Assembly: GCA_951812955.1 (NCBI GenBank)
Contig: OX638340.1
Coordinates: 704,001 to 768,000 of the forward strand
DNA: 64,000 bases
Reading direction: 5' to 3'
DNA from: an uncultured Gemmatimonadota bacterium
GTDB lineage: Bacteria > JAAXHH01
Part shown: piece by piece, positions 1 through 64,000 of the stretch
Layout of the letters: the number at the start of each line of letters is the position of its first letter
Position numbering within the stretch: the stretch's first letter is position 1
The notes under the pieces: generated by a model
Told to the model about the DNA's origin: nothing
Seen by the model: only the letters and a program-made list of their open reading frames with translations
Databases searched by the model: none
Position numbers and translations under genes: made by a program

Positions 1-537
1 GTGCGCACGGGCGAGTTCGACCGCATGCTGCTCAGGCCCCGGAGCACCGTGCTCCAGTTGATCGGGCAGGAATTCACACTGAAACGGTTCGGACGGTTTT
101 TTCAGGGCGGCGGCGTCCTGCTCTGGTCGACGCTCTACCTGGACATCGCGTGGTCTCCGGCAGTCGTGGCCCTAACCGCGGTAACCGTAATCTGCGGCGC
201 CTGCTTCTTTCTCGGCCTTTTTATCAACATCGGTACGCTGTCCTTCTGGACCACGGAGACCCTGGAACTCATGAACGTGTTGACCTACGGCGGCATTGAG
301 GCTTCCAAATACCCCCTGGCCATCTATCGGACCTGGTTCCGCAGGTTCTTCACCATGGTGATCCCCATGGGATGCGTGACCTATTTCCCGATCCTCGCCA
401 TTCTCGGCCGGCCGGACCCGCTCGGTACGTCTCTCGCGTTTCAATACACCGCCCCTTTCTTCGGCCTGCTGTACTTTGTGCTGTCGCTATTCATCTGGCG
501 ACTGGGCCTGAGGCACTACCGTTCGACCGGAAGCTGA
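1..537 (+). CDS. ABC-2 type transporter permease-like membrane protein, C-terminal fragment (5' end off window)
   Basis: ORF runs from the window edge. Multi-TM hydrophobic protein with an ABC-2/DUF990-like pattern (LLRPRSTVLQLIGQEF...). No in-window start. Confidence 0.4.
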   Translation: MRTGEFDRMLLRPRSTVLQLIGQEFTLKRFGRFFQGGGVLLWSTLYLDIAWSPAVVALTAVTVICGACFFLGLFINIGTLSFWTTETLELMNVLTYGGIEASKYPLAIYRTWFRRFFTMVIPMGCVTYFPILAILGRPDPLGTSLAFQYTAPFFGLLYFVLSLFIWRLGLRHYRSTGS

Positions 538-691
538 CGCGCACACCCGATCACCGGTACGGAGCACGCGCTTACGGTTGTATTCGGGACGGAGCACGCG
601 CTCCCGGCGCACCCGAGGGCAAGCCCGCCATACCATCGGGATACACCGTCCTTCTTGACGATACCGCGGGTCCCGTATTAATTGGACCGGT

Positions 692-1147
692 ATGGCGAAC
701 GACAGACAATATCGATCGAATACGCGCTTCGTAGCCACCCGCGGCGTCAAGGAATACCGGGCCAGCATACCCGAGTGGGTGAATGAATCCGATACCGTCC
801 TCGAAATCGGCTGCGAATGGGGCACGACGACCCGGATCATCTCCGACCACGCCGCGTCGGTCATCGGTACAGATGTCAGTCCGGAAGTAATCGAACGGGC
901 CCGGGAACGCCACCCCCACATTCGGTTTGAAGCGCTGGACGCATTCGACGTGAGGGCGGCGCTCGAATTGAACGTGGACTTCACCAAGATCTACATCGAC
1001 ATGTCGGGGATATCCGGCTACCGGTCGCTGCTGGACCTGATCGCCCTGCTGAACAGCTATGCCGCCGTGTTGAGACCGGAAGCGATCGTGGTCAAGAGCG
1101 GCGCCTTGAAGCACTTCGCATCCCGTTGCATCCCGTTCAAAGGGTGA
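692..1147 (+). CDS. Small class I SAM-dependent methyltransferase
   Basis: 151 aa with glycine-rich SAM motif VLEIGCEWG followed by acidic D (GTDVS). ATG at 692. Confidence 0.6.
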   Translation: MANDRQYRSNTRFVATRGVKEYRASIPEWVNESDTVLEIGCEWGTTTRIISDHAASVIGTDVSPEVIERARERHPHIRFEALDAFDVRAALELNVDFTKIYIDMSGISGYRSLLDLIALLNSYAAVLRPEAIVVKSGALKHFASRCIPFKG

Positions 1148-1899
1148 TGGAGCCTCCTATGTGCGACCACCTGCCCACCAGTGGATCTGGCGTTCCGTCA
1201 GGTCGAAAGACCGGCATCCTCGTCCATGGCTACAATCTGAATGCCGGCCAGTGGGAGTCCGTGGTCTGGGGAGAACCGCGTGACCGGACCGGCCGCGTGC
1301 CCATGGGCGTGTTCGTCGCCCTGTGTGAACAGGCGGACGTAATGGTCTTTGGTTCCGGCGCGTCCAGAAAGGACGGGCTGCTGGAGTCCGAGTCCACGGC
1401 CCGATTGTTATGGGAACGGTTTGACGAACTCGCCGGATTTTCGGTATTTGGAAACTACCTGCACGAACTGAAGCGTCCTCCTTCAGCCGGCCGGTTCAGG
1501 AAACGGATTGAATCCATTTTGCGCCTGGACACGGATTCGAGGAATACCCGTGATGAAATCGCCCATGCCGGCGAGGTATTCGTCGACCTGGACGTGGAGC
1601 GGGTCATCCTGGTATCGAGCCCGACTCACCTGCCGCGTTGCCTGCGGGACGCCTGCTCAATCTACGGTGAGAACAGAAAAATGTCCCATCTGCGGCAGGA
1701 ACTCTACGCCACGCCCAGCGTCACCGGTTATCCCGGCTACTCGGCGGACGACGTCGCCATTTTCGAACCGCCGCATCGACCGGACCGTCCAGGATCAAAC
1801 CTCAGCAGGTTGGTGGCCCGAGTCCACGACCTCCCGGACAACGCGCGTGAACGGTTTGTCCGTCGCATGGAAGACCTGCTCCGGGAATTCAGGGTGTAA
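1147..1899 (+). CDS. DUF218 (YdcF/ElyC/SanA-like) domain protein
   Basis: Motifs GILVHGYNLN, VMVFGSGASR and VILVSSPTHLPR are typical of DUF218. ATG at 1147 overlaps the upstream TGA (TGATG), preferred over the TTG at 1126. A 10-bp duplication gcatcccgtt x2 sits just upstream. Confidence 0.5.
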   Translation: MEPPMCDHLPTSGSGVPSGRKTGILVHGYNLNAGQWESVVWGEPRDRTGRVPMGVFVALCEQADVMVFGSGASRKDGLLESESTARLLWERFDELAGFSVFGNYLHELKRPPSAGRFRKRIESILRLDTDSRNTRDEIAHAGEVFVDLDVERVILVSSPTHLPRCLRDACSIYGENRKMSHLRQELYATPSVTGYPGYSADDVAIFEPPHRPDRPGSNLSRLVARVHDLPDNARERFVRRMEDLLREFRV

Positions 1900-1953
1900 G
1901 CATAGATCCAGCGACCGGATCGGGATTCAGCAGGCAATCGCGAGGAGCAAGGC

Positions 1954-2772
1954 ATGATGACCCCGGAACAAAGGTACCTGTTCGATGTTTTTGGATACCT
2001 GCACATTGAAAATGCGCTTTCAAAAGAGGAACTCACGGCCTGCCAGCGAGCTTCGGCCCGATACATGAACACGCCGGAAGACAGGCTCCCGCCCGGATTC
2101 GGATTCGACGGCAAACGCCATCTCCATGGGTTCGCCTTCGACAAGTCGCTGGAAGCCCTGACCCGCCATGCGTCGATCTGGCCCATCGTCCGGGAACTCA
2201 CCAACGACAAGCCACGGTTGATCAGCGGCACCCTCCAGGTGGACCGTCCCGGCGAATCGGCCGTGGGCGGACTCCACTGCGCCAGGGAGGGATTCGGATG
2301 GGAGAGCACCCGGTACGAGACGCATCACGGAAGGGTCTATTGCGACGACATCATCGTGTTTCCCTATCTGGACGACGTATTGCCCGGCGACGGCGGCCTG
2401 ATCGTCCTGCCCGGATCCCACAAGGCCAATTTCCCGCGGCCGGAGCACCTTTTCAACAACGGGCTCATGCACGGTGTGGAGGACCTCGCGCCCGGCGTGG
2501 TCAACATCACGCCCAGGGCGGGTGACATCATCGTGACCTCGGAGCTCATGACCCACGGCATCCTGGAATGGCGGCCCAGGGACCGCATCCGGCGTATCGT
2601 CGTGCTGCGTTACAAACCCCAGCACGCCGGGCTCGCGACGCCGTTTCCCGATGAGATTAAGGCCGTGCTTTCTCCCGAAACTCGGGAACTGATCGAGACG
2701 GCCCACTACAACCATGTCAAGGAAATCGTGAAGGACGACCCGGACGGCAGCCCGAAAAGGGCGATTTCATGA
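1954..2772 (+). CDS. Phytanoyl-CoA dioxygenase (PhyH) family Fe(II)/2-oxoglutarate oxygenase
   Basis: N-terminal EQRYLFDVFGYLHIENAL and GGLIVLPGSHK motif. GAGGAG RBS 6 nt upstream of ATG 1954. Confidence 0.7.
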   Translation: MMTPEQRYLFDVFGYLHIENALSKEELTACQRASARYMNTPEDRLPPGFGFDGKRHLHGFAFDKSLEALTRHASIWPIVRELTNDKPRLISGTLQVDRPGESAVGGLHCAREGFGWESTRYETHHGRVYCDDIIVFPYLDDVLPGDGGLIVLPGSHKANFPRPEHLFNNGLMHGVEDLAPGVVNITPRAGDIIVTSELMTHGILEWRPRDRIRRIVVLRYKPQHAGLATPFPDEIKAVLSPETRELIETAHYNHVKEIVKDDPDGSPKRAIS

Positions 2773-3929
2773 ACATCAGGGATATCCGCGCCTTCACCGT
2801 GGACCTGTCTCGTGCCAGGAAAGCGGTCAAATCCTCGCTGCAAAGGAAAGGCCGCCAACCTGCCGGCCCCATGGATCGATACCCTGACTACCGGGGCAGT
2901 CGTTCGGCCGCGGGACCCTCCTGGCCAAGCGCGGCGTGCATTGTCGAAGCTGATGACGGATCTTTCGGCCTGGGTATCACCCAGCAGAGCGGCCCGGTCC
3001 TTCCCATCATCAACGATCACTTCCGGTCGCTGCTGGCGGGTCAGCCCGTCATGGCAACGGAGAAGTGCTACGACCTCATGGTCCGCGCGAGCGCCGCGTA
3101 CGGAAGCCAGGGCGCGGCCGGTTTCGCCATCAGCGCGGTGGATCTTGCGCTCTGGGACCTGAAAGGCAAGCTACTCGGCAGGCCGGTGTACGAGTTGCTG
3201 GGCGGTCCACAGAAGAAACACATCGACTGCTACGCCACGGGATTCGATATCGAATGGTACCTCGAGCTGGGGTTCAAGGCGGTTAAACTGCCTATGCCTT
3301 ACGGCCCCGACGACGGGATCGACGGACTGAACCGGGCCGATGAAATGGTTGCCGAAACGCGGGCGACGATCGGCGACGATATCGAATTGATGCTCGATTG
3401 CTGGATGGCGCTTGACGTGGAATACGCCGTTAGGTTGGGCGAGACGCTGAGACCCTATCGGTTGAAGTGGCTGGAGGATTACCTGATGCCCCACGACCTG
3501 GGCGGATTCGCGGCCGTCCGGCGTCGCTTACCTGCACAGGGTCTGGCCACGGGAGAACACTGGTACCTGGCGGAACCGTTCCTGTATGCCGCTGAACACC
3601 GGCTGGTGGATATCTTTCAACCGGATATCAAGTGGTGCGGCGGGATGTCCGCCGCGGTCCGCATCTGCCACATCGCCGAGGCCGCCGGGTTGACCGCCGC
3701 ACCGCATGGCGCCATGAACGATCCCTATGGACAACACCTGGTGTTCGCCATGCCCGCGGCAAGGTGGGGCGAAAGGTCAAGCGGAGTCTCCCCGCCCGGG
3801 GTACCCCTCGCGGAGATGGTTGAACTGCCGGGAACGGCCGTTATCGAAGACGGCTGTTTGACGCCCAGTGACGCTCCGGGTTTCGGGATCGAGGTGGACC
3901 AGGCATGGCTGGACCGCTTTGCCGTATGA
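2769..3929 (+). CDS. Enolase-superfamily enzyme (mandelate racemase/muconate lactonizing family; sugar-acid dehydratase-like)
   Basis: AVDLALWDLKGKLLGRPVYELLGG plus a KWLEDY-type metal-ligand region. ATGA overlap with the PhyH gene stop. Confidence 0.75.
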   Translation: MNIRDIRAFTVDLSRARKAVKSSLQRKGRQPAGPMDRYPDYRGSRSAAGPSWPSAACIVEADDGSFGLGITQQSGPVLPIINDHFRSLLAGQPVMATEKCYDLMVRASAAYGSQGAAGFAISAVDLALWDLKGKLLGRPVYELLGGPQKKHIDCYATGFDIEWYLELGFKAVKLPMPYGPDDGIDGLNRADEMVAETRATIGDDIELMLDCWMALDVEYAVRLGETLRPYRLKWLEDYLMPHDLGGFAAVRRRLPAQGLATGEHWYLAEPFLYAAEHRLVDIFQPDIKWCGGMSAAVRICHIAEAAGLTAAPHGAMNDPYGQHLVFAMPAARWGERSSGVSPPGVPLAEMVELPGTAVIEDGCLTPSDAPGFGIEVDQAWLDRFAV

Positions 3930-3932
3930 CGG

Positions 3933-5033
3933 TTATTCCTCCGGCCCACGGTCTTCAGATTCCTGCGGTAGATGAACCGTCCGGGTCGGAAAGGCCAGAC
4001 TGAGTCCGAGCGATTCGACGATCTCCATGATCTTCAGGTTTACGTCCTCCCTGATCCGCAGGTAGTCCTCCCACACCGTTGTCGCGGTAAAGTAGTAGAC
4101 CATGATGTCGAGGGAGTTCTCGGCAATCTCGTTGAAGCGTACGAGCATGGTCGATTCCTGGCTTACTTCGGGATGGGTACGCAGCAGTTTTTCTATCCTT
4201 GAAACGGTCTCTCTCATCAATTCCGACGGCGTATCGTAGGTGAGTCCCACCGTGATCCATACCCGGCGGAATGGCCGGGAAGAGATATTGTCGATTACGA
4301 ATTCCGCCAGCCGGTTGTTCGGAATAACGACGACGGTCTGTTCAAATGTCCGGATCCTGGTGCTGCGAAATCCGACGCTTTCCACCACGCCTTCGATCTC
4401 CCGGTCGGGCGACACGATCCAGTCCCCGGCGACGAAGGGTCGGTCGACCAGCAGCATGATGGACCCGAACACGTCGGCCAGGGTCTTTTGAGCTGCCAGC
4501 GCCACGGCCAGGCCGCCGATCCCCAGACCGGCCAGCAATCCCGAAACCGAGTAACCCAGATTCTGCAGGATCATGAGCGCCGCCAGGATCCAGACCAGAA
4601 TCTGAAGCGCTCGCTCCACGAGCGGAACCAGGTGGTCGTCCAGGGTCGTGTCCGTTTTGTGGGCCCATTCCTTGAGCATTGACGTGAATACGTTGACGCA
4701 TCTGAAAATCATCCAGGCCGTCAGAAGTGAAAAGGGCACCCAGAATCCCGCTCGTAACACCCCCATGACCAATTCAGGCGGACGAAGCGTATAAATGGCG
4801 AGATACAAACCTAGCACGACGATAACCCATTCGAGGGGTTTCTCGACCGCCATGATCAGCATATCGTCCAGGTGGGTCCTGGTAACGCGGGCCAGCCGTT
4901 TGGCGGCGCGGGTCATCAAATGCTTGAACAGCCATTTAAATACTAGCGTCCCAAGCAGAATCGCAAAGGTTGTACCGATTTCCCTGCCCGTCCACTGCCA
5001 CGACTGTTCAAGCAGGTTGTAAAGGGCGTCCAT
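3933..5033 (-). CDS. Mechanosensitive ion channel, MscS family
   Basis: TM helices followed by the MscS beta-domain signature (VVIPNNRLAEFVIDNISSRPFRRVWITVGLTYDTP). Start placed at the internal ATG with GGGAAGGA RBS (MDALYN); the ORF is open to 5084. Confidence 0.8.
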   Translation of the reverse strand: MDALYNLLEQSWQWTGREIGTTFAILLGTLVFKWLFKHLMTRAAKRLARVTRTHLDDMLIMAVEKPLEWVIVVLGLYLAIYTLRPPELVMGVLRAGFWVPFSLLTAWMIFRCVNVFTSMLKEWAHKTDTTLDDHLVPLVERALQILVWILAALMILQNLGYSVSGLLAGLGIGGLAVALAAQKTLADVFGSIMLLVDRPFVAGDWIVSPDREIEGVVESVGFRSTRIRTFEQTVVVIPNNRLAEFVIDNISSRPFRRVWITVGLTYDTPSELMRETVSRIEKLLRTHPEVSQESTMLVRFNEIAENSLDIMVYYFTATTVWEDYLRIREDVNLKIMEIVESLGLSLAFPTRTVHLPQESEDRGPEE

Positions 5034-5203
5034 AGACTGATCCTTCCCGCCGGGGCCGGTTCTCCCGGCATTTTTTTGTCGCATCGCCGGCGCCGATGCA
5101 TATATTTCAAGGGCTGTATCTTAACGTAAGGCCGATGGACTGTCAAGTCGAGGTCGACTTGGCAGGATTGCCCGGCAAGGGTACATACCGAAGGAGGAAG
5201 GGT

Positions 5204-7315
5204 GTGTCGACTCGCGTCAGCGTCCTGATTATCTCGGCTGTGTTTATCAGCTTAACCGCTGTGCTTTGCGATGGTTCTGGTCTGCCGGAACCGCCAAAGT
5301 ACACCGGCGATCTACCGGAACTCCGTGCGCGCGGTGTGATCCGTTTCATAGTTCGTCCGGATGCAATCGACCATATACCCCGCAATGCGGAGCCCGTTGA
5401 GCTCGACCACGACATGGCAAGGGGCATAGCCGAATCGCTTAAGATGGAATTGCGGATGATCACGGTCGACGACCACCGATCCATGGTCGACAAGCTCCTG
5501 CTGGGCGAGGGTGACATTGTCGCCGCGAATCTCACGGATACACCAGAACGGGAGGCGAAAACCGCATTTTCGGTTCCCTATCACTATGTCGATGAGTACC
5601 TGATCGTTCCCGCCGGCGAAAGTGTCCCGGATAGCCTTGGCGATCTGGCCGGCATGGAGATCAGCGTTCGGGAATCCAGCGCATACTACCAGACCCTCCT
5701 GGAGTTGCAGAAGCAGGTGCCCGACCTGAGGATAAACATCGTCCCAGAAACGATGCTGACGGAAAGTATCATCGACGGGGTAGCCCGCGGTGAGTTCGAG
5801 GCAACGGTCTGCGACAACAACCTTTGGTATGCCGTCGAGAAAGCCTACGACGACCTGGCCGCGCCGCTTGTGTTGGCGGAAAACCGTGAGATCATCCTGC
5901 TGATGCGGCCCGGCGACGAGGAACTGAAGAAGAAAGTCGACGAGACCCTGCTGGCGCTGCAGCTATCACGCACCCGCGAAAGCGTTTACACCGATGACCT
6001 GGACGGTTTGAAGAAGCGCGGCCGGCTTCGCATGATCACGAGAAACAACACGCTCACCTATTTCATTCACCGCGGAATGCAGGTCGGTTACGAATACGAA
6101 TTACTGAAAGAATTCGCCAGTCGGCATGATCTCCGCCTGGAAATCGTCATACCGGACAACCACGCCAAACTGCTCGACTACCTGAACGAGGGAAAGGGAG
6201 ACATCGTCGCCGCGGCCATGACGATCAACGAAGAGCGGGAGACGAAAGCGGATTTCACCATATCATACAACGACGTGGATGAACTGGTGGTGGTCCGCTC
6301 GGATGAAACCGACATTTCGAGTTTCGGGGATCTTGCCGGACGCAAGGTGCATGTCCGGGCCAGTTCATCGTTCCGCGCTACGCTCGAGGCGGTCGCCGAT
6401 TCCATCGAAGGGCTGGAGATTGTCGAGCTTCCGGACGATATCGAAACGGAGGACATCCTGGTCGGTATTGACGAGGGTATCTACGATGTGACCATGGCCG
6501 ATTCCAACCTGCTAGAGGTGGAACAGGCCTATGGACGCAACCTGAAGGCCGCGTTTCGTGTCAAGCCGGCTTCGCTGGGATGGGCGGTGCGCAAAAACAA
6601 TACTGCCCTCGGTGCCGCGCTCGACCAGTATATCAAGCAAGAAAAAAGAGGGCTGTTCTTCAACCTGATGCACAAAAAGTACTTCGAGAACCTGCGTACA
6701 ATCGCCAAATCCAGGGATTCTCTGAGGGTTGATCTGAGCGGGCAGCTTTCTCCGTACGACGATCACGTCAAGAAATACTCCGAATATTACGGGCAGGACT
6801 GGCGGCTGGTCACGGCGCAAATGTATCAGGAATCCAAGTTCGATCCGGATGCCGTGAGCTGGGTTGGTGCCCTGGGACTCATGCAGGTGATGCCGGCAAC
6901 GGGAAAGCAGATGGGTTTCACCGAACTGCATGACCCGGAGCAGGGGATCCATGCCGGCGTGAAGTACATGGATCACCTCCTGAACCGATTCGATCCCAAA
7001 CTGCCGATGGAGGTGCGGGTGCACTTCGCCCTCGCTTCCTACAATGCCGGATACGGCCATCTCCTCGACGCAAGGCGCCTGGCCAGGGAACTGGGCCGGG
7101 ACCCCGACCAGTGGTTCGGGCACGTAGAACAAGCCATGCTGCTCCTTTCCAAACCCGCTTACTACAAACGCGCCCGATACGGATTCTGCCGCGGCGGCCA
7201 GCCCGTCCACTACGTCGCGAACATACAGCAGTCCTACGAAGCCTACGTGGAAGCGCTCGCCTCGGACAAACCGGTTTTCTCGGACGACGCGGCTGAACTC
7301 GCCACGCGGAAATAG
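5204..7315 (+). CDS. MltF-like membrane-bound lytic murein transglycosylase: two SBP_bac_3 solute-binding domains plus a C-terminal SLT domain
   Basis: SLT motif ...QESKFDPDAVSWVGALGLMQVMPATG... after two periplasmic-binding-like domains. Signal peptide VSTRVSVLIISAVFISLTAVLC. GTG at 5204 follows AGGAGG (spacer 6); the ORF is open from 5096. Confidence 0.75.
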   Translation: MSTRVSVLIISAVFISLTAVLCDGSGLPEPPKYTGDLPELRARGVIRFIVRPDAIDHIPRNAEPVELDHDMARGIAESLKMELRMITVDDHRSMVDKLLLGEGDIVAANLTDTPEREAKTAFSVPYHYVDEYLIVPAGESVPDSLGDLAGMEISVRESSAYYQTLLELQKQVPDLRINIVPETMLTESIIDGVARGEFEATVCDNNLWYAVEKAYDDLAAPLVLAENREIILLMRPGDEELKKKVDETLLALQLSRTRESVYTDDLDGLKKRGRLRMITRNNTLTYFIHRGMQVGYEYELLKEFASRHDLRLEIVIPDNHAKLLDYLNEGKGDIVAAAMTINEERETKADFTISYNDVDELVVVRSDETDISSFGDLAGRKVHVRASSSFRATLEAVADSIEGLEIVELPDDIETEDILVGIDEGIYDVTMADSNLLEVEQAYGRNLKAAFRVKPASLGWAVRKNNTALGAALDQYIKQEKRGLFFNLMHKKYFENLRTIAKSRDSLRVDLSGQLSPYDDHVKKYSEYYGQDWRLVTAQMYQESKFDPDAVSWVGALGLMQVMPATGKQMGFTELHDPEQGIHAGVKYMDHLLNRFDPKLPMEVRVHFALASYNAGYGHLLDARRLARELGRDPDQWFGHVEQAMLLLSKPAYYKRARYGFCRGGQPVHYVANIQQSYEAYVEALASDKPVFSDDAAELATRK

Positions 7316-7334
7316 CCGAAAATCGGAGCAATCC

Positions 7335-8708
7335 ATGGATTCCGACGTCAGAGACCCCATCCGCCGGGCACCCTGGCAGAACCTCCAGGTACTCATCCAG
7401 GCCGATTCACGGCACGTACTGCCTTCCTATATCGGTTCGCTGACGGCGAGCGAACTCGCCCTGGCCGTCTCGCGCCTGAGCCAGGAAGAGCATACCCGGC
7501 TGCTCAATCTCCTTTCGCCCCAGGACGCGGCCGAGTTGATCGATCAGATCGAAGACGTGCAGGCGGTCGACCTGATCGAGGATCTCCCGGCGTCGGAAGC
7601 CGCGGCGATCGTCGACGAGATGTACAGTGACGCCCAGGCGGACCTGCTCGGCGACTTGAAAGACGAAGAAGCGGAAGCTATTCTCGAGGCGATGCCGGAC
7701 GAAACGGCCGAGGAAGTCCGGCGCCTGATGCAGTATCGGGACGATACGGCCGGCGGCATGATGCTGACCGAGTTTGTATCCTATCCCGCGGATTACTCCG
7801 TTCAGCACGTAATCGACGACCTGCGGAACAGACACGATGAATACGCCGGTTACGATGTACAGTATCTTTATGTTTCGGACGGACCGAAGCTGTCCGGTGT
7901 ACTGAGACTGCGCGACGTGCTCATGGCACTGCCCGGCCAGCCGCTCACGGAGATCATGTCGGCTGACCCGGTGCGCGTCGACGTCCATACGCCGCTTGAA
8001 GAAATGCGCGACCTCTTCGAGACCTATACCTATCTCGGACTGCCGGTTATCAATGAAGAAGGGAAACTGGTCGGCGTAGTACGCGCCGCGGACGTGCAGG
8101 AAAAACTGGCGGAGAAAACCGAAAGCGAGTTCCGAAAGACGAGCGGTATCGTGGGCGGCGAGGAACTGCGCAGCATGCCCGTCCTTACAAGGTCCTCTCG
8201 CCGGCTGTCCTGGCTCAGCGTCAACGTCGTGCTGAACATCCTGGCGGCGAGCGTCATCGTATTATACCAGGATACCATTGAAAAGGCGATCACCCTGGCG
8301 GTATTTCTGCCCATCATTTCAGACATGAGCGGATGCTCGGGCAACCAGGCCGTGGCCGTGAGCATCCGGGAACTGGCCCTGGGCCTCGTACGGCCCCGGG
8401 AGATCCTGCGCGTCCTCTTCAAGGAAGCCTCGGTGGGACTCATGAACGGACTGGCGCTCGGGACGCTCTTGGCCATAGCCACCCAGTTGTGGCAGGGAAA
8501 CCCGTACCTGGGTCTAGTCGTCGGAACCGCTCTGGCTGCAAACACAGTGCTCGCTGCGTGCCTGGGTGGGGTCATTCCCCTTGCGCTCAGGGCACTCAAG
8601 GCCGATCCCGCGCTGGCCTCCGGCCCCATGCTCACGACGGTAACCGACATGTGTGGCTTCTTTCTTCTCCTCAGCCTGGCGCAGTTCGTATTGCCGAAAC
8701 TGGTATGA
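7335..8708 (+). CDS. mgtE: Magnesium transporter MgtE
   Basis: Acidic MgtE N-domain, CBS pair, and C-terminal TM domain with the PIISDMSGCSGNQA... signature. Confidence 0.85.
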   Translation: MDSDVRDPIRRAPWQNLQVLIQADSRHVLPSYIGSLTASELALAVSRLSQEEHTRLLNLLSPQDAAELIDQIEDVQAVDLIEDLPASEAAAIVDEMYSDAQADLLGDLKDEEAEAILEAMPDETAEEVRRLMQYRDDTAGGMMLTEFVSYPADYSVQHVIDDLRNRHDEYAGYDVQYLYVSDGPKLSGVLRLRDVLMALPGQPLTEIMSADPVRVDVHTPLEEMRDLFETYTYLGLPVINEEGKLVGVVRAADVQEKLAEKTESEFRKTSGIVGGEELRSMPVLTRSSRRLSWLSVNVVLNILAASVIVLYQDTIEKAITLAVFLPIISDMSGCSGNQAVAVSIRELALGLVRPREILRVLFKEASVGLMNGLALGTLLAIATQLWQGNPYLGLVVGTALAANTVLAACLGGVIPLALRALKADPALASGPMLTTVTDMCGFFLLLSLAQFVLPKLV

Positions 8709-8759
8709 AACAGGTAAATTGGATCAAACCCACGGTCGAACTACCCCGACGTCGGGCAG

Positions 8760-10157
8760 GTGGATCGTGCGACATGCTATTCGGACACAAGGACATTCGC
8801 GGTGCACCCCAGCATATCCAACACCCTCGGTAGTATCCGCAAGGCAAGCCGGTTCATCGGCAGCGAGATCTGGCTCATCAATACCCAGGGATTGTCCCGG
8901 CTGCACGCACTTCTGGTGCGTATTGCCAAGTCCGTAATCTTCCTGTATAACCAGTTCTGGGAAGACCGCCTGCTGACCCGCGCCTCGGCGCTGACCTTCT
9001 CCAGCCTGCTGGCCCTTGTCCCGCTGCTCGCTATCGTCTTTACCCTGTACCAAAGCATGGGCCTGTACGTGGAAATCGAACCTACCCTCCGAGAATGGCT
9101 GAGTCCACTGGGCAGCAACGGAGATGTCGTGGCCACGAATATCATGAATTTCCTGGCCAATGCCCAAACCGGCACGCTGGGATACGTCGGGGTGGTGGTC
9201 CTTCTATTCGCGGTCCTGGGAATCCTGGCGAATATCGAGGAATCCTACAACGACATCTGGCACGTACGGCAGATGCGAAACTGGAAGCAACGACTGGTCA
9301 GCTACCTGGCCCTGTTGCTCATTGGACCGCTGATCATCACCGGCGTAGTTACTTTTACGGGTTCGTCCGACAGCATTGCCATCCTGGCCTACATCGAACG
9401 GATCGCGGGATTCTCGCCCCTGTCCTTATTGCTGATCGGACTCTTTTTTTCACTCATTATCTGGTCGGTGCCCAATACGCGGGTTTGGATCCGTTCCGCC
9501 CTGGTCGGCGGCATGAGTTCCGGGTTCGGCTGGTTGTGGCTCAACTGGGCCTTCGCCCAGTTCATTGCCGATACGACGCAGGCGAGCGCGAGAGAGATCC
9601 TTTTTGCCGGTTTCGCCGCCCTGCCGCTATTCCTGATCTGGCTGTACCTGGGCTGGGTGATCCTGCTGCTGGGAGCGATCCTGGCCTATTCGATTCAGAA
9701 CGTGAACACCATGGAGTGGAGGCAATCGGAGCGGGTCCACGGGACGGCGCTGCGGAATTACATCAACGTCCTCGCGTTCCTCTACATCATCCGCAATTAC
9801 GTGGAAGAAAACCGGCCGACCAGGCTGGATCGGCTTGCCGTACAGACAGGGGCTCCGGAGAACGTACTGGACGAAATGCTGTCTTCCTACGTGGATTCCG
9901 GTCTGCTTTCGAGGAAATCCGGACACCGCGTCACCTACGTTCCTGCCACCTCGCCTGCGGATATTCCCCTGCGTTCCCTGCTGAACGTGCTGTATCATCC
10001 GGAAACGCTGCCGGACCGGTTCGAGGGTGTCGATCCGCTGCATGCCATGGCCCGGGACCTACTGCAGTACTACCGGACGTCCTACCACTATCCCCTCGAT
10101 CAGTCCCTTACGGACACGGTGCTTTCACTCACGCCGCCGAGGAAGAACGCCCAGTGA
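8760..10157 (+). CDS. YihY/BrkB (ribonuclease BN-like) family inner-membrane protein
   Basis: ASALTFSSLLALVPLLAIVFTLY plus a multi-TM YihY pattern. Start uncertain (8760 or downstream). Confidence 0.7.
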   Translation: MDRATCYSDTRTFAVHPSISNTLGSIRKASRFIGSEIWLINTQGLSRLHALLVRIAKSVIFLYNQFWEDRLLTRASALTFSSLLALVPLLAIVFTLYQSMGLYVEIEPTLREWLSPLGSNGDVVATNIMNFLANAQTGTLGYVGVVVLLFAVLGILANIEESYNDIWHVRQMRNWKQRLVSYLALLLIGPLIITGVVTFTGSSDSIAILAYIERIAGFSPLSLLLIGLFFSLIIWSVPNTRVWIRSALVGGMSSGFGWLWLNWAFAQFIADTTQASAREILFAGFAALPLFLIWLYLGWVILLLGAILAYSIQNVNTMEWRQSERVHGTALRNYINVLAFLYIIRNYVEENRPTRLDRLAVQTGAPENVLDEMLSSYVDSGLLSRKSGHRVTYVPATSPADIPLRSLLNVLYHPETLPDRFEGVDPLHAMARDLLQYYRTSYHYPLDQSLTDTVLSLTPPRKNAQ

Positions 10158-10175
10158 TCCGAGGCGGGTAAACGC

Positions 10176-11357
10176 CTAATAACAGGTACCGGAACGCCTC
10201 AATCCCTCCAGGCTGCATCCCCGCGCTAGGTCGTGTTCCTTGACCGTGCGGAAGAATTCTTCCATCCCGAGCAGAAAGGGTTCGATGTATTCCCGCGAAC
10301 CGGCCTTGCCCATGTGACCCACGCGTAGCGAGTCCCTTGCGAATTCACCCATGGCCTGTGCCGCCAGGAAGCCATGGTTGCGCAGCAGGTAGGTCCGCAG
10401 TTCCGCGGCTTCGGAAACGTCCGGGTGGACCCGGAAGGTAGTCACCGTGTAGGACGCGGCCGGATCGGCAACGATGGGGGCGCACCCCACCGCGCGCAGT
10501 CCGGCGCGGACCACGGACTGGGCCCATGCGTACCGGGACCAGTGGCCTTGAAGGGTCTCGCGGTGGATGATCCGCCGCAGGCTGGCGTGAAGGGAGACGA
10601 TCAGGCTGCTGGACTGCGTCGTGGGATAGGGATGTTCTCCCGAAGCTTCGGACGCCCGCTTCCAAACGGCGAGGTCGTAGTACCAGCCCCGGTGAGCGCT
10701 GTCCTTGGCGCGTATGATATCCCACGCCCGGTCGCTGACCGCCAGAATACCCAGGCCCGGTGCGGTTTCAAGGGCCTTGTTTGAAGAAGTCACGGCCACG
10801 TCGATCCCCAGTTCGTCCACGGGAATGTCATAGCCGCCCAGGGCCGAAACGCCGTCAACGAAGAAGGGCAGGTCGAACTCGCGTGCCAGGCCGGCATATT
10901 CCTCCAGGGGATTCCGGACGCCCGTGCCCGTATCGTTGGCGACCACGACCAGGCCGGCTGCCGCCGGATGCCGTTCAAGCGCATCGCGCATTTTGGCCGG
11001 ATCGGCGGGCTCGCCCCATGGGTCATCCACGGCGACGACCTCGCTTCGGAATGCCTTGAGTATTTCGACGAGCCGGTTGGCGAATGGGCCGTTGGTCGCC
11101 ACCACCACCTGTTCACCGGGCCGGAAGAGGCTGCACAGCCCCGCATCGAGCGCGCCGGAACCGGGGGCGGTCATGATGATGATGTCGTTACGGGTCTGGA
11201 AGATGGTCCGGAGCATCGATACGGTTTCTTCGTAGATGGGACCGAAGTCTTCGCCGTAGTGGGGCAGTACCTGCTCGCTCAGGGCCTGCAGGGTTTCCTC
11301 CCAGATATCGATGGGACCGGGCAACAGCAATTTGGGTCGGGCCATGGGTTTACTCAA
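10176..11357 (-). CDS. Class V aminotransferase, alanine-glyoxylate/serine-pyruvate aminotransferase (AGT)-like
   Basis: PLP-lysine motif TSSNKALETAPGLG and an AGT-like fold. TTG at 11357 (TTGA overlap with the upstream stop) or ATG at 11345. Confidence 0.8.
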   Translation of the reverse strand: MSKPMARPKLLLPGPIDIWEETLQALSEQVLPHYGEDFGPIYEETVSMLRTIFQTRNDIIIMTAPGSGALDAGLCSLFRPGEQVVVATNGPFANRLVEILKAFRSEVVAVDDPWGEPADPAKMRDALERHPAAAGLVVVANDTGTGVRNPLEEYAGLAREFDLPFFVDGVSALGGYDIPVDELGIDVAVTSSNKALETAPGLGILAVSDRAWDIIRAKDSAHRGWYYDLAVWKRASEASGEHPYPTTQSSSLIVSLHASLRRIIHRETLQGHWSRYAWAQSVVRAGLRAVGCAPIVADPAASYTVTTFRVHPDVSEAAELRTYLLRNHGFLAAQAMGEFARDSLRVGHMGKAGSREYIEPFLLGMEEFFRTVKEHDLARGCSLEGLRRSGTCY

Positions 11358-12565
11358 TCCAGGTGAACGTCGGGTTGCTTGGCGATTATCTCGTTGATTG
11401 CGCTGATGAAGCGGTCGATGTCTTCGTAGGAATCATAGAAGTGCGTGGAGACCCTGAAGAATGAAAGGTCGTTTGCTCCAATGGCGGTGACCTCGATCTT
11501 GTAGTCTTTCCAAAGGTACTCACAGACTTTGGGAAGATCTATGCCTTCGATCGAGAAACTGGAGATGAACCCGGACATGGATTCGTCCATGGGAATCGTA
11601 AGCCGGGCACCCCGGATCCGTTCGAGCGCCTGCGCCTTCAGGTACCGGGCCAGGCCGAGACAGTAAGGACGGATCCTGCTCTCCCATCCGATGTCGAGCT
11701 GGTAATCGATGGCGTCTCCCAGGCAGGCATGGGGGGTCAGATCGCGCGTTCCGTTCACATCGTAGCGGCTGGCTGCATCCGTTTCACGCATATTGTGGCC
11801 GATTACCACGGGACGGACCTTGTTCTGGTACTTGGCATCCATGTAGAGAAACCCCACGCCCTTGGGCGCCAGCAGCCACTTGTGGGAACTGCTCGCGTAG
11901 AAGTCACACCCGACGTCCGAAAGGTCCAGGGGAACCATGCCGACGGCGTGGGCGCCGTCCACCATGGCCACGGCGCCGTGCGCATGGGCCAGGCGGGTGA
12001 GTTCCTTGATGGGGGCGACGAGTCCGGTCGTGAAGTACACGTGGCTGAAAACGACCACGCTGGTGTTATCGGTGATTCCCGCTTCGTAGGCTTCCACGAT
12101 ATCCCGGGGTGAGGACGGTGGCGTGGGTAACGGAACATAGTTCAGGTTCAGGCCGTCCCGCTCGGCCAGCCACGTCCACAGGGCGCGGACGGCGGGGTAT
12201 TCCTGGTCGCTCAGCAGCACGTCGCTTCCACGTTCCCAGATCAGACCCTGACCGGGTATGTTCATGCCCATGGTCGTGTTCAGCACGAGGGCAATCCGGT
12301 CCGGGGTCGTTCCGACGAACCGGGCGAGCTTCTCCCTGGACTGCTCCACCAGGGGCCTGAGAAGATCGCCGTGCCGACGATGCAGGGGATCCGCCTCGAA
12401 TTCCCGCATCAATTCGATGATCCGTTCGATGACCGGCCTGGCGGACGGCCCGACCGTTCCGCCCTGCAGGTAGGTTACGTCGTCCATCAGGTAGAACTGT
12501 TTCCTGATGTCGGACCAATAGGCGGCTTCTTCGGCGGCGATAGGATGCCTGGATTGAGCGGTCAT
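11354..12565 (-). CDS. Class V-fold PLP enzyme (cysteine desulfurase / isopenicillin-N-epimerase-like)
   Basis: SSSHKWLLAPKGVGFLY motif (SxHK). ATG at 12565. Translationally coupled to the downstream AGT-like gene. Confidence 0.75.
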   Translation of the reverse strand: MTAQSRHPIAAEEAAYWSDIRKQFYLMDDVTYLQGGTVGPSARPVIERIIELMREFEADPLHRRHGDLLRPLVEQSREKLARFVGTTPDRIALVLNTTMGMNIPGQGLIWERGSDVLLSDQEYPAVRALWTWLAERDGLNLNYVPLPTPPSSPRDIVEAYEAGITDNTSVVVFSHVYFTTGLVAPIKELTRLAHAHGAVAMVDGAHAVGMVPLDLSDVGCDFYASSSHKWLLAPKGVGFLYMDAKYQNKVRPVVIGHNMRETDAASRYDVNGTRDLTPHACLGDAIDYQLDIGWESRIRPYCLGLARYLKAQALERIRGARLTIPMDESMSGFISSFSIEGIDLPKVCEYLWKDYKIEVTAIGANDLSFFRVSTHFYDSYEDIDRFISAINEIIAKQPDVHLD

Positions 12566-12860
12566 GGTCTGTCCCGGACTAGGGTGAAAAACGGCGAGAA
12601 TCGTTGACGGACATCGCGATTATACTAACCGGACCGCATAGGGGTGTCAAGGCGTTACGAAGCTTTTGAACCGGCGAGGTGAATGTCGGTAAGATCGTCG
12701 AATGGAAAGCGATCCGCACCATGCGTTGAACGTCAGAAATGCCTTGTCAACACGGCCGCGGCATCTACCTTTTGCTGGATTGCCTTCGTTGAAGGAATCA
12801 CGACGATCGAGGTTTTCGTTCGCACGTTTCAAACTGGACCAGAAAAGGAGAAAACAGCCG

Positions 12861-13616
12861 ATGCGAGGAAACAGAGTGCTGGAGAAACTGAGGGCCGGAG
12901 AGACCGCCCACGTGGTCGGCGGCCACAGCCACACGGCGAATTCCATCGATTTCATGGGCCAGTTTGGATTTGACGGCTTCTGGATCGAGGGCGAACACGG
13001 CGACATTACTTTCGACCGGATCGGTGACGTCTCCCGGGCATGCGACCTGTGGAACATGGCGTCTGTCATGCGTGTACACGCCAACGAGACCGGGTTGATC
13101 GGCCGCACGCTGGACTGCGGTGTCAGCGGCCTGGTCGTCCCCCATGTGAGCAGCGCGGAGGCGGCGGACCGCGTGGTGCGCGCCAGCCGGTTCGCGCCGG
13201 CCGGCATGCGCGGCATGTACTTCAACCGACGGGGCTACGGCACCGACAACAGCGAGTTCATCGCGAAGGTGAACGATGAGATCCTCGTCATCGTACTCAT
13301 CGAAGAGATCGAGGCCGTGGAAAACCTGGACGAGATACTCGCCGTGGACCACATCGACGTATTCTTCGTCGCCCCGGGCGACCTCGCCCAGACCATGGGC
13401 CATCCGGGACGGATGTATCACCCGGAAGTGAAGAAAGTGGTTTCCGATACGCTAGGACGGATCGTCGCGGCCGGTCGGAACGCTGGATCACTTGTCGGGG
13501 AGGAGACCTTCGACGCACACGCCGAGATCGGCGTCCGGTTCTTCTTCACCGTGTATGACCACTGGCTCCGGGCTGGCGCCAAGGGCTACTGGGACAGGGT
13601 GGCTTCCCAGGGGTAG
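12861..13616 (+). CDS. HpcH/HpaI family 2-keto-3-deoxy-acid aldolase
   Basis: Motifs FWIEGEHG, VMRVHANE and VLIEE match the HpcH/HpaI TIM barrel. ATG 12861 is preceded by AAAAGGAG; the long upstream extension from 12702 is rejected. Confidence 0.8.
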   Translation: MRGNRVLEKLRAGETAHVVGGHSHTANSIDFMGQFGFDGFWIEGEHGDITFDRIGDVSRACDLWNMASVMRVHANETGLIGRTLDCGVSGLVVPHVSSAEAADRVVRASRFAPAGMRGMYFNRRGYGTDNSEFIAKVNDEILVIVLIEEIEAVENLDEILAVDHIDVFFVAPGDLAQTMGHPGRMYHPEVKKVVSDTLGRIVAAGRNAGSLVGEETFDAHAEIGVRFFFTVYDHWLRAGAKGYWDRVASQG

Positions 13617-13631
13617 ACCGGACGAACGGAT

Positions 13632-14588
13632 TCAATCGGTCCGGCTTCCCGGATCACCCGCGCCTTCGGCCTTTGCCCGTTCGTAGACGACGGCGGCCAC
13701 GGCCACATCTTCCACGGCCAGCCCCTGGGATTCGAAGAGGGTAATTTCATCGGAATCGGTACGGCCTGGCACGTGGCCGGCAACTACGTCGGCCAACTCG
13801 TGGACGCGGTCCCATTGAAGGAGTCCCTTTTCCACCGATTCGAGCAAGTCTCCGCACTCCACCTTCGCCTGCTCCCTGGAATCGACGGTGACCACGCCGG
13901 CTCGACTGACCGTCTCCGCATCGATTTCACTGCGTATGAGCGCGTTGGAACCAGCTGCGTTCACATGGGTGCCCGGTGCGAGCCAGGCGCCTTCCAGCAC
14001 CGGTCGCGCCGCGCTGGTGATCGTGATCGCCACTTCCACTTCTTCAACGCAGGCCCTGGCTGAATCAGCCGGGCGTACCGGCACTCCCAGGGCCTCGCTC
14101 ATCTCGCGGCAATACGCCTCTCTTCGCGTCCGATCCCGTCCATAGGCTTTAACACCCGTCACGTTGCGTACTTCACATACTGCAGCCAACTGGCTTCGGG
14201 CCTGCCATCCCGTTCCGATCACTCCCACGGTAGCCGCGTCATCCCGCGCCATGTACTTCGTCGCCACGCCGCTCGCCGCGCCCGTTCGCATCTGGCCGAG
14301 CCGGTCGGCCTCGATCGCAACCAGCGGTTCGCCCGTGTCGGCTTTGAACAATAAAACCAGGAATCTCGCACCGTGCCGCGTAGTCGTGTACGCTTTCAGT
14401 CCGGTGAGATTCAACTCCGGGATCCCCCCGGACATGACGTGGAGCGTATGGCCCGGAAGCCGTACCCTCGAACGCGGGATGTTGACCGCCGATCCAGCGC
14501 CGAGTCCACGGAACACTTCTTCGACCGCGCGGACTGCCGCGGCCATGGACAGTAAACCTCCTACTTCTTCCTCATTGATGTACAGCAT
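13632..14588 (-). CDS. Ornithine cyclodeaminase / mu-crystallin family protein
   Basis: Rossmann GVIGTGWQARSQL, NAAGSN, and an OCD-like N-terminus. GGAG RBS 7 nt before ATG 14588. Confidence 0.85.
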   Translation of the reverse strand: MLYINEEEVGGLLSMAAAVRAVEEVFRGLGAGSAVNIPRSRVRLPGHTLHVMSGGIPELNLTGLKAYTTTRHGARFLVLLFKADTGEPLVAIEADRLGQMRTGAASGVATKYMARDDAATVGVIGTGWQARSQLAAVCEVRNVTGVKAYGRDRTRREAYCREMSEALGVPVRPADSARACVEEVEVAITITSAARPVLEGAWLAPGTHVNAAGSNALIRSEIDAETVSRAGVVTVDSREQAKVECGDLLESVEKGLLQWDRVHELADVVAGHVPGRTDSDEITLFESQGLAVEDVAVAAVVYERAKAEGAGDPGSRTD

Positions 14589-14621
14589 GCTTGCGCTCCG
14601 ATCGGTTCGGTTAACGGTTCC

Positions 14622-14766
14622 GGGAACTTCGCTGCCGTCCGGGAACTCCGCTGCCGGACGTGAACTCCGCTGCCGTCCGGGAACTCCGCTGCCGTCCGGG
14701 AACTCCGCTGCCGGACGTGAACTACGCTGCCGTCAGGGCACTCCGCTGCCGGACGGCACTCCACTG
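14622..14766. repeat. Tandem array of about 8 copies of a 19-bp unit (GGGAACTCCGCTGCCGTCC alternating with GTGAACTCCGCTGCCGGAC)
   Basis: Direct head-to-tail repeats read from the sequence. They lie in the divergent intergenic region between the OCD-family gene (start 14588, minus) and the MFS gene (start 14942, plus). Confidence 0.85.
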
Positions 14767-14941
14767 GTGACAGCGCGTGTTCAAACCGGAGCGGCCATGC
14801 CTCGGGCGAACGGGCGGTGATCCCATACAGCAGGCCATGATATCCGGTCCTTCGACGGGGTGTCAAGGCCAATGTTACGGCTTAACCGCAGAGGACGCGC
14901 GTCTTGACAGTACCCGTGGGCGTGGTATCTTCAGCTTCGTC

Positions 14942-16177
14942 ATGCCTCTGCCCTTCCAAGCGTTTCGAGACCGGTTTCCCGCGCTCCGATACCGCGATTT
15001 CCGCCTCCTGTGGTCCGGTCAGATCGTTTCGCTTACCGGATCACGAATGCAGCAGACGGCCGTGCTGTGGCATATGTATTTGTTGACCGAGTCCGCGTAT
15101 GCCCTTGGTGCGATGGCAGTTATAAGACTCATACCCATCGTGATTCTTTCTCCGCTCGCCGGTGTGATCGCCGACACCCATGACCGCAAGCGCGTACTGC
15201 TCATCGCCCAGTGCGGCCTCGCCCTGATCAGTACGACGCTGGCGTGGATCACCTGGTCGAGCCAGGATTCCCCCACCATGTTGTATGTGATCACCGCCAT
15301 AAGCGCTGGGATCGGTTGCTTCAGTAGCCCGGCCAAAAACGCCATGGTGCCGAACCTGGTCGACCGGAGGCACCTGGCCAACGCCATGAGTATCAACATC
15401 ACCGCCTCCCATGTCGCATCGGTGACCGGGCCGGGCATTGCCGGCCTGATCCTGGCATCGGGCTCAATCGCGGCCGTTTACTGGATCAATACGGTTTCAT
15501 TTGTCTTCATGATTGTTCCAATCCTCATGTTGCGTTCCGGGCACCGCAGCATCGGCGGCGTGACACGGGTCAGCTTTGCGGCAGCGCTCGAGGGGCTGCG
15601 GTTCATAAGGCGTTCGTCCATTATACGCTCGGCGATGTTGCTGGACTTCACCGCTACGTTCTTTGCGTCCGCCACATCGTTGCTGCCGATTTTTGCCGTT
15701 GAAGTACTGGACGTCGGGGAACAGGGGTACGGCCTGCTTACGGCGGCCCCGGCGATCGGCGCCGTGCTGACCGGCGCAATCATGTCCACCTTCCCAGTGA
15801 TTTCGGGCCAGGGACGGCTGTTGTTCAAAGCGGTGGCGTGTTACGCGCTGGCCACCGTGGTCTTCGGCATATCATCAAGCTTCTGGCTCACCTTCGCCGC
15901 GCTGTTCCTGACTGGGGCGTTCGATACGGTAAGCATGGTGCTGCGCCATACCGTCATGCAGCTGTCGACCCCGGATGAATTGCGCGGCCGCATGACTTCG
16001 GTGAACATGATTTTCGTCATGGGCGGACCCCGGCTCGGCGAAGCAGAAGCCGGCCTGGTGGCGGGACTCGCGGGAGCCCCCTTCTCCGTAATTACAGGTG
16101 GGATCGGCTGCCTCGTGGCCGTCGCCGTCATAGCCTGGCGGTCTCCCACGTTGAGACGATACGACGGCCAACGATGA
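14942..16177 (+). CDS. MFS transporter
   Basis: 12-TM MFS pattern with N-terminal FRLLWSGQIVSLTGS. Internal ATG 14942 chosen; the ORF extension from 14777 reads through the tandem repeat. Confidence 0.8.
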   Translation: MPLPFQAFRDRFPALRYRDFRLLWSGQIVSLTGSRMQQTAVLWHMYLLTESAYALGAMAVIRLIPIVILSPLAGVIADTHDRKRVLLIAQCGLALISTTLAWITWSSQDSPTMLYVITAISAGIGCFSSPAKNAMVPNLVDRRHLANAMSINITASHVASVTGPGIAGLILASGSIAAVYWINTVSFVFMIVPILMLRSGHRSIGGVTRVSFAAALEGLRFIRRSSIIRSAMLLDFTATFFASATSLLPIFAVEVLDVGEQGYGLLTAAPAIGAVLTGAIMSTFPVISGQGRLLFKAVACYALATVVFGISSSFWLTFAALFLTGAFDTVSMVLRHTVMQLSTPDELRGRMTSVNMIFVMGGPRLGEAEAGLVAGLAGAPFSVITGGIGCLVAVAVIAWRSPTLRRYDGQR

Positions 16178-16199
16178 CTCGGTTTCGAAAGGACTAGTT

Positions 16200-17051
16200 A
16201 TGATATACGATGTTCACGCTCACGCATGGCGGTACCCCGATCACTTCAACGATACCTTCCGTAACCAGGCGATCAGAATGCGGGGGTATGAGCTGGACCT
16301 GACTCCGGAATACGCGAGCTACCTGGCTTCCGCGCGGACCGCCGGACAGCCCGTGAAAACTGTGGTCTTCGGTGGTAAGGCAAGGCTGTCGGGACTGTGG
16401 ACGCCGGACAGTTACGTGGCGGCATACTGTGCGGAGTATCCCGACCAGGCGATCCCCTTCATGTCTCTGGACCCCACCCAGGACGGATGGAGAGACGAGA
16501 TGACCGAAGGGCGGGAACACCTGGGCATGCGCGGTATCAAGCTTCTGCCCATGTACGCGGGGTTCTATCCCCAGGACCCCGAACTCGACGACCTGTGGCA
16601 GTACGCTGCCCGAAACGACCTACCGGTGCTTCTGCATACCGGCACGACCTTCGTCGACCAGGCACCCCTGGACTGCACCCTGCCGCGGCACCTCGACGCG
16701 GTCGCCATCAAGTTCCCGGAATGCCGGATCATCCTGGCCCACCTCGGCCACCCCTACGAAGGGGAAACCGTGGCAGTGATCCGCAAGCACCCCAACGTGT
16801 ACGCCGATGTGTCCGCGCTGCACTACCGCCCCTTTCAGCTCTATCACAGTCTCATGCTCGTCCAGGAATACGGGGTATGGAACAAGCTCCTCTTCGGTAC
16901 CGACTACCCGGTCACGACGGTGGACGACACGCTTCGCGACCTGCGCGGACTGAACGGCATGCTCGAAGGCACGGCCCTGCCTCGGCTGGACATAGCGGAA
17001 ATGGAGGAGATGATTCACCGGGACGCGGGGGAGATCCTGGGGATTGACTGA
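16200..17051 (+). CDS. Amidohydrolase-2 family (TIM-barrel metal-dependent hydrolase, ACMSD-like)
   Basis: N-terminal DVHAHAW (HxH), LLHTG, HLGHP, and C-terminal FGTDYP motifs. Confidence 0.75.
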   Translation: MIYDVHAHAWRYPDHFNDTFRNQAIRMRGYELDLTPEYASYLASARTAGQPVKTVVFGGKARLSGLWTPDSYVAAYCAEYPDQAIPFMSLDPTQDGWRDEMTEGREHLGMRGIKLLPMYAGFYPQDPELDDLWQYAARNDLPVLLHTGTTFVDQAPLDCTLPRHLDAVAIKFPECRIILAHLGHPYEGETVAVIRKHPNVYADVSALHYRPFQLYHSLMLVQEYGVWNKLLFGTDYPVTTVDDTLRDLRGLNGMLEGTALPRLDIAEMEEMIHRDAGEILGID

Positions 17052-17106
17052 TCCCGCCGGGAGGGGCGGGGCAGTCAACGCCAAACCGCACGTTTGACCG
17101 CGCGTC

Positions 17107-18924
17107 CTATCCTTCGCCTGTCAGCCACTGCCAGAATCGGAAGGGTTCCGGTTTCTTTTTAGTGGGATCCTCGAAGACGTCCCTGGTGATATAGAGATTG
17201 GTCTGCAGGTTGGACATCAGTTCGCCGCGCCAGGCCCTGTAGCCCCACTGGTTGGGTTCCAGGGACACTCCCCGGACGAAGGGCTTCCACATCTGGTTGA
17301 TCCGGATGTACCACAGGAAAATCCCGCCGGCTTCGTCGACCAGGATCCGCTCGGCGTCCCGGTACATGGCCATGCGGCCCTCCGGGTCGCCGACGAGTTC
17401 GTTGGCCTGCCTCACGAGTCGCTCGAAACGATCGTTGTGCCAGGCGTGCCGGCCGTTCGAAAGCCAGATGGTAAGCAGGTTTCCCGCGTCGATGAAGTCA
17501 TACTGGTAGGGAACCATCCCCAGGGTCAACTCCCGGTTGCTCATGGCGTCCAGGTAGACCTTCCGTTCCACGTTGCGTACACCGACATTCAGCGCAAGGT
17601 GCTGATTCAACATGGCCTGGACCGCCTCCGCGGCTGTCCGTATGTTTGCGGCCTCTCCGCGCAGCCAGATGTTCACCTCCGGAAAACCGCGTCCGCCGGG
17701 ATAGCCGGCCTCGGCGAGATAGCGACGCGCGAGATCGGGATCGAATTTCTGCAGTGGGGCCAGTTCCTCCGTGTTGGAACCAGGGAACCCGGGCGGCAGC
17801 ATGGAGGAAGCCGGTATGCCGACATCCCGCATGGCCGATTTGATGATGGCATCGACATCGATGGCATGGGCGAAGGCCTTGCGAACGCGCACATCGTCGA
17901 ACGGCGGGTTGAAGGTGTCCAGCATCAGGTAGTACGTTGAGAAGTCCGTATAGGCATTGAGTTGATCGCGCAGGACCCGATCCGCCTTGATCCGGTTGAT
18001 TTCGGCCTGGTTGGTCAGGGGGACGTAGTCTACTTCGCCGGCTTCATAGGCGGAGAGAAACTGCGGGGGAACGGCCAGGTTGTACAACCGGGCCACTACC
18101 CGTTCCAGCATGGGCCTGGTGGGACCCCGGTAGTTCTGATTGATTCCGAGCACGATGCGGTCGCCCTTGATCCATTCGACCAGGCGGTAAGGACCACTGC
18201 CGAAATGGGTTTCGGGCCGCGTCGCCCATTCAGGACCGTATTTATCAAACAAATGTGTCGGCGAAACCCAGCTTTTGGCGAGCAGGAGCGGCAGGTAGGG
18301 CGTCGGATTTTCCGTCGTGAACGCCACGGTGTGATCATCGAGGGCCTTGACGCCCAGGGAGTCGAGCGGAAGGCGTCGGCCAACGACGTCGGTCCAGTTT
18401 TTTATGGACCTGAAGTACCATTCGAAGTCGAAACCCGTCTCCGGATTCGCCCAGCGACGAAAGGTGGCCTCGTAGTCGCGGGCCGTCAGAGGATGGCCGT
18501 CTGCGAAGATCATCCCCTTGCGAATCTGGTAGGTCCAGGTCAGCCCGTCTTTGGACAGTTCCCACGAGGTGGCGCCCGCGGGCAGCAGGTTGAAATCCCG
18601 GTCCACGCGGACGAGCGGCTCGGCTACCAGTCCCACGCCCCACGCCTGCTTGTAGGTGGACGTGCCCCGGTCGAGGTACCGGTTGTCGGGTGAGAACTGA
18701 GTAAGGACCTGGAGTTCCGGCGGAGCGGCATCGGGAGGTAGCGTGACGCCGAATGAGTTTACATATCGTTCCGTCCCGCCGGCTTCGCTGTCGCCGTCAT
18801 CCTGCAGGGCCGGGACGGATAGGCTGGACAGCGCAAGGGCCGCCCCGAGGAAGGTCAGAACGGCCGCCGTGTGCACGCATCGCACGTTACGCAGGATGGA
18901 CACGGCCTGATAAGGTCGGAACAA
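17107..18924 (-). CDS. ABC transporter substrate-binding protein, family 5 (Opp/Dpp/Nik-type), orphan
   Basis: Signal peptide plus an SBP_bac_5-like size and pattern. No permease or ATPase genes adjacent. TTG start at 18924 is uncertain. Confidence 0.7.
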   Translation of the reverse strand: MFRPYQAVSILRNVRCVHTAAVLTFLGAALALSSLSVPALQDDGDSEAGGTERYVNSFGVTLPPDAAPPELQVLTQFSPDNRYLDRGTSTYKQAWGVGLVAEPLVRVDRDFNLLPAGATSWELSKDGLTWTYQIRKGMIFADGHPLTARDYEATFRRWANPETGFDFEWYFRSIKNWTDVVGRRLPLDSLGVKALDDHTVAFTTENPTPYLPLLLAKSWVSPTHLFDKYGPEWATRPETHFGSGPYRLVEWIKGDRIVLGINQNYRGPTRPMLERVVARLYNLAVPPQFLSAYEAGEVDYVPLTNQAEINRIKADRVLRDQLNAYTDFSTYYLMLDTFNPPFDDVRVRKAFAHAIDVDAIIKSAMRDVGIPASSMLPPGFPGSNTEELAPLQKFDPDLARRYLAEAGYPGGRGFPEVNIWLRGEAANIRTAAEAVQAMLNQHLALNVGVRNVERKVYLDAMSNRELTLGMVPYQYDFIDAGNLLTIWLSNGRHAWHNDRFERLVRQANELVGDPEGRMAMYRDAERILVDEAGGIFLWYIRINQMWKPFVRGVSLEPNQWGYRAWRGELMSNLQTNLYITRDVFEDPTKKKPEPFRFWQWLTGEG

Positions 18925-19154
18925 CGTCAGGTGTCCCTCTATCTACAGGTTGGATATTGTCATGGAGTCGATGGTGGATCTTACGGAATTCCAGTTGGAC
19001 TGTCAACGGTTTCGTCCCGTGACAGCGCACATAAAACAGGTGACACGTAACATCAGGGCATTTACTCTATACAGGTTCCGCCAGCGATGTAATCGCCTCC
19101 CGACTCGAGGCAAAGGGGAGTCTGGAGGACGGATTCCACAGAAAGGAAGACAGC

Positions 19155-20174
19155 ATGCCTATCGCCACGAGACAACTGGGAACAACGAACGCCCACGTGA
19201 CCGAACTGGGTTTCGGATCCGCGCCGCTTGGTGACCTGTTCCAGCCCGTCACGGACGCCAAATCCCGCGCCACGCTGCGGGCGGCCTGGAGGGCAGGTAT
19301 ACGCTACTACGACACTTCACCATGGTACGGCTACGGGAAGAGCGAACTGCGACTGGGCGAGTTTCTGCGTCAGAAAAGCCACGGTTCCTACGTGGTGTCC
19401 ACCAAGGTCGGCCGCGTGTTCAAGGCAACCAGGGACCTCAAGAATTTCGACTACGGCTTCTGGTGCGGTGGCCTGCCCTTCGATCACGTCTACGATTACA
19501 GCTACGACGGCCTCATGCGGTCCTACGAAGACAGCCTCATCCGCTTCGGAGTCCACCGGGTCGATCTTCTGTTGATCCACGACCTGGATCCCTTCTATCA
19601 CAACGAGGCCCAGATCCAGGCTTATCTTCATCAACTGTTCACCAGCGGCTGGCGCGCGCTGGCGGAGCTCAAGGCCTCGGGCGATATCAAGGGCGTGGGC
19701 GCGGGACTCAACAAGACCGGCATGATGCTGCGCTTCCTGGAGCTGATGCCCCTGGACTTCTTCATCGTGGCGATGCCTTACACCCTGCTGGACCAGGAGG
19801 CCCTCGACCGGGAGCTTCCCCGGTGCGTGGAAGACGGGATCGGCATCGTGATCGGCGCCGTCTTCGCTTCCGGAATCCTGGTCACCGGTCCCACGGAAAA
19901 CTCGACCTATGGTTACATGCCCGCGACGCCGGAGATCATGGAGAAGACACGGCGCATCCAGGCGGTCTGCGAACGGTACGGCGTGCCGCTGGCCGCTGCC
20001 GCCTTGCAGTTCCCGCTGTTTCACCCGGCGGTCGCGTCCGTCATCCCCGGTGCGATCAGGCCGGAATACGTCGAATCGAACCTGTCAAACTACCAGCACG
20101 AGATTCCCGTGGATCTGTGGGCCGAATTGAAATCGGACGGGTTGATACGTGAAGACGCTCCGACTCCCGGGTAA
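19155..20174 (+). CDS. Aldo/keto reductase
   Basis: LGFGSAPLG, YYDTSPWYGYGKSE, and an AKR TIM-barrel pattern. AAAGGAAG RBS. Confidence 0.85.
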   Translation: MPIATRQLGTTNAHVTELGFGSAPLGDLFQPVTDAKSRATLRAAWRAGIRYYDTSPWYGYGKSELRLGEFLRQKSHGSYVVSTKVGRVFKATRDLKNFDYGFWCGGLPFDHVYDYSYDGLMRSYEDSLIRFGVHRVDLLLIHDLDPFYHNEAQIQAYLHQLFTSGWRALAELKASGDIKGVGAGLNKTGMMLRFLELMPLDFFIVAMPYTLLDQEALDRELPRCVEDGIGIVIGAVFASGILVTGPTENSTYGYMPATPEIMEKTRRIQAVCERYGVPLAAAALQFPLFHPAVASVIPGAIRPEYVESNLSNYQHEIPVDLWAELKSDGLIREDAPTPG

Positions 20175-20180
20175 CCGTTG

Positions 20181-20921
20181 ATGGAATTCGAACTCTGGCA
20201 ACTGTTCCTGCTCGCCGGCGTGGGTGTTCTTTCAGGCTTCCTGAACGTCATGGCCGGCGGCGGATCTCTGCTGGCCCTCCCCGTCCTCATCTTCATGGGG
20301 CTCCCCGGCAACGTGGCCAACGGCACCAACCGCGTGGCCATCGTCGCCCAGAACGTTTCCGCCTTCACCAGTTTCTTCAGGAAGGGGTATTCGGAGTTAC
20401 GCACGATGCTGACCCTTGCGCTTTGCGCGGTGCCGGGGGCGGCGATGGGGGCGTACCTGGGTACCCAGGTCAGTGGCGAACTGTTCAATCGGATCCTCGG
20501 CGGCCTGATGATCGTGCTGCTGATCCTGATGAGCAGGAAACAGCGTGACGTGGCAGTAGTCGAAAATCCCCGGAGACTGGTGCTGGGACACTTCCTCATG
20601 GTCGCGGTGGGGTTCTACGGCGGATTCATCCAGGCCGGAGTCGGGTTTATACTCATGGCGGTGCTTTACCGTGTCGTCGGACTTGACCTCGTCCGGGTCA
20701 ATGCCTACAAGGTATTCATCATAGGCATATATACCCTGGTGGCGCTGGCCATATTCGCGGACAAGGGACAGGTGCTCTGGCTTGCCGGGGCCAGTCTGGC
20801 CGTTGGCACCACGATCGGTGGATGGATCGGCGCACATTTCACCGTCAAACGGGGCGAGAAACTGATCCGCGTCATCCTAAACGTGGTGCTGGTCGTCATG
20901 GCCGTAAGACTGCTGTTCTAA
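20181..20921 (+). CDS. TauE/SafE (DUF81) family sulfite/anion exporter
   Basis: GVLSGFLNVMAGGGSLLALPVLIFMG and an internal duplicated 4-TM half. ATG 20181; TTG at 20178 is also possible. Confidence 0.8.
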   Translation: MEFELWQLFLLAGVGVLSGFLNVMAGGGSLLALPVLIFMGLPGNVANGTNRVAIVAQNVSAFTSFFRKGYSELRTMLTLALCAVPGAAMGAYLGTQVSGELFNRILGGLMIVLLILMSRKQRDVAVVENPRRLVLGHFLMVAVGFYGGFIQAGVGFILMAVLYRVVGLDLVRVNAYKVFIIGIYTLVALAIFADKGQVLWLAGASLAVGTTIGGWIGAHFTVKRGEKLIRVILNVVLVVMAVRLLF

Positions 20922-20943
20922 ACCCGGATAACCGGAGGTCGGC

Positions 20944-22356
20944 ATGGCTGATAAGGCAGGCGGGTCCAGGCCGAATGTCGTACTTTGTATTTGCGACCAG
21001 CTACGCGCTTTCGAACTGGGATGCTACGGGAACGAGGTCGTCCGGACACCCCACCTGGACCGATTGGCGACGGAAGGCGTCCGTTTCGAAACGGCGGTTA
21101 GCAACAACCCCGTCTGCATGCCCGCGAGATCCTGTCTCATGACCGGCCAGTACAGCCGGACCTGCATGGGCATGCTGGGCAACTACGCGGAGCCGAACGA
21201 GGATGGATCGACGACGATGCCGGAGTATCCCGCGGCGGGCCGTCCCCACCTGCCCGCGCCTACGCTGCCCGAAATGTTTAAAAGCCTTGGTTACGATACG
21301 GCGCTGATCGGTAAATGGCATATCCACACCGCGCCTGGTTCATCCGGATTCGACTACAGCCTCTATCCGCGGGTGCACCACCGTCACAGTGGACAGTCTT
21401 TCGTGGAGAACAACGGAGAGGAATTCCAGTTAGACGGGTTCAGCGTCGGATTCGAGTCGGACCAGGTCGGGGGCTACCTGCGAGACCGGGAAAACATAGA
21501 TAAGCCCTTTTTCCTCTACTACAGCATTTCTCCACCCCACATGCCTCTGATGGATGCGCCCGAAACATACCTGGAAATGTACGATCCCAATGATATCCCC
21601 TTGCGGCCCAATGTCTTCCGGGACGGCGAACTTCCATACGACGAGCACTGGTTCAGGGTCTATCTGTGGGACTTTCTCTTCTACGATAAAAACCTGCCGT
21701 TTACACGCGCGCTGCCCTCCGGATTCGATCTGCGTCGTCTGATCGCACTCTATTACGGCATGACGTCCTGGGTCGACGACATGGTCGGACGCCTCATGCG
21801 TTTTCTCAGGGCATACCGCCACGCGGAAAACACCATCGTCGTTTTCCTCTCCGACCACGGCGACAACCTCGGTAGCCACCATTTGTTCAACAAGGGCCGC
21901 GTGATCGAAGAATCCATCCGCATCCCACTGGTCTTTCACGCGCCGAACCGTTTGCAACCCCTGGTCAACACGACCTCGACGGCCCAGATCATCGACGTCA
22001 TGCCCACCCTCCTATCCCTTTGCGGCGGTTCCACTCCAGCCCACGTCCAGGGGAGAAACCTGGCCGGAACGATTTCGACTGGAGAAGCCCAGGGAGAAGA
22101 TGGCGCATTCATAGAGACGGGTAGAGGGGAAATCGGACTGCGGACGACGACCCACACGTACGGGATTCGTATCGATACGAAGACTGGCCGCGTACTGGAC
22201 GACCGGGCGGGTTTTTACGATTTGCGGACTGACCCTTACCAGTTGACCGACCTGCGGAACCCGGCCCTCGAGGACAATCTGGCAGCCGGCCTACGGGACC
22301 GGGTACTCTCCTGGCACTACGAAACGCCCTGGATGCACAGCGGTTCATTGGTCTGA
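20944..22356 (+). CDS. Sulfatase (formylglycine-dependent), apparently without a signal peptide
   Basis: CxPxR motif (PVCMPARSCLMTGQY) and NVVLCICDQLR N-terminus. GGAGG RBS. Confidence 0.85.
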   Translation: MADKAGGSRPNVVLCICDQLRAFELGCYGNEVVRTPHLDRLATEGVRFETAVSNNPVCMPARSCLMTGQYSRTCMGMLGNYAEPNEDGSTTMPEYPAAGRPHLPAPTLPEMFKSLGYDTALIGKWHIHTAPGSSGFDYSLYPRVHHRHSGQSFVENNGEEFQLDGFSVGFESDQVGGYLRDRENIDKPFFLYYSISPPHMPLMDAPETYLEMYDPNDIPLRPNVFRDGELPYDEHWFRVYLWDFLFYDKNLPFTRALPSGFDLRRLIALYYGMTSWVDDMVGRLMRFLRAYRHAENTIVVFLSDHGDNLGSHHLFNKGRVIEESIRIPLVFHAPNRLQPLVNTTSTAQIIDVMPTLLSLCGGSTPAHVQGRNLAGTISTGEAQGEDGAFIETGRGEIGLRTTTHTYGIRIDTKTGRVLDDRAGFYDLRTDPYQLTDLRNPALEDNLAAGLRDRVLSWHYETPWMHSGSLV

Positions 22357-22378
22357 CTCGAAACAACCGGAAATACCC

Positions 22379-23584
22379 ATGACCGAGACGAGCCGGATTG
22401 GCAATAACCGACTGATTGCGTTGCTGTTCGGCATCATGTTCGTAGCCGTTGCGGACAACCAGATGATCTCCCCGCTCCTGCCCGACCTGATGTCCGCTTT
22501 CGGCATGGACGCGGGACAGGCCGGATTGCTGGTCTCGGTCTATGCGATCGCGGCTGCGGCCGTCTCCTTCGGCCTCGGTCCCCTGTCGGACAGCTGGGGC
22601 CGAAGGAAGATGTTATTCGCCGGGCTGATCGTGTTCACCACGGCGACCCTGATGTGCGGCCTGGCATGGGACTATGCTTCGATGGTAGCCTTCCGAGCCG
22701 TCACGGGTGCGGCCGCGGGGACCCTCTCACTGAACGTAACCGCGAGCATCGGGGACCACTTTCCCTATAAGCGTCGAGGCGCCGCCATGGGCATGGTAAT
22801 GTCGGGGTACTTCACGGCCATGATCCTGGGCGTGCCGGCGGGGGCCTTTATCGCGGAAGCCTGGTCCTGGCGGTGGGCCTTTTGCGCATTTGCGGGTGCC
22901 GGGCTCTTATTATGGTTGCCGGCGCTGGCCGTTTTACCCTCAAGGGCTCAGGTTGTACGCGGTGCCAACATAATCGACCTGGTGAAGCGTTATCGTAGAT
23001 TCCTCGTTCGCACCGGACCCCTGTCGGTCGTTGCGGCGTCGTTTCTCGTATCGGCATCCACGGTCGGTTTCATTACCTTCGTAGGGACCTGGCTGCGGGA
23101 CATTTACGGACTTTCGACCGACTGGATCGGCATGATATTTCTCTTCGCCGGTCTGGGCGCGCTATTGGGCAGTCCATTGGCCGGGCATCTCTCGGACCGG
23201 GTGGGAAAGAAGAGGATTGTCGTGGGCAGCGGGCTGGCGATGGCCGTCCTGCTGGCCGGTATACCGTGGATTACCGATCTGTTGCCGGTGGTATTCGCCG
23301 GGTTCATATTGACCGGCATCGCAGGGGCGTTTCGCCACGCGCCGCTGCAGGCACTGGTCACGGCCATGGCGACGGACGAGGAACGCGGCACCTTGATTGC
23401 GCTTAAGAACACCGTGGCGGAAATCGGCATCGCGACCGGAACGGCGCTGTGCGGCGTGCTTTACGTCGCCTTCGGATACGGCTCCGTCGGCGCGGCCTGC
23501 GGCGTCATGGCCGCTGCCGCGTCCCTCATCATCCTGCGCTGGGTGAGCGAACCGGGCGCTCCGGACGAAACGGGACCGGGTTAG
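22379..23584 (+). CDS. MFS transporter
   Basis: 12-TM MFS pattern with a GPLSDSWGRRKM loop motif. Confidence 0.8.
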   Translation: MTETSRIGNNRLIALLFGIMFVAVADNQMISPLLPDLMSAFGMDAGQAGLLVSVYAIAAAAVSFGLGPLSDSWGRRKMLFAGLIVFTTATLMCGLAWDYASMVAFRAVTGAAAGTLSLNVTASIGDHFPYKRRGAAMGMVMSGYFTAMILGVPAGAFIAEAWSWRWAFCAFAGAGLLLWLPALAVLPSRAQVVRGANIIDLVKRYRRFLVRTGPLSVVAASFLVSASTVGFITFVGTWLRDIYGLSTDWIGMIFLFAGLGALLGSPLAGHLSDRVGKKRIVVGSGLAMAVLLAGIPWITDLLPVVFAGFILTGIAGAFRHAPLQALVTAMATDEERGTLIALKNTVAEIGIATGTALCGVLYVAFGYGSVGAACGVMAAAASLIILRWVSEPGAPDETGPG

Positions 23585-23594
23585 ACTCGATGGA

Positions 23595-24323
23595 TCAGGA
23601 TTCGTCGTAGGCGGTCAGGCGCCTGATCCAGATGTTGCGGTACCTGACGGGATTGCCGTGATCCTGCAGCTGCACGGGGCCCGTCACGGCGTGGGGCGAG
23701 TCGTAGTTCGCCAGGTTCCTGTGCCCGGTGGGTCCAACGGCCTTCTGCCTGTGGTGCGCCACGATGCCGTTGTGCAGCACCGTCAGGTGTGTGCCTTTGA
23801 CCAGCCTGTCGCCGTCCCACGACGGCGCTTCGAAGACGATGTCGTAGCTTTGCCATTGCCCGGGTCCCCGGCTCGCGTTGATCAGGGGAGGGTACTGGCC
23901 GTAAATCGACGAGGCGGACCCGTCGGCATATGTCCGGTTGTTGAAACTGTCCAGCACCTGGATTTCATACAGTCCCAGCAGAAATACGCCGCTGTTTCCC
24001 CGGCCCTGGCTGTCTCCCGCGACTTCCTCGGGTGTAGCCCATTCCAGATGCAACTGGCAGTCGCCGAAGTGTGCTCGGGTCGAGATATCTCCCGTGCCGT
24101 TGACCTCCATATAGCCGTTTTCCACCTTCCAGGCGGCGGCGCCATCCCGGCCGGTCCACTGGTCGAGGTCCGATCCGTCGAATAACACGACCGCGTCCGA
24201 GGGCGGGCCACCTGCATCGCCGCCCGGGGTGACGACCCGGGGCTGCGGCCGGTCGCCATCGTGAACGCGCCAGGTGCCGCCCGGAATTACGGGAGTATCG
24301 CTGTAACCTACGGAATCCGCCAT
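23595..24323 (-). CDS. DUF1080 (3-keto-disaccharide hydrolase / GH16-lectin-like) domain protein
   Basis: WKVENGYMEV...GNSGVFLLGLYEIQVLDS...LTVLHNG...NIWIRRL pattern. AGGAG RBS. Confidence 0.75.
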   Translation of the reverse strand: MADSVGYSDTPVIPGGTWRVHDGDRPQPRVVTPGGDAGGPPSDAVVLFDGSDLDQWTGRDGAAAWKVENGYMEVNGTGDISTRAHFGDCQLHLEWATPEEVAGDSQGRGNSGVFLLGLYEIQVLDSFNNRTYADGSASSIYGQYPPLINASRGPGQWQSYDIVFEAPSWDGDRLVKGTHLTVLHNGIVAHHRQKAVGPTGHRNLANYDSPHAVTGPVQLQDHGNPVRYRNIWIRRLTAYDES

Positions 24324-24335
24324 GTATATCGACTC

Positions 24336-25451
24336 CTATAAGCAAACTTCGTGAATCATGCGTGAGTAGATGTCCACTGCTTCGTAAAGCTGCGGAATTT
24401 CCACGTATTCGCCCACCGTGTGGGCACGTTCGATGCTGCCTGGGCCCAGGACTACCATATCCAGCTGCTCTCTGAAATGGGGAGCGTCCGTCCCGTAGGG
24501 CACGGTTTCCGGCCGCTTACCGCCTGTGACTTCGGACGCCAGTTGCACGATGGGACTCGAAGGATCGGCGTAGAAGGGACGGGAAAGGGTGCTCGAAACC
24601 TCGAACCCGTAACTTTCGGCCCGAGAAACCAGTTCTTTCACCAGTACCTCGCTGTGATCGTCCGGCATCGTGCGGAAACAGACGTGACAGGTCGATCGCG
24701 CGGCGGAGACATTCTGCTTCGTGTCGTAGTCGGTGATTACCATGTTGAACCCGTTCGAAGGCGGATTGAACTCCGTGTTCCGGAACCGTTCATCCTCTTT
24801 TATCTGCTCCGACAGTTTGGCCATTTCGGCAAGGAAAGGGGCAATCTTGAAATTGGCGGATTCCCCGAGACCTGTGCTGGTGTGGGCCGCCCGGCCGTGG
24901 GCCGTCACCACGACGTGCGCCGCACCCTTGTGGGCGTACACCGGCGTCAGGCTTGTCGGTTCGGCCACCACGCCGAAGTCCGGTCGAAGGGTGCTCATGA
25001 TACCGGATTCCGTGGCTACCTGGTGCGCTCCGCCGCCACCCACCTCCTCATCGGCCGTCGCCACCACGATCAGCGGCTTCTTCAGACGGTCCGCATCCAC
25101 CTTTGCGGCGGCGATCATGGTGCATGCCAGGGGACCCTTCATGTCGCAGCTGCCCCGGCCCAGCAGCCGGTCGCCGTCGACCACGCCGTGATAGGCATCC
25201 CAGTCCTGTTCCTGCCCCGGGACGGTGTCCGTGTGGGACAGGAAGGCCAGTCCGCCTTCGCCTTCACCTTTGCGTCCGACGAGACTGACTTTCAGTTCGC
25301 CGTTTTCATCTTCGTAGGACAACCGTTCCACTTCAAGCCCGCATGCCTTCATCCGGTCTTCGACCAAATCGGATATGGCGGCGTTGCTCCACCGGCTGAC
25401 GGACTTCACATCCACGAACTCCTTCGTCATTTCAACTGGATCCAGACCCAC
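24336..25451 (-). CDS. M20 family metallopeptidase (ArgE/DapE/acetylornithine deacetylase-like)
   Basis: HTDTVP, GRGSCDMKG and ATADEEVGG motifs. GTG start preceded by GAGAGGGGGA. Confidence 0.8.
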   Translation of the reverse strand: MGLDPVEMTKEFVDVKSVSRWSNAAISDLVEDRMKACGLEVERLSYEDENGELKVSLVGRKGEGEGGLAFLSHTDTVPGQEQDWDAYHGVVDGDRLLGRGSCDMKGPLACTMIAAAKVDADRLKKPLIVVATADEEVGGGGAHQVATESGIMSTLRPDFGVVAEPTSLTPVYAHKGAAHVVVTAHGRAAHTSTGLGESANFKIAPFLAEMAKLSEQIKEDERFRNTEFNPPSNGFNMVITDYDTKQNVSAARSTCHVCFRTMPDDHSEVLVKELVSRAESYGFEVSSTLSRPFYADPSSPIVQLASEVTGGKRPETVPYGTDAPHFREQLDMVVLGPGSIERAHTVGEYVEIPQLYEAVDIYSRMIHEVCL

Positions 25452-25499
25452 GGAATCCCCCTCTCAAGATCGTCGTTATCGCACCCGTAATGGTGCTGT

Positions 25500-26489
25500 T
25501 CAGTCCGTCAGCCAGCTCGACATTTCGTCCCGCAATTCCGAGTCCGTCCTCAGGGCGAGGGCTTCGAATGCGTTATCGAGGTGGCCGGTATGCCGGGCGC
25601 CGACGATGACCGACGTGACATCCGGATGCCCCATTGTCCAGGCCATGGCCAGGCGCACCATGGGGAGTCCCCTGGAGTCCGAGAGGGCGCGCAGCCTCTC
25701 CACGTTTCGGAAATTCCGGTCGTTGAAGTAGATGTCCGCGTGACCGGGTATAACGTCGAATCGCGAGCCCCTGGGAAAGTCGTTCCGATCCGGCGTGTAT
25801 TTGCCCGTAAGGAAACCGGCGGCGAGCGGACTGTAGGACGTAACACCTACTTCCTCGCGCCGGCACAGGGGGAAGAGTTCGTCCTGCGCGCCGGGATCGG
25901 CCAGGTTGTAGGGAGGCTGGATCACCTCGAAACGGGCATAACCATGCCGCGCGGAGGCATCCAGGGCTTCCTGGAGTTGTGAAGCATTGAAATTGCTGCA
26001 CCCCACGGTTTTGATTCTGCCGGCTGTCACCGCCTGGTCCAGCACGGCCAGGCTTTCATCGATGGGAACGGATTCGTCGGGGGAATGCAGTTCGTAGATG
26101 TCAATGCAGTCCACCTGCAGCCGGTCGAGACTGACCTGAAGCGCCCGGGCTATGTTCTCCGGCTTGTTTCCGCTGCTCACCTTGGAACAGATCACCACTT
26201 CGTCCCTGCAACCCCGCTCCTTCATCCAATTACCAATGATGATTTCGGAAGAACCCATGACGTCCGAGGTCTCACGCACGTCATCGACCTTCAACACGTC
26301 ACGCCGGTATGTACGGGCGTTGCCGCCCCCGTACGCCTCCGCCGTGTCGAGCCAGTCGAGGCCGTTTTCGACGGCATAATCCAGAATGGCTACCGAATTC
26401 TCCTCGTCTATCTCACGGCCAAAGGTCACGCAACCCAGGCCGATGAAGCTGATCGACATATCGGTACGGCCGAGTTTTCGGTGTTCCAT
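25500..26489 (-). CDS. Aldo/keto reductase
   Basis: MEHRKLGRTDMSISFIGLGCVTFG and an AKR pattern. ATG 26489 preceded by GGGGAG; the ORF extension to 26537 is rejected. Confidence 0.85.
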   Translation of the reverse strand: MEHRKLGRTDMSISFIGLGCVTFGREIDEENSVAILDYAVENGLDWLDTAEAYGGGNARTYRRDVLKVDDVRETSDVMGSSEIIIGNWMKERGCRDEVVICSKVSSGNKPENIARALQVSLDRLQVDCIDIYELHSPDESVPIDESLAVLDQAVTAGRIKTVGCSNFNASQLQEALDASARHGYARFEVIQPPYNLADPGAQDELFPLCRREEVGVTSYSPLAAGFLTGKYTPDRNDFPRGSRFDVIPGHADIYFNDRNFRNVERLRALSDSRGLPMVRLAMAWTMGHPDVTSVIVGARHTGHLDNAFEALALRTDSELRDEMSSWLTD

Positions 26490-26641
26490 GCACACTCCCC
26501 GGTTGTATCCAACGGATACGATGGACGTCCTTGGCAAATCGCATCATGCAGCCGGACCGGCTGTGGTGTAAATGTACATCCGGCAGGATCAGGTGGGCAA
26601 GAGATGTTTGTCGTGGAAACCGGTAGGAAAGGGAGACTGAA

Positions 26642-26790
26642 GGCCGGCGGCCCGGACAGTCAGGCCCAAACGGCTGCGAATGACGATCCAGGTGGTCCGG
26701 GCTGTCAGGCCCAAACGGCTGCGAATGACGATCCAGGTGGTCCGGGCTGTCAGGCCCAAACGGCTGCGGCTGGCGATCCAGGCGGTTTTA
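26642..26790. repeat. Tandem array of about 3.3 copies of a 45-bp unit (GTCAGGCCCAAACGGCTGCGAATGACGATCCAGGTGGTCCGGGCT)
   Basis: Two perfect copies plus one diverged copy and a partial copy, read from the sequence. They lie between the 3' end of the HtrA-like gene (26814) and the 5' end of the AKR gene (26489), both on the minus strand. Confidence 0.85.
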
Positions 26791-26813
26791 GACAGTCCAG
26801 GCAGTCCAGCAGA

Positions 26814-28118
26814 TTAGAATCCATTATCCCCGGGCAGGACCGCCGACCGCTGACCGATACGCCGCATGCGTTCATCCAGCAGCCTTTTGAGCTGATTCAA
26901 CTTGAGCCGGTGGGCCGCAAGTTCCATTTCGTGTTCCAGGATCATTTGCTGGATTAGATTGGGATCTTCACTGGGCAGGGGATCGTCCGCATCATCTTCG
27001 ACGAGTAAAGGCGAGGCGGGGGCATTCAGCAGTTTCGGCTGAGGCGCGAGAACCGTGTTCACCGTCTTTTCCGTATCTCCCCGCAGGTACGTGATTTCGA
27101 TCCGGGTGCCCACCGGTAGCGCGGTCACGAATTCTGCAAGGACAATGGGATGGTTCATCGGGACACCGTTTACAGCCTGCAGAATATCGCCCTTGCGCAG
27201 ACCGATCTTCATGGCCGGGCTATCGGGATATACATCAGAAACGACCATACCTTCTCCGGCGCCCAGCATGATATTGCGGTCGCCGCCGACATTGATGCTG
27301 TCCCAGATTTTCTCCACGTACACACCCAGCCAGCTCCGGCGGATCTCACCGTATTCGATGAGCTGTCTGGCGAAGGTCTTTACGCGGTTGATGGGAATGA
27401 CCGAAATCAATCCTCCGTCATTTCCTCCACTAAAGTGCTCCGACAGGGAGGTCTGTGCCCCCTGGGAATCGGCCACGAGACCGAGCAGGCGACCGTTCGT
27501 TGAAAACACGGCGCCGCCGGTGTAACCTCCGCCGACCACTGCGCTGACCTGCAACATGACATCTTCTTCCCTTACCCCGTTCACGATTCCCGTCGTCATC
27601 GAGGATGGAAATCCATGGGCGTTATTCAGCACAAGAACCCAGGATCCGGGACGGACGCCATCGGAATCACCGATGCGCGCGGTATGGACCGACACGCTGT
27701 CAACACGGATCACGGCGATATCGGAAAGCCTGTCCACCCCGACGAGTTCGCCGAGGCGGTACTGGCCATCCTGGAAATTCACCAGGATATCGTGGGCATG
27801 ATCCACGACGCCGGCCGTCGTGATGATGAAACCGTCTCTGTGGAGGACAACACCGGTCCCAATGGATCGTTCCCAGTCGGTGAAAGTCTGCCCGTTCACC
27901 GTATTGATGAATTTCCGCTGTACGATCACGCTGGCGATCGTCGGTTCCACGCGTTCAACGAGTCCGACGATCTCTTGTTCCAGGTTATGCAGGTACGGGG
28001 GGGCCTGCGCGTAAGCCCTGGAAGCGGCATAAAGGTGCCCCATACAGCACAGCAGCGCGGCACATATCAGGGGCCGAAAGTGTTCGGTTCCGAGTCGTAT
28101 GGGTTGAGAACCAAGCAT
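26814..28118 (-). CDS. HtrA/DegP-like S1C protease homolog with one PDZ domain; predicted nucleophile position is Thr (GYTGG) rather than Ser
   Basis: Signal peptide (AYA/QA), His (AGVVDHA), Asp (SDIAVIRVD), GGGYTGGAVF aligning to GNSGGPL, a PDZ domain (SWLGVYV...GDILQAVNG), and a C-terminal coiled-coil tail. It is the last gene of the ECF sigma / anti-sigma operon. Confidence 0.8.
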   Translation of the reverse strand: MLGSQPIRLGTEHFRPLICAALLCCMGHLYAASRAYAQAPPYLHNLEQEIVGLVERVEPTIASVIVQRKFINTVNGQTFTDWERSIGTGVVLHRDGFIITTAGVVDHAHDILVNFQDGQYRLGELVGVDRLSDIAVIRVDSVSVHTARIGDSDGVRPGSWVLVLNNAHGFPSSMTTGIVNGVREEDVMLQVSAVVGGGYTGGAVFSTNGRLLGLVADSQGAQTSLSEHFSGGNDGGLISVIPINRVKTFARQLIEYGEIRRSWLGVYVEKIWDSINVGGDRNIMLGAGEGMVVSDVYPDSPAMKIGLRKGDILQAVNGVPMNHPIVLAEFVTALPVGTRIEITYLRGDTEKTVNTVLAPQPKLLNAPASPLLVEDDADDPLPSEDPNLIQQMILEHEMELAAHRLKLNQLKRLLDERMRRIGQRSAVLPGDNGF

Positions 28119-28124
28119 GGTTGG

Positions 28125-28994
28125 TCAGAACGAGATACGGACGCGTCTGAGAGGGGTGGTCGGACCTGACGACCCTTGCGTGTCAGGCGAACCAGGCAAA
28201 CCATATGCTCGCTGTGTTGCGCGAAATTCGGTGGTTCCGACGGGTTGCAGACGTTCCTCCGTCGTCGGTTGATCTATATTGCCGCTGGTATCCAGGCCCC
28301 GGCCGAAGGACTCGCTGAACAGGGATGGATCGAGGCGCATGCCCGTACCTGCCGACACGAATCGGATCCCATGGGTTTTTGGTTCCATGGTCCTGACGGT
28401 CATGATGCCCGGTCTGTTGCCGGTGATTCCGGATGCGTTCAAAGAGAGACTGGATGCAGAAGAAGTGGGGAGAATGGATGCCTGTTCCTGGCTCAGTGCC
28501 GGCTTTACCGCCATGTACGGCGCGAGTTCTCTTTCTAGGGGAAAGGGCGAAATCGGATCGGGGGGTGCAAGTTCGGGTTCAACGGGCGTCGGCAGGGAAA
28601 AGGCCATGGGAGGGGACGGAGACGATTCGGACCGCCCCGTAGGCGCGGACAGTTCCCAGAATCCGCCGATCACGGTTATGGTAAGGATCAGGCTGGTCGC
28701 AAATACCAGTTGAACGGGACGCTGCCGGCTGTGTTCGCCCAGTTCGGCAAAAGCCCCCGATACGCGCCTCCACCAGGAAGCGGCGTACAGTTCACGGGCA
28801 ATTTCCAGGTTCAGCAGATTACCGAGTCGATGATCGAATCCTGGTTGAGGGGATACGGCGGGCAGACTCTTCACGGCCTGTATGGAGCTTTCCATGTCAT
28901 CAATCTTGAGCCGGCACCGTGGACATCCGTTCAGGTGAAACCGTAGTTCGTCTTCGGTTGCCTTCGACAACTGACCGTCCAGGTAGTCGGACAT
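28125..28994 (-). CDS. Anti-sigma factor, zf-HC2 (putative zinc-finger) type, single-pass membrane protein
   Basis: MSDYLDGQLS...HLNGCPRCR motif, one TM (LVFATSLILTITVIGGFW), and a Pro-rich periplasmic tail. It lies immediately downstream of the ECF sigma gene. The ORF is open to 29057, so the start is ambiguous. Confidence 0.65.
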   Translation of the reverse strand: MSDYLDGQLSKATEDELRFHLNGCPRCRLKIDDMESSIQAVKSLPAVSPQPGFDHRLGNLLNLEIARELYAASWWRRVSGAFAELGEHSRQRPVQLVFATSLILTITVIGGFWELSAPTGRSESSPSPPMAFSLPTPVEPELAPPDPISPFPLERELAPYMAVKPALSQEQASILPTSSASSLSLNASGITGNRPGIMTVRTMEPKTHGIRFVSAGTGMRLDPSLFSESFGRGLDTSGNIDQPTTEERLQPVGTTEFRATQRAYGLPGSPDTQGSSGPTTPLRRVRISF

Positions 28995-29035
28995 CTTCCG
29001 CTCGTAACCACTACAGTTCAAAATATCCTTCCTCC

Positions 29036-29683
29036 TCAAAGTATCTCTACCTGCCACTGCCTGAGCATTTCCTGCAGTCTCAGCCGGCCCCGGTTGACCC
29101 GCGACTTGACGGTTCCGGTCGGACAGTGCAGTATCTCGCCGATCTGTTCGTAAGACAGTTCTTCAATATCGCGCAGCACGATCACGGATTTGTATTTCTC
29201 CGGCAGTTGATCGATCGCGTGCTGGATGGCCCTGCCCAGTTCATTCTGCTCCAGGTGATCGCCAGGCCCCGCGTTCTTGTCCGGCAGATCGATTCCTTCC
29301 CTGGTGCTGTTCTCGTGGGGCGACGCGTTCAGGGAGAAGAACTGGCGGCGTTTTCGCTTGCGCAACTCGCTCCGGGCGAGATTGAGCGCGATGGTATAAA
29401 TCCAGGTGGAAAGATTGGAGATCGCCTTGTAGTTGTGGCGGTTCCGGTAGACCCTGAGAAACGTCTCCTGCACCAGGTCTTCCGCGCACTCCATATTGTG
29501 GACCATGCGATAAATGCAATTATACAACCTGGTACGGTATCTTCCGACGATAACTTCGAAAGCGCGCGCATCCTCCCGTTGAACCCGGATGAAAAGCGCT
29601 TCATCCGACAGGGTCAATTCGTCGAGCACCCCTGATTCGATATCGGAGACCTGTACCGCGTTTATATAGGTGTTGTCAGCCAT
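29036..29683 (-). CDS. RNA polymerase sigma-70 factor, ECF subfamily
   Basis: Region 2 (FEVIVGRYRTRLYNCIYRMVHNMECAEDLVQETFLRVY) and region 4 (VIVLRDIEELSYEQIGEILHCPTGTVKSRV). ATG 29683 preceded by GGGAGAGAAG; the alternative ATG is 29698. Confidence 0.85.
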   Translation of the reverse strand: MADNTYINAVQVSDIESGVLDELTLSDEALFIRVQREDARAFEVIVGRYRTRLYNCIYRMVHNMECAEDLVQETFLRVYRNRHNYKAISNLSTWIYTIALNLARSELRKRKRRQFFSLNASPHENSTREGIDLPDKNAGPGDHLEQNELGRAIQHAIDQLPEKYKSVIVLRDIEELSYEQIGEILHCPTGTVKSRVNRGRLRLQEMLRQWQVEIL

Positions 29684-29699
29684 TTTCTTCTCTCCCATA

Positions 29700-29735
29700 C
29701 CACGTTATACGTTGCGCGGAGGGATGGGTTTCAGA
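29700..29735 (-). promoter_or_regulatory. Candidate ECF-type autoregulated promoter (TGAAAC-N16-CGTATAA) upstream of the sigma gene
   Basis: Minus-strand sequence ctGAAACccatccctccgcgcaaCGTATaacgtg sits immediately 5' of the ECF sigma start. It resembles the GGAAC-N16/17-CGT(C/A) class; inference only. Confidence 0.25.
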
Positions 29736-29838
29736 AAAAGTGGCCGGTATCCATCACAACCGGATTGATTCCGGCTTGCCGGCCCGCAATGGTCAATTAG
29801 GAATATAGAATACTGCCGGCCGGATGTCAATCGGACCG

Positions 29839-31518
29839 TCATGCCCGCACCTCGCTCACATCGTGTATGGTATACTGATAGCCCTGCTCAGTGAGGAAGA
29901 GCTGACGGTTCACGGCGTAGTCCTGGTCCAGGGTGTTTCGCGTGATGAGCGAGTAGAATATGGCGGCCGAGCCGTCAGCCTTGGGACGGAGGATCCGGCC
30001 CAGACGCTGGGCTTCCTCCTGGCGAGACCCGAAAGTGCCCGATATCTGGATCGCCACGTTGGCGTCCGGCAGGTCGATGGCGAAATTGGCGACTTTGGAC
30101 ACCACGAGGCGTTTGAGTTCACCGTTTCTGAACCGGTTATACAGATCGAGTCGGGCCTGCAGGGGCGTGCTGCCGGTGATCAGGGGGAAATCGAACAACG
30201 CGGCGATCTGCTTGAGCTGTCTCACGTATAGACCGATTATCAGAACCTGGTCCGTCGGATGTTGATCCAGCAGGTTGCGGATGATCTCCGTCTTCCGGCT
30301 GTTTTCCGAGGCGATCCTGAACTTCTCCCTGCGATTGGCCACGGCGTAGGACATGCGCCGTGCTTCGGGCAGGTCTATCCGGATTTCACGGCAGTACGCC
30401 TCCGCGATCCAACCCTGCCGCTCCAGCAGTTTCCAAGGCATGTCGTACCTTCGGGGACCAATGAGGCTGAAGACGTCGTCCTCGCGGCCGTCTTCCCGAA
30501 CCAGCGTAGCGGTCAGCCCGAGGCGCCTTCGGGCCTGGATCTCGGCCGTGAAACGAAAAACCGGGGCCGGCAGCAAGTGAACCTCGTCATAGATGATGAG
30601 GCCCCAGCCCTTCTGGTCGAATAGACCGAAATGCTTGAATTCGTCTCCCCTGCTTTTCCTGTAAGTCAGAATCTGGTATGTGGCCAGTGTTACGGGCCGA
30701 ATCTGTTTCGTTTCACCGGAATACTCACCGATCATATCCTCGGAAAGCGAAGTCTTCCCGATCAGTTCCTCCCGCCACTGCCGCAGTGCCACCGTGTTGG
30801 CCGTAAGTACGAGGGTGTGACATTTCAGGGCGGCCATGGCACCGAGGGCCACGATCGTTTTCCCCGCGCCGCAGGGGAGCACGACGACTCCGTTGCCGCC
30901 CTGCGGTTCGCCGTTCATGTGGAACGCGCCAACGGCGTCCACCTGGTAATCCCTCATGCTGAAGGATTTACGGTCGCCGGGCGTGGTGCGCAAATCGATT
31001 GCCAACGGGGCGCCTTCTACGTAACCCGCCAGATCTTCCACCGGAAATCCGACTTTTATCAGCGCCTGCTTGATGTGGCCGCGGAATCGATCACCCACCC
31101 GGACCCGTCGCTCGTCCAGCGGTTGTGCGAGAAACTGCTTGACCGAGGGCAGCCCGGAAACTTCCGCGATAAGCGCCGCATCGTCGGACTCGAGTATAAG
31201 CTTCCCGTCCTCCTTGCGCAGCCTGAGCTGGCCGTACCGGGCTATGAAATCGACGATCTCGCGGCGGATGTTCTGTGGAATCTCGTACTTGCTCAGGCCT
31301 TCGAGCGACTCGAGCACGCCGTCCGCTTCCATGCCCGCCGAGGCGGCGTTCCACAGTGACAGGGGGCTCAGCCTGTATACGTGGATATGCTCAGGGGACT
31401 TTTCCAGTTCCGCGAATCGCGCCAGCGCATCCCGAGCGTCCTCGTAGCGTGGATGGTCGACTTCGACGAGGATGGTCCGGTCGCTCTGCACGATCAATGG
31501 GTTCTTCAGGTCAGGCAA
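29839..31518 (-). CDS. XPB/Rad25(Ssl2)-like superfamily-2 DNA helicase
   Basis: N-terminal NPLIVQSDRTILVEV damage-recognition-like domain, Walker A (VVLPCGAGKT), DEVH (IIYDEVHLLPA), and C-terminal helicase motifs. TTG start preceded by AAGGGGAG. Confidence 0.8.
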   Translation of the reverse strand: MPDLKNPLIVQSDRTILVEVDHPRYEDARDALARFAELEKSPEHIHVYRLSPLSLWNAASAGMEADGVLESLEGLSKYEIPQNIRREIVDFIARYGQLRLRKEDGKLILESDDAALIAEVSGLPSVKQFLAQPLDERRVRVGDRFRGHIKQALIKVGFPVEDLAGYVEGAPLAIDLRTTPGDRKSFSMRDYQVDAVGAFHMNGEPQGGNGVVVLPCGAGKTIVALGAMAALKCHTLVLTANTVALRQWREELIGKTSLSEDMIGEYSGETKQIRPVTLATYQILTYRKSRGDEFKHFGLFDQKGWGLIIYDEVHLLPAPVFRFTAEIQARRRLGLTATLVREDGREDDVFSLIGPRRYDMPWKLLERQGWIAEAYCREIRIDLPEARRMSYAVANRREKFRIASENSRKTEIIRNLLDQHPTDQVLIIGLYVRQLKQIAALFDFPLITGSTPLQARLDLYNRFRNGELKRLVVSKVANFAIDLPDANVAIQISGTFGSRQEEAQRLGRILRPKADGSAAIFYSLITRNTLDQDYAVNRQLFLTEQGYQYTIHDVSEVRA

Positions 31519-31536
31519 GAATCTCCCCTTTTGGTT

Positions 31537-32619
31537 TCAGCGCTCTGCTGTAGAATCCTGTCCGCCTTTACCGGCCAGAATGCCTGCCAGTTCAGGGCGC
31601 CCAGTCATGAGCCGGCCGCGAACGGTCTCGTATACGTCGTCGACTGCGATGCGCTCCATGCAATCGAAATATGGACAGGCGGTCTCGATACACCGGGGGC
31701 AGGGAGGTACTTCCGGCATCAGGATATCATGATCCCCACCGAAGGGGCCCCAGCGTGCCGGGCTGCATGGTTTTATGGGGCAGAACAACGCAACAGTGGG
31801 CGTTCCCACGGCCGCCGCGACGTGCAGGGGCCCGGTACTGTTCGTGACGCAGAGCGAGGATGCCTGGAGCAACGCCGCCAGTTCCTTGAGGTCGAGTTCT
31901 CCGGCGACACGAATGACCGATTCCGGCAGCGATCCCGCGACCCTTTCGACCAGGTCCCGTTCTCCGGCCGATCCTGTTACAACGACGCGGACGCCGCGCC
32001 GGGCAAGCCGCCCGGCCAGTTCCGAGAAGCACCCCGCGGGCCAGTTCCGTGCCGACCCTCCGCTACCCGGATGCAGCAGGACCAGCGGATCGTCCGGCCG
32101 CACGTGCCAGCGGCGCAAGCGACGCGCTATGGCGCACCGGGCCGAATCGGGCACATGGATCTGCGGGGCGGCTTCACCTGCGCCGTCGAACAGCGCCCGA
32201 GCCAGAGACAGATTGTATTCGACCTCGTGCTTGCGGGCCTCCCGCCGGTGCTCGTATAGCCTTCGGTTGAAAAGAAATCCGTATGCCCTGTACCCCGTTC
32301 CGATCCTTACCCGTATGCCGGCGAGACGGCAGGCCAGGGCCAGCCTTGCCGTGGGATGCAGGACCAGGACCGCGTCGAACCGCCCCGCACGGAGGTCGCC
32401 GACCAGACGCAGGAATCCCGATGGTCCGCCGTGGCGTCCGGAGCGCTCGTCCACGATCGTCTCGTCCAGGGCCGGATGTCCCTCGATGGCGCCGGCCGCA
32501 TACGGGGACACGAGCATCGCGATATGGCAATCGGCACGCTGCTCCCGCAACACGCTGAGCACAGGCGTCGACAGCAGCACGTCACCGATACGGTCCGTTC
32601 GAATGACGAGTATCCGCAT
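31537..32619 (-). CDS. Glycosyltransferase family 9 (ADP-heptose:LPS heptosyltransferase-like)
   Basis: MRILVIRTDRIGDVLLSTPVLSVLRE N-terminus and a GT9 C-terminal pattern. ATG 32619 preceded by GGGGAGAA. Confidence 0.8.
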   Translation of the reverse strand: MRILVIRTDRIGDVLLSTPVLSVLREQRADCHIAMLVSPYAAGAIEGHPALDETIVDERSGRHGGPSGFLRLVGDLRAGRFDAVLVLHPTARLALACRLAGIRVRIGTGYRAYGFLFNRRLYEHRREARKHEVEYNLSLARALFDGAGEAAPQIHVPDSARCAIARRLRRWHVRPDDPLVLLHPGSGGSARNWPAGCFSELAGRLARRGVRVVVTGSAGERDLVERVAGSLPESVIRVAGELDLKELAALLQASSLCVTNSTGPLHVAAAVGTPTVALFCPIKPCSPARWGPFGGDHDILMPEVPPCPRCIETACPYFDCMERIAVDDVYETVRGRLMTGRPELAGILAGKGGQDSTAER

Positions 32620-32658
32620 CGTCGTCAGTTCTCCCCGGTCAGGGAGCTCCGCCGCCAA

Positions 32659-33291
32659 TCACTGGCGCCAGGCTTCCATGACGCGATCAAAAGATGTACA
32701 ACCCGCCCGGATGAGACGCGGGGGCCTGACAGAAACGTCCACGACCGTTGAAGGCTGATCCGATGGCGAACGCCCGCCGTCGAGAATCAAATCTATCCGG
32801 TCTTCCAACCGCTGGGCAACGTCTTCCGCCGTAATCGGTTCAGGATCTCCCGAACGGTTGGCACTGGGTGCGGTTACGGGCCCTCCCACCGCACGGCACA
32901 GATGCCCGGCGATCGCCGCGCCGCTTTGCCTGACCCCGATCGTCGAGCCTCCGCCCAGCAGTTCCCGCGGCACGCTGTTCAACGCCGGCAAAACCAGCGT
33001 CAGGGGACCGGGCCAGCAGGCATCCATCAACGCATGGACACGCCCGGGGATGTGCCGGACCAGGCGGTACAGGTCCTGCCGGCGAGAAACGAGAACCAGG
33101 ATCGGCTTGGATTCATCGCGGCCTTTGGCGTCGTATATACGCCGAATCGCGGCAGGATTGGTTCCGTCCGCGCCGATACCGTAAACCGTCTCAGTAGGAA
33201 AGGCCACAAGGCCCCCGTCACGGATAACGCCTGCGGCCTCCCGCAGAATGGCCTTGTCCGGTCGTACCGGATCGATTGCGAGTATCCTCAT
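32659..33291 (-). CDS. L-threonylcarbamoyladenylate synthase (Sua5/YrdC/TsaC family)
   Basis: GGLVAFPTETVYGIGADGTNPAAIRRIYDAKGRDESKPILVLV. ATG 33291. Confidence 0.8.
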   Translation of the reverse strand: MRILAIDPVRPDKAILREAAGVIRDGGLVAFPTETVYGIGADGTNPAAIRRIYDAKGRDESKPILVLVSRRQDLYRLVRHIPGRVHALMDACWPGPLTLVLPALNSVPRELLGGGSTIGVRQSGAAIAGHLCRAVGGPVTAPSANRSGDPEPITAEDVAQRLEDRIDLILDGGRSPSDQPSTVVDVSVRPPRLIRAGCTSFDRVMEAWRQ

Positions 33292-33417
33292 GGACACGAA
33301 CCCGATTGATCGGTTGAACCATCGTGACAATACAATCGCGCCGGGTACATCACCGGAGCAACCGGATATGGAATCCAGCGGCCGGCCGGTGTAATCCAAC
33401 TGATGGCCGGTACGAGG

Positions 33418-34695
33418 CTAAGCCATCCTTCGCAGGCCCTTTTCGCCGATGTCCTTACGGAAATAACGCTGGTCGAACCGAATCCGGTCCACCGCGTCGT
33501 AGGCCCTGTCTATGGATCCTCTGAGATCGTCGGCCAGGGCCGTCACGCCCAGGACCCTGCCGCCGGCGGTCACCAGCTTACCATCCCGCATGGCCGTATC
33601 GGCATGAAAGGCGAAGACATCATCCATTTCGTCCAGTAGATCCAGCCCGCGTATTTCCATCCCTGTCTCGTATGAGCCGGGATACCCACCGGAGGCCACC
33701 ACGACACAGGTCGCGGCCTTCCGCTTCCAGGTCAGCGGCCCGGCGGGCAAGCTGCCTTCACTGATCCCGACCGCCAGTTCCGCGAAGTCGTCCTCGAGAA
33801 GCGGCAGAATGACCTGGGCCTCGGGATCCCCGAAACGGCTGTTGAATTCGACGACCATCGGCCCTCCGGCGGTCATCATGATTCCGCAGTACAACACCCC
33901 CCTGAAGGGTCTGCCGCGACGCTTCATGCCCAGGACCGCGGGTTCGATGATCCGTTCCAGGATGTCCTTCAACGCGCCCTCGTCGATGACCGGGGCCGGC
34001 GCATAAGCGCCCATGCCCCCGGTGTTCGGCCCCGCATCGCCGTCGTAGATCGGTTTGTGGTCCTGCGAGGGAACCAGCGGCATGACCCGTTCGCCGTCAG
34101 TAAGCACGAACACGGACGCCTCCTCACCTTCCATGAAGGCCTCTACGACCACCTTGCGGCCCGCTTCGCCGAACTTTTTTTCGGTCATAAGGCCGTCAAG
34201 CGCCTTCATGGCTTCCTCGACGGTGCGGCAAACCAGCGCGCCCTTGCCGGCGGCCAGCCCGTCTGTCTTGACGACGATCGGCGCGCCCAGTTCGTTCACA
34301 TACGCACGCGCTTTTGCCACGTCTGAAAAAACCTCGAAAACGGCCGTAGGTATTCCTTCTTCCCGCATCATCCGCTTGGAGAATGCCTTGCTCCATTCGA
34401 TTTCGGCGGCCGCCCGCGTTGGACCAAAGGCCCTGATGCCCAGGCTTTCCACTTCGTCGACCACACCGGCTTCCAGCGCGCCGTCGGGCCCCACCACCAC
34501 CAGGTCAATATCGTTTTCACGGGCAAAACCGGCGATTCCGCGCGCGTCTTCCGGTGCGATGGACACGCATTCCCCGAGGGCGGCGATACCCGGATTACCC
34601 GGCGCCGCGTACAGGCTGTCTACGAGGGCGGAGCGCCGAAGCGCCCAGGCCAGCGTGTGTTCTCTTCCACCCTTGCCGACGACCAGAACGTTCAT
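33418..34695 (-). CDS. purD: Phosphoribosylamine--glycine ligase
   Basis: MNVLVVGKGGREHTLAWAL N-terminus, ATP-grasp motifs, and C-terminal ...DGKLVTAGGRVLGVTA... Confidence 0.9.
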   Translation of the reverse strand: MNVLVVGKGGREHTLAWALRRSALVDSLYAAPGNPGIAALGECVSIAPEDARGIAGFARENDIDLVVVGPDGALEAGVVDEVESLGIRAFGPTRAAAEIEWSKAFSKRMMREEGIPTAVFEVFSDVAKARAYVNELGAPIVVKTDGLAAGKGALVCRTVEEAMKALDGLMTEKKFGEAGRKVVVEAFMEGEEASVFVLTDGERVMPLVPSQDHKPIYDGDAGPNTGGMGAYAPAPVIDEGALKDILERIIEPAVLGMKRRGRPFRGVLYCGIMMTAGGPMVVEFNSRFGDPEAQVILPLLEDDFAELAVGISEGSLPAGPLTWKRKAATCVVVASGGYPGSYETGMEIRGLDLLDEMDDVFAFHADTAMRDGKLVTAGGRVLGVTALADDLRGSIDRAYDAVDRIRFDQRYFRKDIGEKGLRRMA

Positions 34696-34756
34696 GGAGT
34701 CTCCGGATGATGTAACCGCGATCACGCGATCGTAAGAACCTTAGAACGTGAACTAC

Positions 34757-34806
34757 GAGTACCGAGGAACTGGAACTTCCAGTACCGATTAACCTGCAGT
34801 ACCGAT
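34757..34806. promoter_or_regulatory. Candidate operator: 13-bp perfect palindrome CTGGAACTTCCAG flanked by three AGTACCGA direct repeats, 60-110 nt upstream of purD
   Basis: Read directly from the sequence: gAGTACCGAggaaCTGGAACTTCCAGTACCGAttaacctgcAGTACCGAtt. It sits in a 560-bp lower-GC intergenic region. Function is inferred. Confidence 0.3.
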
Positions 34807-35144
34807 TCGATCCGGTTCGTGCGAGTTGAAGACGTACGTCTCGATTGCATCTGAATTCTGAATGGGTTTACGGTGAAACCAAATCCGGTACGCGTGCGTT
34901 CTTACAATTGTCATTAAGGAATTGCTATAAAGGAACGAGTGCGTCTATCTAATATGAATACTCGTAGTTTGACGGAAATGAATACCCGCATTTTGAAGAA
35001 ATCCGGGGTGATCGCGATGCCGGATGGAATCCACCCGGATACCAGGTTCCATGACGATCTGCGAGATCGCCAAAGTTAAAGAAATACGAAGGAAGTGTCA
35101 AGGCGGGAACTTAAAAACACTGCCGCGAAATGCCCCGAAAACCA

Positions 35145-35172
35145 TTGACACGGAACATCTTCGCGTTAGTAT
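35145..35172 (+). promoter_or_regulatory. Sigma-70-like promoter (TTGACA-N16-TAGTAT) for the ctp-like gene
   Basis: TTGACA at 35145-35150, a 16-nt spacer, and TAGTAT at 35167-35172. This leaves a ~108-nt leader to ATG 35288. Confidence 0.45.
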
Positions 35173-35287
35173 TGTCTAGTGCTTCAAAAACGATATACGC
35201 ACGCCTTCGAATGAACCCGAAAAGACGTTTCCGGTGCGAGACCGTTTACATCCCGGACAGAAGACCGGGACGAAGGAGTAAGGCCTT

Positions 35288-36919
35288 ATGTCGATCATGA
35301 AGAGACCGAAATACCTGATCCTGCTGGTTTTTGTAGCGGTCGGATCGTTCCTGCTGGGCAGTACGGCGGACAGGACGATACACGCGGCGGACAACATCTA
35401 CTCGAGCACCAGGCTGCTGATGGGCGTACTCAGCCTTGTCAACGACAACTATGTAGAGGAAGTAGAGCCCGGTGAGTTGATCTACGCCGCAATCGACGGT
35501 ATGCTCGAAGTGCTCGATCCTCATTCCAGTTTCCTGAGCAAGGAAACCTTTGCCGAAATGGGAGAACGCTTCAGTGGGAATTTCTACGGCATCGGGATCG
35601 AGTTCGACGTGCTGGATGGATTCCTGTACGTTATTTCCGTGATCGATGAATCGCCATCGGAAGCCGTTGGCCTCCAGTCCGGCGATCGTATTGTTCGGAT
35701 TGACGGTGAATCGGCGATAGGCATCAAGCATGACGAGGTCCGACATAAATTGCGTGGGGAGAAAGGAACCAGGGTGGACGTAACTATCGAACGGACCGGA
35801 GTCGACGAGCGGTTCGACGTTACGATCACCCGCGATCGGATTCCCATTCGCAGCGTTCGGACGTCCATCATGCTGGAAGACCAGACCGGATACATCCAGT
35901 TGATCCGGTTCGCCAAGACCACTTCGCGGGAACTCGAGACTGCCCTGGACAAGCTTCAACAAGACGGCATGGAGCGGCTGATACTCGACCTGAGAGGCAA
36001 TTCCGGAGGCTACCTGGACCAGGCGGTGGCGGTGTCGAGCAAGTTCATACCAGAAGGCCGCGTAATCGTTAAAACCATGGGCAGGAACCGGACTTCCAAC
36101 CAGACGTTTCAATCTCTTAGCGGAGTGCGCCACCGCGATATGCCCCTGGTGATCCTGCTGGACCATCGCTCCGCCTCCGCATCCGAAATCGTGGCCGGCG
36201 CCGTTCAGGACTGGGACCGGGGCGTGATTGCCGGAACCCGCAGTTTCGGCAAGGGTCTCGTACAGACTCTGTTCGCGGAGCCTCACCTGGCTGACGGTTC
36301 CGCGCTAAAACTGACGACGGCCCGATACTACACCCCAAGCGGTCGCATGATCCAACGGGACTATAAGAACAAATCCTACCAGGAGTACATCGAAGGCTCG
36401 TTCAGCGAATCCGGCGAGGCGGCGACGGGGGAGGATTCCGCTTCAGCATCGGACAACCCTGACCGCCCTGAATACGTCACCGCTGCAGGGCGTACAGTCT
36501 ACGGAGACGGCGGCATTTCTCCCGATGTCGTTATCAAGACGCCGAAACGCCAGTACCCCTTCGTTATAGGCAAGTACAGGGGCTGGATGCCTTTCGACCG
36601 GGCCTGTTTCGAATTCGCCAATACCTACGGCGTGACCCGGCCGGACCTCAGGGACGACTTCGACACCTTCCTGAACGAGTTTCAGGTCGACGAGGCCATG
36701 CTGGAAGCGTTCAAGACCCAGGTCCGGGAGTCCGGAATATCCTTCTCCGACGATGAATTCAGCGCCGATCTGGACGTCATCGAACTCCAGTTGAAACGGG
36801 CCCTTGCCCGGAATCTCTGGGGTGACGAGGAAGCCAGCCGCGTAGCCGCGGCCGGAGACGAACAACTCCAGCGGGCCCTTCTGTTGTTCAATTCTCACGA
36901 GATGCTGGTTCAGCACTAA
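35288..36919 (+). CDS. Carboxyl-terminal processing protease (S41 family, Ctp/Prc-like) with a PDZ domain
   Basis: S41 motifs (LDLRGNSGGYL, GASASEIVAGA), a PDZ domain, and a signal/anchor N-terminus. GAAGGAG RBS. Confidence 0.85.
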   Translation: MSIMKRPKYLILLVFVAVGSFLLGSTADRTIHAADNIYSSTRLLMGVLSLVNDNYVEEVEPGELIYAAIDGMLEVLDPHSSFLSKETFAEMGERFSGNFYGIGIEFDVLDGFLYVISVIDESPSEAVGLQSGDRIVRIDGESAIGIKHDEVRHKLRGEKGTRVDVTIERTGVDERFDVTITRDRIPIRSVRTSIMLEDQTGYIQLIRFAKTTSRELETALDKLQQDGMERLILDLRGNSGGYLDQAVAVSSKFIPEGRVIVKTMGRNRTSNQTFQSLSGVRHRDMPLVILLDHRSASASEIVAGAVQDWDRGVIAGTRSFGKGLVQTLFAEPHLADGSALKLTTARYYTPSGRMIQRDYKNKSYQEYIEGSFSESGEAATGEDSASASDNPDRPEYVTAAGRTVYGDGGISPDVVIKTPKRQYPFVIGKYRGWMPFDRACFEFANTYGVTRPDLRDDFDTFLNEFQVDEAMLEAFKTQVRESGISFSDDEFSADLDVIELQLKRALARNLWGDEEASRVAAAGDEQLQRALLLFNSHEMLVQH

Positions 36920-36988
36920 CGAGTTTATAAAAGGGACCCGCGGACCGCGGAATAACAAGGCCACGCCGGAGAACGCCAAGGATTGACC

Positions 36989-39900
36989 GTGCCGAGTAAA
37001 ACCTCCCTTTCCGCCTGGCACGCGCTGCGAGACCGGCTCCACGAACTTCGAATCCGCAGCCGTTGGGTTGTCATCGCCGAAGGCTTGTTCATCACCGGCG
37101 CGCTGATCTGCGTCCTCGCGCTTTCCCTCGCCACGCTCGAATCCTACCTCTACCTCGACCCGGTGGTTAGGCTGGTACTGATCTCGGCGAGTATCATGCT
37201 CCTGACGGCAGTGCTGGTCCGGCGAAATCTGCATCGTTTGAGACACGGTTTTTCCGACGATGACCTCGCGCGGCAGGTCGATTCCCAGTATCCTGAATTG
37301 AACGACCGGGTCACCGTGGCCTTGCAACTCTCCCGGCAGCGGGAAGAGGGATCCAAGGCCTCGCCCGCACTCCTGGACGCGGCCGTTACGGATGCCGCAA
37401 AATACACCCGGACGGTGGATTTCAAAGAAGCAGATCAAAGATTCCGCATCGCCCCGGCCGCCAAGAGATTCGGCCTTGCCGCGCTGCTATTGATACTGGC
37501 GATGGCCGCGTTCGGCGCGCCGCTTACCGGCGCCCTCGGCCGGCTGGCAAGCCCCCTGACCCATTTCCAGCCTCCGCAACGCACGTTTCTGAGCGTCCTG
37601 CCGGGAGACGTGGAAGTTGCGGCCGGAGGCCACGTAACGATTATGGCCGAAGCGGTCGGCGAGATGCCAGGCCGGGCCATCATGCACCTGACCTCGGACG
37701 AAGGATCGAGCAACTCCGTGGATATGAAGGCCACGGCGCCGGGTTCGTACTCCCACACCCTGCGGGAGATCAGGGAGAGTCTGACCTACGTAATCGAGGC
37801 CGGAGACGCCGTCAGCCATTCCTTTCGCATCAAAGCCATCGATCGCCCGTTCATCGGCGCGCTGCGCCTTACCTATCATTATCCTGCCTACACCAGGCTT
37901 GAACCCAGGACCACCACCGAAGGAGGCGACATCGTCGCACTGAAGGGAACGCGGGTGGAACTGGCCGCCGTGGATGCAAGCCGGAATCTGTCGGAAGCGG
38001 CGCTTTTCATCGAGCATTCAGACGAACCGGTAGCCATGAAGGTTGTAGACGACACGGCCACCGTACCGCTGACCGTGCAGTCAGATCAACGGTACCGCAT
38101 CATGTTGCGCAACATGGACGGCCATGAAAGCGCGGACCCCGCATGGTACCGGATTATCGCGTTGCCGGACCGCATGCCATCGCTCCGCATCCTGTCGCCC
38201 GGCCGAAATACAGATCTCACGGAGAACATGGTCGTTTCGTTTCTGGTATCAGGCACGGACGACTTCGGGTTCTCGGGAATGAACCTGGTCTACCGTAAAG
38301 AACCCGGAGGCGAGGAGCGGAACCTGCCCATCCCCGTGGACACGGAGTCCACGATGATTTCGCAGCCATTCGTCTGGGATCTCTCAAATGAAAACCTCTT
38401 TCCGGGGGACGTGGTCTCCTACCGGATCGAATTGTATGACAACGACACGATTTCGGGGCCGAAGCGGGCGGTAAGCCGCACCTATACGCTCCGGTTTCCT
38501 TCGATAGAAGAGATATACGATCAGATCGACGAAACACAGGAACAACAGGTCTCGGACATGGAGGATATGCTGGAAGAGCAGGAAGAAACCAGGAAGAAAA
38601 TCGAAGAACTGAATCGGACCCTCGAACAGAAAGCAAGGGAAGAAGCCGACGGGATTCAGTCGGAGGAATTGTCCTGGGAACAGAAAAAGGAGATCGAATC
38701 CGTTCTGACCGGCCAGGAACAGGCGACCGACGAACTCCTCAAAGCGGCCGAAGCGATCAGGGCGACCATGGAAACACTGGAAGACCACGATTCGCCCAGC
38801 CAGGAGCTCATCGACAAGATGGATCAACTGCGGAAGCTTTTTCAGGAGATCGCCACGCCCGAATTGCTGAAGGCTATGCAGGAATTGAAACAAGCCCTTC
38901 AGTCCTTCGACAACGAGCAGCTGAAGGCGTCGATGGAATCCTTCGAATTCGAGCAGGAAGAGTTTTTGAAACGACTGGAGCGCAGCCTCTCCATTCTGAA
39001 GCAAATCCGGATGGAGCAGCAGTTGATGGCTGCCGTTCGACAGACTCAGGACCTCGCTGCACGACAGGACGAGTTGCGCTACGCAACGGAGAATTCGTCG
39101 AACAGCGAAGAGCGATTGGAACTATCGGAAAAGCAGCAACAGTTAGGGGAGGACACAGGCTCCCTGCAGCGCGACCTGGAAAGTCTCGCCCGCGCGATGG
39201 AAGCGTTCAGGGACATGCCCGCAGAGCGTGTGCTCGAGGCCGCCGGCGATATGGAACGCCGGGATATGACGGGAAACATGGATCAGATCGCCGAACAATT
39301 GAAAGTCGGCAGGATGCAGCGGGCGATGGCAGGCCAACAGGAAATGTCCCGGGCGCTTTCCGGTCTGAACCAGCAACTGCAGGACATCCAGGATCAACTA
39401 CAGGAAGACCGGATGCGGGAAATCGCCGAAGGAATGCGCCGCGCGATGCACCAACTGGTCGATCTTTCCGTCAGCCAGGAGACCCTTAACGAACGCACCC
39501 GGAGCCCGGGTGGGTCCGGAACCCGGATCAACATTCTTACGGAAGACCAGCAGGGACTCCTTGGCGGCGCTTCGCTCGTGGCCAACGACATCGTATCCAT
39601 TGCGCAGAAAACGCCGTTCATTTCTCCTTCCATCGGACGAGCGCTGGGAGAAACACTGAACAGCATGGAGCGCGCGGAGGACCACCTGGCCGAACAGGAA
39701 CGCGATACGGCGTCCGGGGAACAACTGGCCGCCATGAAGTCTCTGAACGAGACCGTACTGGCCTTGCAGCGGTCCATGAGCAACATGGCGAATTCCGGTT
39801 CGTCCTCCGGCATGATGGATCTCATCGAAAGGCTTCAGGGCATGGCCAGGCAACAGACCGGAATTAACGACCAGATGGACCCGATGATGGATGAATCGAA

Positions 39901-40372
39901 CGGCAGCATGGACCTGGAAACCCAGGCACAGGTATCCAGGCTGGCAGCCAGGCAGGAAGCGTTGCGTAAGAGCCTGGAACAACTGCGTAGTGAGCAGCAG
40001 GGTCATCAGGAACAGATTCTCGGCAGGTTGCAGGAAATCGAAAACGAGATGGACGACACCGTACGTGAGTTGCAACAGTTCCGGGTCGACCCCGACCTGG
40101 TGGAGCGCCAGCAACGGATCCTGTCCAGGTTGCTGGACGCTTCGCGGTCCATTCGCGGACAGAAACGCGAGGAAAAGCGGCGAGCCGCACCTGGCGAGGA
40201 CCTCGTTAACCTTCCTGCGCCGGACGACTTGCCCGAAGATCTGACCCAGCTGGAACGCTCCCTCCGGGATGATATCCTGGGTCGTGTCGAAGAAGGCGCG
40301 TATCCCCGGGAATACGAAGAACTCATACGCGCCTATTTCCGCGCGCTTGCACACATTCCTGTAGTAAACTAG
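36989..40372 (+). CDS. Large (~1128 aa) double-TM anchored protein with an Ig-like beta-rich middle region and a ~600-aa E/Q/L-rich coiled coil; function unknown (DUF4175-like?)
   Basis: Two N-terminal TM helices, a beta-rich region (~aa 230-500), and heptad-like repeats rich in E, Q, L and R to the C-terminus. GTG 36989 follows AAGGA (spacer 6); the ORF is open from TTG 36983. Confidence 0.6.
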   Translation: MPSKTSLSAWHALRDRLHELRIRSRWVVIAEGLFITGALICVLALSLATLESYLYLDPVVRLVLISASIMLLTAVLVRRNLHRLRHGFSDDDLARQVDSQYPELNDRVTVALQLSRQREEGSKASPALLDAAVTDAAKYTRTVDFKEADQRFRIAPAAKRFGLAALLLILAMAAFGAPLTGALGRLASPLTHFQPPQRTFLSVLPGDVEVAAGGHVTIMAEAVGEMPGRAIMHLTSDEGSSNSVDMKATAPGSYSHTLREIRESLTYVIEAGDAVSHSFRIKAIDRPFIGALRLTYHYPAYTRLEPRTTTEGGDIVALKGTRVELAAVDASRNLSEAALFIEHSDEPVAMKVVDDTATVPLTVQSDQRYRIMLRNMDGHESADPAWYRIIALPDRMPSLRILSPGRNTDLTENMVVSFLVSGTDDFGFSGMNLVYRKEPGGEERNLPIPVDTESTMISQPFVWDLSNENLFPGDVVSYRIELYDNDTISGPKRAVSRTYTLRFPSIEEIYDQIDETQEQQVSDMEDMLEEQEETRKKIEELNRTLEQKAREEADGIQSEELSWEQKKEIESVLTGQEQATDELLKAAEAIRATMETLEDHDSPSQELIDKMDQLRKLFQEIATPELLKAMQELKQALQSFDNEQLKASMESFEFEQEEFLKRLERSLSILKQIRMEQQLMAAVRQTQDLAARQDELRYATENSSNSEERLELSEKQQQLGEDTGSLQRDLESLARAMEAFRDMPAERVLEAAGDMERRDMTGNMDQIAEQLKVGRMQRAMAGQQEMSRALSGLNQQLQDIQDQLQEDRMREIAEGMRRAMHQLVDLSVSQETLNERTRSPGGSGTRINILTEDQQGLLGGASLVANDIVSIAQKTPFISPSIGRALGETLNSMERAEDHLAEQERDTASGEQLAAMKSLNETVLALQRSMSNMANSGSSSGMMDLIERLQGMARQQTGINDQMDPMMDESNGSMDLETQAQVSRLAARQEALRKSLEQLRSEQQGHQEQILGRLQEIENEMDDTVRELQQFRVDPDLVERQQRILSRLLDASRSIRGQKREEKRRAAPGEDLVNLPAPDDLPEDLTQLERSLRDDILGRVEEGAYPREYEELIRAYFRALAHIPVVN

Positions 40373-40381
40373 GCGGCGATC

Positions 40382-42262
40382 GTGTATCGCAGTTCCAGAA
40401 CGCAAAGCGGCAGTGCGACACCGCGACGTAGGAATCTCGTATGCGGTTTGCTCGCCGCGTTAATGACAGCTCAGTTATTGCTGTTCTCGAGTGCCGAAGG
40501 ACAGACCGGACGGACGGACGACCTGAACAGGAGGATCGAGCAGGCCAGGAGTCTGGAACGTCTCCGGCAATACGACAGGGCGGTTGCCATATTCGAGCGC
40601 GTGTTGCGGGATGCTCCGGACAACCGGTCCGCGCTCAACGGCGCCGTACGGCTTTACTTCCGGCTGAACGCCTTTGACCGGGCGATACCTCTGCTCGAGA
40701 CCCATATTGAGAAAAACCCCGACAGAATAAACCTGCGCGGCATGCTTGCCGAAGCGCTTTTCGGCGTCGGGCGGGACGGCGACGCGGAGGAACAGATCCG
40801 AATCCTGCAAGACCGTTTTCCGCAAAGTGAATCGGCCGTGAACGAGATCGCTTATCTGTACCTCGACAGGCAGGCGTACGACAAGGCCATCCAGACCTAC
40901 CTTTCCGGACGGAAAAGACTGGGCAAACCGGGGGCTTTCGCCCTTGGTCTCGCCAGTGTCTACACCAGTGCGTACGACATACCGGGCGCCGTACGAGAAT
41001 ACGTGCGGTGGTTGACGCAGCAACCCCGTCAGCAGCGTATCGTCAATGATCGCATCGACCTGCTCGCGGGTTCGGGAGGCCAGGAACTCGTTGAAGAGTC
41101 GCTGAAATCAGCGGTGTCCGAACATGGCGGCAGCAAGGATGCACACGATCTGCTCGGTAGTTTTTACCTGCGATCCGATAAACCCACTGAGGCCTTGGCC
41201 GCGTACCGCGTTGCGGACCGGTTGGACGGTGCCAGCGGGAAATACCTTATCCGGTTTGCGGAATGGGCCCTGCGGGAAGGGCACTATCGGAACGCCATTG
41301 GCACATATCAGGAATTGACCAGGACAACCATGTCGGATTCCCTGCGCGCCGAGGCCTATTCCGGCCTCGCCATGGCGTTTCAGGAAAGTGGCGCCGTGAA
41401 CGATGCCGCCGAGACCTACCGGAATATCATCGCGCAGTATCCGGGATCCAGGTTCCGCGAAGAGGCGATGTCCAACCTGGCGGACCTGCACCTTGTTCAC
41501 TACCGGGACGCGCCACAGGCCCTCGAACTGTACCGGTCGCTGCTGGACGGTCCGGACGACGCATCCACGTCGAAGTACCGTGAAAATGCCCTGTTTGGCA
41601 TCGCGGAGAGTTACGTCGTCATGGGCAGTCTCGAAGACGCGCTTGTCTATTACAACCGCATCAGGGACCCTGCTTCCGGATTCGCCGATTCTGAAACCCG
41701 TGCGCGGACGAATTACCATCTGGGTGAACTGGCGTTATTTCAGGGCCGATTGGACGAGGCCCTCGAACTATTCCACGAGACGGCAGACCGCTATTCGGGG
41801 AGTCCCTTTGCCAATGATGCGTTGGAATGGACCATCCTGATTGCCGAGGGCCGGCAGGGAGGAGACCGTTCGTTTACGGAGTATATCCGGTCGGTGCTGC
41901 TGCAACGTCGGCACAGGGACCTGGAAGCCCTGGCAGCCTGCAAGTCTCTAGTCGAGGAGCACGCGCAAAGTCCCATCGCGGACACAGTCATCCTGGACAT
42001 CGGGATGATACTCGACCGGCTGGGCAAGCCGTTCCAGGCGGTCGCGGCCCTTCGCGACCTGATCGAGCGGCATCCGGATAGCCGCCATAGCGCCACTGCC
42101 CGGCGGCGGATCGCGGAAATCTACGAAACTGGCATCGGTGATATCCCCCAGGCGCTCACGGAGTATGAGGCCCTGCTCCTGTCCCACCCGGACCACTTCA
42201 AAAACGACGCCGTCCGCCGCAAGATAAGAGAACTGACCGCAAACCATCCGCCCCTGCCGTGA
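40382..42262 (+). CDS. Tetratricopeptide-repeat (TPR) protein, secreted or periplasmic
   Basis: Signal-like N-terminus and repeated 34-aa A/Y/L-rich TPR motifs throughout. It lies 10 nt after the large coiled-coil gene. Confidence 0.7.
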   Translation: MYRSSRTQSGSATPRRRNLVCGLLAALMTAQLLLFSSAEGQTGRTDDLNRRIEQARSLERLRQYDRAVAIFERVLRDAPDNRSALNGAVRLYFRLNAFDRAIPLLETHIEKNPDRINLRGMLAEALFGVGRDGDAEEQIRILQDRFPQSESAVNEIAYLYLDRQAYDKAIQTYLSGRKRLGKPGAFALGLASVYTSAYDIPGAVREYVRWLTQQPRQQRIVNDRIDLLAGSGGQELVEESLKSAVSEHGGSKDAHDLLGSFYLRSDKPTEALAAYRVADRLDGASGKYLIRFAEWALREGHYRNAIGTYQELTRTTMSDSLRAEAYSGLAMAFQESGAVNDAAETYRNIIAQYPGSRFREEAMSNLADLHLVHYRDAPQALELYRSLLDGPDDASTSKYRENALFGIAESYVVMGSLEDALVYYNRIRDPASGFADSETRARTNYHLGELALFQGRLDEALELFHETADRYSGSPFANDALEWTILIAEGRQGGDRSFTEYIRSVLLQRRHRDLEALAACKSLVEEHAQSPIADTVILDIGMILDRLGKPFQAVAALRDLIERHPDSRHSATARRRIAEIYETGIGDIPQALTEYEALLLSHPDHFKNDAVRRKIRELTANHPPLP

Positions 42263-43701
42263 CCATGTCCAGATCGCTTCACATACATCTTGTGGCCATC
42301 TGCGGTACAGGGATGGGCGCGCTCGCGGTGATGCTCAAGTCTCTGGGTCACCGGGTTACCGGAAGCGACGAGAACGTCTATCCCCCAATGAGTACGGTGC
42401 TTTCGGAGCAGCGAATAACTGTATTTAATGGTTACGCCGCATCCAACCTGGATCCGCCGCCGGACCTAGTAGTCATCGGAAACGCGGTTTCCCGGGGCAA
42501 TCCCGAGGCCGAAGCGGTGCTCGAAAGGAAGATCCGGTATGCGTCCATGCCGGAGACACTCAAGACATTCTTTCTATGGGACCGCAAACCGGTCGTGGTG
42601 GCGGGAACACACGGCAAGACGACTACGACGGCGATGCTCGCATGGGTGTTCACCGAAGCCGGCCTGGATCCAAGCTACATTGTCGGCGGCGTTCCCATCG
42701 GCTGGCAGACCGGCGCGCGGCTGGGATCGGGCGACCTGTTCATCCTGGAAGGCGATGAATACGACAGCGCCTTCTTCGACAAACGTGCGAAGTTCCTTCA
42801 TTACCTGCCCGATACGGTGATCATAAACAACATCGAATTCGATCACGCGGACATTTACGATTCGCTCGATGAGATCGAGCTTGCCTTCAGAAGGCTGGTC
42901 AACATCATACCGGAAAACGGCCTGTTGATCGGCCCGGCGGACGACGCCCGTGTCCGGGCGCTCGCTTCACGCGCATTCTGCCCCGTCCATACCCTGGGCG
43001 CGTCACCGGACGCAAGGTGGTCGGTGCGTGACGTATCCAGCGATCCCGGCGGCACGTCCTTCGACCTGTATGAACTGGGTGAGCACCGCGCCCGTCTCAT
43101 GATCGGTCAACTCGGAATGCACAATGTCAGGAACGCCCTGGCGGTCGTGGCCGCCGCCAGGCATTACGGCGTATCCTGGCCGGATCTGACACGGAGCCTG
43201 AAGTCCTTCCCCGGTGTGAAGCGGCGTCTCGAAGAGCGGGGCGAAATAAATGGTATCGCGGTCTACGACGATTTCGCTCACCACCCCACGGCCGTAAAGG
43301 CGACGCTGGAAGCCCTCAGGAGGGCTTTTCAGGACCGGCGTATCTGGGCCGTATTCGAACCGCGTTCCGCCACGACCATACGCCGGAACTTCCAGGAAGC
43401 CTACGGCGCTGCATTCGACAACGCGGACCGCGTGCTGATCGCGCCGGTCTTTCTACCCGGCAAAGCGCCGGACGGCAACCGTTTTTCAGTGGACGAACTG
43501 TTGGATGGACTGCGCGGGCGGGGTCTGAAGGCCGTCGCCACGGAAAGCGTGGAACAAATCGTCGAACATCTAGCCGAGGAGGCGGCGCCGGGCGACCGGA
43601 TCGTGTTCATGAGCAATGGGGGATTCGGCGGTATCCTCGATAGGACTTTGAACGCGCTGGGGAAAAAACACGCGGTGGAAGCGTCCCGGAAACAGGACTA
43701 G
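42259..43701 (+). CDS. mpl: UDP-N-acetylmuramate:L-alanyl-gamma-D-glutamyl-meso-diaminopimelate ligase (murein peptide ligase)
   Basis: HIHLVAICGTGMGALAVMLKSLGHRVTGSD N-terminus and Mur-ligase motifs (VAGTHGKTTTTAM). GTGA overlap with the TPR gene stop. Confidence 0.85.
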   Translation: MTMSRSLHIHLVAICGTGMGALAVMLKSLGHRVTGSDENVYPPMSTVLSEQRITVFNGYAASNLDPPPDLVVIGNAVSRGNPEAEAVLERKIRYASMPETLKTFFLWDRKPVVVAGTHGKTTTTAMLAWVFTEAGLDPSYIVGGVPIGWQTGARLGSGDLFILEGDEYDSAFFDKRAKFLHYLPDTVIINNIEFDHADIYDSLDEIELAFRRLVNIIPENGLLIGPADDARVRALASRAFCPVHTLGASPDARWSVRDVSSDPGGTSFDLYELGEHRARLMIGQLGMHNVRNALAVVAAARHYGVSWPDLTRSLKSFPGVKRRLEERGEINGIAVYDDFAHHPTAVKATLEALRRAFQDRRIWAVFEPRSATTIRRNFQEAYGAAFDNADRVLIAPVFLPGKAPDGNRFSVDELLDGLRGRGLKAVATESVEQIVEHLAEEAAPGDRIVFMSNGGFGGILDRTLNALGKKHAVEASRKQD

Positions 43702-44678
43702 GCGTGCCGAGCGTACACTTCGACGTCCATTACTTTGCCGGCCGACCTGAACTGCTTCCGCAGCGTAGCTTCATGGATGAATCCCGCGTCTCGCAGTGCC
43801 GCGCTCTTCGGGCCGTCGTCCGGTTCAACATGGCAGATTACCTTGCGTCCGGTCGGAAGAGCAAATGAATCGAGCAGTGGCTTCAGTTGCGCCGTAAAGG
43901 CGGAATGAACGGCCAGATCGAGGAGAAAGGTCTCGCCGCGCCAGCGGGTATCGGGCGCCAGGGTCGCGTAACCCGTGACCGCTCCGCGCTCCGTGACCAT
44001 CAGCCGGACCTGGACATCATCCGCTTCCCGTGTTTGCTTCATCAGCCCCAGGTAGGCCCCCTCGAACATGCGCGGTCCGATATGTCCCAGTCCGACGTTA
44101 CGCAGGGAAGGCGGACCGGACTGTGCGCAGAACACGTTAAGCGAAGGCCAGTTCTTCCAGTCCCCAGGGACCACGCGAGCCCTGCCTCCGCGGAAATGTT
44201 CCCGCTCGTACGCCGCGTGCTCCATGTACTTCATGTGACCCGATTCCGGCTCGACGCTACGGAAACCGAAGCCGTGGTAGAGGTAATAGGGATGGGTATC
44301 GTAGCCGGTGGACAGCGTAAGGTACCGGCCGTCCCGGGCTTTGAAATCGGCCATCTGCTCGGTCATTACGAGCCGCGCTACACCCTTGCGGCGGTGTTCA
44401 GGCGCGGTGTACACGTGGCTCAGGATGCCGATCCCGTCGTGTTCGCTGACCATGATGTTGCAGACCGCCCTGTCGTTTAGACAGCCGAGGTAGAACCTGG
44501 TTTCGAGGGGGCTGACCCGGCCGGCGAATACCTCGTCGAGATGCCACTGTTCGTTGCTGTACTTGTGCGCCAGGATCGGCCGGACCAGGGGCGCATAGTC
44601 GTCATCCGGCGCCAGGACGACGCCGATTTCGAGCTTTTCACCCGTGCGGAGCGTACTGGCGGCGATCTGCGTGTACAT
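43698..44678 (-). CDS. GNAT family N-acetyltransferase (tandem GNAT-like domains)
   Basis: Motif A region HVYTAPEHRRKGVARLVM...YYLYHGFGF. ATG 44678. Convergent 4-nt overlap with the mpl stop. Confidence 0.7.
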   Translation of the reverse strand: MYTQIAASTLRTGEKLEIGVVLAPDDDYAPLVRPILAHKYSNEQWHLDEVFAGRVSPLETRFYLGCLNDRAVCNIMVSEHDGIGILSHVYTAPEHRRKGVARLVMTEQMADFKARDGRYLTLSTGYDTHPYYLYHGFGFRSVEPESGHMKYMEHAAYEREHFRGGRARVVPGDWKNWPSLNVFCAQSGPPSLRNVGLGHIGPRMFEGAYLGLMKQTREADDVQVRLMVTERGAVTGYATLAPDTRWRGETFLLDLAVHSAFTAQLKPLLDSFALPTGRKVICHVEPDDGPKSAALRDAGFIHEATLRKQFRSAGKVMDVEVYARHA

Positions 44679-44733
44679 AAACGTTGGGGTACAATCGGAG
44701 TTGGGGGATGGATTGAGATCGCGGCCTGTGCTT

Positions 44734-45153
44734 CTAGGTCTGCCTGCCGCGGCCCAGAACAGCACCGACGGCCATGCCGCTCAACGCCACCTGAACTGTA
44801 TCGATGATGACCTTGATCAAGGTCCCGGTGAGATCCAGCATGGTGGTCATGCCAAAGAGGCTCAGACCCAGGAACAGGTGGAGTAGCGCTCCGAAGACCG
44901 CACTGGTCCCAAGGGCCTTTACCGCGCCGGTGTGGCCCGTCCAGCAGCCAAGGAGCACGGTCAGTAAAGCGCCCATGGCAACGGCGCCCAGGACGATCGT
45001 CCACACGTTCGGGCTGGACTTCATGACCAGTTCGGGAGCCGTCACCGCGTAACCTTTTAAAAAACCGCCGAACAAACCGCCAGCGGCAAAGCCAAGCAGC
45101 AGCACCATGACGGTCCCGGTTACAGTCGCAATGGCGAATCGTTGTACAGACAT
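44734..45153 (-). CDS. Small 4-TM membrane protein, DUF1761-like (paralog A)
   Basis: 139 aa, hydrophobic, with N-terminus FAIATVTGTVMVLLLGF. GGGAGAGGAG RBS. Paralogous to the adjacent gene. Confidence 0.5.
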   Translation of the reverse strand: MSVQRFAIATVTGTVMVLLLGFAAGGLFGGFLKGYAVTAPELVMKSSPNVWTIVLGAVAMGALLTVLLGCWTGHTGAVKALGTSAVFGALLHLFLGLSLFGMTTMLDLTGTLIKVIIDTVQVALSGMAVGAVLGRGRQT

Positions 45154-45253
45154 AGACTCCTCTCCCTGCGAATAACCGTCCTGTCTTCCGGCCCTTGTTA
45201 CAAGGTTGTGTGCCCGCAGGCCGCTGTCGGAAACCTGCGGATCATCCGACGGA

Positions 45254-45667
45254 TCACTTCCTGGCGAGTACGATTCCGATCACGGCGCCCGCCAGGGAAA
45301 TGCGTACCGTCGTCAGGACAACGTCAAACAACGTCGCCTGGAGATTCATGTAGTGCACTGTGCCGTAGAACATCATGCTGATGCTCAGGCTCAGCAGGAA
45401 ACCGAAAATCGCGCCGGTCCTGAATCCCGCACCTGCGCCGGATACCTTTGCCCAGCAACCGATTACGAGGCACAGCAACGCCGCCAGTACCAACTCGCTC
45501 AGGTAAATGAACAGCATTTCGGGCGGGTCTTTCGTCACGGAGGCCGCCCCCGGATCGGCGTTCGCGGCGAAAAACCCCATGAACAACACCGCATACAGGA
45601 AGAAACCCATGACGAGCAGAACCACGGCGCCTGCGATCGTAGCGACCAGGAAACGGGTTAGACTCAT
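45254..45667 (-). CDS. Small 4-TM membrane protein, DUF1761-like (paralog B)
   Basis: 137 aa with the same architecture (FLVATIAGAVVLLVMGFFLY). GGAG RBS. Confidence 0.5.
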   Translation of the reverse strand: MSLTRFLVATIAGAVVLLVMGFFLYAVLFMGFFAANADPGAASVTKDPPEMLFIYLSELVLAALLCLVIGCWAKVSGAGAGFRTGAIFGFLLSLSISMMFYGTVHYMNLQATLFDVVLTTVRISLAGAVIGIVLARK

Positions 45668-45717
45668 ATTGGCTCCGGGAAGGCGTTAAATGCTCAACGC
45701 TCAGTCTGTCGGGATCA

Positions 45718-47100
45718 TCACGCCGCGAGACCTGCTATCCGGTCGATGAGTATATCCACCTGTTCGGCCGTATCCATGACATGCAGCGTGGCGCGGACCC
45801 CGCTGAATCCGCCGGCGGCGCCGACCGTCCGTATATAGATGTTCGGGTTCCGGTACCACAACCGCCCGACGATATCTGAAGGATTCAGGTCCTTGACCGA
45901 AAAGGATACGAGCGCCATGGACATGCGGGGATCGTCCGACGAATAGACGGTGACCCCGTCGATCTCCTTCAATCCTCTTCTCAGCCGCAGGGACAGGTAA
46001 CGGAGCCGTGCTTCGATGGCTTCCGGGTTAAGTCTGTTGTGGAAATCCAGCGCCGCGCCGATCGAAATGCGGTCCGAGTAGCTCGTGGAGCCTCTCTGCT
46101 CGAGTTTACGCGCACCCTCGATGGCCCGGTCCGGATCGGGTGAACCGGTGTATACAAGCGGACGAATCCGGTCTGCCGCGTCGTTCCGGAGGAACAGGAA
46201 CCCGGTATGCTGGGCGGCCAGCATATACTTGTGGCCCGGGCCCGCGTACATGTCACACCCGAGATCCTGCATGTCCAACTTCATCATGCCAGGCGGTTGG
46301 GCCCCGTCGATCAGCGTTATGATGCCCTTCGACCTTGCCATCTCGCATATTTCCTTCACCGGCATGATGAAACCGTCGGTGTAGTTGATATGGCAGATGG
46401 TGAGGAACCGGGTCTTCGACGTAATGCCCGATTCCACCACGTCTATGACTTTCTGCGGGTCTTCGAGCATGCGGAAACTGGGATCCGAGATGTCCACCAT
46501 CTTGAATTCCAGGCCGTCTCGCTTCGCGCGAAACGCCATCATGTTCTTCACCCACCCGTAGTCATAGTTGGTCGTCAGAATCTCATCGCCCCGTTTCAGG
46601 TCCAGCCCCATGAATCCGAGGCCCATGCCATCGGTAGTGCTGTTTGTGAAGGCGATTTCCTCGACATCCGCTCCTACGAAACCGGCCATGTCCTTGCGAA
46701 TCTGGTCCATGCCGCTGAAAAAGTAGGTCGACCAGCACATGGCAGGATCGGAATTGACTGCTTCCACGGCCTCGGTCTGCGCCTTGTGGACGCTCAGGGG
46801 CGAAATACCCCGTGTGCCGGAATTCATGTATATCACGCCGTCACGAAGGAGGAACTGGGCCGCGACCTTCTCCCAGTATGCCTCGTCATCGGGTGCGGCG
46901 CCGCCATCCGGCGTGTCGGGCAGATCGGGCAGCGGCGCTGCTTCTGCTTCCTGAACCGGGGACAGCAGGGTCGACGCACCGGCCAGCCCGGCCGCGCCGG
47001 CCATCATGCTGCCAATGAATCCACGGCGGGACAGACCTTGCAGCTTGTCAGGGTCCTGAATTCGGGGATCGAAGTGCAATGTTCCTTCGTTGTCAGACAT
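45718..47100 (-). CDS. Tat-signal class V-fold PLP-dependent enzyme (aminotransferase / isopenicillin-N-epimerase-like), predicted exported
   Basis: Twin-arginine motif SRRGFIGSMMAGAAGLAGASTLL with an AEA/AP cleavage site, followed by a class-V fold (AGPGHKYML, SxHK-like). GGAGG RBS 7 nt before ATG 47100. Confidence 0.75.
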   Translation of the reverse strand: MSDNEGTLHFDPRIQDPDKLQGLSRRGFIGSMMAGAAGLAGASTLLSPVQEAEAAPLPDLPDTPDGGAAPDDEAYWEKVAAQFLLRDGVIYMNSGTRGISPLSVHKAQTEAVEAVNSDPAMCWSTYFFSGMDQIRKDMAGFVGADVEEIAFTNSTTDGMGLGFMGLDLKRGDEILTTNYDYGWVKNMMAFRAKRDGLEFKMVDISDPSFRMLEDPQKVIDVVESGITSKTRFLTICHINYTDGFIMPVKEICEMARSKGIITLIDGAQPPGMMKLDMQDLGCDMYAGPGHKYMLAAQHTGFLFLRNDAADRIRPLVYTGSPDPDRAIEGARKLEQRGSTSYSDRISIGAALDFHNRLNPEAIEARLRYLSLRLRRGLKEIDGVTVYSSDDPRMSMALVSFSVKDLNPSDIVGRLWYRNPNIYIRTVGAAGGFSGVRATLHVMDTAEQVDILIDRIAGLAA

Positions 47101-47165
47101 GAAATGCCTCCATCGGGGATCGAACCGTCCCGTTTATCCGGCTGAATTGGGCAAGTGTAGTGTGC

Positions 47166-47194
47166 AGTATAATTGGGATCTATAATGGGAACAA
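47166..47194 (-). promoter_or_regulatory. Candidate sigma-70-like promoter (TTGTTC-N17-TATACT) for the Tat-signal PLP enzyme gene
   Basis: Minus-strand cTTGTTCccattatagatcccaatTATACTg lies ~60 nt upstream of ATG 47100 in a lower-GC spacer. Confidence 0.3.
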
Positions 47195-47258
47195 GAAATA
47201 ACGATCCATGAGATTAAAGCGAAATGTCTGCGGACGCAGTAACCGCAATGCACAGCTT

Positions 47259-48269
47259 TCACTCGTGCTTCTCCAGGAAATCTTTCAAGCACTCGCATTC
47301 ACTTGCCGCAGCCGGATCCAGTTCGATCTGGTGCATCCGGGCGCGGACGTAGAAGAGGCTCATCTCGTCCGGCGTTCCGTCCCGCTCGATGATCTCCCGC
47401 ACCCTGGCGGGAAAGTAGCTGCCCCAGTCCGGCTGGCGACCATCGAGATCCGTAAAACCGTATTCTTTCGCTAGCGTACCGCTCGAGTACAGCCCGCCGT
47501 ACTTCGAAGCGACGTCCGGATCGGCCGCCAGAGCCGCGACGCCCCTGCCCATGTAGCACGGCGTTTCCGATTCTTCGAAGTATGAGTCCTGGGCAATAGC
47601 GTCCCGCCAGTTCTCTTCCGTGACCCCGAAACCGTCCAATATCGCCTCGGACCGCAGAAACCCCGGCGTGACGGTCAGCGCGGTGATTCGGTGCGCGTGG
47701 AGATCGGTAGCCATCGCGTATCCCAGCCGGATCGTCGCGTTTTTCGCGAAGTCGTAGAACAGGTTCCCGCGATAGCCCATCGTGTCGCCGTCCGTGACTT
47801 CCACGATCAGCCCGGAGTTCTGCTCGATCATGATCGGCACACCGTGCCTGCTGGTGATGATATGGCTGTGTACCGCCCCTTCAATCATCCTGAACCCCTG
47901 GGCCGTATCGAGTTCCCAGAAAGGCGAACCCCACTCGATCATTTCATCGCCGCCCCATATGTCGTTGACGAGGATGTCGAGCCGACCCTGGTCGTTCCTG
48001 ACGCGTGCGAACAATCGCTCCACTTCGGCTTCGATGGTATGGTCCGTCCGCACGGCGATGCCGCGGCCGCCTTCGGCCGTGACGATATCGGCGGTCTCCT
48101 CGATGGTTTCAGGCCGGCCCGGCGTGGCGGGGCGTCCTTTCACGCTCCGTCCGGTGCAATAGACCGTGGCGCCCGCCGCACCGAGCATTCGGGCGATTCC
48201 CCGGCCGGTCCCGCGTGTGGCTCCCGTCACGACAGCCACGCGATCCTGCAGTGATCCACGATCCATCAT
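47259..48269 (-). CDS. SDR family oxidoreductase with a C-terminal extension
   Basis: Rossmann VAVVTGATRGTGRGIA and an SDR pattern. Internal ATG 48269 chosen; the ORF is open to 48350. Confidence 0.75.
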   Translation of the reverse strand: MMDRGSLQDRVAVVTGATRGTGRGIARMLGAAGATVYCTGRSVKGRPATPGRPETIEETADIVTAEGGRGIAVRTDHTIEAEVERLFARVRNDQGRLDILVNDIWGGDEMIEWGSPFWELDTAQGFRMIEGAVHSHIITSRHGVPIMIEQNSGLIVEVTDGDTMGYRGNLFYDFAKNATIRLGYAMATDLHAHRITALTVTPGFLRSEAILDGFGVTEENWRDAIAQDSYFEESETPCYMGRGVAALAADPDVASKYGGLYSSGTLAKEYGFTDLDGRQPDWGSYFPARVREIIERDGTPDEMSLFYVRARMHQIELDPAAASECECLKDFLEKHE

Positions 48270-48534
48270 GTTTCCCGGAAAGCGGTGTGCGTCCGAATCT
48301 TGCCGGTTAAGAAGACGATCCAATGTACTTGCCGCGACGCCCGATGTCAAAGTGATAGGGGGTCCGTCAGGATAGCAGTTGTTTCACCGGACATGACTCA
48401 TTATGGTAAGGGATCCACGCAAACAGCGGGGTCCGGCGACGACACAGAAACGATTGATCCGCGGCAGACTTCCGCATGCGGTTTCCTGATCGTATGATCC
48501 TCCACGATTTGCGATTTCCAATTTCGAGACACAC

Positions 48535-49530
48535 ATGGCCATCATACCTGTCGATTACTCAAATCCTCGCTACGAAGCGACGTCCCTGCACCGTTTTACT
48601 GTAGAAGCGCTACGGAAAGCCGGCTTGTCGCACGCCCACGCATCGGAAATGGCCGATTACCTGACCGCGACGGATCTGCGCGGCGTGCTCAGTCACGGTA
48701 CTCGGCAGCTTCCCGGCTACGTGAGGTCCTTCCAGTCACGCAGCTGCAACGCCACGCCGAACATCCGGATCCATCGCGAAGCCGGAGCAATGGTGCAGTG
48801 GGACGGTGACGGCGGCATGGGACACCTGGTTTCCGCCCGAGCGATCCGCTCGGCGGTCTCACGGGCAAGATCAACGGGGATCTGCCTGGTCACGGCGACG
48901 CACTGCGGCCACACCGGTTCCGTAGGGAACTGGACGCGCATCGCGACGGGGTCGGGCATGATCTGCCTGTACTACAGCACGCCCATGAGTCCGCTTCCCT
49001 TCGACCGGCCAGAACCCGTCGTTGAAGCGTTGAATAACCCCCCGGTCAGCTTCGGATTCCCTGCCGCGGAGGGCGAACCGCCCGTGCTGATCGATATGGG
49101 TACGCACCTGGAACTCCCCGATGTTCAGGAGAAGATCGCGGAGATAAGCGTGCTGCCGCTGATTAAGGGACTGGCCTACCAGGTCACGTCCGTAATGTTG
49201 ACCTGGCCCGTGGACGCGCAATCTCACATTGAACGAAGCTATCCGGGGGCCACCAGCAGCCTCACCGCCGTCGTCCTGGACCCCGCCTTCATCGGCGAGC
49301 CATCCAATTACACGCGAACGGTCACGGAATTGCGGGCGAACATCCATGCCATGCGACCCCTGCCGGGCCTGGACCGTTCATCGTTACCGGGTGAAATCGA
49401 AGCGGAGCGGGAGGCCGATTTCAGCCGGAACGGGATACCCCTGGACGACGCCCACATCCTGTCGCTACGGGACCTGGGCGATGAACTGGGTGTACCGTGC
49501 TACTGGGAGACTGGCGGATGCGGGAGGTAA
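48535..49530 (+). CDS. Ldh_2 family (malate/L-lactate/sulfolactate dehydrogenase family 2) oxidoreductase
   Basis: LTATDLRGVLSHGTRQLPGYVRSFQSR and GHTGSVGNW motifs are typical of Ldh_2. Confidence 0.7.
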   Translation: MAIIPVDYSNPRYEATSLHRFTVEALRKAGLSHAHASEMADYLTATDLRGVLSHGTRQLPGYVRSFQSRSCNATPNIRIHREAGAMVQWDGDGGMGHLVSARAIRSAVSRARSTGICLVTATHCGHTGSVGNWTRIATGSGMICLYYSTPMSPLPFDRPEPVVEALNNPPVSFGFPAAEGEPPVLIDMGTHLELPDVQEKIAEISVLPLIKGLAYQVTSVMLTWPVDAQSHIERSYPGATSSLTAVVLDPAFIGEPSNYTRTVTELRANIHAMRPLPGLDRSSLPGEIEAEREADFSRNGIPLDDAHILSLRDLGDELGVPCYWETGGCGR

Positions 49531-50141
49531 ACGAGGAACAGGCGGGGCGGGCTCATCGCGACCAGCTCCAACGGGCACTGGGTCATTACCTGGCGCGTTT
49601 TCCCGGTGAAGGCGAAACGGTAGAACGGATCCGTTCCCTGGTGGCCGGACATCCCGACTGCTTCGAAAGGACGTGCCTGCCGGGCCACATCACCGGTTCG
49701 GCCTGGATCGTTTCTCCCGACTGTTCTAAATACCTGATGACCCGCCACCGGATATTCGACCGCTGGCTACAGTTGGGCGGCCATTCCGACGGTTGCACCC
49801 AACCTCACCTCGTCGCCCTGCGGGAAGCCGAAGAAGAGTCCGGGCTATCGGGTTTCGGCCTGTACCGTGAGCTGGAAGGATTCGTTCCACTGGACGTGGA
49901 TATCCACACCATCGCCGCCCGGGCCGGCGTACCTGCGCATGCGCATTTCGACCTCCGCTATCTGCTGATGGCATCCGTCGAAAAACCCTTGAAGATAAGC
50001 GATGAATCCCATGACCTCAGGTGGTTTGAAAGGAACGAACTCATGGAAATGATCCACGAAGAAAGCGTGCTTCGCATGCTGCACAAAGGGGACGCCGCCC
50101 TGAAACGGCAGAGGGGGGATTTCGTACACAGTTTCTCCTGA
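49518..50141 (+). CDS. NUDIX hydrolase
   Basis: Nudix box GGHSDGCTQPHLVALREAEEESGL. ATG 49518 overlaps the Ldh_2 gene end; the alternative GTG is 49497. Confidence 0.7.
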   Translation: MREVNEEQAGRAHRDQLQRALGHYLARFPGEGETVERIRSLVAGHPDCFERTCLPGHITGSAWIVSPDCSKYLMTRHRIFDRWLQLGGHSDGCTQPHLVALREAEEESGLSGFGLYRELEGFVPLDVDIHTIAARAGVPAHAHFDLRYLLMASVEKPLKISDESHDLRWFERNELMEMIHEESVLRMLHKGDAALKRQRGDFVHSFS

Positions 50142-50269
50142 CGATTCGCTTGCACGACGCCGGCGGGGGGCGTATATTCTCCCCGGACTTTCAAACGACA
50201 AATCTCTGACATTTCCGCCTTGTTCGATCAGCCAAAGGTGGCGGCCAAAACCGAAAGAGGTGCCGTACT

Positions 50270-51025
50270 ATGCCCCCTCCCGCAGCCCTTCAGCTTTATA
50301 CCCTTCGAGAAATGGCCGACAAGGACTTCGATCAGGTGGTGAACCTGACCGCGGAGATCGGTTATGCTGGCGTCGAGCCCGCCGGTTTTCCCGGCACCAC
50401 GCCGGAAGCGGCCGGCAGGCTCTTCGAATCGCTGAACCTCGAAGTTCCCAGCGCGCACCTTCCGCTGCCCGTCGGCGACAACAAATCCTATGTCATCGAA
50501 ACAGCCGGTGCGCTCGGGACCAGCCGCGTGGTCGCGGGGCTGGGCCGGGACGATCACAACACGGTAGACAACATCAGGTGGTCGGCGGACCGCTTCAACG
50601 CGGCCGCGGAAGCCGTAGCGCCTCACGGTTTGACCTTCGGGATACATAATCACTGGTGGGAATACCTCGAGGTTGAGGGACGGATAGCGACGGATATCCT
50701 CCTCGAGCATCTTTCACCAGAGGTATTCTTCCAGGTGGACGTGTACTGGGTTCAGGTCGGCGGTCCCGATCCGGCCGGCGTGCTCGAGCGCCTCGGCGCC
50801 CGAGCGCCGCTGCTTCACCTCAAGGACGGCCCCTGCCTACGGGATACGGACATGACCGCCCTGGGCGAAGGGAAGGTGGACCTCCCTGGCGTGATCGCAG
50901 CCGGCGGAGATCACACCGAGTGGCACATCGTCGAACTGGACAGTTGCGCGACGGACATGGTCGAAGCGGTGAAGAAGAGTTACGACTACCTGGTGGACAA
51001 CGGCCTGTCCCGCGGCAACAGGTAG
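50270..51025 (+). CDS. Sugar phosphate isomerase/epimerase (xylose isomerase-like TIM barrel)
   Basis: LQLYTLREM N-terminus, AGVEP, and an HNHWWEY-type metal-ligand region. Confidence 0.8.
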   Translation: MPPPAALQLYTLREMADKDFDQVVNLTAEIGYAGVEPAGFPGTTPEAAGRLFESLNLEVPSAHLPLPVGDNKSYVIETAGALGTSRVVAGLGRDDHNTVDNIRWSADRFNAAAEAVAPHGLTFGIHNHWWEYLEVEGRIATDILLEHLSPEVFFQVDVYWVQVGGPDPAGVLERLGARAPLLHLKDGPCLRDTDMTALGEGKVDLPGVIAAGGDHTEWHIVELDSCATDMVEAVKKSYDYLVDNGLSRGNR

Positions 51026-51107
51026 CTCAAACCGGGCAGACTGCGAGTCGAACTCCGCCGCGTTCGAACGAGCGGCAAGAACTGAGACGGGAGCGAGGAG
51101 ACGGCGC

Positions 51108-51893
51108 ATGACAAAGGAAGAGGGCGCGCGCAAACGCGAGCAACTGATCCGCGACGGATACTGTCATATCGAAGGCGTGCTGCCAGAAGACTTCCTGGCT
51201 ACCATGCGGGAAGAATCGGACCGCCTGCTCGATTCGGCGGAACACCCGCCCGAGTGGCAGTACCAGGGATCCGACCTGCATGTTTCCGGTCAGGATAACG
51301 AGGCGATGGGCAACTTGCTCGAGTGGCCCGGCGCCCGGGATATCCTCAATACCATGGGCCTGACGGATTTCACCCCTTCCGGTATCGTAATCATCCTGAG
51401 CAAGCCGGCCGGCGGTCCGCCCCTCTACTGGCACCAGGACTGGATGGCGTGGAACGATCCCATCAGCCTGGCACCCTGGCCTCAGACCATATTCCTTTCC
51501 TACTACCTGGTGGACACGGACTTCGAAAACGGGTGTTTCCGCGTTATACCCGGCACGCATCGCAGGCGCATTCCCCTGCACGGCCAGGTGGAGGTCGCCC
51601 ACCAGGAGACCGCGTATTTCGCCGACATGAAGGATCCGCACATGTTCGGTGACCATACGGACGCTGTCGACCTGCCCGTGAAAGCCGGCGACCTGGTCAT
51701 CGGTGACGCACGCGTCCTTCACGCGGCGCGCGGCAACAACAGTGATCGCAGGCGGACTTTGCTTCTGGGATGGCACAACCGGCCGCTGACCGTACCGGAT
51801 CACTGGACTGGCGAGGTGCCCGAACCCATCCTGAACCGCCCGCCGGACGCCCGTTACGAAGGCACGAGAATCCCCGGAAAATACCTGGAGTAG
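51108..51893 (+). CDS. Phytanoyl-CoA dioxygenase (PhyH) family oxygenase
   Basis: REQLIRDGYCHIEGVL, YWHQDW and FRVIPGTHRR motifs. Confidence 0.8.
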   Translation: MTKEEGARKREQLIRDGYCHIEGVLPEDFLATMREESDRLLDSAEHPPEWQYQGSDLHVSGQDNEAMGNLLEWPGARDILNTMGLTDFTPSGIVIILSKPAGGPPLYWHQDWMAWNDPISLAPWPQTIFLSYYLVDTDFENGCFRVIPGTHRRRIPLHGQVEVAHQETAYFADMKDPHMFGDHTDAVDLPVKAGDLVIGDARVLHAARGNNSDRRRTLLLGWHNRPLTVPDHWTGEVPEPILNRPPDARYEGTRIPGKYLE

Positions 51894-51896
51894 CCA

Positions 51897-52640
51897 ATGA
51901 CCGAATTCGAAAACGCAGTCTACGAACTGGATGTGTACGGATTCACAGTCGTGGAGCGCGTCTTAACATCCGAACAGACGGAATCCATGCGCAGCGTGCT
52001 GATGCGTCTGAACGACGAGGTGGGTGAAGAACGCGGCGGCGAAGGATCCTGCAGCCACGTAAGCAACCTGCCCACCCTGGACCCGATCTTCTTTCCGGTC
52101 ATCGATCACCCCCGAATCCTGCCCATCCTCGAGCATTACCTCGAGCCCACGTTGATCCTGGGCAGCTTGAACAGCCGCATCGTGCGGCCGGGGGACGGCG
52201 ATCAGGGCTTTCACAGCGATATCCCCGCCGAGATGCTCAACATGGCCTCGCCGGTAATGATGAACACCGTGTGGATGCTGGATGATTTCTCACCCGAAAA
52301 CGGCGGCACCCGGGTCGTTCCCGGAACCCACAAAAGTGGCCTGGGCCATCCGTCTCAGGGGGTTGAAGTAAAGTACTACGTGCAGCCAGCCGCTCCCGCG
52401 GGAAGCGTGCTGGTCTTCAATGGCCAATGCTGGCACGGGGGCGGGGCCAACCATGGCAGCGCGAACCGGCACGCACTCTTCGCGCATTACCGGAAACGCA
52501 TGCTCATGTTCCAGTACGATCCCCACGAACGGTTCCCCGTCGAATGGTACGGACTGCTCACGGACCGTCAGAAGGAAATCATGCGCATGAAGCACGGTGT
52601 GGACGCGCCCCGTGCGGCCGACGTGCAGGTTTTCAGATAG
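51897..52640 (+). CDS. Phytanoyl-CoA dioxygenase (PhyH) family oxygenase (tandem paralog)
   Basis: YELDVYGFTVVERVL, FHSDIP and GGTRVVPGTHKSG motifs. It starts 3 nt after the previous PhyH gene. Confidence 0.8.
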   Translation: MTEFENAVYELDVYGFTVVERVLTSEQTESMRSVLMRLNDEVGEERGGEGSCSHVSNLPTLDPIFFPVIDHPRILPILEHYLEPTLILGSLNSRIVRPGDGDQGFHSDIPAEMLNMASPVMMNTVWMLDDFSPENGGTRVVPGTHKSGLGHPSQGVEVKYYVQPAAPAGSVLVFNGQCWHGGGANHGSANRHALFAHYRKRMLMFQYDPHERFPVEWYGLLTDRQKEIMRMKHGVDAPRAADVQVFR

Positions 52641-52655
52641 TGGTCCCGGAAGGCC

Positions 52656-53621
52656 CTACAAGGACATGGCTTCCGGGTTGACGATATGGTCCGGCCGCCG
52701 TCTGTTCCAGACCTGGAGCGCCATGGTCAGCGCCATGGTCCACATCCGTTCCCTGCTCGCGACGGTCACGCCGGCGATATGAGGCGTAACCACCACGTCG
52801 TCGCGAAGGAGGAGCGGGTTGTCCGGGGACGGGGGTTCGGGGTCAAAAACATCCAGGGCAGCTCCGTTGAGATGCCCCCGTTCGAGGGCGGCGCATAGTG
52901 CGTGCTCGTCCACCAGTCCGCCCCTCGAGACGTTGACGAAGTATGCGCCCGGCTTCATCTGCGCGAAACGGTCACCGTTCATCAGGTGGCGAGTCTCCTC
53001 CGTCAGGGGAGCATGTACCGAAACGACATCCGACCCGGCCAGTACGTCTTCGATGCGGGCAATCCGTTCGATGCCCATCGCCGAAGCCTTTTCATCCTCG
53101 ATATAGGGATCGTAGGCAATCACGCGCATGCCCAGCGCAACGGCGATCCGTGCGACCCTGCCGCCGATCCGGCCCAATCCGATCAATCCCAGCGTTCTTC
53201 CGTACAGCTCCATGCCCTGGTAGCCTGACAGGTAGTCTCTCTCGGGCTGCTTCGCAAATTCATCGGAAACACGCTTTAGTTGCTTGACCGTGGCCAGGAT
53301 CAGGGCAATCGCCGTTTCGGCAGTGGACAGGGTCGGCCCATCCGGCGTATTGCAGACCGCGATGCCCCTTGCCGTTGCAGCCGGAACGACGATATTGTCG
53401 ATACCTATACCGGTCCGGCAGATGACCTTCAGATCCGGATAACGGTCCATGAAGACCCCGTCATACGACCTCCGGGCACCAGCCACGATTGCATGGGCGC
53501 CGGGCAGGTGGCAGAGCGGGTCTTCAGGCGACTCCTCGGCCGAACCAATTACGAGCAGCCGTTCATCGAACGCCGAACGTATCGCGGGAGGCATGGTGCG
53601 ATCCGACCAGAGCCTCAGCAT
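52656..53621 (-). CDS. D-isomer-specific 2-hydroxyacid dehydrogenase (NAD-binding)
   Basis: GLIGLGRIGGRVARIA Rossmann and catalytic R/E/H pattern (...SVHAPLTEETRHL...). ATG 53621 preceded by AGGAGG; the ORF is open to 53669. Confidence 0.85.
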   Translation of the reverse strand: MLRLWSDRTMPPAIRSAFDERLLVIGSAEESPEDPLCHLPGAHAIVAGARRSYDGVFMDRYPDLKVICRTGIGIDNIVVPAATARGIAVCNTPDGPTLSTAETAIALILATVKQLKRVSDEFAKQPERDYLSGYQGMELYGRTLGLIGLGRIGGRVARIAVALGMRVIAYDPYIEDEKASAMGIERIARIEDVLAGSDVVSVHAPLTEETRHLMNGDRFAQMKPGAYFVNVSRGGLVDEHALCAALERGHLNGAALDVFDPEPPSPDNPLLLRDDVVVTPHIAGVTVASRERMWTMALTMALQVWNRRRPDHIVNPEAMSL

Positions 53622-53865
53622 GGGATCCTCCTGTGAACAACGGGCCGAACGAACCCGGGTTTCCGACAATTCAGTTGCCCGGCGGTAAACAAAACCTTAC
53701 ATTATGAATATCGTACAGCACCTCACCGCGCGCGTCCACGGGATATCATAGAACGGAAATCCATAACCGCAAGTCAATCGATATCCGGAATCGGCAAATA
53801 ACGCAGTGGTCGGGATCTTGCGCTTTCATGAATTATGAGCGACACCAAACCGGGGGAAATCTGAA

Positions 53866-55437
53866 GTGTTACGATTCTACTGCCGTCTTGCCTGTCTGAT
53901 CTGCCTGCTTGTGGCCGGACCCGCTCCAGCACAGGAACAGGAAACCGCCGCGACGGGAGCGGATTCCACCAGCGCCGGCGTCGATCCCCTGCTTTTGCCG
54001 GCGAACAGTACCGGCGACATCGATTTCACCGTGGATGTGAGCGGTTTCAGGGGGCAGGAAGAACAGATCTACCTCGAGTTCTACCTGCTGTGCCGTCCCA
54101 GTGAATTTACGCTCGAAGAAAGAGACGACAGGAAATACGTCGCCGACTTCTCGATTGATCTGAGCGTCGTCGACGAACAGGACAGCACCGTATTCCATTC
54201 GGTTCAAAAAAGGGAATACCAGACGGACCGTCCTGTAGTCGTCACCAAAAGGGGCGAGGAAAGGGTTGTGATGGAACAGATCGCCGCGGGTGTTGCCGCG
54301 GGTACGTACCGCGCGAAAGTTATCGTGACCGACCTCAACTCCGATCGCTATGGCGAAGCTGTGAAACCCTTCGTGGCCCGGCCTTTTAACGATCCCGAAC
54401 TATCTGTGAGCAACCTGCAGTTATCGACGCTCATCCAGCGGACCGAAGAGGACAATCGCTTCACAAAAAACGGTCTGCTTGTACTGCCCAATCCCCTTAG
54501 GATTTTCGAGAAATGGACCGAAATGCCCGAGGACGGCGCTTACAAACCTCGCAACATGTTCCTTTATTTCGAGATATACAACCTGGTCCCGGATTCGACC
54601 GATCAAAAGGCCACATACGACATTTATCCCGCGGTTACCAGCCATGCCAACGAAATGACTTTTCCCCTCGCTCCCAAAAAGAACAGGCGCATTTCCGGTT
54701 CCGCCGGACTAGACGTGATCGCGCTGGACTACATGACCTTTCCCGATGGTATCTTTACCCTCGACATCAGGGTCAGGGACGTGCTGGCCGGGACGGAAGC
54801 GTCGAGTTCGGCCGTCTTCGAGATCATCCAGCCTCCACCACCGCCCCCGCCCGTCATGGTGTTGACCGAGGAACAGGCTAAGCGGGGCCGGAGGATGCTG
54901 GCGATCCTGGCGAACAAACGGGAGCGCGACCTCTACGACAATCTCGACCTCGAAGGCAAGACGGAATTCCTGATTGCCTTCTGGCGCATGCGCGATCCTA
55001 CGCCCGAGACCCCTGAAAACGAATCCATGATGGTGTTCAACGAGCGGTTTTCCTATGCCGACTTTCAACTGGGTGGGGCGGAAAGCGACCGGGGCGACGT
55101 CTTCATCCGATACGGCCAGCCAGAGGAAATCGAACGGCACGATTCCAACAACATCATGAAATCCTACCAGGTATGGTACTACACGGAAGGGGTACAAGGC
55201 GATCCTTCACGGACCTCCGAAGGCGGGCGCCATTTCTTCGTTTTTGGTGACCGGCGGGGCATCGGCAGGTACGAACTGGTGCATTCCTCGGCACGGGGAG
55301 AACTCTTCAATCCCAATTGGCGCCAGGACCTGCTCCTCATGAACGAAGCCTTATTTGAGGACGGCAGTGGTTTCATGACGAATCCGGGGCTGCTCGTACC
55401 CAACAGCAGTCCGGACGCCGATCCCGCCAAACCCTGA
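53866..55437 (+). CDS. Secreted protein with a GWxTD-like C-terminal domain (degenerate motif GAESD)
   Basis: Signal peptide (CLICLLVAGPAPAQEQ). The C-terminus FWRMRDPTPETPENE...FNERFSYADFQ...SDRGDVFIRYGQPEEIERH...YQVWYY...FFVFGDRRGIGRYELVHSS matches the GWxTD-family architecture as I recall it. GTG start preceded by GGGGGAAA. Confidence 0.45.
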   Translation: MLRFYCRLACLICLLVAGPAPAQEQETAATGADSTSAGVDPLLLPANSTGDIDFTVDVSGFRGQEEQIYLEFYLLCRPSEFTLEERDDRKYVADFSIDLSVVDEQDSTVFHSVQKREYQTDRPVVVTKRGEERVVMEQIAAGVAAGTYRAKVIVTDLNSDRYGEAVKPFVARPFNDPELSVSNLQLSTLIQRTEEDNRFTKNGLLVLPNPLRIFEKWTEMPEDGAYKPRNMFLYFEIYNLVPDSTDQKATYDIYPAVTSHANEMTFPLAPKKNRRISGSAGLDVIALDYMTFPDGIFTLDIRVRDVLAGTEASSSAVFEIIQPPPPPPPVMVLTEEQAKRGRRMLAILANKRERDLYDNLDLEGKTEFLIAFWRMRDPTPETPENESMMVFNERFSYADFQLGGAESDRGDVFIRYGQPEEIERHDSNNIMKSYQVWYYTEGVQGDPSRTSEGGRHFFVFGDRRGIGRYELVHSSARGELFNPNWRQDLLLMNEALFEDGSGFMTNPGLLVPNSSPDADPAKP

Positions 55438-55469
55438 GCGCTTTTTGCTGATATCGGGGTATAGTCTCG

Positions 55470-55537
55470 GCCTGCGCGGCTTCCATCAAGCCGGCGCAGG
55501 TCCAGCCTGAGCCGCTTCAATCCGGCGCGGCTCAGGC
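55470..55537. terminator. Two tandem GC-rich hairpins between convergent genes (candidate bidirectional terminator)
   Basis: cctgcgcggctt-ccatc-aagccggcgcagg (about a 12-bp stem with one bulge) and gcctgagccgc-ttcaatccggc-gcggctcaggc (perfect 11-bp stem). They lie between the stop codons of the GWxTD-like gene and hflX. There is no U-tract. Confidence 0.4.
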
Positions 55538-55551
55538 CTGCACGGCTCACT

Positions 55552-56868
55552 TCACTCCACATACCTGCATACGAATGCGTCCAGCGTCTTGCCGAGGCGG
55601 CCGGCAACCGAAGGCATCATGCGGACCGTCAGGCGGACTCCTTCAGGTTCGTCTTCACGGTGCAGGACATCCCCCGACTCATACGCGACGGATACAGCGT
55701 GCCCATTCTCATAGGGTATCAGCAGTTCCAGTTCCACGCGATGAAGGTCGATCCTCTGTGAAATAGTCCGGCGCAAGCGGTCTATATCACCGGAATCCAG
55801 GGCGGACACCGCAATGGCGTCGGGATCGGCCAGCGTCAGGATATCCAGTGCGTCCGGACTCTCCAGGCGGTCTGTCTTGTTGAAGACCAGCAGCAGGGGA
55901 AGTTCGGAAGCTCCCAGTTCCGCCAGCACCTGGTTCACCGTCGCGATATGTTCAACGTGATTGGGATGGCTGCCGTCTACGACGTGAACCAGCAGGTCCG
56001 CGTCGTACACCTCGGTCAGCGTGCTTCTGAAAGATGCAATCAGGTGATGGGGCAGTTTTCGGATAAAACCCACGGTATCCGAGAGCAGAACGGGCTGGCC
56101 CGGGGTCAAGTGTATCGCGCGCGTGGTAGCGTCGAGGGTGGCGAAAAGCCTGTCCTCAATCAACGTGTCCGCTTGGGTGAACGCGTTGAATATCGTGGAC
56201 TTCCCTGCATTGGTATAACCGATCAGGGCGATACAGAACATGGCGCTTCGTCGCTGACGCTGGCGTTGATAGGAAGCGGTTACGTGTTCGAGATTCCTGC
56301 GCAGGTGGGTAATGCGACCGCGGATCAAACGTCGATCGATTTCCAGTTGCGTCTCGCCGGGGCCTCTTACCCCAATGGCGCCGCCCGATCCCGCCGCCAC
56401 GCCGCCTTCCTGCCGCGACAGGTGGTCCCACTGCCTGGTCAGCCGCGGCATCATATACTGCAGTTGCGCAAGTTCAACCTGAAGCTTGGCCTGCCTCGAC
56501 TTTGCACGCGAGGCGAATATATCGAGTATCAGGCCGCTGCGATCCAGAATGCGCCGTTCGATGACACGGTCCAGGTTCCTGACCTGCGCTGGTGTGAGAT
56601 CATCATCGAATATCACGAGGTCGATTTCCTCCGCCTTGCACAGTTCGGCGATCGACTTGGCCTTTCCGGTTCCGATATAAAACGCCGGATGCATGGCGCT
56701 GCGAACCTGGATGATCCGCTCTACGATTTCCGCGCCGGCGGTATCGGCCAGCAGGGCGAGCTCATCGAGCGACTCTTCCATTTCGGCGACCCGTTCGTTG
56801 GAAGGCACCATTCCGATCAACAGGGTGCGTTCGCGGGTTTTTCTGGGTATTTCGTGCATTTCATGCAT
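55552..56868 (-). CDS. hflX: GTPase HflX
   Basis: HflX N-domain, G1 GYTNAGKSTIFN, G3 DTVGF, and G4 NKTD motifs. Confidence 0.9.
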   Translation of the reverse strand: MHEMHEIPRKTRERTLLIGMVPSNERVAEMEESLDELALLADTAGAEIVERIIQVRSAMHPAFYIGTGKAKSIAELCKAEEIDLVIFDDDLTPAQVRNLDRVIERRILDRSGLILDIFASRAKSRQAKLQVELAQLQYMMPRLTRQWDHLSRQEGGVAAGSGGAIGVRGPGETQLEIDRRLIRGRITHLRRNLEHVTASYQRQRQRRSAMFCIALIGYTNAGKSTIFNAFTQADTLIEDRLFATLDATTRAIHLTPGQPVLLSDTVGFIRKLPHHLIASFRSTLTEVYDADLLVHVVDGSHPNHVEHIATVNQVLAELGASELPLLLVFNKTDRLESPDALDILTLADPDAIAVSALDSGDIDRLRRTISQRIDLHRVELELLIPYENGHAVSVAYESGDVLHREDEPEGVRLTVRMMPSVAGRLGKTLDAFVCRYVE

Positions 56869-56910
56869 TATGGGCGGTTACTCTTTCAGTAGATGTTTCT
56901 GTCGGGGCCG

Positions 56911-59181
56911 TTAGGACATTGCTTTCGCGGAGAAAATCCTCTCCACGCGATTGCGGATCCGGCCGGCCAGTCCGTTTCCATGGGGCAGCGCGACTTCGTG
57001 ATCGGCCGGGCCACCATCTCCGGCAATCCGTGCCGAGTTCCCCCCGGCTCGCGTACCCGAAAGCCAGTATTCTGCCAGCATGAGCGCCATCACCAGGACG
57101 ATCAGAGATTTCCAGATTTCATATCTGCCCGTGGCGCTGAAGGTCCCGCCGCGGAGGACGTCCGGGGAGCCGTCCAGGTCCTTCAGGACAAGATACGTGC
57201 CGTATCCGAGAAATCCGGCCGCCCGTACCGGGGTGAATCGAGCCAGGTCCGATTCCCGCGTGTCCGTGTTTACCGCGAACGCCTGCACGACGGCGTCACC
57301 GTCCCGCAGCGTATACACGCCGGGTTGTTTCGCATCCGGAACTTCCACCGTTATTCCGCTCCGGCCGATACGCGAATTGACCGTCTCCGAACGGCCCGTG
57401 GGATACTCCAGGTTGAGGTCGGCGTTCGCCGGAACGCCGATCAACGGCTGCACCACCGGGTGACCGGCCAGAAATCCTCCATCGGCAACCGTCACGGCGG
57501 GATGTAGATACCTGACGCCTCGATGCATGAACGGTACAAAAGCGCTTCTCAATGCCAGGTCGCTCCAACCGGTGTTCACGTCTGAAGCGACCAGAAGCGC
57601 CCTCCCGCTGCCGGATCGGCCTTCGAGAATCGCCGGCGTGCCGTCCATGAACCGGGCGATCACCCGCGCGCCGCGGTCCGCCTCCACGGCATAGGAAGCA
57701 TAGAACCGCACCGCGCCGGTCGACATCGATTCTGCGGAACGGCCATCGAAGCGGAAAACCGGATGCTCGTAATCGACCTGGTCAATCCGGTGAAAGGACG
57801 TCTTCCGGTCCGGCATCCCCCTTCGAGCCGTAATCGAGCATCCGAAGACATCAGAAAAAAACCCGTGTCTATAAACCGCCGGGGCCACCCCTTCTCCGAG
57901 AAATACCAGGACCCCGCCACCGGAGGAAATGTAACGCTCCATGCTAGCAAGCCGCGCCGGCGTCAGTTCCATTCCTCCATCCACGATCAGTACGCCCGAT
58001 TCGTACAAATCGCTATTCAACACGTCGGCGGATGCAGTCCGCAGGTCCACGGGCGTGACCAATCCGCCCGACGGCTTCAGCACCTGCTCGATGAAGTACC
58101 TGGATTCGGTCAGTCCAACGGCGGTAACGCCAAACGCTTCCGGGACATTGAGGGTGAAATACCGCCGATTGTCTGCTGCGAGGTCATCTTCGTCCAGTTC
58201 CACATAACCGGAATACCGGCCCGGGTTGTCGATGACGACATTGAACTGAACTGAACCCGTTCCGCCCGTCTCGGCAGTAACCTGGCGGCTGTCACGCGTC
58301 TCGCCGTTTATGACGAGACGGACTTCCCTGGTCCGACTGGTCTGCCCGGTCCGACTGGTCTGCCCGGTGCGCGCCGATGCCTCGTTCCGGCTGGTAAAAG
58401 TCGCGACAAACTGCTCCGGCTGATTGCGGATCAGCAGGCCCTCGCTTACGGAAACTGCGTCGATACTTGCGTTGTCCACGTCCCTTGCCGCGTAGGGATA
58501 CAGGTAAATAGGCGTATGCGGTTCCGATTGCGCTGTCGAGTCGGTTTCCGCCATATCCTGCCAGTCGGTTCGCTGTAAATCGGACAGCAGGTGGATTTCC
58601 TTGTTCGCAGAAACAACGCCGGCCAGTTTTAGCCGCGCGAGACTCAGGGCGCCGGCGATATCCCCCGTTCTTTCCGATACTTCCGCTTCCGCCAGGCGCG
58701 CTCTGAGCACTTCCTTCCGGGCCGTGGGAACTTGCGGCATGGTCTCGGGCGGCATGGCCGACAGAATGAGCAGGCCCTCGTCGCCTTGCCGCATCCTGTC
58801 GATAATTCGGCCGGCCTCGGCCCTGGCAGCGGCAAATGGCGTATCTCCGTAGCGTCCGGCACCCATGCTGTACGAATTGTCCAGCACAATGGTATAGACC
58901 GTCCGCTGCTCCAAACCGCTGCCGAACATGGCGCCCGCCAGGCCTTCAAGAACCGGCCTGGCGAAAGCCAGCACCAGAAACAGAATGATCAGGGTGCGAA
59001 GCAATAGAAGCAGAAGTTCCCGGAGTCTCAGGGCCCGGGATCGTTGCAGGTGATGACCCCTGATGAAAATCACGGAGCTGAAGTCGACGGTGGAGACCCG
59101 CTGGCGATGAAACAGGTGCATGATCAGCGGAACGGCGACCGCTACGAGTCCAAACAGCATCAGCGCGTTCAGAAAGGTCAT
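56911..59181 (-). CDS. BatA/two-anchor N-terminal domain plus von Willebrand factor A domain membrane protein
   Basis: MTFLNALMLFGLVAVAVPLIMHLF (aerotolerance-regulator N-terminal double-TM domain), VWA MIDAS (TIVLDNSYSMG), and a C-terminal TM (IWKSLIVLVMALMLAEYWL). ATG 59181 preceded by GGAGGAAG. Confidence 0.75.
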   Translation of the reverse strand: MTFLNALMLFGLVAVAVPLIMHLFHRQRVSTVDFSSVIFIRGHHLQRSRALRLRELLLLLLRTLIILFLVLAFARPVLEGLAGAMFGSGLEQRTVYTIVLDNSYSMGAGRYGDTPFAAARAEAGRIIDRMRQGDEGLLILSAMPPETMPQVPTARKEVLRARLAEAEVSERTGDIAGALSLARLKLAGVVSANKEIHLLSDLQRTDWQDMAETDSTAQSEPHTPIYLYPYAARDVDNASIDAVSVSEGLLIRNQPEQFVATFTSRNEASARTGQTSRTGQTSRTREVRLVINGETRDSRQVTAETGGTGSVQFNVVIDNPGRYSGYVELDEDDLAADNRRYFTLNVPEAFGVTAVGLTESRYFIEQVLKPSGGLVTPVDLRTASADVLNSDLYESGVLIVDGGMELTPARLASMERYISSGGGVLVFLGEGVAPAVYRHGFFSDVFGCSITARRGMPDRKTSFHRIDQVDYEHPVFRFDGRSAESMSTGAVRFYASYAVEADRGARVIARFMDGTPAILEGRSGSGRALLVASDVNTGWSDLALRSAFVPFMHRGVRYLHPAVTVADGGFLAGHPVVQPLIGVPANADLNLEYPTGRSETVNSRIGRSGITVEVPDAKQPGVYTLRDGDAVVQAFAVNTDTRESDLARFTPVRAAGFLGYGTYLVLKDLDGSPDVLRGGTFSATGRYEIWKSLIVLVMALMLAEYWLSGTRAGGNSARIAGDGGPADHEVALPHGNGLAGRIRNRVERIFSAKAMS
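58331..58366 (-). repeat. In-frame tandem duplication of an 18-bp unit (GGTCCGACTGGTCTGCCC x2 plus a partial copy) inside the BatA/VWA gene
   Basis: Read from the sequence. It encodes RTGQTSRTGQTSRT in the protein's linker region. Confidence 0.7.
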
Positions 59182-59412
59182 TCGACTTCCTCCACGTGGG
59201 TTCATTAATATACCCCCGGCACCTTCGCTCGTAAAGCGGTATCATCGGCTGGCCGGAGGCTGCTTGTGCGGGAATCAGCGGCACATTACAGGCGGGCGCG
59301 GGCCGGCCGGATGGCGTGTTCAGGGTCGATTTTCCTTGACACACCGGTCGGCTGGGGGTATCGTATTTCTACTATTCGGTCAAACCCGCTGGCAACCCCA
59401 GAAGGAGCGTTT

Positions 59413-60549
59413 ATGGAGGCATGGCTGGCCCTGGAAGACGGCACAGTCTACGAAGGCGAATCCTTTGGCGCTACCGGGGAAAAGGTTGGAGAAGTCGTAT
59501 TCAACACCAGCATGATCGGATACCAGGAGGTATTGACCGACCCGTCGTATAAAGGTCAGATCGTCACCATGACCTACCCGTTGATCGGAAATTACGGCGT
59601 TAATCCCGGCGATCTGGAATCGCTTCATCCGCACGTGGAAGGATTCGTGGTTCGGGAATACCAGCGAAATCCGAGCAACTGGCGTTCCACCGAAAGCCTG
59701 CACAAGTTCCTGGACGATCACGGCGTCGTTGGCATTTCCGGAATCGATACCAGGGCACTGACCCGACGGCTTCGTGTCGAAGGCGTCATGCGCGGGGTCA
59801 TATGTTCCGGTTCTGCGGCCCCGGACTCACTCGTAAATAAGGCTAGGACCGCGCATAGCATGATAGGCATGGATCTGGTCCGCGAGGTGACCACGGACCG
59901 TCCATACCGGTGGGAGGGAGATCGCCGTATCTACACAGACCCTCCTGATGGAGAACCGGACAAGATTTGGAACGACTTTGACGCGCCCGGTGATTTCCGG
60001 GTCGTCGTCATGGATTACGGAGTCAAGCACAACATCCTGCGGAACCTGGCGCGCCGTGGCTGCCAGGTCCTCGTTCTGCCGGCGGACTACACGGCCGAAC
60101 AGGTGCTGCGGATGAACCCCGACGGCATCATGTTATCCAACGGACCGGGCGATCCCGGCGCCGTTCAGTATGCCATAGAAGAGTTGAAAGTCCTCATCGG
60201 GCAGAAGCCCATTTTCGGCATCTGCATCGGCCACCAGCTACTCGGCATGGCACTCGGCGGGGAAAGGTTCAAACTGAAGTTCGGCCACCGCGGCGCCAAC
60301 CAGCCCGTAAGGCAATGCGAATCGGGACGGGTGGAAATAACCGCCCAGAACCACGGTTTCGCCATTGACGCTGCCACACTTGACGAGTCCGAGGTGGAGT
60401 TGACCCATATCAACTTGAACGACCGCACGCTTGAAGGGCTCAGACACCGGCGGTATCCGGTGTTTTCGGTACAATATCACCCCGAGGCTTCGCCGGGGCC
60501 GCACGACGCGGATTACTTGTTCGACCGATTCATTGCATCCATGCAGTAG
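59413..60549 (+). CDS. carA: Carbamoyl-phosphate synthase small (glutamine amidotransferase) subunit
   Basis: [21 protein letters not shown]-terminus and a GATase active-site region ([14 protein letters not shown]...HGFAID). GAAGGAG RBS 5 nt before ATG 59413; the ORF extension from 59266 is rejected. Confidence 0.9.
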
Positions 60550-60596
60550 ACCAGGCCAACGGTGCTGTTCCAGTTGGTTTCCTACAGGAGCCAGCA

Positions 60597-62384
60597 ATGC
60601 GAAAAAGTATCAAGCACATCCTCTTTCTCGAACCGAAATCCTCCCATCTGCACGTGTATTCGGACGCGTACATTCCGCGTATCGGCTGCCTGGTGCTCGC
60701 GACGATCATGCGGAAACTGGGTTACGGCGTGCGGGTGATGCTGGAAGAAGTGGAGGAGATCGATACCAACGAGTTCGGGGAAGCCGACCTGATCTGCATA
60801 TCCTCCCTGACCTCGACGGCGCCCGGGTCCTACCAGTACGCCGATTTCATCCGGAACGTCTATCCGGAAAAGACGATCGTGATGGGCGGGACGCACCCGA
60901 CTTTCGTACCCGATGAAGCCCTCCAACACAGCGATTTCGTGGTGCGCGGCGAGGGGGAGGAAGCGCTGGTCGAGCTGGTCAAGTGCCTGGAATCCGGCGC
61001 CGACTACCGCGGCATCGCCAATCTCTCCTGGGTGGAAGACGGCCAGGCGATCCACAATCCGGAGCGACCGAAGGCGGAAGACCTGGACGTGCTGCCCATA
61101 CCGGACTTCAGTCTGGTTCCTTCCGGCCGACTGGATATCATGTCGATACAGACACAGCGTGGCTGCCCGTGGGACTGCAGTTTCTGCACAGTGACCAAGT
61201 TGAACGGGCACAAGTTGCGCGGCCATTCGGTCGAACGCGTGCTCGATATGCTGGAAGCCTATACGAAGATGCCGAATTTCAGCTACCTCTTTTTCGCAGA
61301 TGATATCTTCAACGTGCCAGTGGATCGCACCATGGCCATCATGCAGGGCATGATCGACCGCAGGCTGACCATACCGTGGGCCGCGCAGATGCGCCACGAA
61401 ATCTCGAAGCAGCCGGAGTTGATGAAGAAGATGCGCGAGGCGGGATGTGACCGCGTGATGATCGGTTTTGAATCCATCGACGAAACGGCCCTCGAGCTGT
61501 ACGGCAAGAAAGAGACTGCGCTGGACGTAGAACGGGCCATCGACGCGATCCATGACCACGGGATCGATCTCCACGCCATGTTCATTGCCGGCGCAGATTC
61601 GGATCATCCGGAAACCATCAAGACGCAGTTCGAATTCGCCAAGAAGAAGGACCTGGCGACCTCGCAGTGCATGATCCTGACGTATCTGCCCGGTTCCGAA
61701 GACACCATCCGTTACGATCTCCAGGGCGGCGAGTACCTGAGCCACGACTGGAGCCACTACGACGGCCACCATGCCAATCACCCCGTCCCGAACATGACCC
61801 GTTACGAACTGGTCAACACGGTGATGGAAGGCATGAAGGGGATGTACGCGCCGCACCGTATCCTGTCCAAGCTGGGCAGCGCGGCATGGAACGCGGTCAA
61901 GTTAAACAAGCGGGAGGCTACGCGGCAACTGCGTAACGGCCTGCTCCGGCTGAACGGCTACTCCATCCTGCAGCGGTGGTTCACGGAGCACACCGACTAC
62001 CTGGCCGGTCTTCGCGCCGAAAACGTGTCTCTGTCACCGGATCGCTACAAGCGCGTGCTCCTGGCCGTTTCCAACGTGGACGTGAGCCGCGTGCTCCACA
62101 AGTTCCTGGACGAGATGAACATACGCGTAGAAGAATACAGCGAGGAAAAACTCTCCGCCCTCAAGGATTCCGACCTCGTCGTCATGGCGGGAGAGATGGT
62201 GGACGACGTGAGGGCCAAGGTCCAGAACCTGCACATCTTCCCGGTACACGACAAGAATACGCGTATGGACCGGACCCTGACCCAACTCGGCATCCTCTTC
62301 ACCGAGAACGTGGACAAGGTACGCGAGGCCATTGCCGCAGTGCACTTCCAGCCCGGCCAGAGCAAGGTGGCGGCGAAAAGTTGA
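60597..62384 (+). CDS. B12-binding domain radical SAM protein (class B) with a ~200-aa C-terminal extension
   Basis: N-terminal cobalamin-binding-like domain (DLICISSLTSTAP...), CxxxCxxC (RGCPWDCSFC), and a radical SAM core. AGGAG RBS. Confidence 0.85.
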   Translation: MRKSIKHILFLEPKSSHLHVYSDAYIPRIGCLVLATIMRKLGYGVRVMLEEVEEIDTNEFGEADLICISSLTSTAPGSYQYADFIRNVYPEKTIVMGGTHPTFVPDEALQHSDFVVRGEGEEALVELVKCLESGADYRGIANLSWVEDGQAIHNPERPKAEDLDVLPIPDFSLVPSGRLDIMSIQTQRGCPWDCSFCTVTKLNGHKLRGHSVERVLDMLEAYTKMPNFSYLFFADDIFNVPVDRTMAIMQGMIDRRLTIPWAAQMRHEISKQPELMKKMREAGCDRVMIGFESIDETALELYGKKETALDVERAIDAIHDHGIDLHAMFIAGADSDHPETIKTQFEFAKKKDLATSQCMILTYLPGSEDTIRYDLQGGEYLSHDWSHYDGHHANHPVPNMTRYELVNTVMEGMKGMYAPHRILSKLGSAAWNAVKLNKREATRQLRNGLLRLNGYSILQRWFTEHTDYLAGLRAENVSLSPDRYKRVLLAVSNVDVSRVLHKFLDEMNIRVEEYSEEKLSALKDSDLVVMAGEMVDDVRAKVQNLHIFPVHDKNTRMDRTLTQLGILFTENVDKVREAIAAVHFQPGQSKVAAKS

Positions 62385-62530
62385 TGAGGTGACGGTCGGC
62401 CAGCCTGCGGTTGATTCAATTTAGGTCGGTCAACCCCTGCCGTTAATTCGGTTTGGACCGTCTGGTAGCTGCTTCTGCTTACGACGGCACCTGTTGCAAT
62501 AACATCGATATACAGAAAGAGAGATCTACC

Positions 62531-62815
62531 ATGGCCGCGTACATTATCGTGGAATACGTCGTAACGGACGAGGATGCCTTCGCAGAGTTCAGCAAAAGGA
62601 CCGCAGCAGCCGTAGAAGCCCATGGCGGCAGGTATCTGGTCCGCGGCGCCGTGGAAGTCCTGGATGGGGATTGGACGCCGGAACGCATGGTCGTCGTGGA
62701 ATTTGAAAACAGCGACGCGGCGAGGGCCTGGCTGGACTCTTCGGATTACGCTGAACTCAAGGCATTGCGCCAGCGGGCTACCAGAGCCAGCGTGGTCTTT
62801 GCCGAGGGTGTTTGA
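62531..62815 (+). CDS. DUF1330 domain protein
   Basis: 94 aa. MAAYIIVEYVVTDEDAFAEF...GGRYLVRGAVEVLDGDW...VVVEFENSDAARAWLDS matches the DUF1330 pattern. Internal ATG 62531. Confidence 0.65.
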   Translation: MAAYIIVEYVVTDEDAFAEFSKRTAAAVEAHGGRYLVRGAVEVLDGDWTPERMVVVEFENSDAARAWLDSSDYAELKALRQRATRASVVFAEGV

Positions 62816-63088
62816 GCTGGACGGGCCGGTTAGTTCGAAAAGTGCCGGCCCGAATTGATGTCGTACATACAGCCCTGCCTGCAAATCCGTTCTGAGCAGT
62901 CCGCTCTAGCGGATTCAGTGAGATTCCTACCTCAGCCATACTTGAGCAATACCCCAGTCATTTACTGAGCCAATTCTGCATTTAGATCACGAATTTTGAG
63001 AAAATTTGGCAGGGAATTGGATTCCGACGATGAGGCGCGGTCTGTCCTCAGTGAGCCTTCTTAAGTTGCATTCAATCTGGCTGCCATG

Positions 63089-63286
63089 TCAGAACTGGTC
63101 AGATTGATTGAAGATGGCGCCATAGCGTATCGACATGGATGGCGAAATCGATCGACGTCCATGCACAATCTCATTAATTGGACGTGGTGCAACCCCGATT
63201 GCACGCGCCATGAAATTCTGCGAAATGCCCATCGGCTTGAGGTACTCCTCAAGTAGAACCTCGCCGGGTGTTATGGGTTTTTGCAT
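63089..63286 (-). pseudogene. HigA-family (XRE HTH) antitoxin-like gene, C-terminally truncated, with no cognate HigB toxin gene
   Basis: 65 aa. [59 protein letters not shown] matches the HigA N-terminal HTH pattern. It stops about 30 aa before the usual HigA end. Only 46 nt separate it from the next gene upstream. Confidence 0.45.
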
Positions 63287-63332
63287 AGTTATTCCTACTA
63301 CTGGAAACTACTGGTTTGGTGTACTACTAAGA

Positions 63333-64000
63333 CTAATTAACCAAATACCATTTTAGGTTCGAACCTGGAAGGTTAACTTTCACTTCCTTGAATTCAAGGA
63401 GATCCAGATTTCCTGTAAATTCACCCCGCAGTAAAACTCCTTGATCTTCATACGGTCCGATGAGAGAGTCTTCCTTATTGTCAAGTTTAATCTTCTTACC
63501 GTCTAAGGTTTCGAAAGTAATGTCCTTGAACTCTCGTGGCTTGCCAATGTCAGCCGTTGCATACACGTTTCCAAGCACCTGGTTTGCGTCCAGAGAGTAC
63601 CTTTGGGCCACAGACTCAGTCGTCGACCTTTGACTGTGCATCTCTATTGTTACCACTTCAACACCATCCTTATTGCGTCCCACAACACGTACAGGTTCTC
63701 CAAATGCTGAGACACGAGAATCGGTAACCGCTGCTATCCGATCATCAAGCAATGGATGTGTTCGGAACGCCGTAAGGTTCTTTCCATCTTCCCCTGTAAA
63801 GTAGTCCGAATAATACCGTAGTTTCCTCAATACCAGGCTAAAGGCATCGATGCCGCGCTGACCGTACAGCCGTTCCATGTACAATGCCGCCATCGCATCT
63901 GCTTCTTCCTCCATAGAGCGCGGATAGCCTTCATAGAAAACATCTGTAGCCGCTTTTGCGAATATGTATGTTAATCCTCCCAAGACCTGGATTTCGTCAT
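63333..64000 (-). CDS. M48-family (HtpX/BepA-like) metallopeptidase, C-terminal portion with an extra ~120-aa domain (N-terminus off window)
   Basis: YPRSMEEEADAMAALYMERLYGQRGIDAFSLVLRKL matches the M48 third-ligand SRxxExxAD...KL motif; ...THPLLDDRIAAV matches the HPxxxERIaal motif. The ORF has no in-window start and continues past 64000. It lies in the low-GC segment. Confidence 0.55.
   Translation of the reverse strand, partial: DEIQVLGGLTYIFAKAATDVFYEGYPRSMEEEADAMAALYMERLYGQRGIDAFSLVLRKLRYYSDYFTGEDGKNLTAFRTHPLLDDRIAAVTDSRVSAFGEPVRVVGRNKDGVEVVTIEMHSQRSTTESVAQRYSLDANQVLGNVYATADIGKPREFKDITFETLDGKKIKLDNKEDSLIGPYEDQGVLLRGEFTGNLDLLEFKEVKVNLPGSNLKWYLVN

Follow-up and report, generated by a model that had tools for sequence, protein, structure and literature searches.

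The tandem array that lies between an ornithine cyclodeaminase (OCD)/mu-crystallin family gene and a divergent MFS_3 family transporter gene of an uncultivated, sponge-associated member of the Gemmatimonadota is likely to be a lineage-specific, strain-variable minisatellite (a variable-number tandem repeat, VNTR), situated in the leader of the OCD gene and close to neutral in its effects. The array was analysed within a 64-kb stretch of DNA, referred to here as the window. Its origin may be sought in a sequence close to CGGCAKCGGARTYCCCGGAA, present once in some relatives just upstream of the OCD Shine-Dalgarno (SD) sequence, which slipped-strand mispairing or unequal recombination would have multiplied into a head-to-tail series within a single sub-clade of the sponge-associated Gemmatimonadota. 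Concerted evolution would then have homogenised the copies within each lineage, with gains and losses of whole 19-bp units and, once, of a 57-bp three-unit block. Since it stands downstream of a conserved sigma-70-like promoter, the array probably belongs to a long transcribed 5' leader of OCD. A dedicated function is improbable; the most to be expected is that leader length or structure might shift OCD expression quantitatively.

Seven head-to-tail 19-bp units occupy positions 14619-14751, as found with Tandem Repeats Finder, a repeat search and reading of the sequence. Tandem Repeats Finder called a 19-bp period over this interval (7.0 copies, 85% matches, score 196) and also a 57-bp period (2.3 copies, 94% matches, score 238). 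In the register TCCGGGAACTCCGCTGCCG, the repeat search placed unit starts at 14619, 14638, 14657, 14676, 14695, 14714 and 14733, in exact 19-bp steps. The preliminary description of this DNA had reported eight tandem repeats in which two 19-mers alternate; the array is real and has seven good units, the eighth is degenerate, and in place of strict alternation the order on the plus strand is A' A B A A B X (B'). This order amounts to a 57-bp AAB super-repeat, which implies that the most recent duplication copied three units (57 bp) together. The units are GC-rich and their junctions are partly palindromic. They are directly adjacent, without spacers, which sets them apart from CRISPR arrays, and a head-to-tail unit within the ~10-100 bp range, repeated far above chance, is one of the two features that define a minisatellite. 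Coordinates, unit sequences and related loci are collected in Table 1.

Table 1. Features of the window around the array, copy number at orthologous loci, and unrelated tandem arrays in the same gene cluster of relatives.
Feature	Locus	Position	Strand	Description
Seven tandem 19-bp units	Window	14619-14751	-	OCD sense strand, 5' to 3': CGGCAGCGGAGTGCCCTGA, CGGCAGCGTAGTTCACGTC, CGGCAGCGGAGTTCCCGGA x2, CGGCAGCGGAGTTCACGTC, CGGCAGCGGAGTTCCCGGA, CGGCAGCGAAGTTCCCGGA
Degenerate distal eighth unit	Window	14752-14770	-	Plus strand GACGGCACTCCACTGGTGA; homologous to the degenerate distal unit in L001/L129
OCD/mu-crystallin family gene	Window	13632-14588	-	318 aa, downstream of array; Pfam PF02423, E 3.2e-61
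MFS_3 family transporter gene	Window	14942-16177	+	Divergent; Pfam PF05977, E 6e-53; ATG 14942 conserved in alignment
Sigma-70-like promoter-like element facing OCD	Window	14837-14866	-	TTGACA 14866-14861, 18-nt spacer, TATCAT 14842-14837; 11/12 consensus positions
Sigma-70-like promoter-like element facing MFS	Window	14904-14931	+	TTGACA 14904-14909, 16-nt spacer, TATCTT 14926-14931, TG extension; 10/12 consensus positions
Inferred OCD 5' leader	Window	14589-14836	-	248 nt, from end of -10 hexamer to base before ATG; placed by position relative to the conserved promoter; contains array
Orthologous array	L182			98.6% DNA identity to window over 7.85 kb; 6+1 units, one A unit fewer, point changes in two units
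Orthologous array	L129			Sister lineage, 93% OCD identity; 5 perfect + 1 degenerate unit of homogenised variant CGGCAGCGCAGTTCCCGGC
Orthologous array	L001, L002			93% OCD identity, flanks near-identical to L129; 3+1 units of variant CGGCAGCGCAGTTCCCGGC
Orthologous array	L003 (Logan contig)			OCD protein same as L001 (P0001); contig begins inside repeat
Single copy	L004			88% identity; single 19-mer copy and three copies of 12-bp sub-repeat GAGGACGGCAGC
No 19-bp array	L005, L006, L127, L173, L176			83-87% identity; one recognisable copy kept in some
Short leader	L183			83% identity; -10 hexamer to ATG only 45 nt
17 bp x4.1 array	L178, L179, L180	1259-1327		Between divergent promoters
15 bp x6.3 array	L178, L179, L180	1382-1473		GGCTTCCGGGCACGC; in OCD leader
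25 bp x2.6 array	L004	4938-5002		Between convergent OCD and HpcH
32 bp x ~4 array	L173	2410-2706		Between convergent OCD and HpcH
9 bp x7.6 array	L006	1584-1651		Between SBP and amidohydrolase

Within the window the repeat is confined to this array. The 14-mer core GAACTCCGCTGCCG, allowing up to two mismatches, has seven matches in 64 kb, all of them inside the array (1.05 expected; 0 of 100 shuffles reached seven), and the full 19-mer with up to three mismatches has six, again all inside it, against 0.06 expected. It is hardly credible that the array represents a cluster of dispersed REP/BIME-like elements, as had been considered at the outset, or an artefact of assembly. A GC-rich unit with partly palindromic junctions would suit the former, and a length of 133-152 bp, near that of short reads, would suit the latter in so far as the exact copy number could be misassembled. 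Dispersal is contradicted by the absence of any copy outside the array within 64 kb at three mismatches, and a scan of viral contigs returned nothing similar to the unit. The 18-mer CGGCAGCGNAGTTCCCGG, scanned across species-representative genomes, hit at least 120 loci, with single chance matches in unrelated taxa; among the matches listed, more than one match occurred only at the orthologous locus of the related MAG JAPOOT01, with no second JAPOOT01 contig, and the scan says little on genome-wide dispersal. An artefact is contradicted by five independent assemblies besides the window (L001, L002, L003, L129 and L182) that carry the array at the same position; one of these contigs breaks inside the repeat, as is expected of a true repeat in the reads.

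Copy number differs among relatives by whole units, and of the phase-variable VNTR proposed in the preliminary description, the variable copy number is borne out. The window carries 7+1 units (full plus degenerate) versus 6+1 in its closest relative (L182), and the sister lineage carries 5+1 in one assembly (L129) versus 3+1 in two others (L001/L002), counts that come from consensus metagenome assemblies in which the longest arrays may be off by one unit. Farther out in the clade there is no 19-bp array. Such a distribution is what one would expect of a VNTR that arose when a sequence already in place was amplified and then underwent concerted evolution within lineages. The units of the two array-bearing lineages also differ in motif content, with GGAG and CCGGA in the window and GCAG and CCGGC in the sister lineage, which argues against SD decoys, GGA-type protein-binding sites and a fixed operator. 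The alleles differ in length by 19 or 38 bp, so no reading frame through the array would be kept from one to another, in agreement with the earlier view that open reading frames crossing it are artefactual.

The genes on either side of the array are shared widely among the relatives. Pfam annotation agrees with the OCD and MFS families assigned initially, and the spacing first given is right, with the array ~34 nt away from the OCD ATG at one end and ~175 nt away from the MFS ATG at the other. The neighbourhood also encodes an amidohydrolase_2, an SBP_bac_5 protein, an HpcH/HpaI aldolase, two class-V aminotransferases and a BrkB-like protein, and the gene order SBP, amidohydrolase, MFS / OCD / HpcH / aminotransferases is common to all longer loci. 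The closest homologue of the window OCD, 93% identical, belongs to an annotated Gemmatimonadetes MAG (isolate APA_bin_41). Sample names suggest that the related contigs come from sponge metagenomes, and this attribution is a reading of those names alone.

The array had been described as part of a divergent promoter region, but the conserved sequence elements of the spacer put it outside the interval between the two promoters. A consensus scan of 14400-15100 yielded exactly two sigma-70-like sites, against 0.1 expected, and no promoter-like hexamers inside the array. The two sites are arranged back to back over 14837-14931, with the array downstream of the one that faces OCD. That element is kept in 13 of the 13 orthologous loci that include the region, where it forms invariant alignment columns. 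The element facing MFS is likewise conserved in orthologous loci, and its -10 hexamer TATCTT stops 10 nt before ATG 14942, which implies a leaderless or nearly leaderless MFS mRNA; every orthologous locus shares this arrangement. In a 12-sequence alignment of orthologous spacers, the only conserved blocks are the two promoter-like elements and the SD/start region. Position relative to these hexamers would put the OCD transcription start near 14830, and because the array is downstream of conserved promoter-like hexamers facing OCD, it probably lies within the untranslated 5' leader of the OCD mRNA, which would run past the array to the SD sequence GGAG at 14596-14599. Across the clade, 45 to 248 nt separate the -10 hexamer from the ATG (45 to 229 nt in the relatives), and the leader of only 45 nt in L183 indicates that the array region is dispensable for the OCD gene.

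A structured regulatory leader finds little in its favour. An Rfam search of the OCD leader gave no match at E up to 10, and its predicted folding energy of -107.6 kcal/mol compares with a shuffled mean of -103.7 (z = -0.81), so its stability is not unusual. The leader is also unconserved and varies between 45 and 248 nt among loci, which is unlike a riboswitch.

Other elements within the leader were considered in their own right and set aside. An SD decoy or CsrA site was rejected on the grounds that the GGAG and GGA motifs of the unit are lost in the sister lineage (GCAG, CCGGC). A coding or upstream open reading frame (uORF) interpretation was also rejected, as alleles differ by 19 or 38 bp and the open reading frames are out of frame with OCD. 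An ATG that overlaps the OCD -10 hexamer was discounted as a uORF start, for it would be upstream of the inferred transcription start.

Direct repeats at a fixed 19-bp spacing could also be taken for an operator- or iteron-like array of binding sites, where cooperative binding of a repressor or activator would control OCD and possibly MFS; the preliminary description had raised transcription-factor sites as one option. We regard this as very unlikely. The promoter-proximal unit and its flank do form a palindrome (GTTCC-C-GGAAC), and a regulator sitting downstream of the promoter could block the passage of polymerase, but most orthologous loci in which the same genes and promoters are conserved lack a recognisable unit (L005, L006, L173, L176, L178 and L183), and L183 does without the region. 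The array is outside both promoters, its 19-bp spacing is out of helical phase and its copy number varies freely. Domain annotation of the window found no transcription-factor gene within ~13 kb of the array; the nearest regulator genes encode an ECF sigma factor (29036-29698) and a zf-HC2 protein (28125-29057), presumably its anti-sigma factor.

Separately from the array, sequence conservation around the OCD -10 hexamer (14837-14851, CCGGATATCATGGC) extends well beyond the hexamer itself in nearly all orthologous loci. This segment is partly palindromic (inverted repeat I8) and could be an operator overlapping the OCD promoter. If any regulator site exists at this locus, CCGGATATCATGGC is a better candidate for it than the array.

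The junctions between units carry sequence symmetries of their own. The 10-mer at 14749-14758, at the boundary of units 7 and 8, is the perfect reverse complement of the A-unit-junction 10-mer (I6/I7); the degenerate distal unit has the junction CCGTCCGG, the exact reverse complement of the A junction CCGGACGG. Both internal B junctions have the sequence ACGTCCGG, which can pair with the A junction over 7 bp. In the sister lineage (L129, L001/L002) the palindrome CCGGCCGG stands at every unit junction. Complementary A/B junctions and palindromic junctions alike create a potential for 7-10-bp hairpins between array units, and such hairpins could matter structurally. The complementarity itself may be the footprint of template switching within a quasi-palindrome.

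Hairpin potential of this kind is among the features that would suit a contingency-type role, in which gain or loss of units makes the leader longer or shorter, changes its structure or moves the promoter relative to the ribosome-binding site. Expression of the OCD operon would then vary heritably and reversibly within a population of symbionts, in the manner of the promoter tandem repeats of Mycobacterium tuberculosis. Such an evolvable expression tuner is, in our judgement, unlikely. Copy number does differ between near-identical strains, at least three unrelated arrays arose in the same ~300-bp spacer of other lineages, and there is precedent for repeats of this sort as expression switches (PMC12817950). 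When synthetic alleles with between 0 and 15 units are modelled, the unpaired probability predicted for the AUG climbs from 0.04 to ~0.35, so that predicted start-codon accessibility grows with unit number, a weak trend that belongs to the model only. Against this, predicted SD accessibility is flat over the same alleles (unpaired probability 0.00-0.06) and the leader is no more stable than its shuffles. The unit has no promoter element, unlike the mycobacterial repeats, and its motif content differs between the two array-bearing lineages. The array at 14619-14770 is outside both promoter-like elements and both open reading frames, neither between -35 and -10 hexamers nor within a coding sequence, which argues against classic promoter-spacing phase variation. 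Finally, convergent, promoter-free spacers of the same cluster carry arrays too, as would be expected from mutational bias.

Arrays of unrelated sequence recur in this spacer, the one feature of the locus that merits attention genome-wide. In the MFS-OCD spacer of L178-L180 (82% OCD identity) there are two tandem arrays unrelated to the 19-mer (Table 1), and in the same spacer of L181 there are two more, 17 bp x3 and 26 bp x2.3, also unrelated to the window unit. OCD identity to the window is 83% for both L181 and L127, whose spacers closely resemble each other, and the 17-bp leader repeat GGAGCGGGTCTGTCGCC has one copy more in L181 (289-339) than in L127 (~826-856, counted by eye). This 17-bp difference is a second case of VNTR behaviour in an OCD leader, with a different unit. 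Neighbouring spacers in L173, L004 and L006 contain further lineage-specific arrays whose units are likewise unrelated to the 19-mer. These observations support the view that GC-rich spacers of the cluster are locally prone to minisatellite formation, and the unrelated arrays in one and the same spacer point to a mutational hotspot. Recurrence of arrays in the OCD spacer across lineages could instead reflect selection for variability. We think it quite unlikely that selection has made the OCD leader, or MFS-OCD spacer, of this sponge-symbiont clade a place where minisatellites repeatedly arise and provide heritable, reversible 5'-UTR tuning of an amino-acid catabolic operon; were this true, the contingency mechanism would act on the leader, through its length or its A/B hairpin content, and not on the promoter or an open reading frame. 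Genome-wide richness in tandem repeats was entertained as a separate explanation and dropped, as the window contains three arrays with a period of at least 9 and a score of at least 75 (4.7 per 100 kb) versus 3.3 per 100 kb in a control of 885 kb of unrelated loci, namely the 120 loci from the 18-mer scan.

As a minisatellite, the array resembles bacterial VNTRs such as the MIRU-VNTR loci of M. tuberculosis and other MLVA markers in its intergenic, head-to-tail units of at least 10 bp, and in its whole-unit differences between close strains, variant units, higher-order blocks and within-lineage homogenisation. It departs from MIRUs, which are 40-100 bp long and stand between operon genes, in that its unit is 19 bp, it occupies a single locus without a dispersed family, it lies in an inferred 5' leader and its host is an uncultivated sponge-associated member of the Gemmatimonadota. 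The phase-variable promoter tandem repeats of M. tuberculosis (lpdA, efpA and dop) contain the promoter within the repeated unit, so that copy number equals promoter dosage (PMC12817950). The array shares with them (PMC12817950) a position upstream of a metabolic gene, copy number that varies among isolates and a proposed effect on expression of the downstream gene. In contrast to them, its unit of 19 bp leaves no room for -35 and -10 hexamers plus the spacer between them, lacks promoter-like hexamers and stands downstream of a single conserved promoter. Simple sequence repeat (SSR) contingency loci of Neisseria, Haemophilus and Campylobacter have 1-9-bp units that lie between the -35 and -10 hexamers or within an open reading frame and produce ON/OFF switching (PMC6321876). 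The array has in common with them a slippage-prone repeat near a gene start and a potential for heritable variation, but its 19-bp units are outside promoter hexamers and open reading frames. With REP/BIME elements it shares short, GC-rich units and partial dyad symmetry, and with plasmid iterons it shares direct repeats of ~19-22 bp; unlike the former it has no dispersed copies in the 64 kb, and unlike the latter it has no replication or regulator gene nearby and a unit that is unconserved in orthologous loci.

Arrays of this type could serve as VNTR strain markers that separate closely related, uncultivated sponge-associated Gemmatimonadota. They also call for caution, as the locus breaks or mis-sizes short-read assemblies. 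If copy number alters expression of the OCD operon, tuning by repeats would extend from promoters and open reading frames to 5' leaders, and from pathogens to symbionts.

Two further repeats in the window are separate from the OCD locus. A second intergenic array at 26652-26786 (45 bp x3.0, 93% matches, score 228 in Tandem Repeats Finder) is upstream of an aldo/keto reductase gene on the minus strand (probable ATG 26489), and on its other flank a gene for a trypsin/PDZ (HtrA-like) peptidase (26814-28118, minus strand) comes to its stop. A perfect 18-bp x2.2 repeat, GGTCCGACTGGTCTGCCC, at 58330-58368 falls within a 764-aa BatA/VWA-domain open reading frame (56911-59205, minus strand), where it is probably a short, in-frame coding repeat.

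Follow-up and report, generated by a model that had tools for sequence, protein, structure and literature searches.

Genes, promoter-like sites and conserved features of the locus

The window, by which we mean the whole stretch of 64,000 nucleotides that was analysed, carries three consecutive genes in the order ECF sigma factor, zf-HC2 anti-sigma factor and HtrA-like protein, and all features of this locus for which coordinates are given lie on the minus strand. The sigma factor gene (29036..29698) is identified by the Pfam domains Sigma70_r2/r4_2; its best NCBIfam match is SigW/RpoE-like, below the cut-off, and its true start is probably the second ATG, at 29683, which follows a conserved GGGAG and would give a protein of 215 residues. 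After a spacing of 14 nt comes the anti-sigma factor gene (28125..29021), which has its own Shine-Dalgarno sequence and encodes 298 residues from a TTG at 29021, with a zf-HC2/ZAS motif of the form H-x3-C-x2-C; the homologues of this protein begin MNCSGY. One transmembrane helix (residues ~101-118) is followed by a periplasmic region (120-298) that holds three conserved islands and is predicted to be disordered, AF2 giving no structure for it. The anti-sigma factor terminates in PLRRVRISF-COOH (28128..28154), an OMP-like Phi-x-Phi-x-F tail that we propose as a PDZ ligand. This C-terminus reads R[VIT]R[IV]SF in 45 of 46 homologues, and conservation of the last 10 residues is 74%, against 42% in the preceding 50. 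The last residue of the anti-sigma factor is F or Y in 10 of 12 distant subclades, as compared with at most 9% of long ORFs of the same DNA. At two distant loci (L027 and L028) the anti-sigma ORF terminates ...SFSP or ...TFSP and lacks a terminal aromatic residue.

Six nucleotides, with no ORF between, separate the anti-sigma stop codon from the ATG of the HtrA-like gene (26814..28118), an ORF whose product has 434 residues, with a signal peptide followed by a degenerate domain of the chymotrypsin fold, then a single PDZ domain, then a C-terminal helix. Pfam detects Trypsin_2 at residues 87-214 (2.6e-20) and a single PDZ domain at residues 273-355 (PDZ_6/PDZ_2), and Foldseek matches DegP, DegQ, AlgW, MucD and DegS at E values of about 1e-26 to 1e-22; the protein thus has the architecture of the HtrA/S1C proteins, a protease domain of the chymotrypsin fold with one or more PDZ domains after it. 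The NCBIfam DegS model aligns over residues 53-357, and the scores lie far below the curated cut-offs of TIGR02037 ('Do family'; 177 bits vs 416), DegS (117 vs 423) and DegP (124 vs 720). Residues 1-37 (28008..28118) form a predicted Sec signal peptide with a basic n-region, a hydrophobic core and a putative cleavage site between A-x-A and Q, the corresponding [AV]-x-[AG]-Q being kept after the hydrophobic stretch in the family alignment, and because of this predicted peptide the protein is expected to be soluble and periplasmic. The degenerate protease domain spans residues 61-256 (27351..27938) and has a shortened L3 loop (GIVNGVREEDVMLQVS). It is followed by the PDZ domain, residues 257-360 (27039..27350), in which the carboxylate-binding loop R261-S-W-L-G-V266 is invariant in the family and the groove helix H323-V331 nearly so. 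An amphipathic or coiled-coil-like helix at residues 386-424 (26847..26963) is predicted by AF2 with a pLDDT of ~76-85; it takes the position of PDZ2, is kept in the family and in many distant clade members as a hallmark of the clade described below, and is absent from canonical HtrAs. The single PDZ domain and the unusual coiled-coil tail reported in the initial annotation are thus both borne out.

Upstream of the sigma factor gene, at 29708..29733, lies an exact promoter motif of the ECF type, SigW/RpoE-like, with the form TGAAAC-N16-CGTA(TAA). A T-run precedes this motif, which is probably an autoregulatory promoter; its blocks are invariant in 9 loci, down to 53-56% identity of the HtrA-like protein. 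Further upstream, a sigma-70-type promoter-like site (TTGACA-N17-TATATT; 29802..29830) with 11 of 12 matches is also conserved across loci. Sites of the TGAAAC-N16-CGTA form with at most one mismatch number 4, against 2.45 expected. A second exact site, at 50101-50126, was judged to be probably a chance occurrence in view of these numbers and of its lack of a T-run; it falls within the last part of a NUDIX gene, with a xylose-isomerase-like gene following after ~140 nt.

In each of the 24 close loci with flanks the three genes lie side by side, and among the informative distant loci a zf-HC2 anti-sigma gene lies directly upstream in 9 of 9, with the ECF sigma gene visible in 8 of these 9. An earlier description of the operon as being of the AlgU-MucA-MucD type holds for the gene order, with an ECF sigma factor followed by its anti-sigma factor in one operon, but not for the components, as the anti-sigma factor is of the zf-HC2 (ZAS) type rather than RseA/MucA and no MucB/RseB gene is present. 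In the anti-sigma factor Pfam finds nothing but zf-HC2 (PF13490), with no RseA_N or RseA_C domain, and NCBIfam gives only weak anti-sigma matches of the ZAS type, and no MucB_RseB domain or gene was found in the operon. Nor does the product of the third gene look like an active, DegP-like protease with two PDZ domains such as MucD, having one PDZ domain and a degenerate triad.

Catalytic positions and the wider family

The initial annotation had read the HtrA-like protein as carrying Thr in GYTGG in place of GNSGG, with the catalytic His and Asp retained, and had proposed alignment with HtrA homologues and orthologues as a check. In that alignment the nucleophile position (DegP Ser210) is indeed occupied by Thr200: phmmer against the PDB pairs GGGYTGGAVF with the 'RGNSGGALV' of DegP and sets Thr200 on the nucleophile Ser. 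The codon is ACC as described, but is located at 27519..27521 and not at ~27505-27510. The catalytic His, however, is not retained. Phmmer against the PDB, MAFFT and hmmalign alike place the His of 'TNNHVV' on Gly103 of 'TTAGVV' (codon GGC, 27810..27812; DegP His105), and the residue that had been taken for it is H107, the His of 'VVDHA', which lies at +4 from Gly103 and is not conserved in distant relatives. A shifted alignment that would bring H107 into register with the catalytic His was rejected, since the sequences on either side of Gly103 (DGFIITTAGVV vs DGYVVTNNHVV) match with no gap. Asp133 (codon GAT, 27720..27722) does align with the catalytic Asp, as had been claimed for this protein, but the position varies in the family. 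Among 57 family members the His position is occupied by G in 48, S in 4, D in 2, N in 2 and A in 1, and by His in none; the Asp position is D in 42, N in 10, G in 4 and S in 1, and the nucleophile position is S in 28, T in 21, A in 6, I in 1 and P in 1. In place of the canonical TNxHV / D[IVL]A / GNSGG triad the protein therefore has Gly103/Asp133/Thr200, and we regard Thr200 as one state of free drift at the former Asp and Ser positions.

Sequencing error had been named at the outset as the trivial alternative, and an artefact, with ACC standing in for AGC or TCC through a single-base error or with the gene decaying as a pseudogene, draws some plausibility from the Ser codons of relatives, which are TCN and hence one transversion from ACN. 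Thr200 is nevertheless not a base error, because the identical ACC codon is carried by three independent assemblies (L002, L003 and L005) at 80-95% protein identity; Thr itself is conserved in the nearest orthologues from these independent MAGs (proteins P0001, P0002, P0004 and P0005), the codons ACA and ACG encode it in more distant relatives, and Thr, Ser, Ala, Ile and Pro alternate across the family. The His is gone as well, and its loss is beyond a single error because GGC differs from CAY by more than one base. As to decay, dN/dS of the HtrA-like gene is 0.16-0.23, indicating purifying selection, and the ORF is intact and full length in more than 50 orthologues, leaving the artefact with next to no credibility. 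A protease with a non-canonical site, in which Thr200 would act as nucleophile and the base would have relocated to His107 or His109 of the conserved DHAHD segment, accords with the presence of H107 in 49 and of H109 in 35 of the 57 family members and with the presence of Asp133. Against it, the nucleophile position is Ala, Ile or Pro in members that keep H107 (P0039-41, P0046, P0006/L020 and P0030), neither H107 nor H109 persists among distant family members or through the wider clade, and 15 of the 57 members have N, G or S where the catalytic Asp would be. To our knowledge no chymotrypsin-fold enzyme has a base shifted by +4, and we consider such a site highly improbable. The Thr nucleophile suggested initially therefore finds no support, as no family member has a general-base His and well-conserved relatives carry Ala, Ile or Pro at this position. 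The other suggestion made at that stage, a catalytically dead HtrA serving as chaperone or regulator, is supported by the degenerate triad, the purifying selection and the sigma/anti-sigma linkage across phyla, and the case is stronger than first put because two, and often three, triad positions are degenerate. Absence of the His in all members together with purifying selection points to a pseudoprotease and not to a Thr protease, and the sequence argues against proteolysis by the HtrA-like protein.

Loss of the catalytic His extends beyond this family. Among the nearest representatives at 50% identity, a list biased toward the query profile, 59 of 145 lack the His, and 45 of these 59 form one clade that includes the query in an NJ tree without support values. 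A profile built from distant members of this clade retrieved 115 further matches, all 115 of which lack both the His and the Asp. This ECF-linked, His-less clade is a grouping defined here and not a curated family; its members come from Latescibacterota, Zixibacteria and Gemmatimonadota, and are marked by the missing His, a short L3 loop of the form G[IL]VNGxRxED..Q.S, a single PDZ domain whose [WYF]LG[VI] loop is intact and usually a charged C-terminal helix. The HtrA-like protein described here bears these sequence marks and shares the operon context with an aromatic anti-sigma C-terminus. The gene neighbourhoods of P0146, which has a canonical triad, and of P0129 end at contig ends. No recorded protein is an exact match to the one in the window; loci that are 94-95% identical come from MAGs labelled 'Gemmatimonadetes bacterium' or unclassified 'bacterium', and more distant loci carry Latescibacterota labels.

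Relation to known systems

DegS and AlgW, the single-PDZ HtrA proteases that act at site 1 in the RpoE/AlgU envelope-stress pathways, resemble the HtrA-like protein in combining a chymotrypsin-type domain with one PDZ domain (Foldseek E values of about 1e-23 to 1e-25), in being periplasmic, in being tied to an ECF sigma/anti-sigma pair and in having a PDZ domain expected to read Phi-x-F-COOH peptides. The present protein differs in having G-D-T for His-Asp-Ser, G[YF][ST]GG for GNSGG and a shortened L3 sensor loop, and it has a predicted cleavable signal peptide where theirs is an N-terminal membrane anchor, an added C-terminal helix and a gene that forms part of the sigma operon. Placement of the Phi-x-F peptide differs as well, here on the anti-sigma factor itself and there on OMPs or MucE. 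The Mycobacterium tuberculosis sigE-rseA-htrA(Rv1223) and Pseudomonas aeruginosa algU-mucA-mucB-mucC-mucD operons share the order of ECF sigma factor, anti-sigma factor and HtrA-family gene, and the M. tuberculosis anti-sigma factor is likewise of the ZAS type; in both, however, the HtrA is active with an intact triad, and MucD has two PDZ domains. MucA/RseA operons differ further in having MucB and in that neither MucA nor RseA is a zf-HC2 protein, whereas here a ZAS domain, a transmembrane helix and a disordered tail are accompanied by a dead HtrA. RseB/MucB has no kinship of sequence or fold with the HtrA-like protein, and the likeness is functional only, in the proposed role of a periplasmic, sigma-operon-encoded protein that would bind the anti-sigma factor and gate site-1 proteolysis.

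Among HtrA-derived pseudoproteases, MamO carries Thr (T225) where the nucleophile would be, and MamE-dependent proteolysis requires this protein (PMC4794232). MamO/LimO and the HtrA-like protein have in common Thr at this position (GYTGG here), a divergent L1 loop and a selected non-catalytic role (PMC4794232). MamO differs in retaining His and Asp, in its fusion to a TauE transporter, in a di-His metal site and in its magnetosome-island locus; the HtrA-like protein scores 15 bits on NF040961, against a cut-off of 800, and has no TauE domain, and we conclude that the two pseudoproteases have independent origins. Plant DEG7 keeps a degenerated HtrA protease domain that reportedly serves in protein-protein interaction or oligomerisation (PMC3194040). 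DEG7 differs in being a eukaryotic protein that joins a degenerate and an active domain in one polypeptide and in having no sigma/anti-sigma context. We found no description in the literature of ECF- or anti-sigma-linked inactive HtrAs, MamO and DEG7 being the only HtrA pseudoproteases encountered, and the ECF reclassification paper, in its main text, makes no mention of trypsin, PDZ or HtrA neighbours.

A proposed co-regulatory role

We propose, with an even measure of confidence and doubt, that the HtrA-like protein is a secreted, non-catalytic derivative of the HtrA/DegS type that holds the anti-sigma tail as a co-regulator, its gene being the third of a probably autoregulated operon and translationally coupled to the one before it. 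The data show the loss of the triad, purifying selection, linkage across phyla, the intact PDZ groove and the conserved aromatic tail; we infer the physical contact between PDZ domain and tail and, tentatively, the direction of regulation, as a guard rather than an adaptor. In this model the PDZ domain would bind, in the periplasm, the free end of the anti-sigma factor with its OMP-like sequence (...RVRISF-COOH), and other conserved islands of the disordered region may rest on the body of the dead protease. The pseudoprotease would thereby pair stoichiometrically with the anti-sigma factor, as an analogue of RseB in function but on a DegS-like scaffold, and when bound would protect the tail against proteolysis at site 1 or by tail-specific proteases. 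Unassembled OMP C-termini would compete for the groove and displace the pseudoprotease, leading to degradation of the anti-sigma factor and release of the sigma factor. More tentatively, and as a possibility that we rate well below the co-regulatory role itself, the whole would constitute a hitherto unrecognised type of envelope-stress switch conserved in Latescibacterota, Zixibacteria, Gemmatimonadota and relatives, in which an OMP-mimicking anti-sigma tail is held by a dead DegS-derived PDZ protein and is released by OMP competition, not by allosteric activation of a protease.

Other roles can be envisaged for an inactive HtrA in this position. The protein might be a chaperone only, an envelope-protein holdase comparable to DegP S210A that is co-expressed with the sigma factor and makes no contact with the anti-sigma factor. 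Protease-dead DegP retains chaperone activity, the PDZ groove and the fold are preserved here, and, with the operon probably under autoregulation, the HtrA-like protein would rise under stress. A complex is nevertheless the better fit to the translational coupling with a membrane regulator of low abundance and to the strict linkage of three genes across phyla; a chaperone role leaves unexplained why a conserved OMP-like tail sits on an otherwise disordered, fast-evolving region of the anti-sigma factor. PDZ2, which forms the cage, is missing and the L3 loop is shortened, and we find this role rather unlikely. In a related form of the explanation the aromatic C-terminus could be a degron for Prc/Ctp or a true DegS, with the pseudo-HtrA merely a co-expressed chaperone. 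An adaptor that presents the anti-sigma tail to an active HtrA, DegS or Ctp, or that forms mixed oligomers, and so promotes site-1 cleavage, would have its precedent in MamO (PMC4794232), and the linkage and the tail speak for it just as they do for a guard. At the loci examined the module has no active HtrA paralogue linked with it, nor is one found within the 64-kb window, and an activator co-expressed with its own anti-sigma target from an autoregulated promoter would generate positive feedback with no obvious brake; an adaptor thus also seems unlikely to us. We therefore favour a guarding co-regulator, at the confidence given above.

HtrA/DegS proteases are textbook sensors of envelope stress, in which the signal is the activation of the protease. 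The clade described here has dropped the chemistry and kept the PDZ sensor and the tie to an ECF sigma/anti-sigma pair, which suggests peptide sensing that is coupled to transcription independently of proteolysis. Hundreds of its members are entered in databases as "serine protease Do" or "S1-C subfamily serine protease", and these members cannot be canonical serine proteases. If the contact between PDZ domain and anti-sigma tail is true, these operons would encode a simple switch made of three proteins and present in several uncultured phyla, sponge-associated Latescibacterota among them.

Catalytic positions of the HtrA-like protein

The HtrA-like gene (26814..28118, minus strand) encodes a 434-residue protein with a Trypsin_2 domain (residues 87-214) and, as the initial annotation had it, a single PDZ domain (residues 273-355; both by Pfam). 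Its N-terminus, in which a basic residue and a hydrophobic core precede A-x-A|Q in a pattern kept across the relatives in the family alignment, looks like a Sec signal peptide with a putative cleavage site. The AF2 model (35 family sequences as input, mean pLDDT 72.6) comprises a two-barrel protease fold, the PDZ domain and, from residue 386 to 424, a long C-terminal helix, the tail noticed earlier, and Foldseek matches it to the protease-plus-PDZ1 units of DegP, DegQ, AlgW, MucD and DegS (E 1e-26 to 1e-22).

When aligned by phmmer to solved DegP structures, the segment 'vvgggyTggavf' pairs with 'ainrgnSggalv', which places Thr200 at the nucleophile position, as originally proposed; the codon is indeed ACC, although it lies at 27519-27521 (minus strand), slightly away from the location first assigned. 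In the same alignment the catalytic His of 'vtnnHvvdna' falls on Gly103 of 'ittaGvvdha' with ungapped flanks, and MAFFT and hmmalign concur. The His that was previously read as the catalytic one is H107, at +4 from the catalytic position, while the Asp thought to be conserved (Asp133) does occupy its catalytic position. The triad positions thus read Gly-Asp-Thr instead of His-Asp-Thr, and with this incomplete triad and scores far under the NCBIfam cut-offs the protein is very unlikely to be an active S1C protease.

A database search recovered 56 close relatives (E 1e-265 to 1e-73), separated by a gap from the next matches, canonical Do proteases at 1e-33. They derive from MAGs labelled Latescibacterota or 'Gemmatimonadetes', and several of the isolate names hint at sponges or corals as hosts. 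Across the 57 sequences of this family, query included, the His position (103) is occupied by G in 48, S in 4, D in 2, N in 2 and A in 1, and by His in none; the Asp position (133) holds D in 42, N in 10, G in 4 and S in 1, and the nucleophile position (200) S in 28, T in 21, A in 6 and I and P in 1 each. The adjoining G201 and G202 are fixed, and the residue preceding the nucleophile position is Y or F as opposed to Asn.

A base-calling error at the Thr200 codon, initially offered as the trivial alternative, is excluded by the orthologues, as ACC recurs in three independent genomes (L002, L003 and L005); the Thr codons of more distant genomes are ACC, ACA or ACG, and every Ser codon is TCN. 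A relocation of the catalytic base to H107, a residue present in 49 of the 57 members, is argued against by the Ala, Ile or Pro that may occupy the nucleophile position even where H107 is found. Selection on the gene is purifying (dN/dS 0.16-0.23 against six orthologues, dS 0.14-0.73), and the protein is retained for a triad-independent function.

Just past the lost catalytic His, residues 105-109 (V-D-H-A-H, 27792-27806) contain a His-x-His pair, the second member of which, H109, occurs in 35/57. The pair is kept in the Latescibacterota subfamily and lost in distant members, and by analogy with the di-His motif of MamO it could be a candidate metal or ligand site.

A larger clade without the catalytic His

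A profile search over 1.84 billion cluster representatives extended the comparison; among the 145 alignable of the best 150 matches, the catalytic His is present in 86 and absent in 59. In a neighbour-joining tree of these best matches, which carries no support values and draws on a sample skewed by the query profile, 45 His-less sequences and the query form one clade. A second search, with a profile built from distant His-less members, yielded 115 new top matches, all devoid of both His and Asp and mostly S/N/S at the triad positions, many of which are named by their sources as Zixibacteria proteins and 'serine protease Do'. The distant His-less members occur in Zixibacteria and Gemmatimonadota. 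Features of the clade are a shortened L3 loop (G[IL]VNGxRxED..Q.S versus GIVSA + 10-14 residues + IQTD), one PDZ domain with an intact carboxylate-binding loop, [WYF]LG[VI], and frequently a charged C-terminal helix replacing PDZ2. Public labels for its proteins (P0030, P0037, P0045, P0328-P0428) are 'serine protease Do', 'S1-C subfamily serine protease' and 'trypsin-like peptidase domain-containing protein', a systematic over-annotation of catalytic function.

Four proteins of 1045-1293 residues from the representative search (P0125, P0138, P0213 and P0234) each contain 6-11 separate pseudo-HtrA profile matches and appear to string trypsin-like or PDZ units together into multi-domain arrays; the triad positions of P0125 are R/D/Y.

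The three-gene module and the anti-sigma tail

The zf-HC2 anti-sigma and ECF sigma genes lie upstream on the same strand, and 6 nt separate the anti-sigma stop codon from the HtrA-like ATG. The mechanical calls for both ORFs (anti-sigma 28125-29057, sigma 29036-29698, minus strand) probably start too early: the most likely anti-sigma start is TTG 29021, 14 nt past the sigma stop and behind GGAGG, where homologues begin MNCSGY, and the most likely sigma start is the second ATG, 29683, with a conserved GGGAG, the first ATG being missing in two other loci (L019 and L021). In each of the 24 close loci for which flanking DNA is available, an XPB-like helicase gene is followed by the ECF sigma, anti-sigma and HtrA-like genes, at protein identities to the window of 63-98% (sigma), 33-93% (anti-sigma) and 39-95% (HtrA-like). 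The XPB/ERCC3/RAD25-type helicase (Helicase_C_3, ResIII, ERCC3_RAD25_C; 29839-31518, minus strand), immediately upstream of the sigma operon, is 73-99% identical in these 24 and does not belong to the module in distant clades. All nine distant His-less loci (P0124, P0127, P0135, P0136, P0157, P0164, P0166, L027 and L028) have an anti-sigma gene, zf-HC2 or homologous, directly upstream, preceded by a visible ECF sigma gene in eight; further out these loci vary in gene content, which leaves the three-gene module as the conserved unit. The operon is not of the AlgU-MucA-MucD type initially assigned: in contrast to AlgU-MucA-MucB-MucD, domain searches find a ZAS-type anti-sigma factor, no MucB and a single-PDZ HtrA, which is in all likelihood inactive. 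The M. tuberculosis sigE-rseA-htrA operon is similar in gene order, but its HtrA is active.

Upstream of the sigma gene lie a sigma-70-type promoter-like element (TTGACA-N17-TATATT, 29802-29830, minus strand) and, nearer to it, an ECF-type promoter-like element, a T-run followed by TGAAAC-N16-CGTAT(AA) (29708-29733, minus strand); both are common to nine aligned loci, down to ~55% HtrA identity. The latter is the classical SigW/RpoE-like ECF motif, so autoregulation of the operon is probable. A second exact TGAAAC-N16-CGTA (50101-50126, plus strand), which lacks a T-run, lies within the last part of a NUDIX-domain ORF, ~140 nt ahead of a xylose-isomerase-like TIM-barrel gene (50270-51025); it is probably a chance match. 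Between the end of the HtrA-like gene (stop 26814) and an aldo/keto reductase gene (start 26537), the intergenic DNA holds three tandem copies (93% matches) of a 45-nt unit (26652-26786), found in none of 53 other loci, not even in L002 and L003 with their 94-95% identity, nor elsewhere in the 64-kb window.

AF2 models the anti-sigma factor as ZAS-domain helices and one transmembrane helix (~101-118), with no structure over residues 120-298 (pLDDT <50). This periplasmic region is Pro/Ser-rich and fast-evolving, yet holds three conserved islands, among which LPTPxEPELAPPDPISPFP (residues 144-175, ~28497-28592) and GIxTVRTMEPxTHGIRFVSAGTGMRLDPSLF (residues 205-235, ~28317-28409) are possible additional contact sites. 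The third and most striking island, the very C-terminus, reads R[VIT]R[IV]SF in 45/46 homologues, and conservation over the last ten residues is 74% versus 42% in the preceding fifty. Anti-sigma sequences of the distant subclades are mutually unalignable; they end in RVAF, RVSF, YVRF, KVVF, PDDF, GTDF, KTDY, LVSY or ISTY, only L027 (...SFSP) and L028 (...TFSP) differing, and a Y-x-x-P motif, likewise a possible contact site, is found repeatedly 10-15 residues from the end. F or Y termini are found in at most 9% of long ORFs in the same DNA, these anti-sigma ORFs counted in. Judged by sequence, the tail pattern Phi-x-Phi-x-F-COOH resembles OMP C-termini, and, as established for DegS, AlgW and MucE, ends of this kind are bound by HtrA PDZ domains.

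A model for the pseudoprotease

We propose a model that builds on a secreted HtrA homologue without catalytic apparatus, whose PDZ peptide-binding loop is invariant and which is translationally coupled to, and strictly co-inherited with, an anti-sigma factor whose disordered periplasmic part ends in a conserved, free, aromatic C-terminus. The PDZ domain would bind this tail, so that pseudoprotease and anti-sigma factor would pair stoichiometrically. In the role we favour, that of a guard functionally similar to RseB, the pseudoprotease would shield the tail until competing OMP C-termini displace it, upon which the anti-sigma factor would be degraded and sigma released. Alternatively, it may be a MamO-like adaptor that helps an active protease to cleave, or purely a chaperone. 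MamO, too, is a pseudoprotease that derives from HtrA and has Thr in place of the nucleophile (PMC4794232), and the likeness is limited to these two features, as the query fails the MamO model and the TauE domain is absent. The present data do not separate guard, adaptor and chaperone; the guard remains our favoured role.

HtrA pseudoproteases and accessory periplasmic regulators of ECF anti-sigma factors are kinds already known; in literature searches of open-access text, neither an inactive HtrA with ECF linkage nor an anti-sigma factor with a PDZ-ligand tail was found described. Thr200 is genuine, yet a symptom rather than the main point: the gene is part of a clade of dead HtrA proteins that is both widespread and mis-annotated and that forms a conserved module with an ECF sigma factor and an anti-sigma factor with an OMP-like tail. 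Should the competitive-displacement switch prove true, the finding would gain in interest.

Follow-up and report, generated by a model that had tools for sequence, protein, structure and literature searches.

Which of its neighbours does a giant membrane protein, encoded between an S41 protease gene and mpl, really work with, and do the four genes found here make up a dedicated cell-envelope module? The plus strand of the window (the whole 64-kb stretch of DNA that was analysed) carries four consecutive ORFs at 35288–36919, 36983–40372, 40382–42262 and 42259–43701, and the order read from them in a first-pass annotation (S41 protease, large protein, TPR protein, mpl) agrees with their Pfam and NCBIfam identities. 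The ctp and large-protein genes are 63 nt apart when counted to a TTG start of the latter, and 69 nt apart, the distance originally reported, when counted to a GTG at 36989; the next gap is 9 nt and not 10 nt as first given, while the 4-nt GTGA overlap between the TPR gene and mpl was reproduced and is predicted to couple the two translationally.

A sigma-70-like promoter, TTGACA-N16-TAGTAT, lies 5' of ctp (35145–35172, plus strand; pattern scan and ortholog conservation). The site had been called from the window alone; it is present, and both hexamers are kept in six orthologous intergenic regions with a variable spacer, but the pattern by itself is not significant, with 2 sites found versus 3.5 expected in shuffles. 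Approximately 40 nt 5' of the −35 hexamer, alignment A3 contains a conserved box, GTGTCAAGGCG (35095–35105, plus strand), shared by the window with L001, L004, L002, L003 and L008, which could be either a regulator site or part of the divergent purD promoter. The ctp/large-protein spacer also holds a GC-rich palindromic hairpin, CCGCGG-ACC-GCGG (36937–36951, plus strand), which is not an obvious terminator since it lacks a T-tract on the plus strand; no convincing plus-strand terminator was found between the four genes. Neither Rfam (at gathering thresholds) nor a tRNA scan detected any RNA gene in the 64 kb, and the structure of the ctp 5' leader was not significant (z-score −0.47), with the covariation term giving the fold no support. 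Tight gaps, a conserved promoter and a gene order kept in eight species-level genomes indicate that the four genes form a compact and probably co-transcribed cluster, as originally proposed.

The large protein (36983–40372, plus strand) is 1129 aa long from the TTG start or 1127 aa from the alternative GTG start, rather than 1128 aa. It matches Pfam PF13779 (DUF4175), a family that had been named as a candidate, with 47.9 bits against a gathering cut-off of 27.3, the match spanning aa 272–968 and model positions 175–768. We found 83 homologues and more than 581 genome loci, some of them in MAGs labelled Ignavibacterium album and Melioribacter, two genera that include cultured members; the beta region described below matches 9,619 cluster representatives (clusters at 50% identity, E ≤ 1e-3), and most of the 150 representatives listed are ~1100–1150 aa long with their beta region at ~aa 190–520. 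Judged by sequence, the protein is an ordinary member of a large, catalogued family. Because DUF4175 is itself uncharacterised, this assignment does not place it in a well-characterised family, and the original view that it has no characterised relative was upheld by NCBIfam, PDB profile and Foldseek searches. No NCBIfam model (E ≤ 0.01), TIGR02302 included, matched it, and no peptidoglycan-binding or enzymatic domain was found in it. The sequence-profile search of the PDB yielded nothing beyond designed helical bundles and chemoreceptors, set aside as compositional matches. A literature search found no paper studying a DUF4175 or DUF4159 protein.

PF13779 presumably includes the alphaproteobacterial TIGR02302 proteins, which resemble the window protein in that membrane helices at the N-terminus precede a long, helix-rich region of low complexity, predicted here to be extracytoplasmic. 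However, the window match covers only aa 272–968, and the FCB-type subfamily is longer (~1100–1150 aa), with conserved motifs and partners of its own. Among the direct targets of the envelope/division regulator CenR in R. sphaeroides is a TIGR02302 protein (PMC9275681). DUF4175 annotation and N-terminal transmembrane helices are likewise shared with AdvA, an essential division protein of A. baumannii, whose DUF4175 domain and two transmembrane helices are placed before residue ~203 (PMC7481262); compared by that paper's description only, the window protein differs in matching DUF4175 model positions 175–768.

Instead of the two N-terminal transmembrane helices initially described, the large protein has three hydrophobic segments (aa 29–47, 61–79 and 163–181), all conserved in 42 homologues. 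The first two form a hairpin (aa 29–79; 37067–37219, plus strand; hydropathy, K/R counts), and the third (37469–37525, plus strand) is indicated by both hydropathy and the AF2 model. Based on hydropathy and the positive-inside rule only, the N-terminus is predicted to be cytoplasmic: K/R density across the 42 homologues is 0.22 in the N-terminus, 0.06 in the loop, 0.15 between TM2 and TM3, where a K/R-rich helical cytoplasmic stretch of ~80 aa precedes TM3, and 0.08 after it. The third segment would therefore leave everything that follows it in the periplasm, contradicting the cytoplasmic location that had been considered for it.

The AF2 model has a mean pLDDT of 80.1, while its inter-domain arrangement is not reliable because pTM is 0.45. 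AF2 and Foldseek resolve the previously noted Ig-like beta region into three beta-sandwich domains (aa ~195–506; 37565–38500, plus strand) with Foldseek matches to tandem Ig, FnIII and complement MG domains. No other part of the protein is as conserved as the third of them, in which the invariant acidic motifs DDFG (426–429) and DND (486–488) lie. The remainder is all-helical (aa ~507–1123; 38501–40351, plus strand) and ends in the conserved motifs RQQRILSRLLD and YPxEYExLIRxYF(R/E)AL. Its longest modelled helices have at most 63 residues and are packed into stacked bundles, in place of the single coiled coil of ~600 residues that had been read from the composition. A hydrophobic tail, (I/V)PVV(N/H), occurs in the window and L001–L004 only; as a Ctp recognition signal it was judged too weak, being missing from some Ctp-linked loci.

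The gene upstream (35288–36919, plus strand) encodes a CtpA-like S41 C-terminal processing protease of 543 aa (Pfam, NCBIfam), with Peptidase_S41 and PDZ domains and a TIGR00225 score of 290 bits (cut-off 219). An N-terminal signal/anchor segment (hydrophobic at aa 9–27) is followed by the PDZ domain, the S41 domain and a C-terminal extension of ~185 aa, in which no above-threshold Pfam domain was found. Among solved structures, P. aeruginosa CtpA comes closest to it (7RPQ, E 3e-66), and the motifs SASA(S/A)E (SASASE in the alignment to 7RPQ), FGKG and VQT, corresponding to the Ser-Lys-Gln catalytic triad as defined for that enzyme (PMC8764530), are conserved.

The third gene (40382–42262, plus strand) encodes a multi-TPR protein of 626 aa (Pfam). 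With the neighbour-family HMM it reaches 705 bits, which identifies it, at the level of sequence, as the orthologue of the TPR gene found 3' of DUF4175 in many FCB-group genomes. It has a signal-peptide-like N-terminus with no lipobox: in MYRSS...RRNLVCGLLAALMTAQLLLFSSAEGQ the sole Cys precedes the hydrophobic core, and there is no [GAS] at position −1. We also considered whether this partner could be a degenerate TPR-Peptidase_MA_2 protein and rejected it, as HExxH was present in none of 28 FCB-type members nor in the window protein, and the Peptidase_MA_2 profile match of the FCB-type partner was confined to its TPR part. Signal-like N-termini are seen in Ctp, the TPR protein and DUF4159, and the first three products of the cluster are predicted to be extracytoplasmic. 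The last gene (42259–43701, plus strand) is mpl, for UDP-N-acetylmuramate:L-Ala-gamma-D-Glu-meso-DAP ligase, scoring 469.5 bits with TIGR01081 (cut-off 388.7) and 327 with the MurC model, under the cut-off of 335.1 for the latter. Mpl is a cytoplasmic enzyme that recycles murein tripeptide, its substrates being soluble murein peptides.

The pairing of an S41 protease, here with conserved triad motifs, and a large TPR protein recalls CtpA-LbcA of P. aeruginosa, with Prc-NlpI of E. coli as a second example of such a pair; LbcA, with 540–545 residues in deposited chains, is comparable in size to the window TPR protein. In P. aeruginosa, CtpA activity requires LbcA, a TPR lipoprotein (PMC8764530, PMC6050968), whereas the window protein lacks a lipobox, resembles LbcA at the generic TPR level only (E 6e-5) and has its primary link with DUF4175 rather than with Ctp. 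An additional C-terminal region sets the protease apart from CtpA.

The four-gene order was found in eight species-level genomes (L001–L008) of the window's Latescibacterota clade, in which the large protein is 47–78% identical to that of the window. The purD, tsaC-like and GNAT-like neighbours are conserved there as well, so these genomes are collinear in general. Synteny, one of the original expectations, thus holds within the clade but not beyond it: across 80 loci, Ctp and Mpl never adjoin the DUF4175 gene outside the clade, and in 70 other loci the flanking genes differ. Rather than Ctp and Mpl, around which the cluster had first been interpreted, the steady partners of DUF4175 are DUF4159, directly 5' in 52 of the 80 loci (related phyla), and the orthologous TPR protein (500–780 bits), directly 3' in 25; the latter accompanies DUF4175 also in lineages without a nearby Ctp. 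DUF4159 is absent from the position directly upstream of DUF4175 in the window and in L001–L010, and HMMs for DUF4159, for the 425-aa neighbour family C6 and for DUF456 gave no match within the 64 kb. NCBIfam has no model for DUF4159 or C6, and the two have only a 16-residue GGFLxA-type motif in common (54% probability), too little for a conclusion. Other neighbours of DUF4175 continue the envelope theme, with ftsQAZ, SurA-like PPIases, class A PBPs and ECF sigma factors among them. Peptidases of three clans recur near DUF4175 in unrelated lineages: an S41 Ctp upstream in 8 loci, an M14 peptidase directly 3' in 5, and a Peptidase_MA_2 domain fused to TPR in L081, L083 and L085.

In more distant relatives (~20–29% identity), DUF4175 sits in operons with DUF4159, MoxR, DUF58 and BatA at three independent loci, L081(/L082), L085 and L088, out of eight distant contexts sampled; two further distant loci have GATase1-like or ThuA neighbours. 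Of the 80 FCB loci, only 2 have MoxR no more than 10 kb away, and the Bat-like link hence rests on the three distant relatives. Bat/MoxR operons (MRP subfamily) comprise MoxR, DUF58, BatA/BatB VWA and TPR proteins, and the phenotypes reported for them bear on stress tolerance, membrane integrity and cell shape (PMC11834572, PMC3893208), the last two being affected by a MoxR operon of R. leguminosarum (PMC3893208). The window shares the TPR partner with these operons, but no MoxR or DUF58 was found in its 64 kb by phmmer with L081 queries, and its BatA_N + VWA gene (56911–59205, minus strand; 764 aa; phmmer, Pfam) lies outside the operon, ~16.5 kb downstream of the DUF4175 gene on the other strand. 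This protein has Pfam BatA and VWA_2 matches (a weak GATase1_like match stayed below threshold) and reaches a phmmer E of 3.9e-50 to the BatA/VWA gene preceding DUF4175 in L081; it is possibly a dispersed partner of the DUF4175 system. A literature search found no paper treating DUF4175 as a Bat component.

We infer, with a probability of about one half, that the DUF4175 and TPR proteins act as a periplasmic scaffold or adaptor of an extended Bat-like envelope system, coupled here to a CtpA-like protease, with Mpl as a passenger. The DUF4175 protein would be anchored in the inner membrane by its three helices and project its body into the periplasm, with the three Ig-like domains as a stalk and the helical bundles stacked at the far end, and the TPR protein encoded directly 3' would be its evolutionarily stable partner. 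Together they may be components of a MoxR/BatA system whose DUF4159, MoxR, DUF58 and BatA/VWA genes are adjacent in other phyla and would be dispersed in the genome of the window, and the pair would serve envelope maintenance. The Latescibacterota clade appears to have put this pair into one operon, after the protease gene and before mpl. The S41 protease may then work with the pair, either partnered by the TPR protein or acting on the DUF4175 protein or on clients of the latter, and Mpl is probably co-expressed only.

How much of the operon is functionally coupled can be read differently. Since the adjacency of Ctp and Mpl is limited to one clade, it could be functionless inherited gene order, with only DUF4175 and TPR cooperating while Ctp and Mpl would be housekeeping envelope genes of independent function under a common promoter. 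The conserved purD, tsaC-like and GNAT-like neighbours in L001–L008, the different flanks in the 70 other loci and the cytoplasmic location of Mpl all fit such an operon of convenience, which we regard as a less likely alternative; yet the gene order survives even where the large protein is only 47% identical, neighbouring genes are closely linked from stop to start codon, and chance does not predict peptidases of three clans beside DUF4175 in unrelated lineages. At the opposite end, the first-pass annotation saw in all four genes a dedicated peptidoglycan-remodelling or cell-shape module with the giant protein as a coiled-coil filament or ruler. The joint conservation of the genes in eight species is in keeping with this, as are the control of peptidoglycan hydrolases by CtpA-type proteases (PMC6050968), the position of DUF4159-DUF4175 pairs after ftsQ-ftsA-ftsZ in five Ignavibacteriota loci, and a Polyangia relative that adjoins two class A PBPs. 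The role of Mpl in murein tripeptide recycling also fits. We consider this module improbable nonetheless: it leans on lineage-specific neighbours, Mpl among them, the DUF4175 family occurs widely without either Ctp or Mpl, no peptidoglycan-binding or enzymatic domain was found in the large protein, and short helices packed as bundles do not suit a filament or ruler.

More remote still is a cytoplasmic SMC-like or cytoskeletal coiled coil tethered to the membrane. Richness in E, Q and L of the C-terminal half and a weak, compositional similarity to helices of chemoreceptors and F-BAR proteins would agree with it, but Pfam and NCBIfam show no SMC or ATPase domain, the partners carry signal peptides, Ig-like domains typically belong to proteins outside the cytoplasm, and the third transmembrane segment and charge distribution put the body there as well; we hold this reading to be very improbable. 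An idea that goes further than the scaffold reading, and to which we give only an outside chance, is that DUF4175-TPR forms a periplasmic platform presenting substrates to peptidases, S41 here and M14 or MA-clan elsewhere, in which case Bat-like MoxR systems would take part in peptidoglycan or envelope-protein turnover.

These observations matter in that DUF4175 and DUF4159 are large families. Particular to the lineage of the window is the coupling to a CtpA-like protease and Mpl, which hints at cell-wall turnover without establishing the link; were the platform idea true, the CtpA-Mpl operon would offer a first genomic hint that connects a Bat-like system with cell-wall recycling. Two starting points for experiments emerge, namely that DUF4175 travels with DUF4159, TPR and, in some phyla, MoxR-DUF58-BatA, and that it repeatedly has peptidases, from three clans, as neighbours.

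ORF calls together with Pfam and NCBIfam searches confirmed the gene-level observation of the first-pass annotation, namely four tightly packed plus-strand genes. The first ORF (35288–36919, +, 543 aa) encodes an S41 C-terminal processing protease (Ctp) with a PDZ domain (TIGR00225, 290 bits against a cut-off of 219), and is followed by the DUF4175 gene (36983–40372, +; 1129 aa from a TTG start, or 1127 aa from a GTG at 36989), a gene for a multi-TPR protein (40382–42262, +, 626 aa), and mpl (42259–43701, +, 480 aa; TIGR01081, 469.5 bits against a cut-off of 388.7, with a MurC score below the MurC cut-off). The genes are spaced by 63 or 69 nt, then 9 nt, then a 4-nt GTGA overlap, and no convincing plus-strand terminator was found between them. 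A pattern scan located TTGACA-N16-TAGTAT at 35145–35172. This pattern alone was not significant (2 sites seen versus 3.5 expected in shuffles); a real promoter is nevertheless supported by the alignment of orthologous intergenic regions, in which six genomes retain both hexamers despite a variable spacer.

Several further features surround these genes. A box, GTGTCAAGGCG, lies at 35095–35105 (+), ~40 nt 5' of the -35 hexamer, and six orthologous intergenic regions share it. The ctp/DUF4175 spacer carries a GC-rich palindromic hairpin (CCGCGG-ACC-GCGG, 36937–36951); its only T-tract is on the minus strand, which has no gene end at this point. Convergent to mpl, and overlapping its stop codon by 4 nt, is a GNAT-domain gene (43698–44765, −, 355 aa) whose position is conserved in the clade and whose product has no NCBIfam assignment. 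Two small paralogous multi-pass membrane proteins are encoded in tandem (44734–45153, −, 139 aa; 45254–45667, −, 137 aa); neither has a Pfam match, and homologues occur in three loci of the same clade (L001, L002, and L004). The window also encodes an XPB/Rad25-type helicase (29839–31518, −; ERCC3_RAD25_C, Helicase_C_3, ResIII) and two tandem PhyH-family dioxygenases (51108–52640, +).

The large protein scored above the Pfam DUF4175 threshold (47.9 versus 27.3 bits, aa 272–968), a positive outcome for the family check that the first-pass annotation had proposed, and was matched by none of the NCBIfam models. Instead of the two N-terminal TM helices claimed earlier, hydropathy identified three membrane segments (aa 29–47, 61–79, and 163–181), all conserved in 42 homologues. 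Across these homologues, K/R density was 0.22 before the first segment, 0.06 in the short loop, 0.15 between the second and third segments, and 0.08 after the third; under the positive-inside rule, the N-terminus and an 80-residue helical segment would be cytoplasmic, and residues ~190–1129 periplasmic. An AlphaFold2 model built from the 42-sequence alignment (mean pLDDT 80.1, pTM 0.45) shows three beta-sandwich domains (~aa 195–506) followed by ~18 helices of 13–63 residues each, which leaves the proposed coiled-coil ruler unsupported as stated. The third Ig-like domain is the best-conserved region and bears two invariant acidic motifs, DDFG and DND, plausibly a cation- or ligand-binding site. 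A hydrophobic C-terminal tail (40340–40369), (I/V)PVV(N/H), is confined to the window and the four nearest relatives (L001–L004), the tail being short and polar in all remaining homologues; the hydrophobic form could serve as a signal by which the C-terminal processing protease recognises the protein. In the literature searched, DUF4175 was named in four papers: two are versions of a study of Acinetobacter baumannii AdvA, in which a DUF4175 domain and two TM helices precede residue ~203 (PMC7481262), and the others concern barley and corals. In Rhodobacter sphaeroides, CenR directly targets a TIGR02302 protein (PMC9275681); the link of TIGR02302 proteins to the large protein considered here is through the Pfam family.

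The large protein is of a very common type with a largely fixed design. A word-indexed search returned 83 relatives, the closest (70–96% identical) from metagenome bins and the more distant labelled Latescibacteria, Gemmatimonadota, Calditrichaeota, Zixibacteria, and Acidobacteriota, and at least 581 loci were found when GTDB species were scanned with a single genome each. The beta region alone matched 9,619 cluster representatives at E ≤ 1e−3, and 4,489 at E ≤ 1e−10, among 1.84 billion; of the 150 matches listed, most are ~1100–1150 aa long, with the beta region at ~aa 190–520.

To place the operon in context, ORFs were called and clustered in 80 related loci with 10-kb flanks, and HMMs were built for recurrent neighbours. 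The Ctp and Mpl flanks proved clade-specific. Ctp lies directly upstream of DUF4175 only in the eight loci of the window's own Latescibacterota clade (L001–L008), which represent eight different species with large proteins 47–78% identical to that of the window; a Mpl homologue is found downstream in 7/7 of those extending far enough, and purD, tsaC-like, and GNAT-like genes are conserved there as well. Outside this clade, the same-strand gene directly upstream encodes DUF4159 (~225 aa, signal peptide; Pfam 214.7 bits), found in that position in 52/80 loci and within 10 kb in 59; in the literature searched, DUF4159 was named in a Pfam database paper only. The DUF4175-TPR core, by contrast with the flanks, is conserved: TPR orthologues score 500–780 bits on the neighbour-family HMM (705 bits for the window protein), the neighbouring protein is a true orthologue of the window's TPR protein, and its gene is directly downstream of DUF4175 in 25/80 loci. 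Behind this pair, 14 loci (L011, L013–L016, L019, L021, L024, L033, L036, L043, L056, L059, and L068; e.g. L013, 15506–16786) carry a 425-aa protein family, C6, without Pfam or NCBIfam match. C6 and DUF4159 have a short GGFLFA-type motif in common. Further recurrent neighbours include SurA-like PPIases, DUF456, ECF sigma/anti-sigma pairs, and, in five Ignavibacteriota loci, ftsQ-ftsA-ftsZ. In five loci from Ignavibacteriota or Bacteroidota (L039, L047, L048, L050, and L051; e.g. L039, 4507–5685), an M14 zinc-carboxypeptidase-family gene is directly downstream, followed by ECF sigma, anti-sigma, or both in four; the L051 contig ends there. The neighbour-family HMMs detected no DUF4159, C6, or DUF456 homologue in the 64-kb window. 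An ECF sigma factor (29036–29698, −), a zf-HC2 anti-sigma factor (28125–29057, −), and an HtrA-like Trypsin_2/PDZ protease (26814–28118, −) are encoded ~6 kb upstream of the operon, and the same sigma-factor family occurs within 10 kb of DUF4175 in 15 other loci, often with an anti-sigma gene.

Distant DUF4175 relatives are placed in Bat-like operons. Among eight such contexts inspected, three (L081/L082 from Acidobacteriota, L085, and L088) have DUF4175 inside an operon with DUF4159, MoxR (AAA_3), DUF58, and BatA/VWA; two further contexts have GATase1-like or ThuA neighbours, in a Polyangia relative the gene is flanked by an ECF sigma factor and a TPR-Peptidase_MA_2 gene, next to two class A PBPs, and in two no such neighbours were found. 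TPR fused to Peptidase_MA_2 is encoded directly downstream of DUF4175 in L083 and L085, and a similar fusion upstream of DUF4159 in L081. Within the window, a BatA_N/VWA_2 protein (56911–59205, −, 764 aa), adjoining hflX (55552–56868), matches the L081 BatA gene, located ahead of DUF4175 in a MoxR operon (E 3.9e−50), and its C-terminal part gives a weak, below-threshold GATase1_like signal. MoxR and DUF58 were not found in the 64-kb window, and MoxR occurs within 10 kb of DUF4175 in only 2/80 FCB loci. MoxR/Bat operons have been linked to cell shape, membrane integrity, and tolerance of stress (PMC11834572, PMC3893208).

The closest solved relative of the window protease is Pseudomonas aeruginosa CtpA (7RPQ, E 3e−66), and the motifs holding its Ser-Lys-Gln triad (PMC8764530) are conserved. 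To become active, CtpA must be bound by LbcA, a large TPR lipoprotein with a spiral shape; peptidoglycan hydrolases are degraded by the resulting complex (PMC6050968, PMC8764530, PMC11021448). The window TPR protein is similar in size to LbcA, but lacks a lipobox and resembles it at the generic TPR level only (E 6e−5); it also has no HExxH motif, unlike the TPR-Peptidase_MA_2 proteins encoded beside distant DUF4175 genes. Three peptidase clans (MA, M14, and S41) recur beside DUF4175 in unrelated lineages, which is the best argument for functional coupling of the window protease, as opposed to chance proximity.

The envelope theme proposed earlier is reasonable, while the four-gene peptidoglycan or cell-shape module is unsupported as stated, because its Ctp and Mpl flanks are clade-specific. 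The DUF4175-TPR pair may act as a scaffold or adaptor in envelope maintenance, with which the S41 protease would cooperate, Mpl probably being a co-expressed passenger. The operon is a lineage-specific variant around an ordinary member of the large, catalogued, and uncharacterised DUF4175 family. The window's instance is unexceptional; the combination of DUF4159, DUF4175, TPR, MoxR/BatA, and recurrent peptidases offers a useful lead for work on the family.

Follow-up and report, generated by a model that had tools for sequence, protein, structure and literature searches.

The locus and its gene neighbourhood

The window, by which we mean the whole 64-kb stretch of DNA that was analysed, carries a complete gene for a class V-fold PLP enzyme precursor with a predicted Tat signal peptide. 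The ORF at 45718-47100 is alone among those of the window in encoding such an N-terminus, and its product is 98 % identical to a homologue (P0001) from a 3.85-Mb MAG contig. The gene, the sequences upstream of it and the two membrane-protein genes that follow it on the same strand are listed below.

45718..47100, minus strand: complete gene with an ATG start, encoding a predicted Tat-targeted class V-fold PLP enzyme precursor of 460 aa (ORF list and translation)
47107..47111, minus strand: Shine-Dalgarno sequence GGAGG, read from the sequence, 6 nt upstream of the ATG at 47098-47100
47166..47194, minus strand: weak candidate promoter TTGTTC-17 nt-TATACT with 8 of 12 matches, found by hand, below the scan threshold and unconfirmed
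45254..45667, minus strand: small membrane protein of 137 aa, encoded 50 nt downstream of the enzyme gene, a possible co-transcript and not an obligatory partner
44734..45153, minus strand: membrane protein of 139 aa, a paralogue of the 45254..45667 product (35 % identity, BLASTP E 7e-17)

The first-pass annotation had credited the enzyme gene with its own candidate promoter, for which a sigma-70 scan reported no site upstream of the gene. It had also placed the gene beside two DUF1761-like membrane proteins and a cluster of SDR, Ldh2, NUDIX and PhyH genes. The first part of this description did not hold, as neither membrane protein matched DUF1761 even at E values up to 10, and a Pfam search of the 44734..45153 product returned no family. 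The second part was confirmed by domain matches to SDR, Ldh_2, NUDIX and two PhyH genes, the NUDIX match being weak (23.2 bits vs a cutoff of 21.1). Further neighbours in the window encode GNAT-like, Mur ligase and TPR proteins.

A comparison of synteny, suggested at the same time, was run on seven encoding contigs and 80 genome loci, the latter dominated by the paralogues of one lineage, and revealed that the neighbourhood is conserved only inside each close clade. An obligatory partnership was rejected for the small membrane-protein genes, which the orthologous loci L008, L024 and L025 lack, and for the SDR, since locus L001 has an extra 420-aa gene between it and the enzyme gene. The gap between SDR and enzyme genes is ~160 nt in the window and 1.4-1.6 kb in several other clade-A loci. 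Because the gene order is conserved only in the window's close clade, it offers no functional lead or substrate clue. NRPS, pvdM/pvdO-like and siderophore transport genes were found neither in the window neighbourhood nor in any related locus examined, and no beta-lactam genes were present in any locus examined.

The predicted twin-arginine signal peptide

The N-terminus of the window protein reads MSDNEGTLHFDPRIQDPDKLQGL-SRRGFIG-SMMAGAAGLAGASTLLSPVQ-EAEA|AP, and its parts are given below. Met1 is missing from alignment A1 and from the structure model, hence their residue numbers are one below the protein numbering used here.

46939..47100, minus strand: predicted Tat signal peptide, residues 1-54 (motif, h-region, AxA site and matrix score)
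47032..47079, minus strand: acidic n-region motif, residues 8-23, LHFDPRIQDPDKLQGL, conserved across the family
47011..47031, minus strand: twin-arginine motif S24-R25-R26-G27-F28-I29-G30, with R25, R26 and F28 invariant in alignment A1
46951..47022, minus strand: h-region, residues 27-50, 24 uncharged residues, mildly hydrophobic and Gly/Ala-rich by composition
46939..46947, minus strand: signal-peptidase site A52-E53-A54 with predicted cleavage before A55, the AxA being kept in clade-A orthologues
46882..46938, minus strand: Pro/Asp-rich linker covering residues 55-73, with the conserved AAPDDE-YW at its end as the opening of the mature domain

Compared with the S/T-R-R-x-F-L-K consensus of the first ~35 residues, the protein fits five of the six specified positions, with I for L and G for K. 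A moderately hydrophobic, uncharged stretch of at least 13 residues followed by AxA is present, its mean Kyte-Doolittle hydropathy being 1.06 and its G/A/S/T content 58 % (family h-region medians: 21 residues, hydropathy 1.26 and 62 % G/A/S/T). Clade-A orthologues carry AEA, AVA, ADA or AAA at the cleavage site. We built a position matrix for Tat signals from 33 experimentally validated Pseudomonas aeruginosa signals (PMC6085387). The window signal scored 30.1 bits on it, mid-range among the positives (leave-one-out median 31.7, range 13.3-43.4), whilst of the 688 remaining RR dipeptides in six-frame ORFs of the window the best reached 20.4 bits. With the generic TIGR01409 Tat-signal HMM, the outcome was borderline: the window protein scored 13.6 bits, under the cutoff of 16.7, and homologue P0026 scored above it (17.7).

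The twin arginines were not lost in orthologues. RR-x-F was found in 114 of 120 database homologues, the remaining six being truncated or mis-started, and in all 87 loci examined, which come from at least seven phyla. The phyla and classes with RR-x-F were Gemmatimonadota, Latescibacterota, Acidobacteriota, Methylomirabilota, Binatia, Myxococcota and Gammaproteobacteria. On these sequences, the predicted Tat signal is a stable trait of the family, present in every member examined. In three members, P0058 and P0073 (LAGC, LSGC) and P0087, a lipobox-like Cys motif takes the place of the AxA site after the RR region and is an independent indication of export. The motif, hydrophobic region and cleavage site originally proposed as a Tat signal are thus borne out by RR and AxA conservation, a start supported by a ribosome-binding site and a typical matrix score.

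Ahead of the arginines lies an acidic n-region with the family consensus LNFDPRxEDPxxLxxL (alignment A2). Counting positions back from RR in 90 homologues at <=52 % identity, conservation was 83 % for F(-15), 81 % for E(-10), 84 % for D(-9) and 87 % for L(-5). A 36-residue profile of this region, a length that gives it limited power, was searched against 1.84 billion proteins and returned 17 matches; those inspected were nearly all short fragments of the same family, the exceptions being two spurious repeat proteins and one odd sulfatase-like fragment. The idea that the motif is a module common to other Tat substrates is thus unsupported. AlphaFold2 assigned a mean pLDDT of 72 to model residues 11-20 (protein 12-21) vs 45 and 54 in the adjoining blocks, which, together with the conservation, hints at a role beyond targeting. 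Confidence was low for model residues 31-55, where signal and linker are expected.

Two readings would place the protein other than free in the periplasm. It could be a cytoplasmic enzyme in which RR is not a working signal, the start lying downstream or the N-terminus having another role. The TIGR01409 score below cutoff and the in-frame Met32 and Met33 in the translation of ORF 45718-47100 speak for this. A start at Met32 would, however, leave a bare hydrophobic N-terminus, and GGAGG stands before Met1. Moreover, the 23 residues ahead of RR are conserved as protein across phyla (residues 8-30 in the homologue alignments, with RR-x-F invariant), which contradicts a start downstream of RR, the objection foreseen in the first-pass annotation. 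With a peptide that scores like validated Tat signals and lipoboxes in some family members, we regard a cytoplasmic location as highly improbable. An uncleaved signal is somewhat easier to entertain but still unlikely. It would serve as an anchor inserted by Tat and keep the enzyme attached to the periplasmic side of the cytoplasmic membrane, perhaps in company with the two small membrane proteins. Three features would suit an anchor: an acidic rather than a basic c-region (QEAEA), a conserved 23-residue n-region modelled with a higher pLDDT than its flanks, and the pair of membrane-protein genes downstream on the enzyme gene's strand. On the other hand, AxA at -3/-1 is conserved in the clade, a Gly/Ala-rich h-region with a mean hydropathy of about 1.1 is weak for a stable anchor, and three orthologous loci lack the membrane-protein genes.

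The catalytic domain and its relatives

Behind the signal and linker, the following features of the catalytic domain were recognized.

45748..46731, minus strand: Aminotran_5 (class V, fold type I) catalytic domain, residues 124-451 (Pfam E 1.6e-45)
46558..46566, minus strand: Y179-D180-Y181, clade-specific, H-D-H in the remaining family
46297..46308, minus strand: D265-G-A-Q268, invariant in A1 and aligned with the class V D-x-x-Q motif (SufS DGSQ/DAAQ)
46228..46230, minus strand: Lys291, PLP Schiff-base lysine in a G-H-K motif, invariant in A1 (as K290) and aligned with the SufS G-H-K lysine
45781..45840, minus strand: C-terminal active-site segment I-Y-I-R424 ... V-R436-A-T-L-H, with R424 and R436 invariant (R423 and R435 in A1)

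The window protein matched PF00266 with 156.1 bits vs a gathering cutoff of 21.5, and its AlphaFold2 model (mean pLDDT 83.8) confirmed fold type I, with PvdN as the top structural match. The assignment to class V-fold PLP enzymes behind an N-terminal signal is upheld by the Aminotran_5 match and the PLP-binding residues. In SufS, the Asp of the D-x-x-Q motif contacts the PLP ring nitrogen. R424 and R436 align with the SufS arginines of the R359A and R376A mutant structures; their retention makes it most probable that the substrate has a free alpha-amino-acid group.

Among solved structures, the SufS/CsdA type II cysteine desulfurases gave the best sequence matches (1.7e-40 with the family profile), and SufS has in common with the window protein its PLP lysine, the DGAQ motif and the two active-site arginines that align. 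The window protein nevertheless scored far below the cutoffs of TIGR01979 (126.9 vs 475.1) and of the CsdA model (46.8 vs 607). The profile-to-PDB alignment places the SufS 'HC' residues inside an insertion missing from the family, and no persulfide-forming Cys was found in the C-terminal loop (...HHC... in SufS), where the window protein reads IYIRTVGAAGGFSGVRA, without Cys. Since this Cys loop is absent, the window enzyme, judged on its active-site sequence, is not a cysteine desulfurase. SufS is also cytoplasmic and works with SufE/SufU, whereas no such partner was found near the window gene. The conserved C236, C252 and C282 were considered as catalytic residues and set aside, as the SufS-aligned residues suggest that their positions are probably buried and lie outside the active-site loop.

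Within the family, the window's clade sits on the longest branch. In this clade, other residues stand in for four histidines that never vary elsewhere in the family, including the one aligned with SufS His123, and the residues flanking Lys291 and Arg436 have also changed. Alignments with SufS of B. subtilis, T. onnurineus and S. maltophilia placed Tyr181 at the His of the H123A/H121A mutant structures (His121 in B. subtilis). The exchange of four histidines suggests that the substrate or chemistry of the window's clade probably differs from that of its relatives.

Export of a PLP enzyme through Tat has precedents. PvdN, a PLP enzyme with the class V fold, leaves the cytoplasm through Tat with PLP already bound, and mutation of its active-site Lys abolishes export (PMC6206403). 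The Pseudomonas periplasmic transaminase PtaA/PA2531, called a 'normal' transaminase, is likewise a Tat-exported PLP enzyme (PMC6206403). The Tat signals of PvdN and PA2531 have been experimentally validated (PMC6085387), that of the window protein being predicted. As PtaA/PA2531 illustrates, sending PLP enzymes out with their cofactor in place is an established route and, with PvdN as precedent, the combination of a Tat signal with a PLP enzyme is not new. A pattern-limited scan of species-representative genomes found 381 relatives of the window protein, and the window's lineage has three to four paralogues per genome; the family is not rare among environmental bacteria. In view of PvdN and PtaA/PA2531, the earlier remark that periplasmic class V PLP enzymes are rare, with largely unknown substrates, understates the precedent. 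The family is large and itself uncharacterized, and our literature search on it and on exported RidA found nothing relevant.

PvdN (PDB 5I90/5HH9; NF051467) nonetheless differs from the window protein in several respects. Despite being the top structural match, it has about 20 % identity to the window protein, which scored 127.7 bits against the NF051467 equivalog cutoff of 650. Each of the 58 family members matched NF051467 within an E limit of 0.1, the best E being only 1.9e-41. The n-region of PvdN comprises three residues (MND-RR), in contrast to the conserved 23-residue acidic n-region of the window's family. PvdN belongs to the pyoverdine pvdMNO/NRPS cluster, whereas the window gene and related loci are without such a cluster, and the window's family spans many non-pseudomonad phyla with several paralogues per genome.

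Predicted export and possible reaction

We favour the reading of the window gene as encoding a Tat-exported, periplasmic PLP enzyme with lyase chemistry, and give this whole reading a probability of roughly 0.55, the lyase part being held with lower confidence. By analogy with PvdN, PLP would be bound at Lys291 and the protein folded in the cytoplasm. SRRGFIG and the weakly hydrophobic h-region would then direct the folded protein to the Tat translocase, and signal peptidase would cleave after A-E-A54. This would set free a soluble enzyme of ~406 residues in the periplasm, its N-terminus a short tail rich in Pro and Asp. Folding with cofactor in the cytoplasm, followed by export to the periplasm, is very probably the route taken, to judge from the sequence features above.

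The reaction may be an elimination on an amino acid or amino-acid-bearing compound, as with C-DES, the Synechocystis L-cystine C-S lyase (PDB 1ELQ/1N2T), which is cytoplasmic and lacks a signal peptide. A lyase is suggested because distant family members adjoin exported RidA-type enamine/imine deaminases. Rid-family genes with Sec-type signal peptides directly adjoin the homologue in nine distant loci, spread over at least three subclades; six of these (L029, L075, L081, L082, L083 and L087) have a PF01042 neighbour (3.8e-31), and L031, L090 and L091 have a neighbour of a second Rid subfamily. No Rid neighbour was found in the window or in any locus of its lineage. In L090, the Rid gene also adjoins a PALP-family enzyme, which may be its real partner. 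Rank in the fold comparison, lack of a Cys nucleophile and the nine Rid-linked loci are consistent, at lower confidence, with a C-DES-type lyase; such an enzyme would split cystine or S-conjugates into products that include pyruvate, ammonia and either a persulfide or a thiol. Chemistry deduced from relatives may not transfer to the window enzyme because its clade is the longest branch, has Tyr181 where the remaining family keeps the SufS His123-aligned His (a difference that also bears on the comparison with C-DES) and has altered Lys291 and Arg436 flanks.

Other reactions must be weighed against a lyase. PvdN is an oxidative decarboxylase-type tailoring enzyme rather than a lyase, which counts against elimination, and a PvdN-like periplasmic tailoring of the amino-acid moiety of a secreted secondary metabolite such as a siderophore or peptide, by decarboxylation or oxidation, is conceivable. 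We consider it unlikely, as the score falls far under the equivalog cutoff at 20 % identity, the loci examined hold none of the NRPS, pvdM/pvdO-like or siderophore transport genes, and three to four paralogues per genome in unrelated contexts suit scavenging or catabolism better than one dedicated pathway. Neither more nor less doubtful is a periplasmic transaminase or epimerase/racemase acting on free or cell-wall-related amino acids. Several homologues are labelled 'isopenicillin-N epimerase' by JGI, but these names are automatic, and no solved or curated model of either activity scores near the top. A periplasmic transaminase would need a 2-oxoacid acceptor for PLP regeneration; furthermore, a transaminase or racemase frees no enamine or imine, and would leave the recurrent exported Rid neighbour unexplained.

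If a Tat-exported lyase is assumed, a wider and more speculative picture can be drawn, in which the family constitutes a widespread and hitherto unrecognized periplasmic amino-acid lyase system, the acidic n-region an export-control element specific to the family and the window's clade a derived enzyme; we think it improbable as a whole. Were it true, a Tat-exported PLP enzyme would free reactive enamines or imines outside the cytoplasm, and in several lineages they would be quenched by an exported RidA-type deaminase dedicated to this task. The n-region LNFDPRxEDPxxL might, for instance, serve as a site for a chaperone or for proofreading, or dock on the folded PLP-loaded domain, and the window's clade, given its four replaced histidines, would act on a new substrate or catalyse a new reaction.

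Very few characterized enzymes, mainly PvdN and PtaA, are known to carry out PLP chemistry in the periplasm. The substrate of the window enzyme would reveal which amino-acid-type compounds these bacteria process outside the cytoplasm, and would also show whether RidA-type control of reactive-enamine damage operates in the periplasm. For annotation, proteins of this family should not be named cysteine desulfurases or isopenicillin-N epimerases. The window's lineage appears, from MAG isolate names only, to consist of symbionts of sponges and corals.

Signal region of the enzyme gene

The twin-arginine (Tat) signal on a class V-fold PLP enzyme proposed by the first-pass annotation was borne out, with the motif, an uncharged stretch, an AxA site and an Aminotran_5 domain all present in one ORF.

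45718-47100, minus strand: enzyme ORF, 460 codons, ATG start
47107-47111, minus strand: GGAGG, six nucleotides upstream of the ATG
47032-47079, minus strand: conserved acidic n-region, residues 8-23 (alignment A2), conserved across phyla
Residues 124-451: Aminotran_5 (class V) domain, Pfam E 1.6e-45

The N-terminus reads MSDNEGTLHFDPRIQDPDKLQGL-SRRGFIG-SMMAGAAGLAGASTLLSPVQ-EAEA/AP, with the twin arginines at residues 25-26 followed by 24 uncharged residues (mean Kyte-Doolittle hydropathy 1.06, 58 % G/A/S/T) and by A52-E53-A54, a standard -3/-1 peptidase site. No second ORF in the 64 kb window has a comparable N-terminus. A start downstream of the signal was ruled out by the ribosome-binding site ahead of Met1 and by the protein-level conservation of residues 8-23 in different phyla. 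The candidate promoter previously assigned to the gene was not recovered, as none passed in a promoter scan.

The motif was also retained in homologues, lying approximately 24 residues from the start in 114 of the 120 best database matches (the other six being truncated or mis-called at the start) and encoded in all 87 genomic and metagenomic loci examined at that stage. R25, R26 and F28 were invariant in alignment A1, which comprises 58 sequences with identity down to 44 % and omits Met1, so that its numbering runs one lower than that of the protein. A Tat position matrix was built from 33 usable signal peptides experimentally validated by Gimenez et al. (PMC6085387, Table 2). The window signal scored 30.1 bits on this matrix, compared with a leave-one-out median of 31.7 (range 13.3-43.4) for the positives and a maximum of 20.4 for the other 688 RR dipeptides in six-frame ORFs of the window. 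On the generic TIGR01409 HMM the window signal stayed at 13.6 bits, short of the 16.7 cutoff, which homologue P0026 passed with 17.7. In three family members (P0058, P0073 and P0087) the AxA site is replaced by a lipobox-like motif with a cysteine, including LAGC and LSGC in P0058 and P0073; these are likely to be Tat-exported lipoproteins, and their motifs are an independent sign of export in the family. We consider it highly probable that the window enzyme is exported by Tat.

The region ahead of the arginines follows the consensus LNFDPRxEDPxxLxxL-S/T-RRGFLG and carries a net charge of -3 in the window protein. Among 90 homologues of at most 52 % identity, F(-15), E(-10), D(-9) and L(-5), counted from RR, were each 81-87 % conserved, a level equal to or above that of the h-region. 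AlphaFold2 gave a mean pLDDT of 72 for model residues 11-20 versus 45 and 54 for the adjoining blocks, and when 1.84 billion proteins were searched with a profile, the motif proved to be essentially confined to the family. Long acidic n-regions occur in the validated Tat signals of NosZ and PA4140 (PMC6085387), and that of the family is therefore not unprecedented; it may have a role in export control. P0121, a 117 aa fragment in the representative library, is a close match to family member P0025 over the signal region and slightly beyond; it then passes to the N-terminus of a sulfatase-like protein (RPNVVVFFTDQQRWDT), and an apparent frameshift closes it. Either the assembly is chimeric here or a signal peptide has been exchanged.

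Family membership, precedent and spread

No curated NCBIfam model matched the window protein at its cutoff, the best two scores being for PvdN (127.7 versus 650) and a SufS subfamily (126.9 versus 475). The closest solved structures by sequence were SufS proteins, C-DES and PvdN; in the comparison of structures PvdN was the nearest. Tat carries PvdN, itself a PLP enzyme of the class V fold, as a folded protein; its transport competence requires PLP binding in the cytoplasm, an active-site lysine mutant becomes stuck in the membrane, and PtaA is a second PLP enzyme exported by Tat (PMC6206403). The validated Tat set likewise includes the signal peptides of PvdN and PA2531 (PMC6085387). The combination noted at first pass therefore has a direct, characterized precedent and will not surprise a specialist. 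A literature search found no paper on the window protein's family. It is a new, uncharacterized family of a known kind, the class V PLP enzymes that take up their cofactor before export by Tat, of which PvdN is the prototype.

A pattern-limited scan of species-representative genomes returned 381 relatives, those named coming from metagenome-assembled genomes (MAGs) of Gemmatimonadota, Latescibacterota, Acidobacteriota, Methylomirabilota, Binatia, Myxococcota and Gammaproteobacteria. The nearest, at 98 % identity, were on OY762445.1 (a 3.9 Mb MAG chromosome) and in 'Gemmatimonadetes bacterium APA_bin_41'. Judging only by the isolate names (APA_, IRC1_, Plut_), the window's lineage appears to be sponge- or coral-associated. 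Its genomes carry three to four paralogues each (e.g. L008, L041 and L051 on OY762445.1) of approximately 45 % mutual identity, each with its own conserved neighbourhood: MR_MLE, glyoxalase and MurT-like genes in clade B, and Peptidase_S58, GBBH-like_N and GFO_IDH_MocA genes in clades C and D. The window's clade formed the longest branch of a neighbour-joining tree, sister to all remaining members.

Active site and predicted chemistry

Residues invariant across the family were K291 (the PLP lysine), D265 and Q268 of DGAQ, R424 and R436. The two arginines align with the SufS residues replaced in two mutants of solved structure, R359A and R376A, and the substrate would therefore most probably present a free alpha-amino-acid group. 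Automatic names call family members cysteine desulfurases; however, the SufS catalytic cysteine belongs to an insertion absent from the family, and this assignment was therefore rejected.

The window's clade is fixed for a residue or gap of its own at 22 alignment columns, each of them conserved to 88 % or more among the other family members. These changes include four histidines invariant elsewhere (H179 to Y, H181 to Y, H210 to R and H428 to A), W292 to Y directly after the PLP lysine, N435 to V directly before Arg436, and residue 432.

46558-46566, minus strand: Y179-D180-Y181, two of the four swapped histidine positions

Position 181 corresponds in the alignment to the SufS histidine of the H123A and H121A mutant structures. 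That all four histidines were lost together suggests remodelling of a coupled site with an acid-base, substrate-binding or metal-binding role, and the swaps as a whole suggest that the active site was rebuilt or that a metal site was lost. From these residues, the window's enzyme probably acts on another substrate, or catalyses another reaction, than its relatives.

A pointer to the chemistry came from distant homologues. Nine loci, none of them from the window's lineage and together representing three or more subclades in the tree of the enzyme, have a Rid-family gene (YjgF/RidA, 'endoribonuclease L-PSP') adjoining the enzyme gene, usually convergent and 13-170 nt apart.

Rid genes adjoining the enzyme gene (subfamily 1, PF01042, 3.8e-31; subfamily 2, PF14588 and PF01042)
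L029, 2519-2995: subfamily 1
L075, ~9376-9741: subfamily 1
L081, 9360-9821: subfamily 1
L082, 9383-9841: subfamily 1
L083, ~4277-4693: subfamily 1
L087, 9421-9870: subfamily 1
L031, ~2795-3349: subfamily 2
L090, 6593-7183: subfamily 2
L091, 6560-7126: subfamily 2

At least five of the nine proteins bear clear Sec-type signal peptides; a literature search found no work on exported RidA proteins. The L090 gene also adjoins a PALP-family enzyme, which may be its true partner. RidA proteins hydrolyse enamines and imines (e.g. 2-aminoacrylate) released by PLP-dependent eliminases; transaminases, racemases and decarboxylases are not known to release such intermediates. The recruitment of two different exported Rid types next to a PLP enzyme with a Tat signal therefore suggests periplasmic elimination of the C-DES type. 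Neither the window's gene nor any of the paralogues in its lineage had a Rid gene nearby, and elimination chemistry in the window enzyme itself is a tentative assignment, somewhat less likely than the converse. Tat export combined with elimination chemistry is the best explanation, at a confidence of 0.55, a judgement weighted to the export part and not a product of component figures. The size of the family, the expansion of its paralogues, the link with exported Rid proteins and the histidine replacements of the window's clade make these proteins a reasonable target for enzymology.

Genomic neighbourhood

Locus comparison revealed that gene order is kept only inside close clades. In the window's clade, it runs SDR, enzyme, two small paralogous membrane proteins, GNAT-like gene and Mpl-type Mur ligase.

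45254-45667, minus strand: small membrane protein 1, 137 aa, no Pfam family
44734-45153, minus strand: small membrane protein 2, 139 aa, no Pfam family, 35 % identity to its 137 aa paralogue

The SDR, Ldh_2, NUDIX and PhyH neighbours reported earlier are present in the window, whilst the label 'DUF1761-like' for the membrane proteins found no DUF1761 match. Both membrane-protein genes lie downstream of the enzyme gene and are missing from the orthologous loci L008, L024 and L025. In L001, a 98 %-identical locus, a 420 aa gene without a Pfam family (8607-9869) lies between SDR and enzyme, where the window has only approximately 160 nt (47101-47258); a similar gap of 1.4-1.6 kb is seen in several other loci of clade A, the window's own close clade. 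Presence or absence of this gene is an insertion/deletion polymorphism. Given the extra gene in L001 and the loss of the membrane genes from three loci, the SDR and membrane proteins were rejected as obligatory partners.

The GNAT-like ORF (43698-44765, minus strand) is listed as 355 aa with a GTG start and overlaps the end of the second membrane-protein gene; its true start is probably further downstream, the L001 annotation being 326 aa. A very large ORF of 1129 aa (36983-40372, plus strand), flanked by genes for an S41/PDZ protease and a TPR protein, is conserved in most clade A loci, its L001 equivalent (16727-20110) having no recorded Pfam hit.
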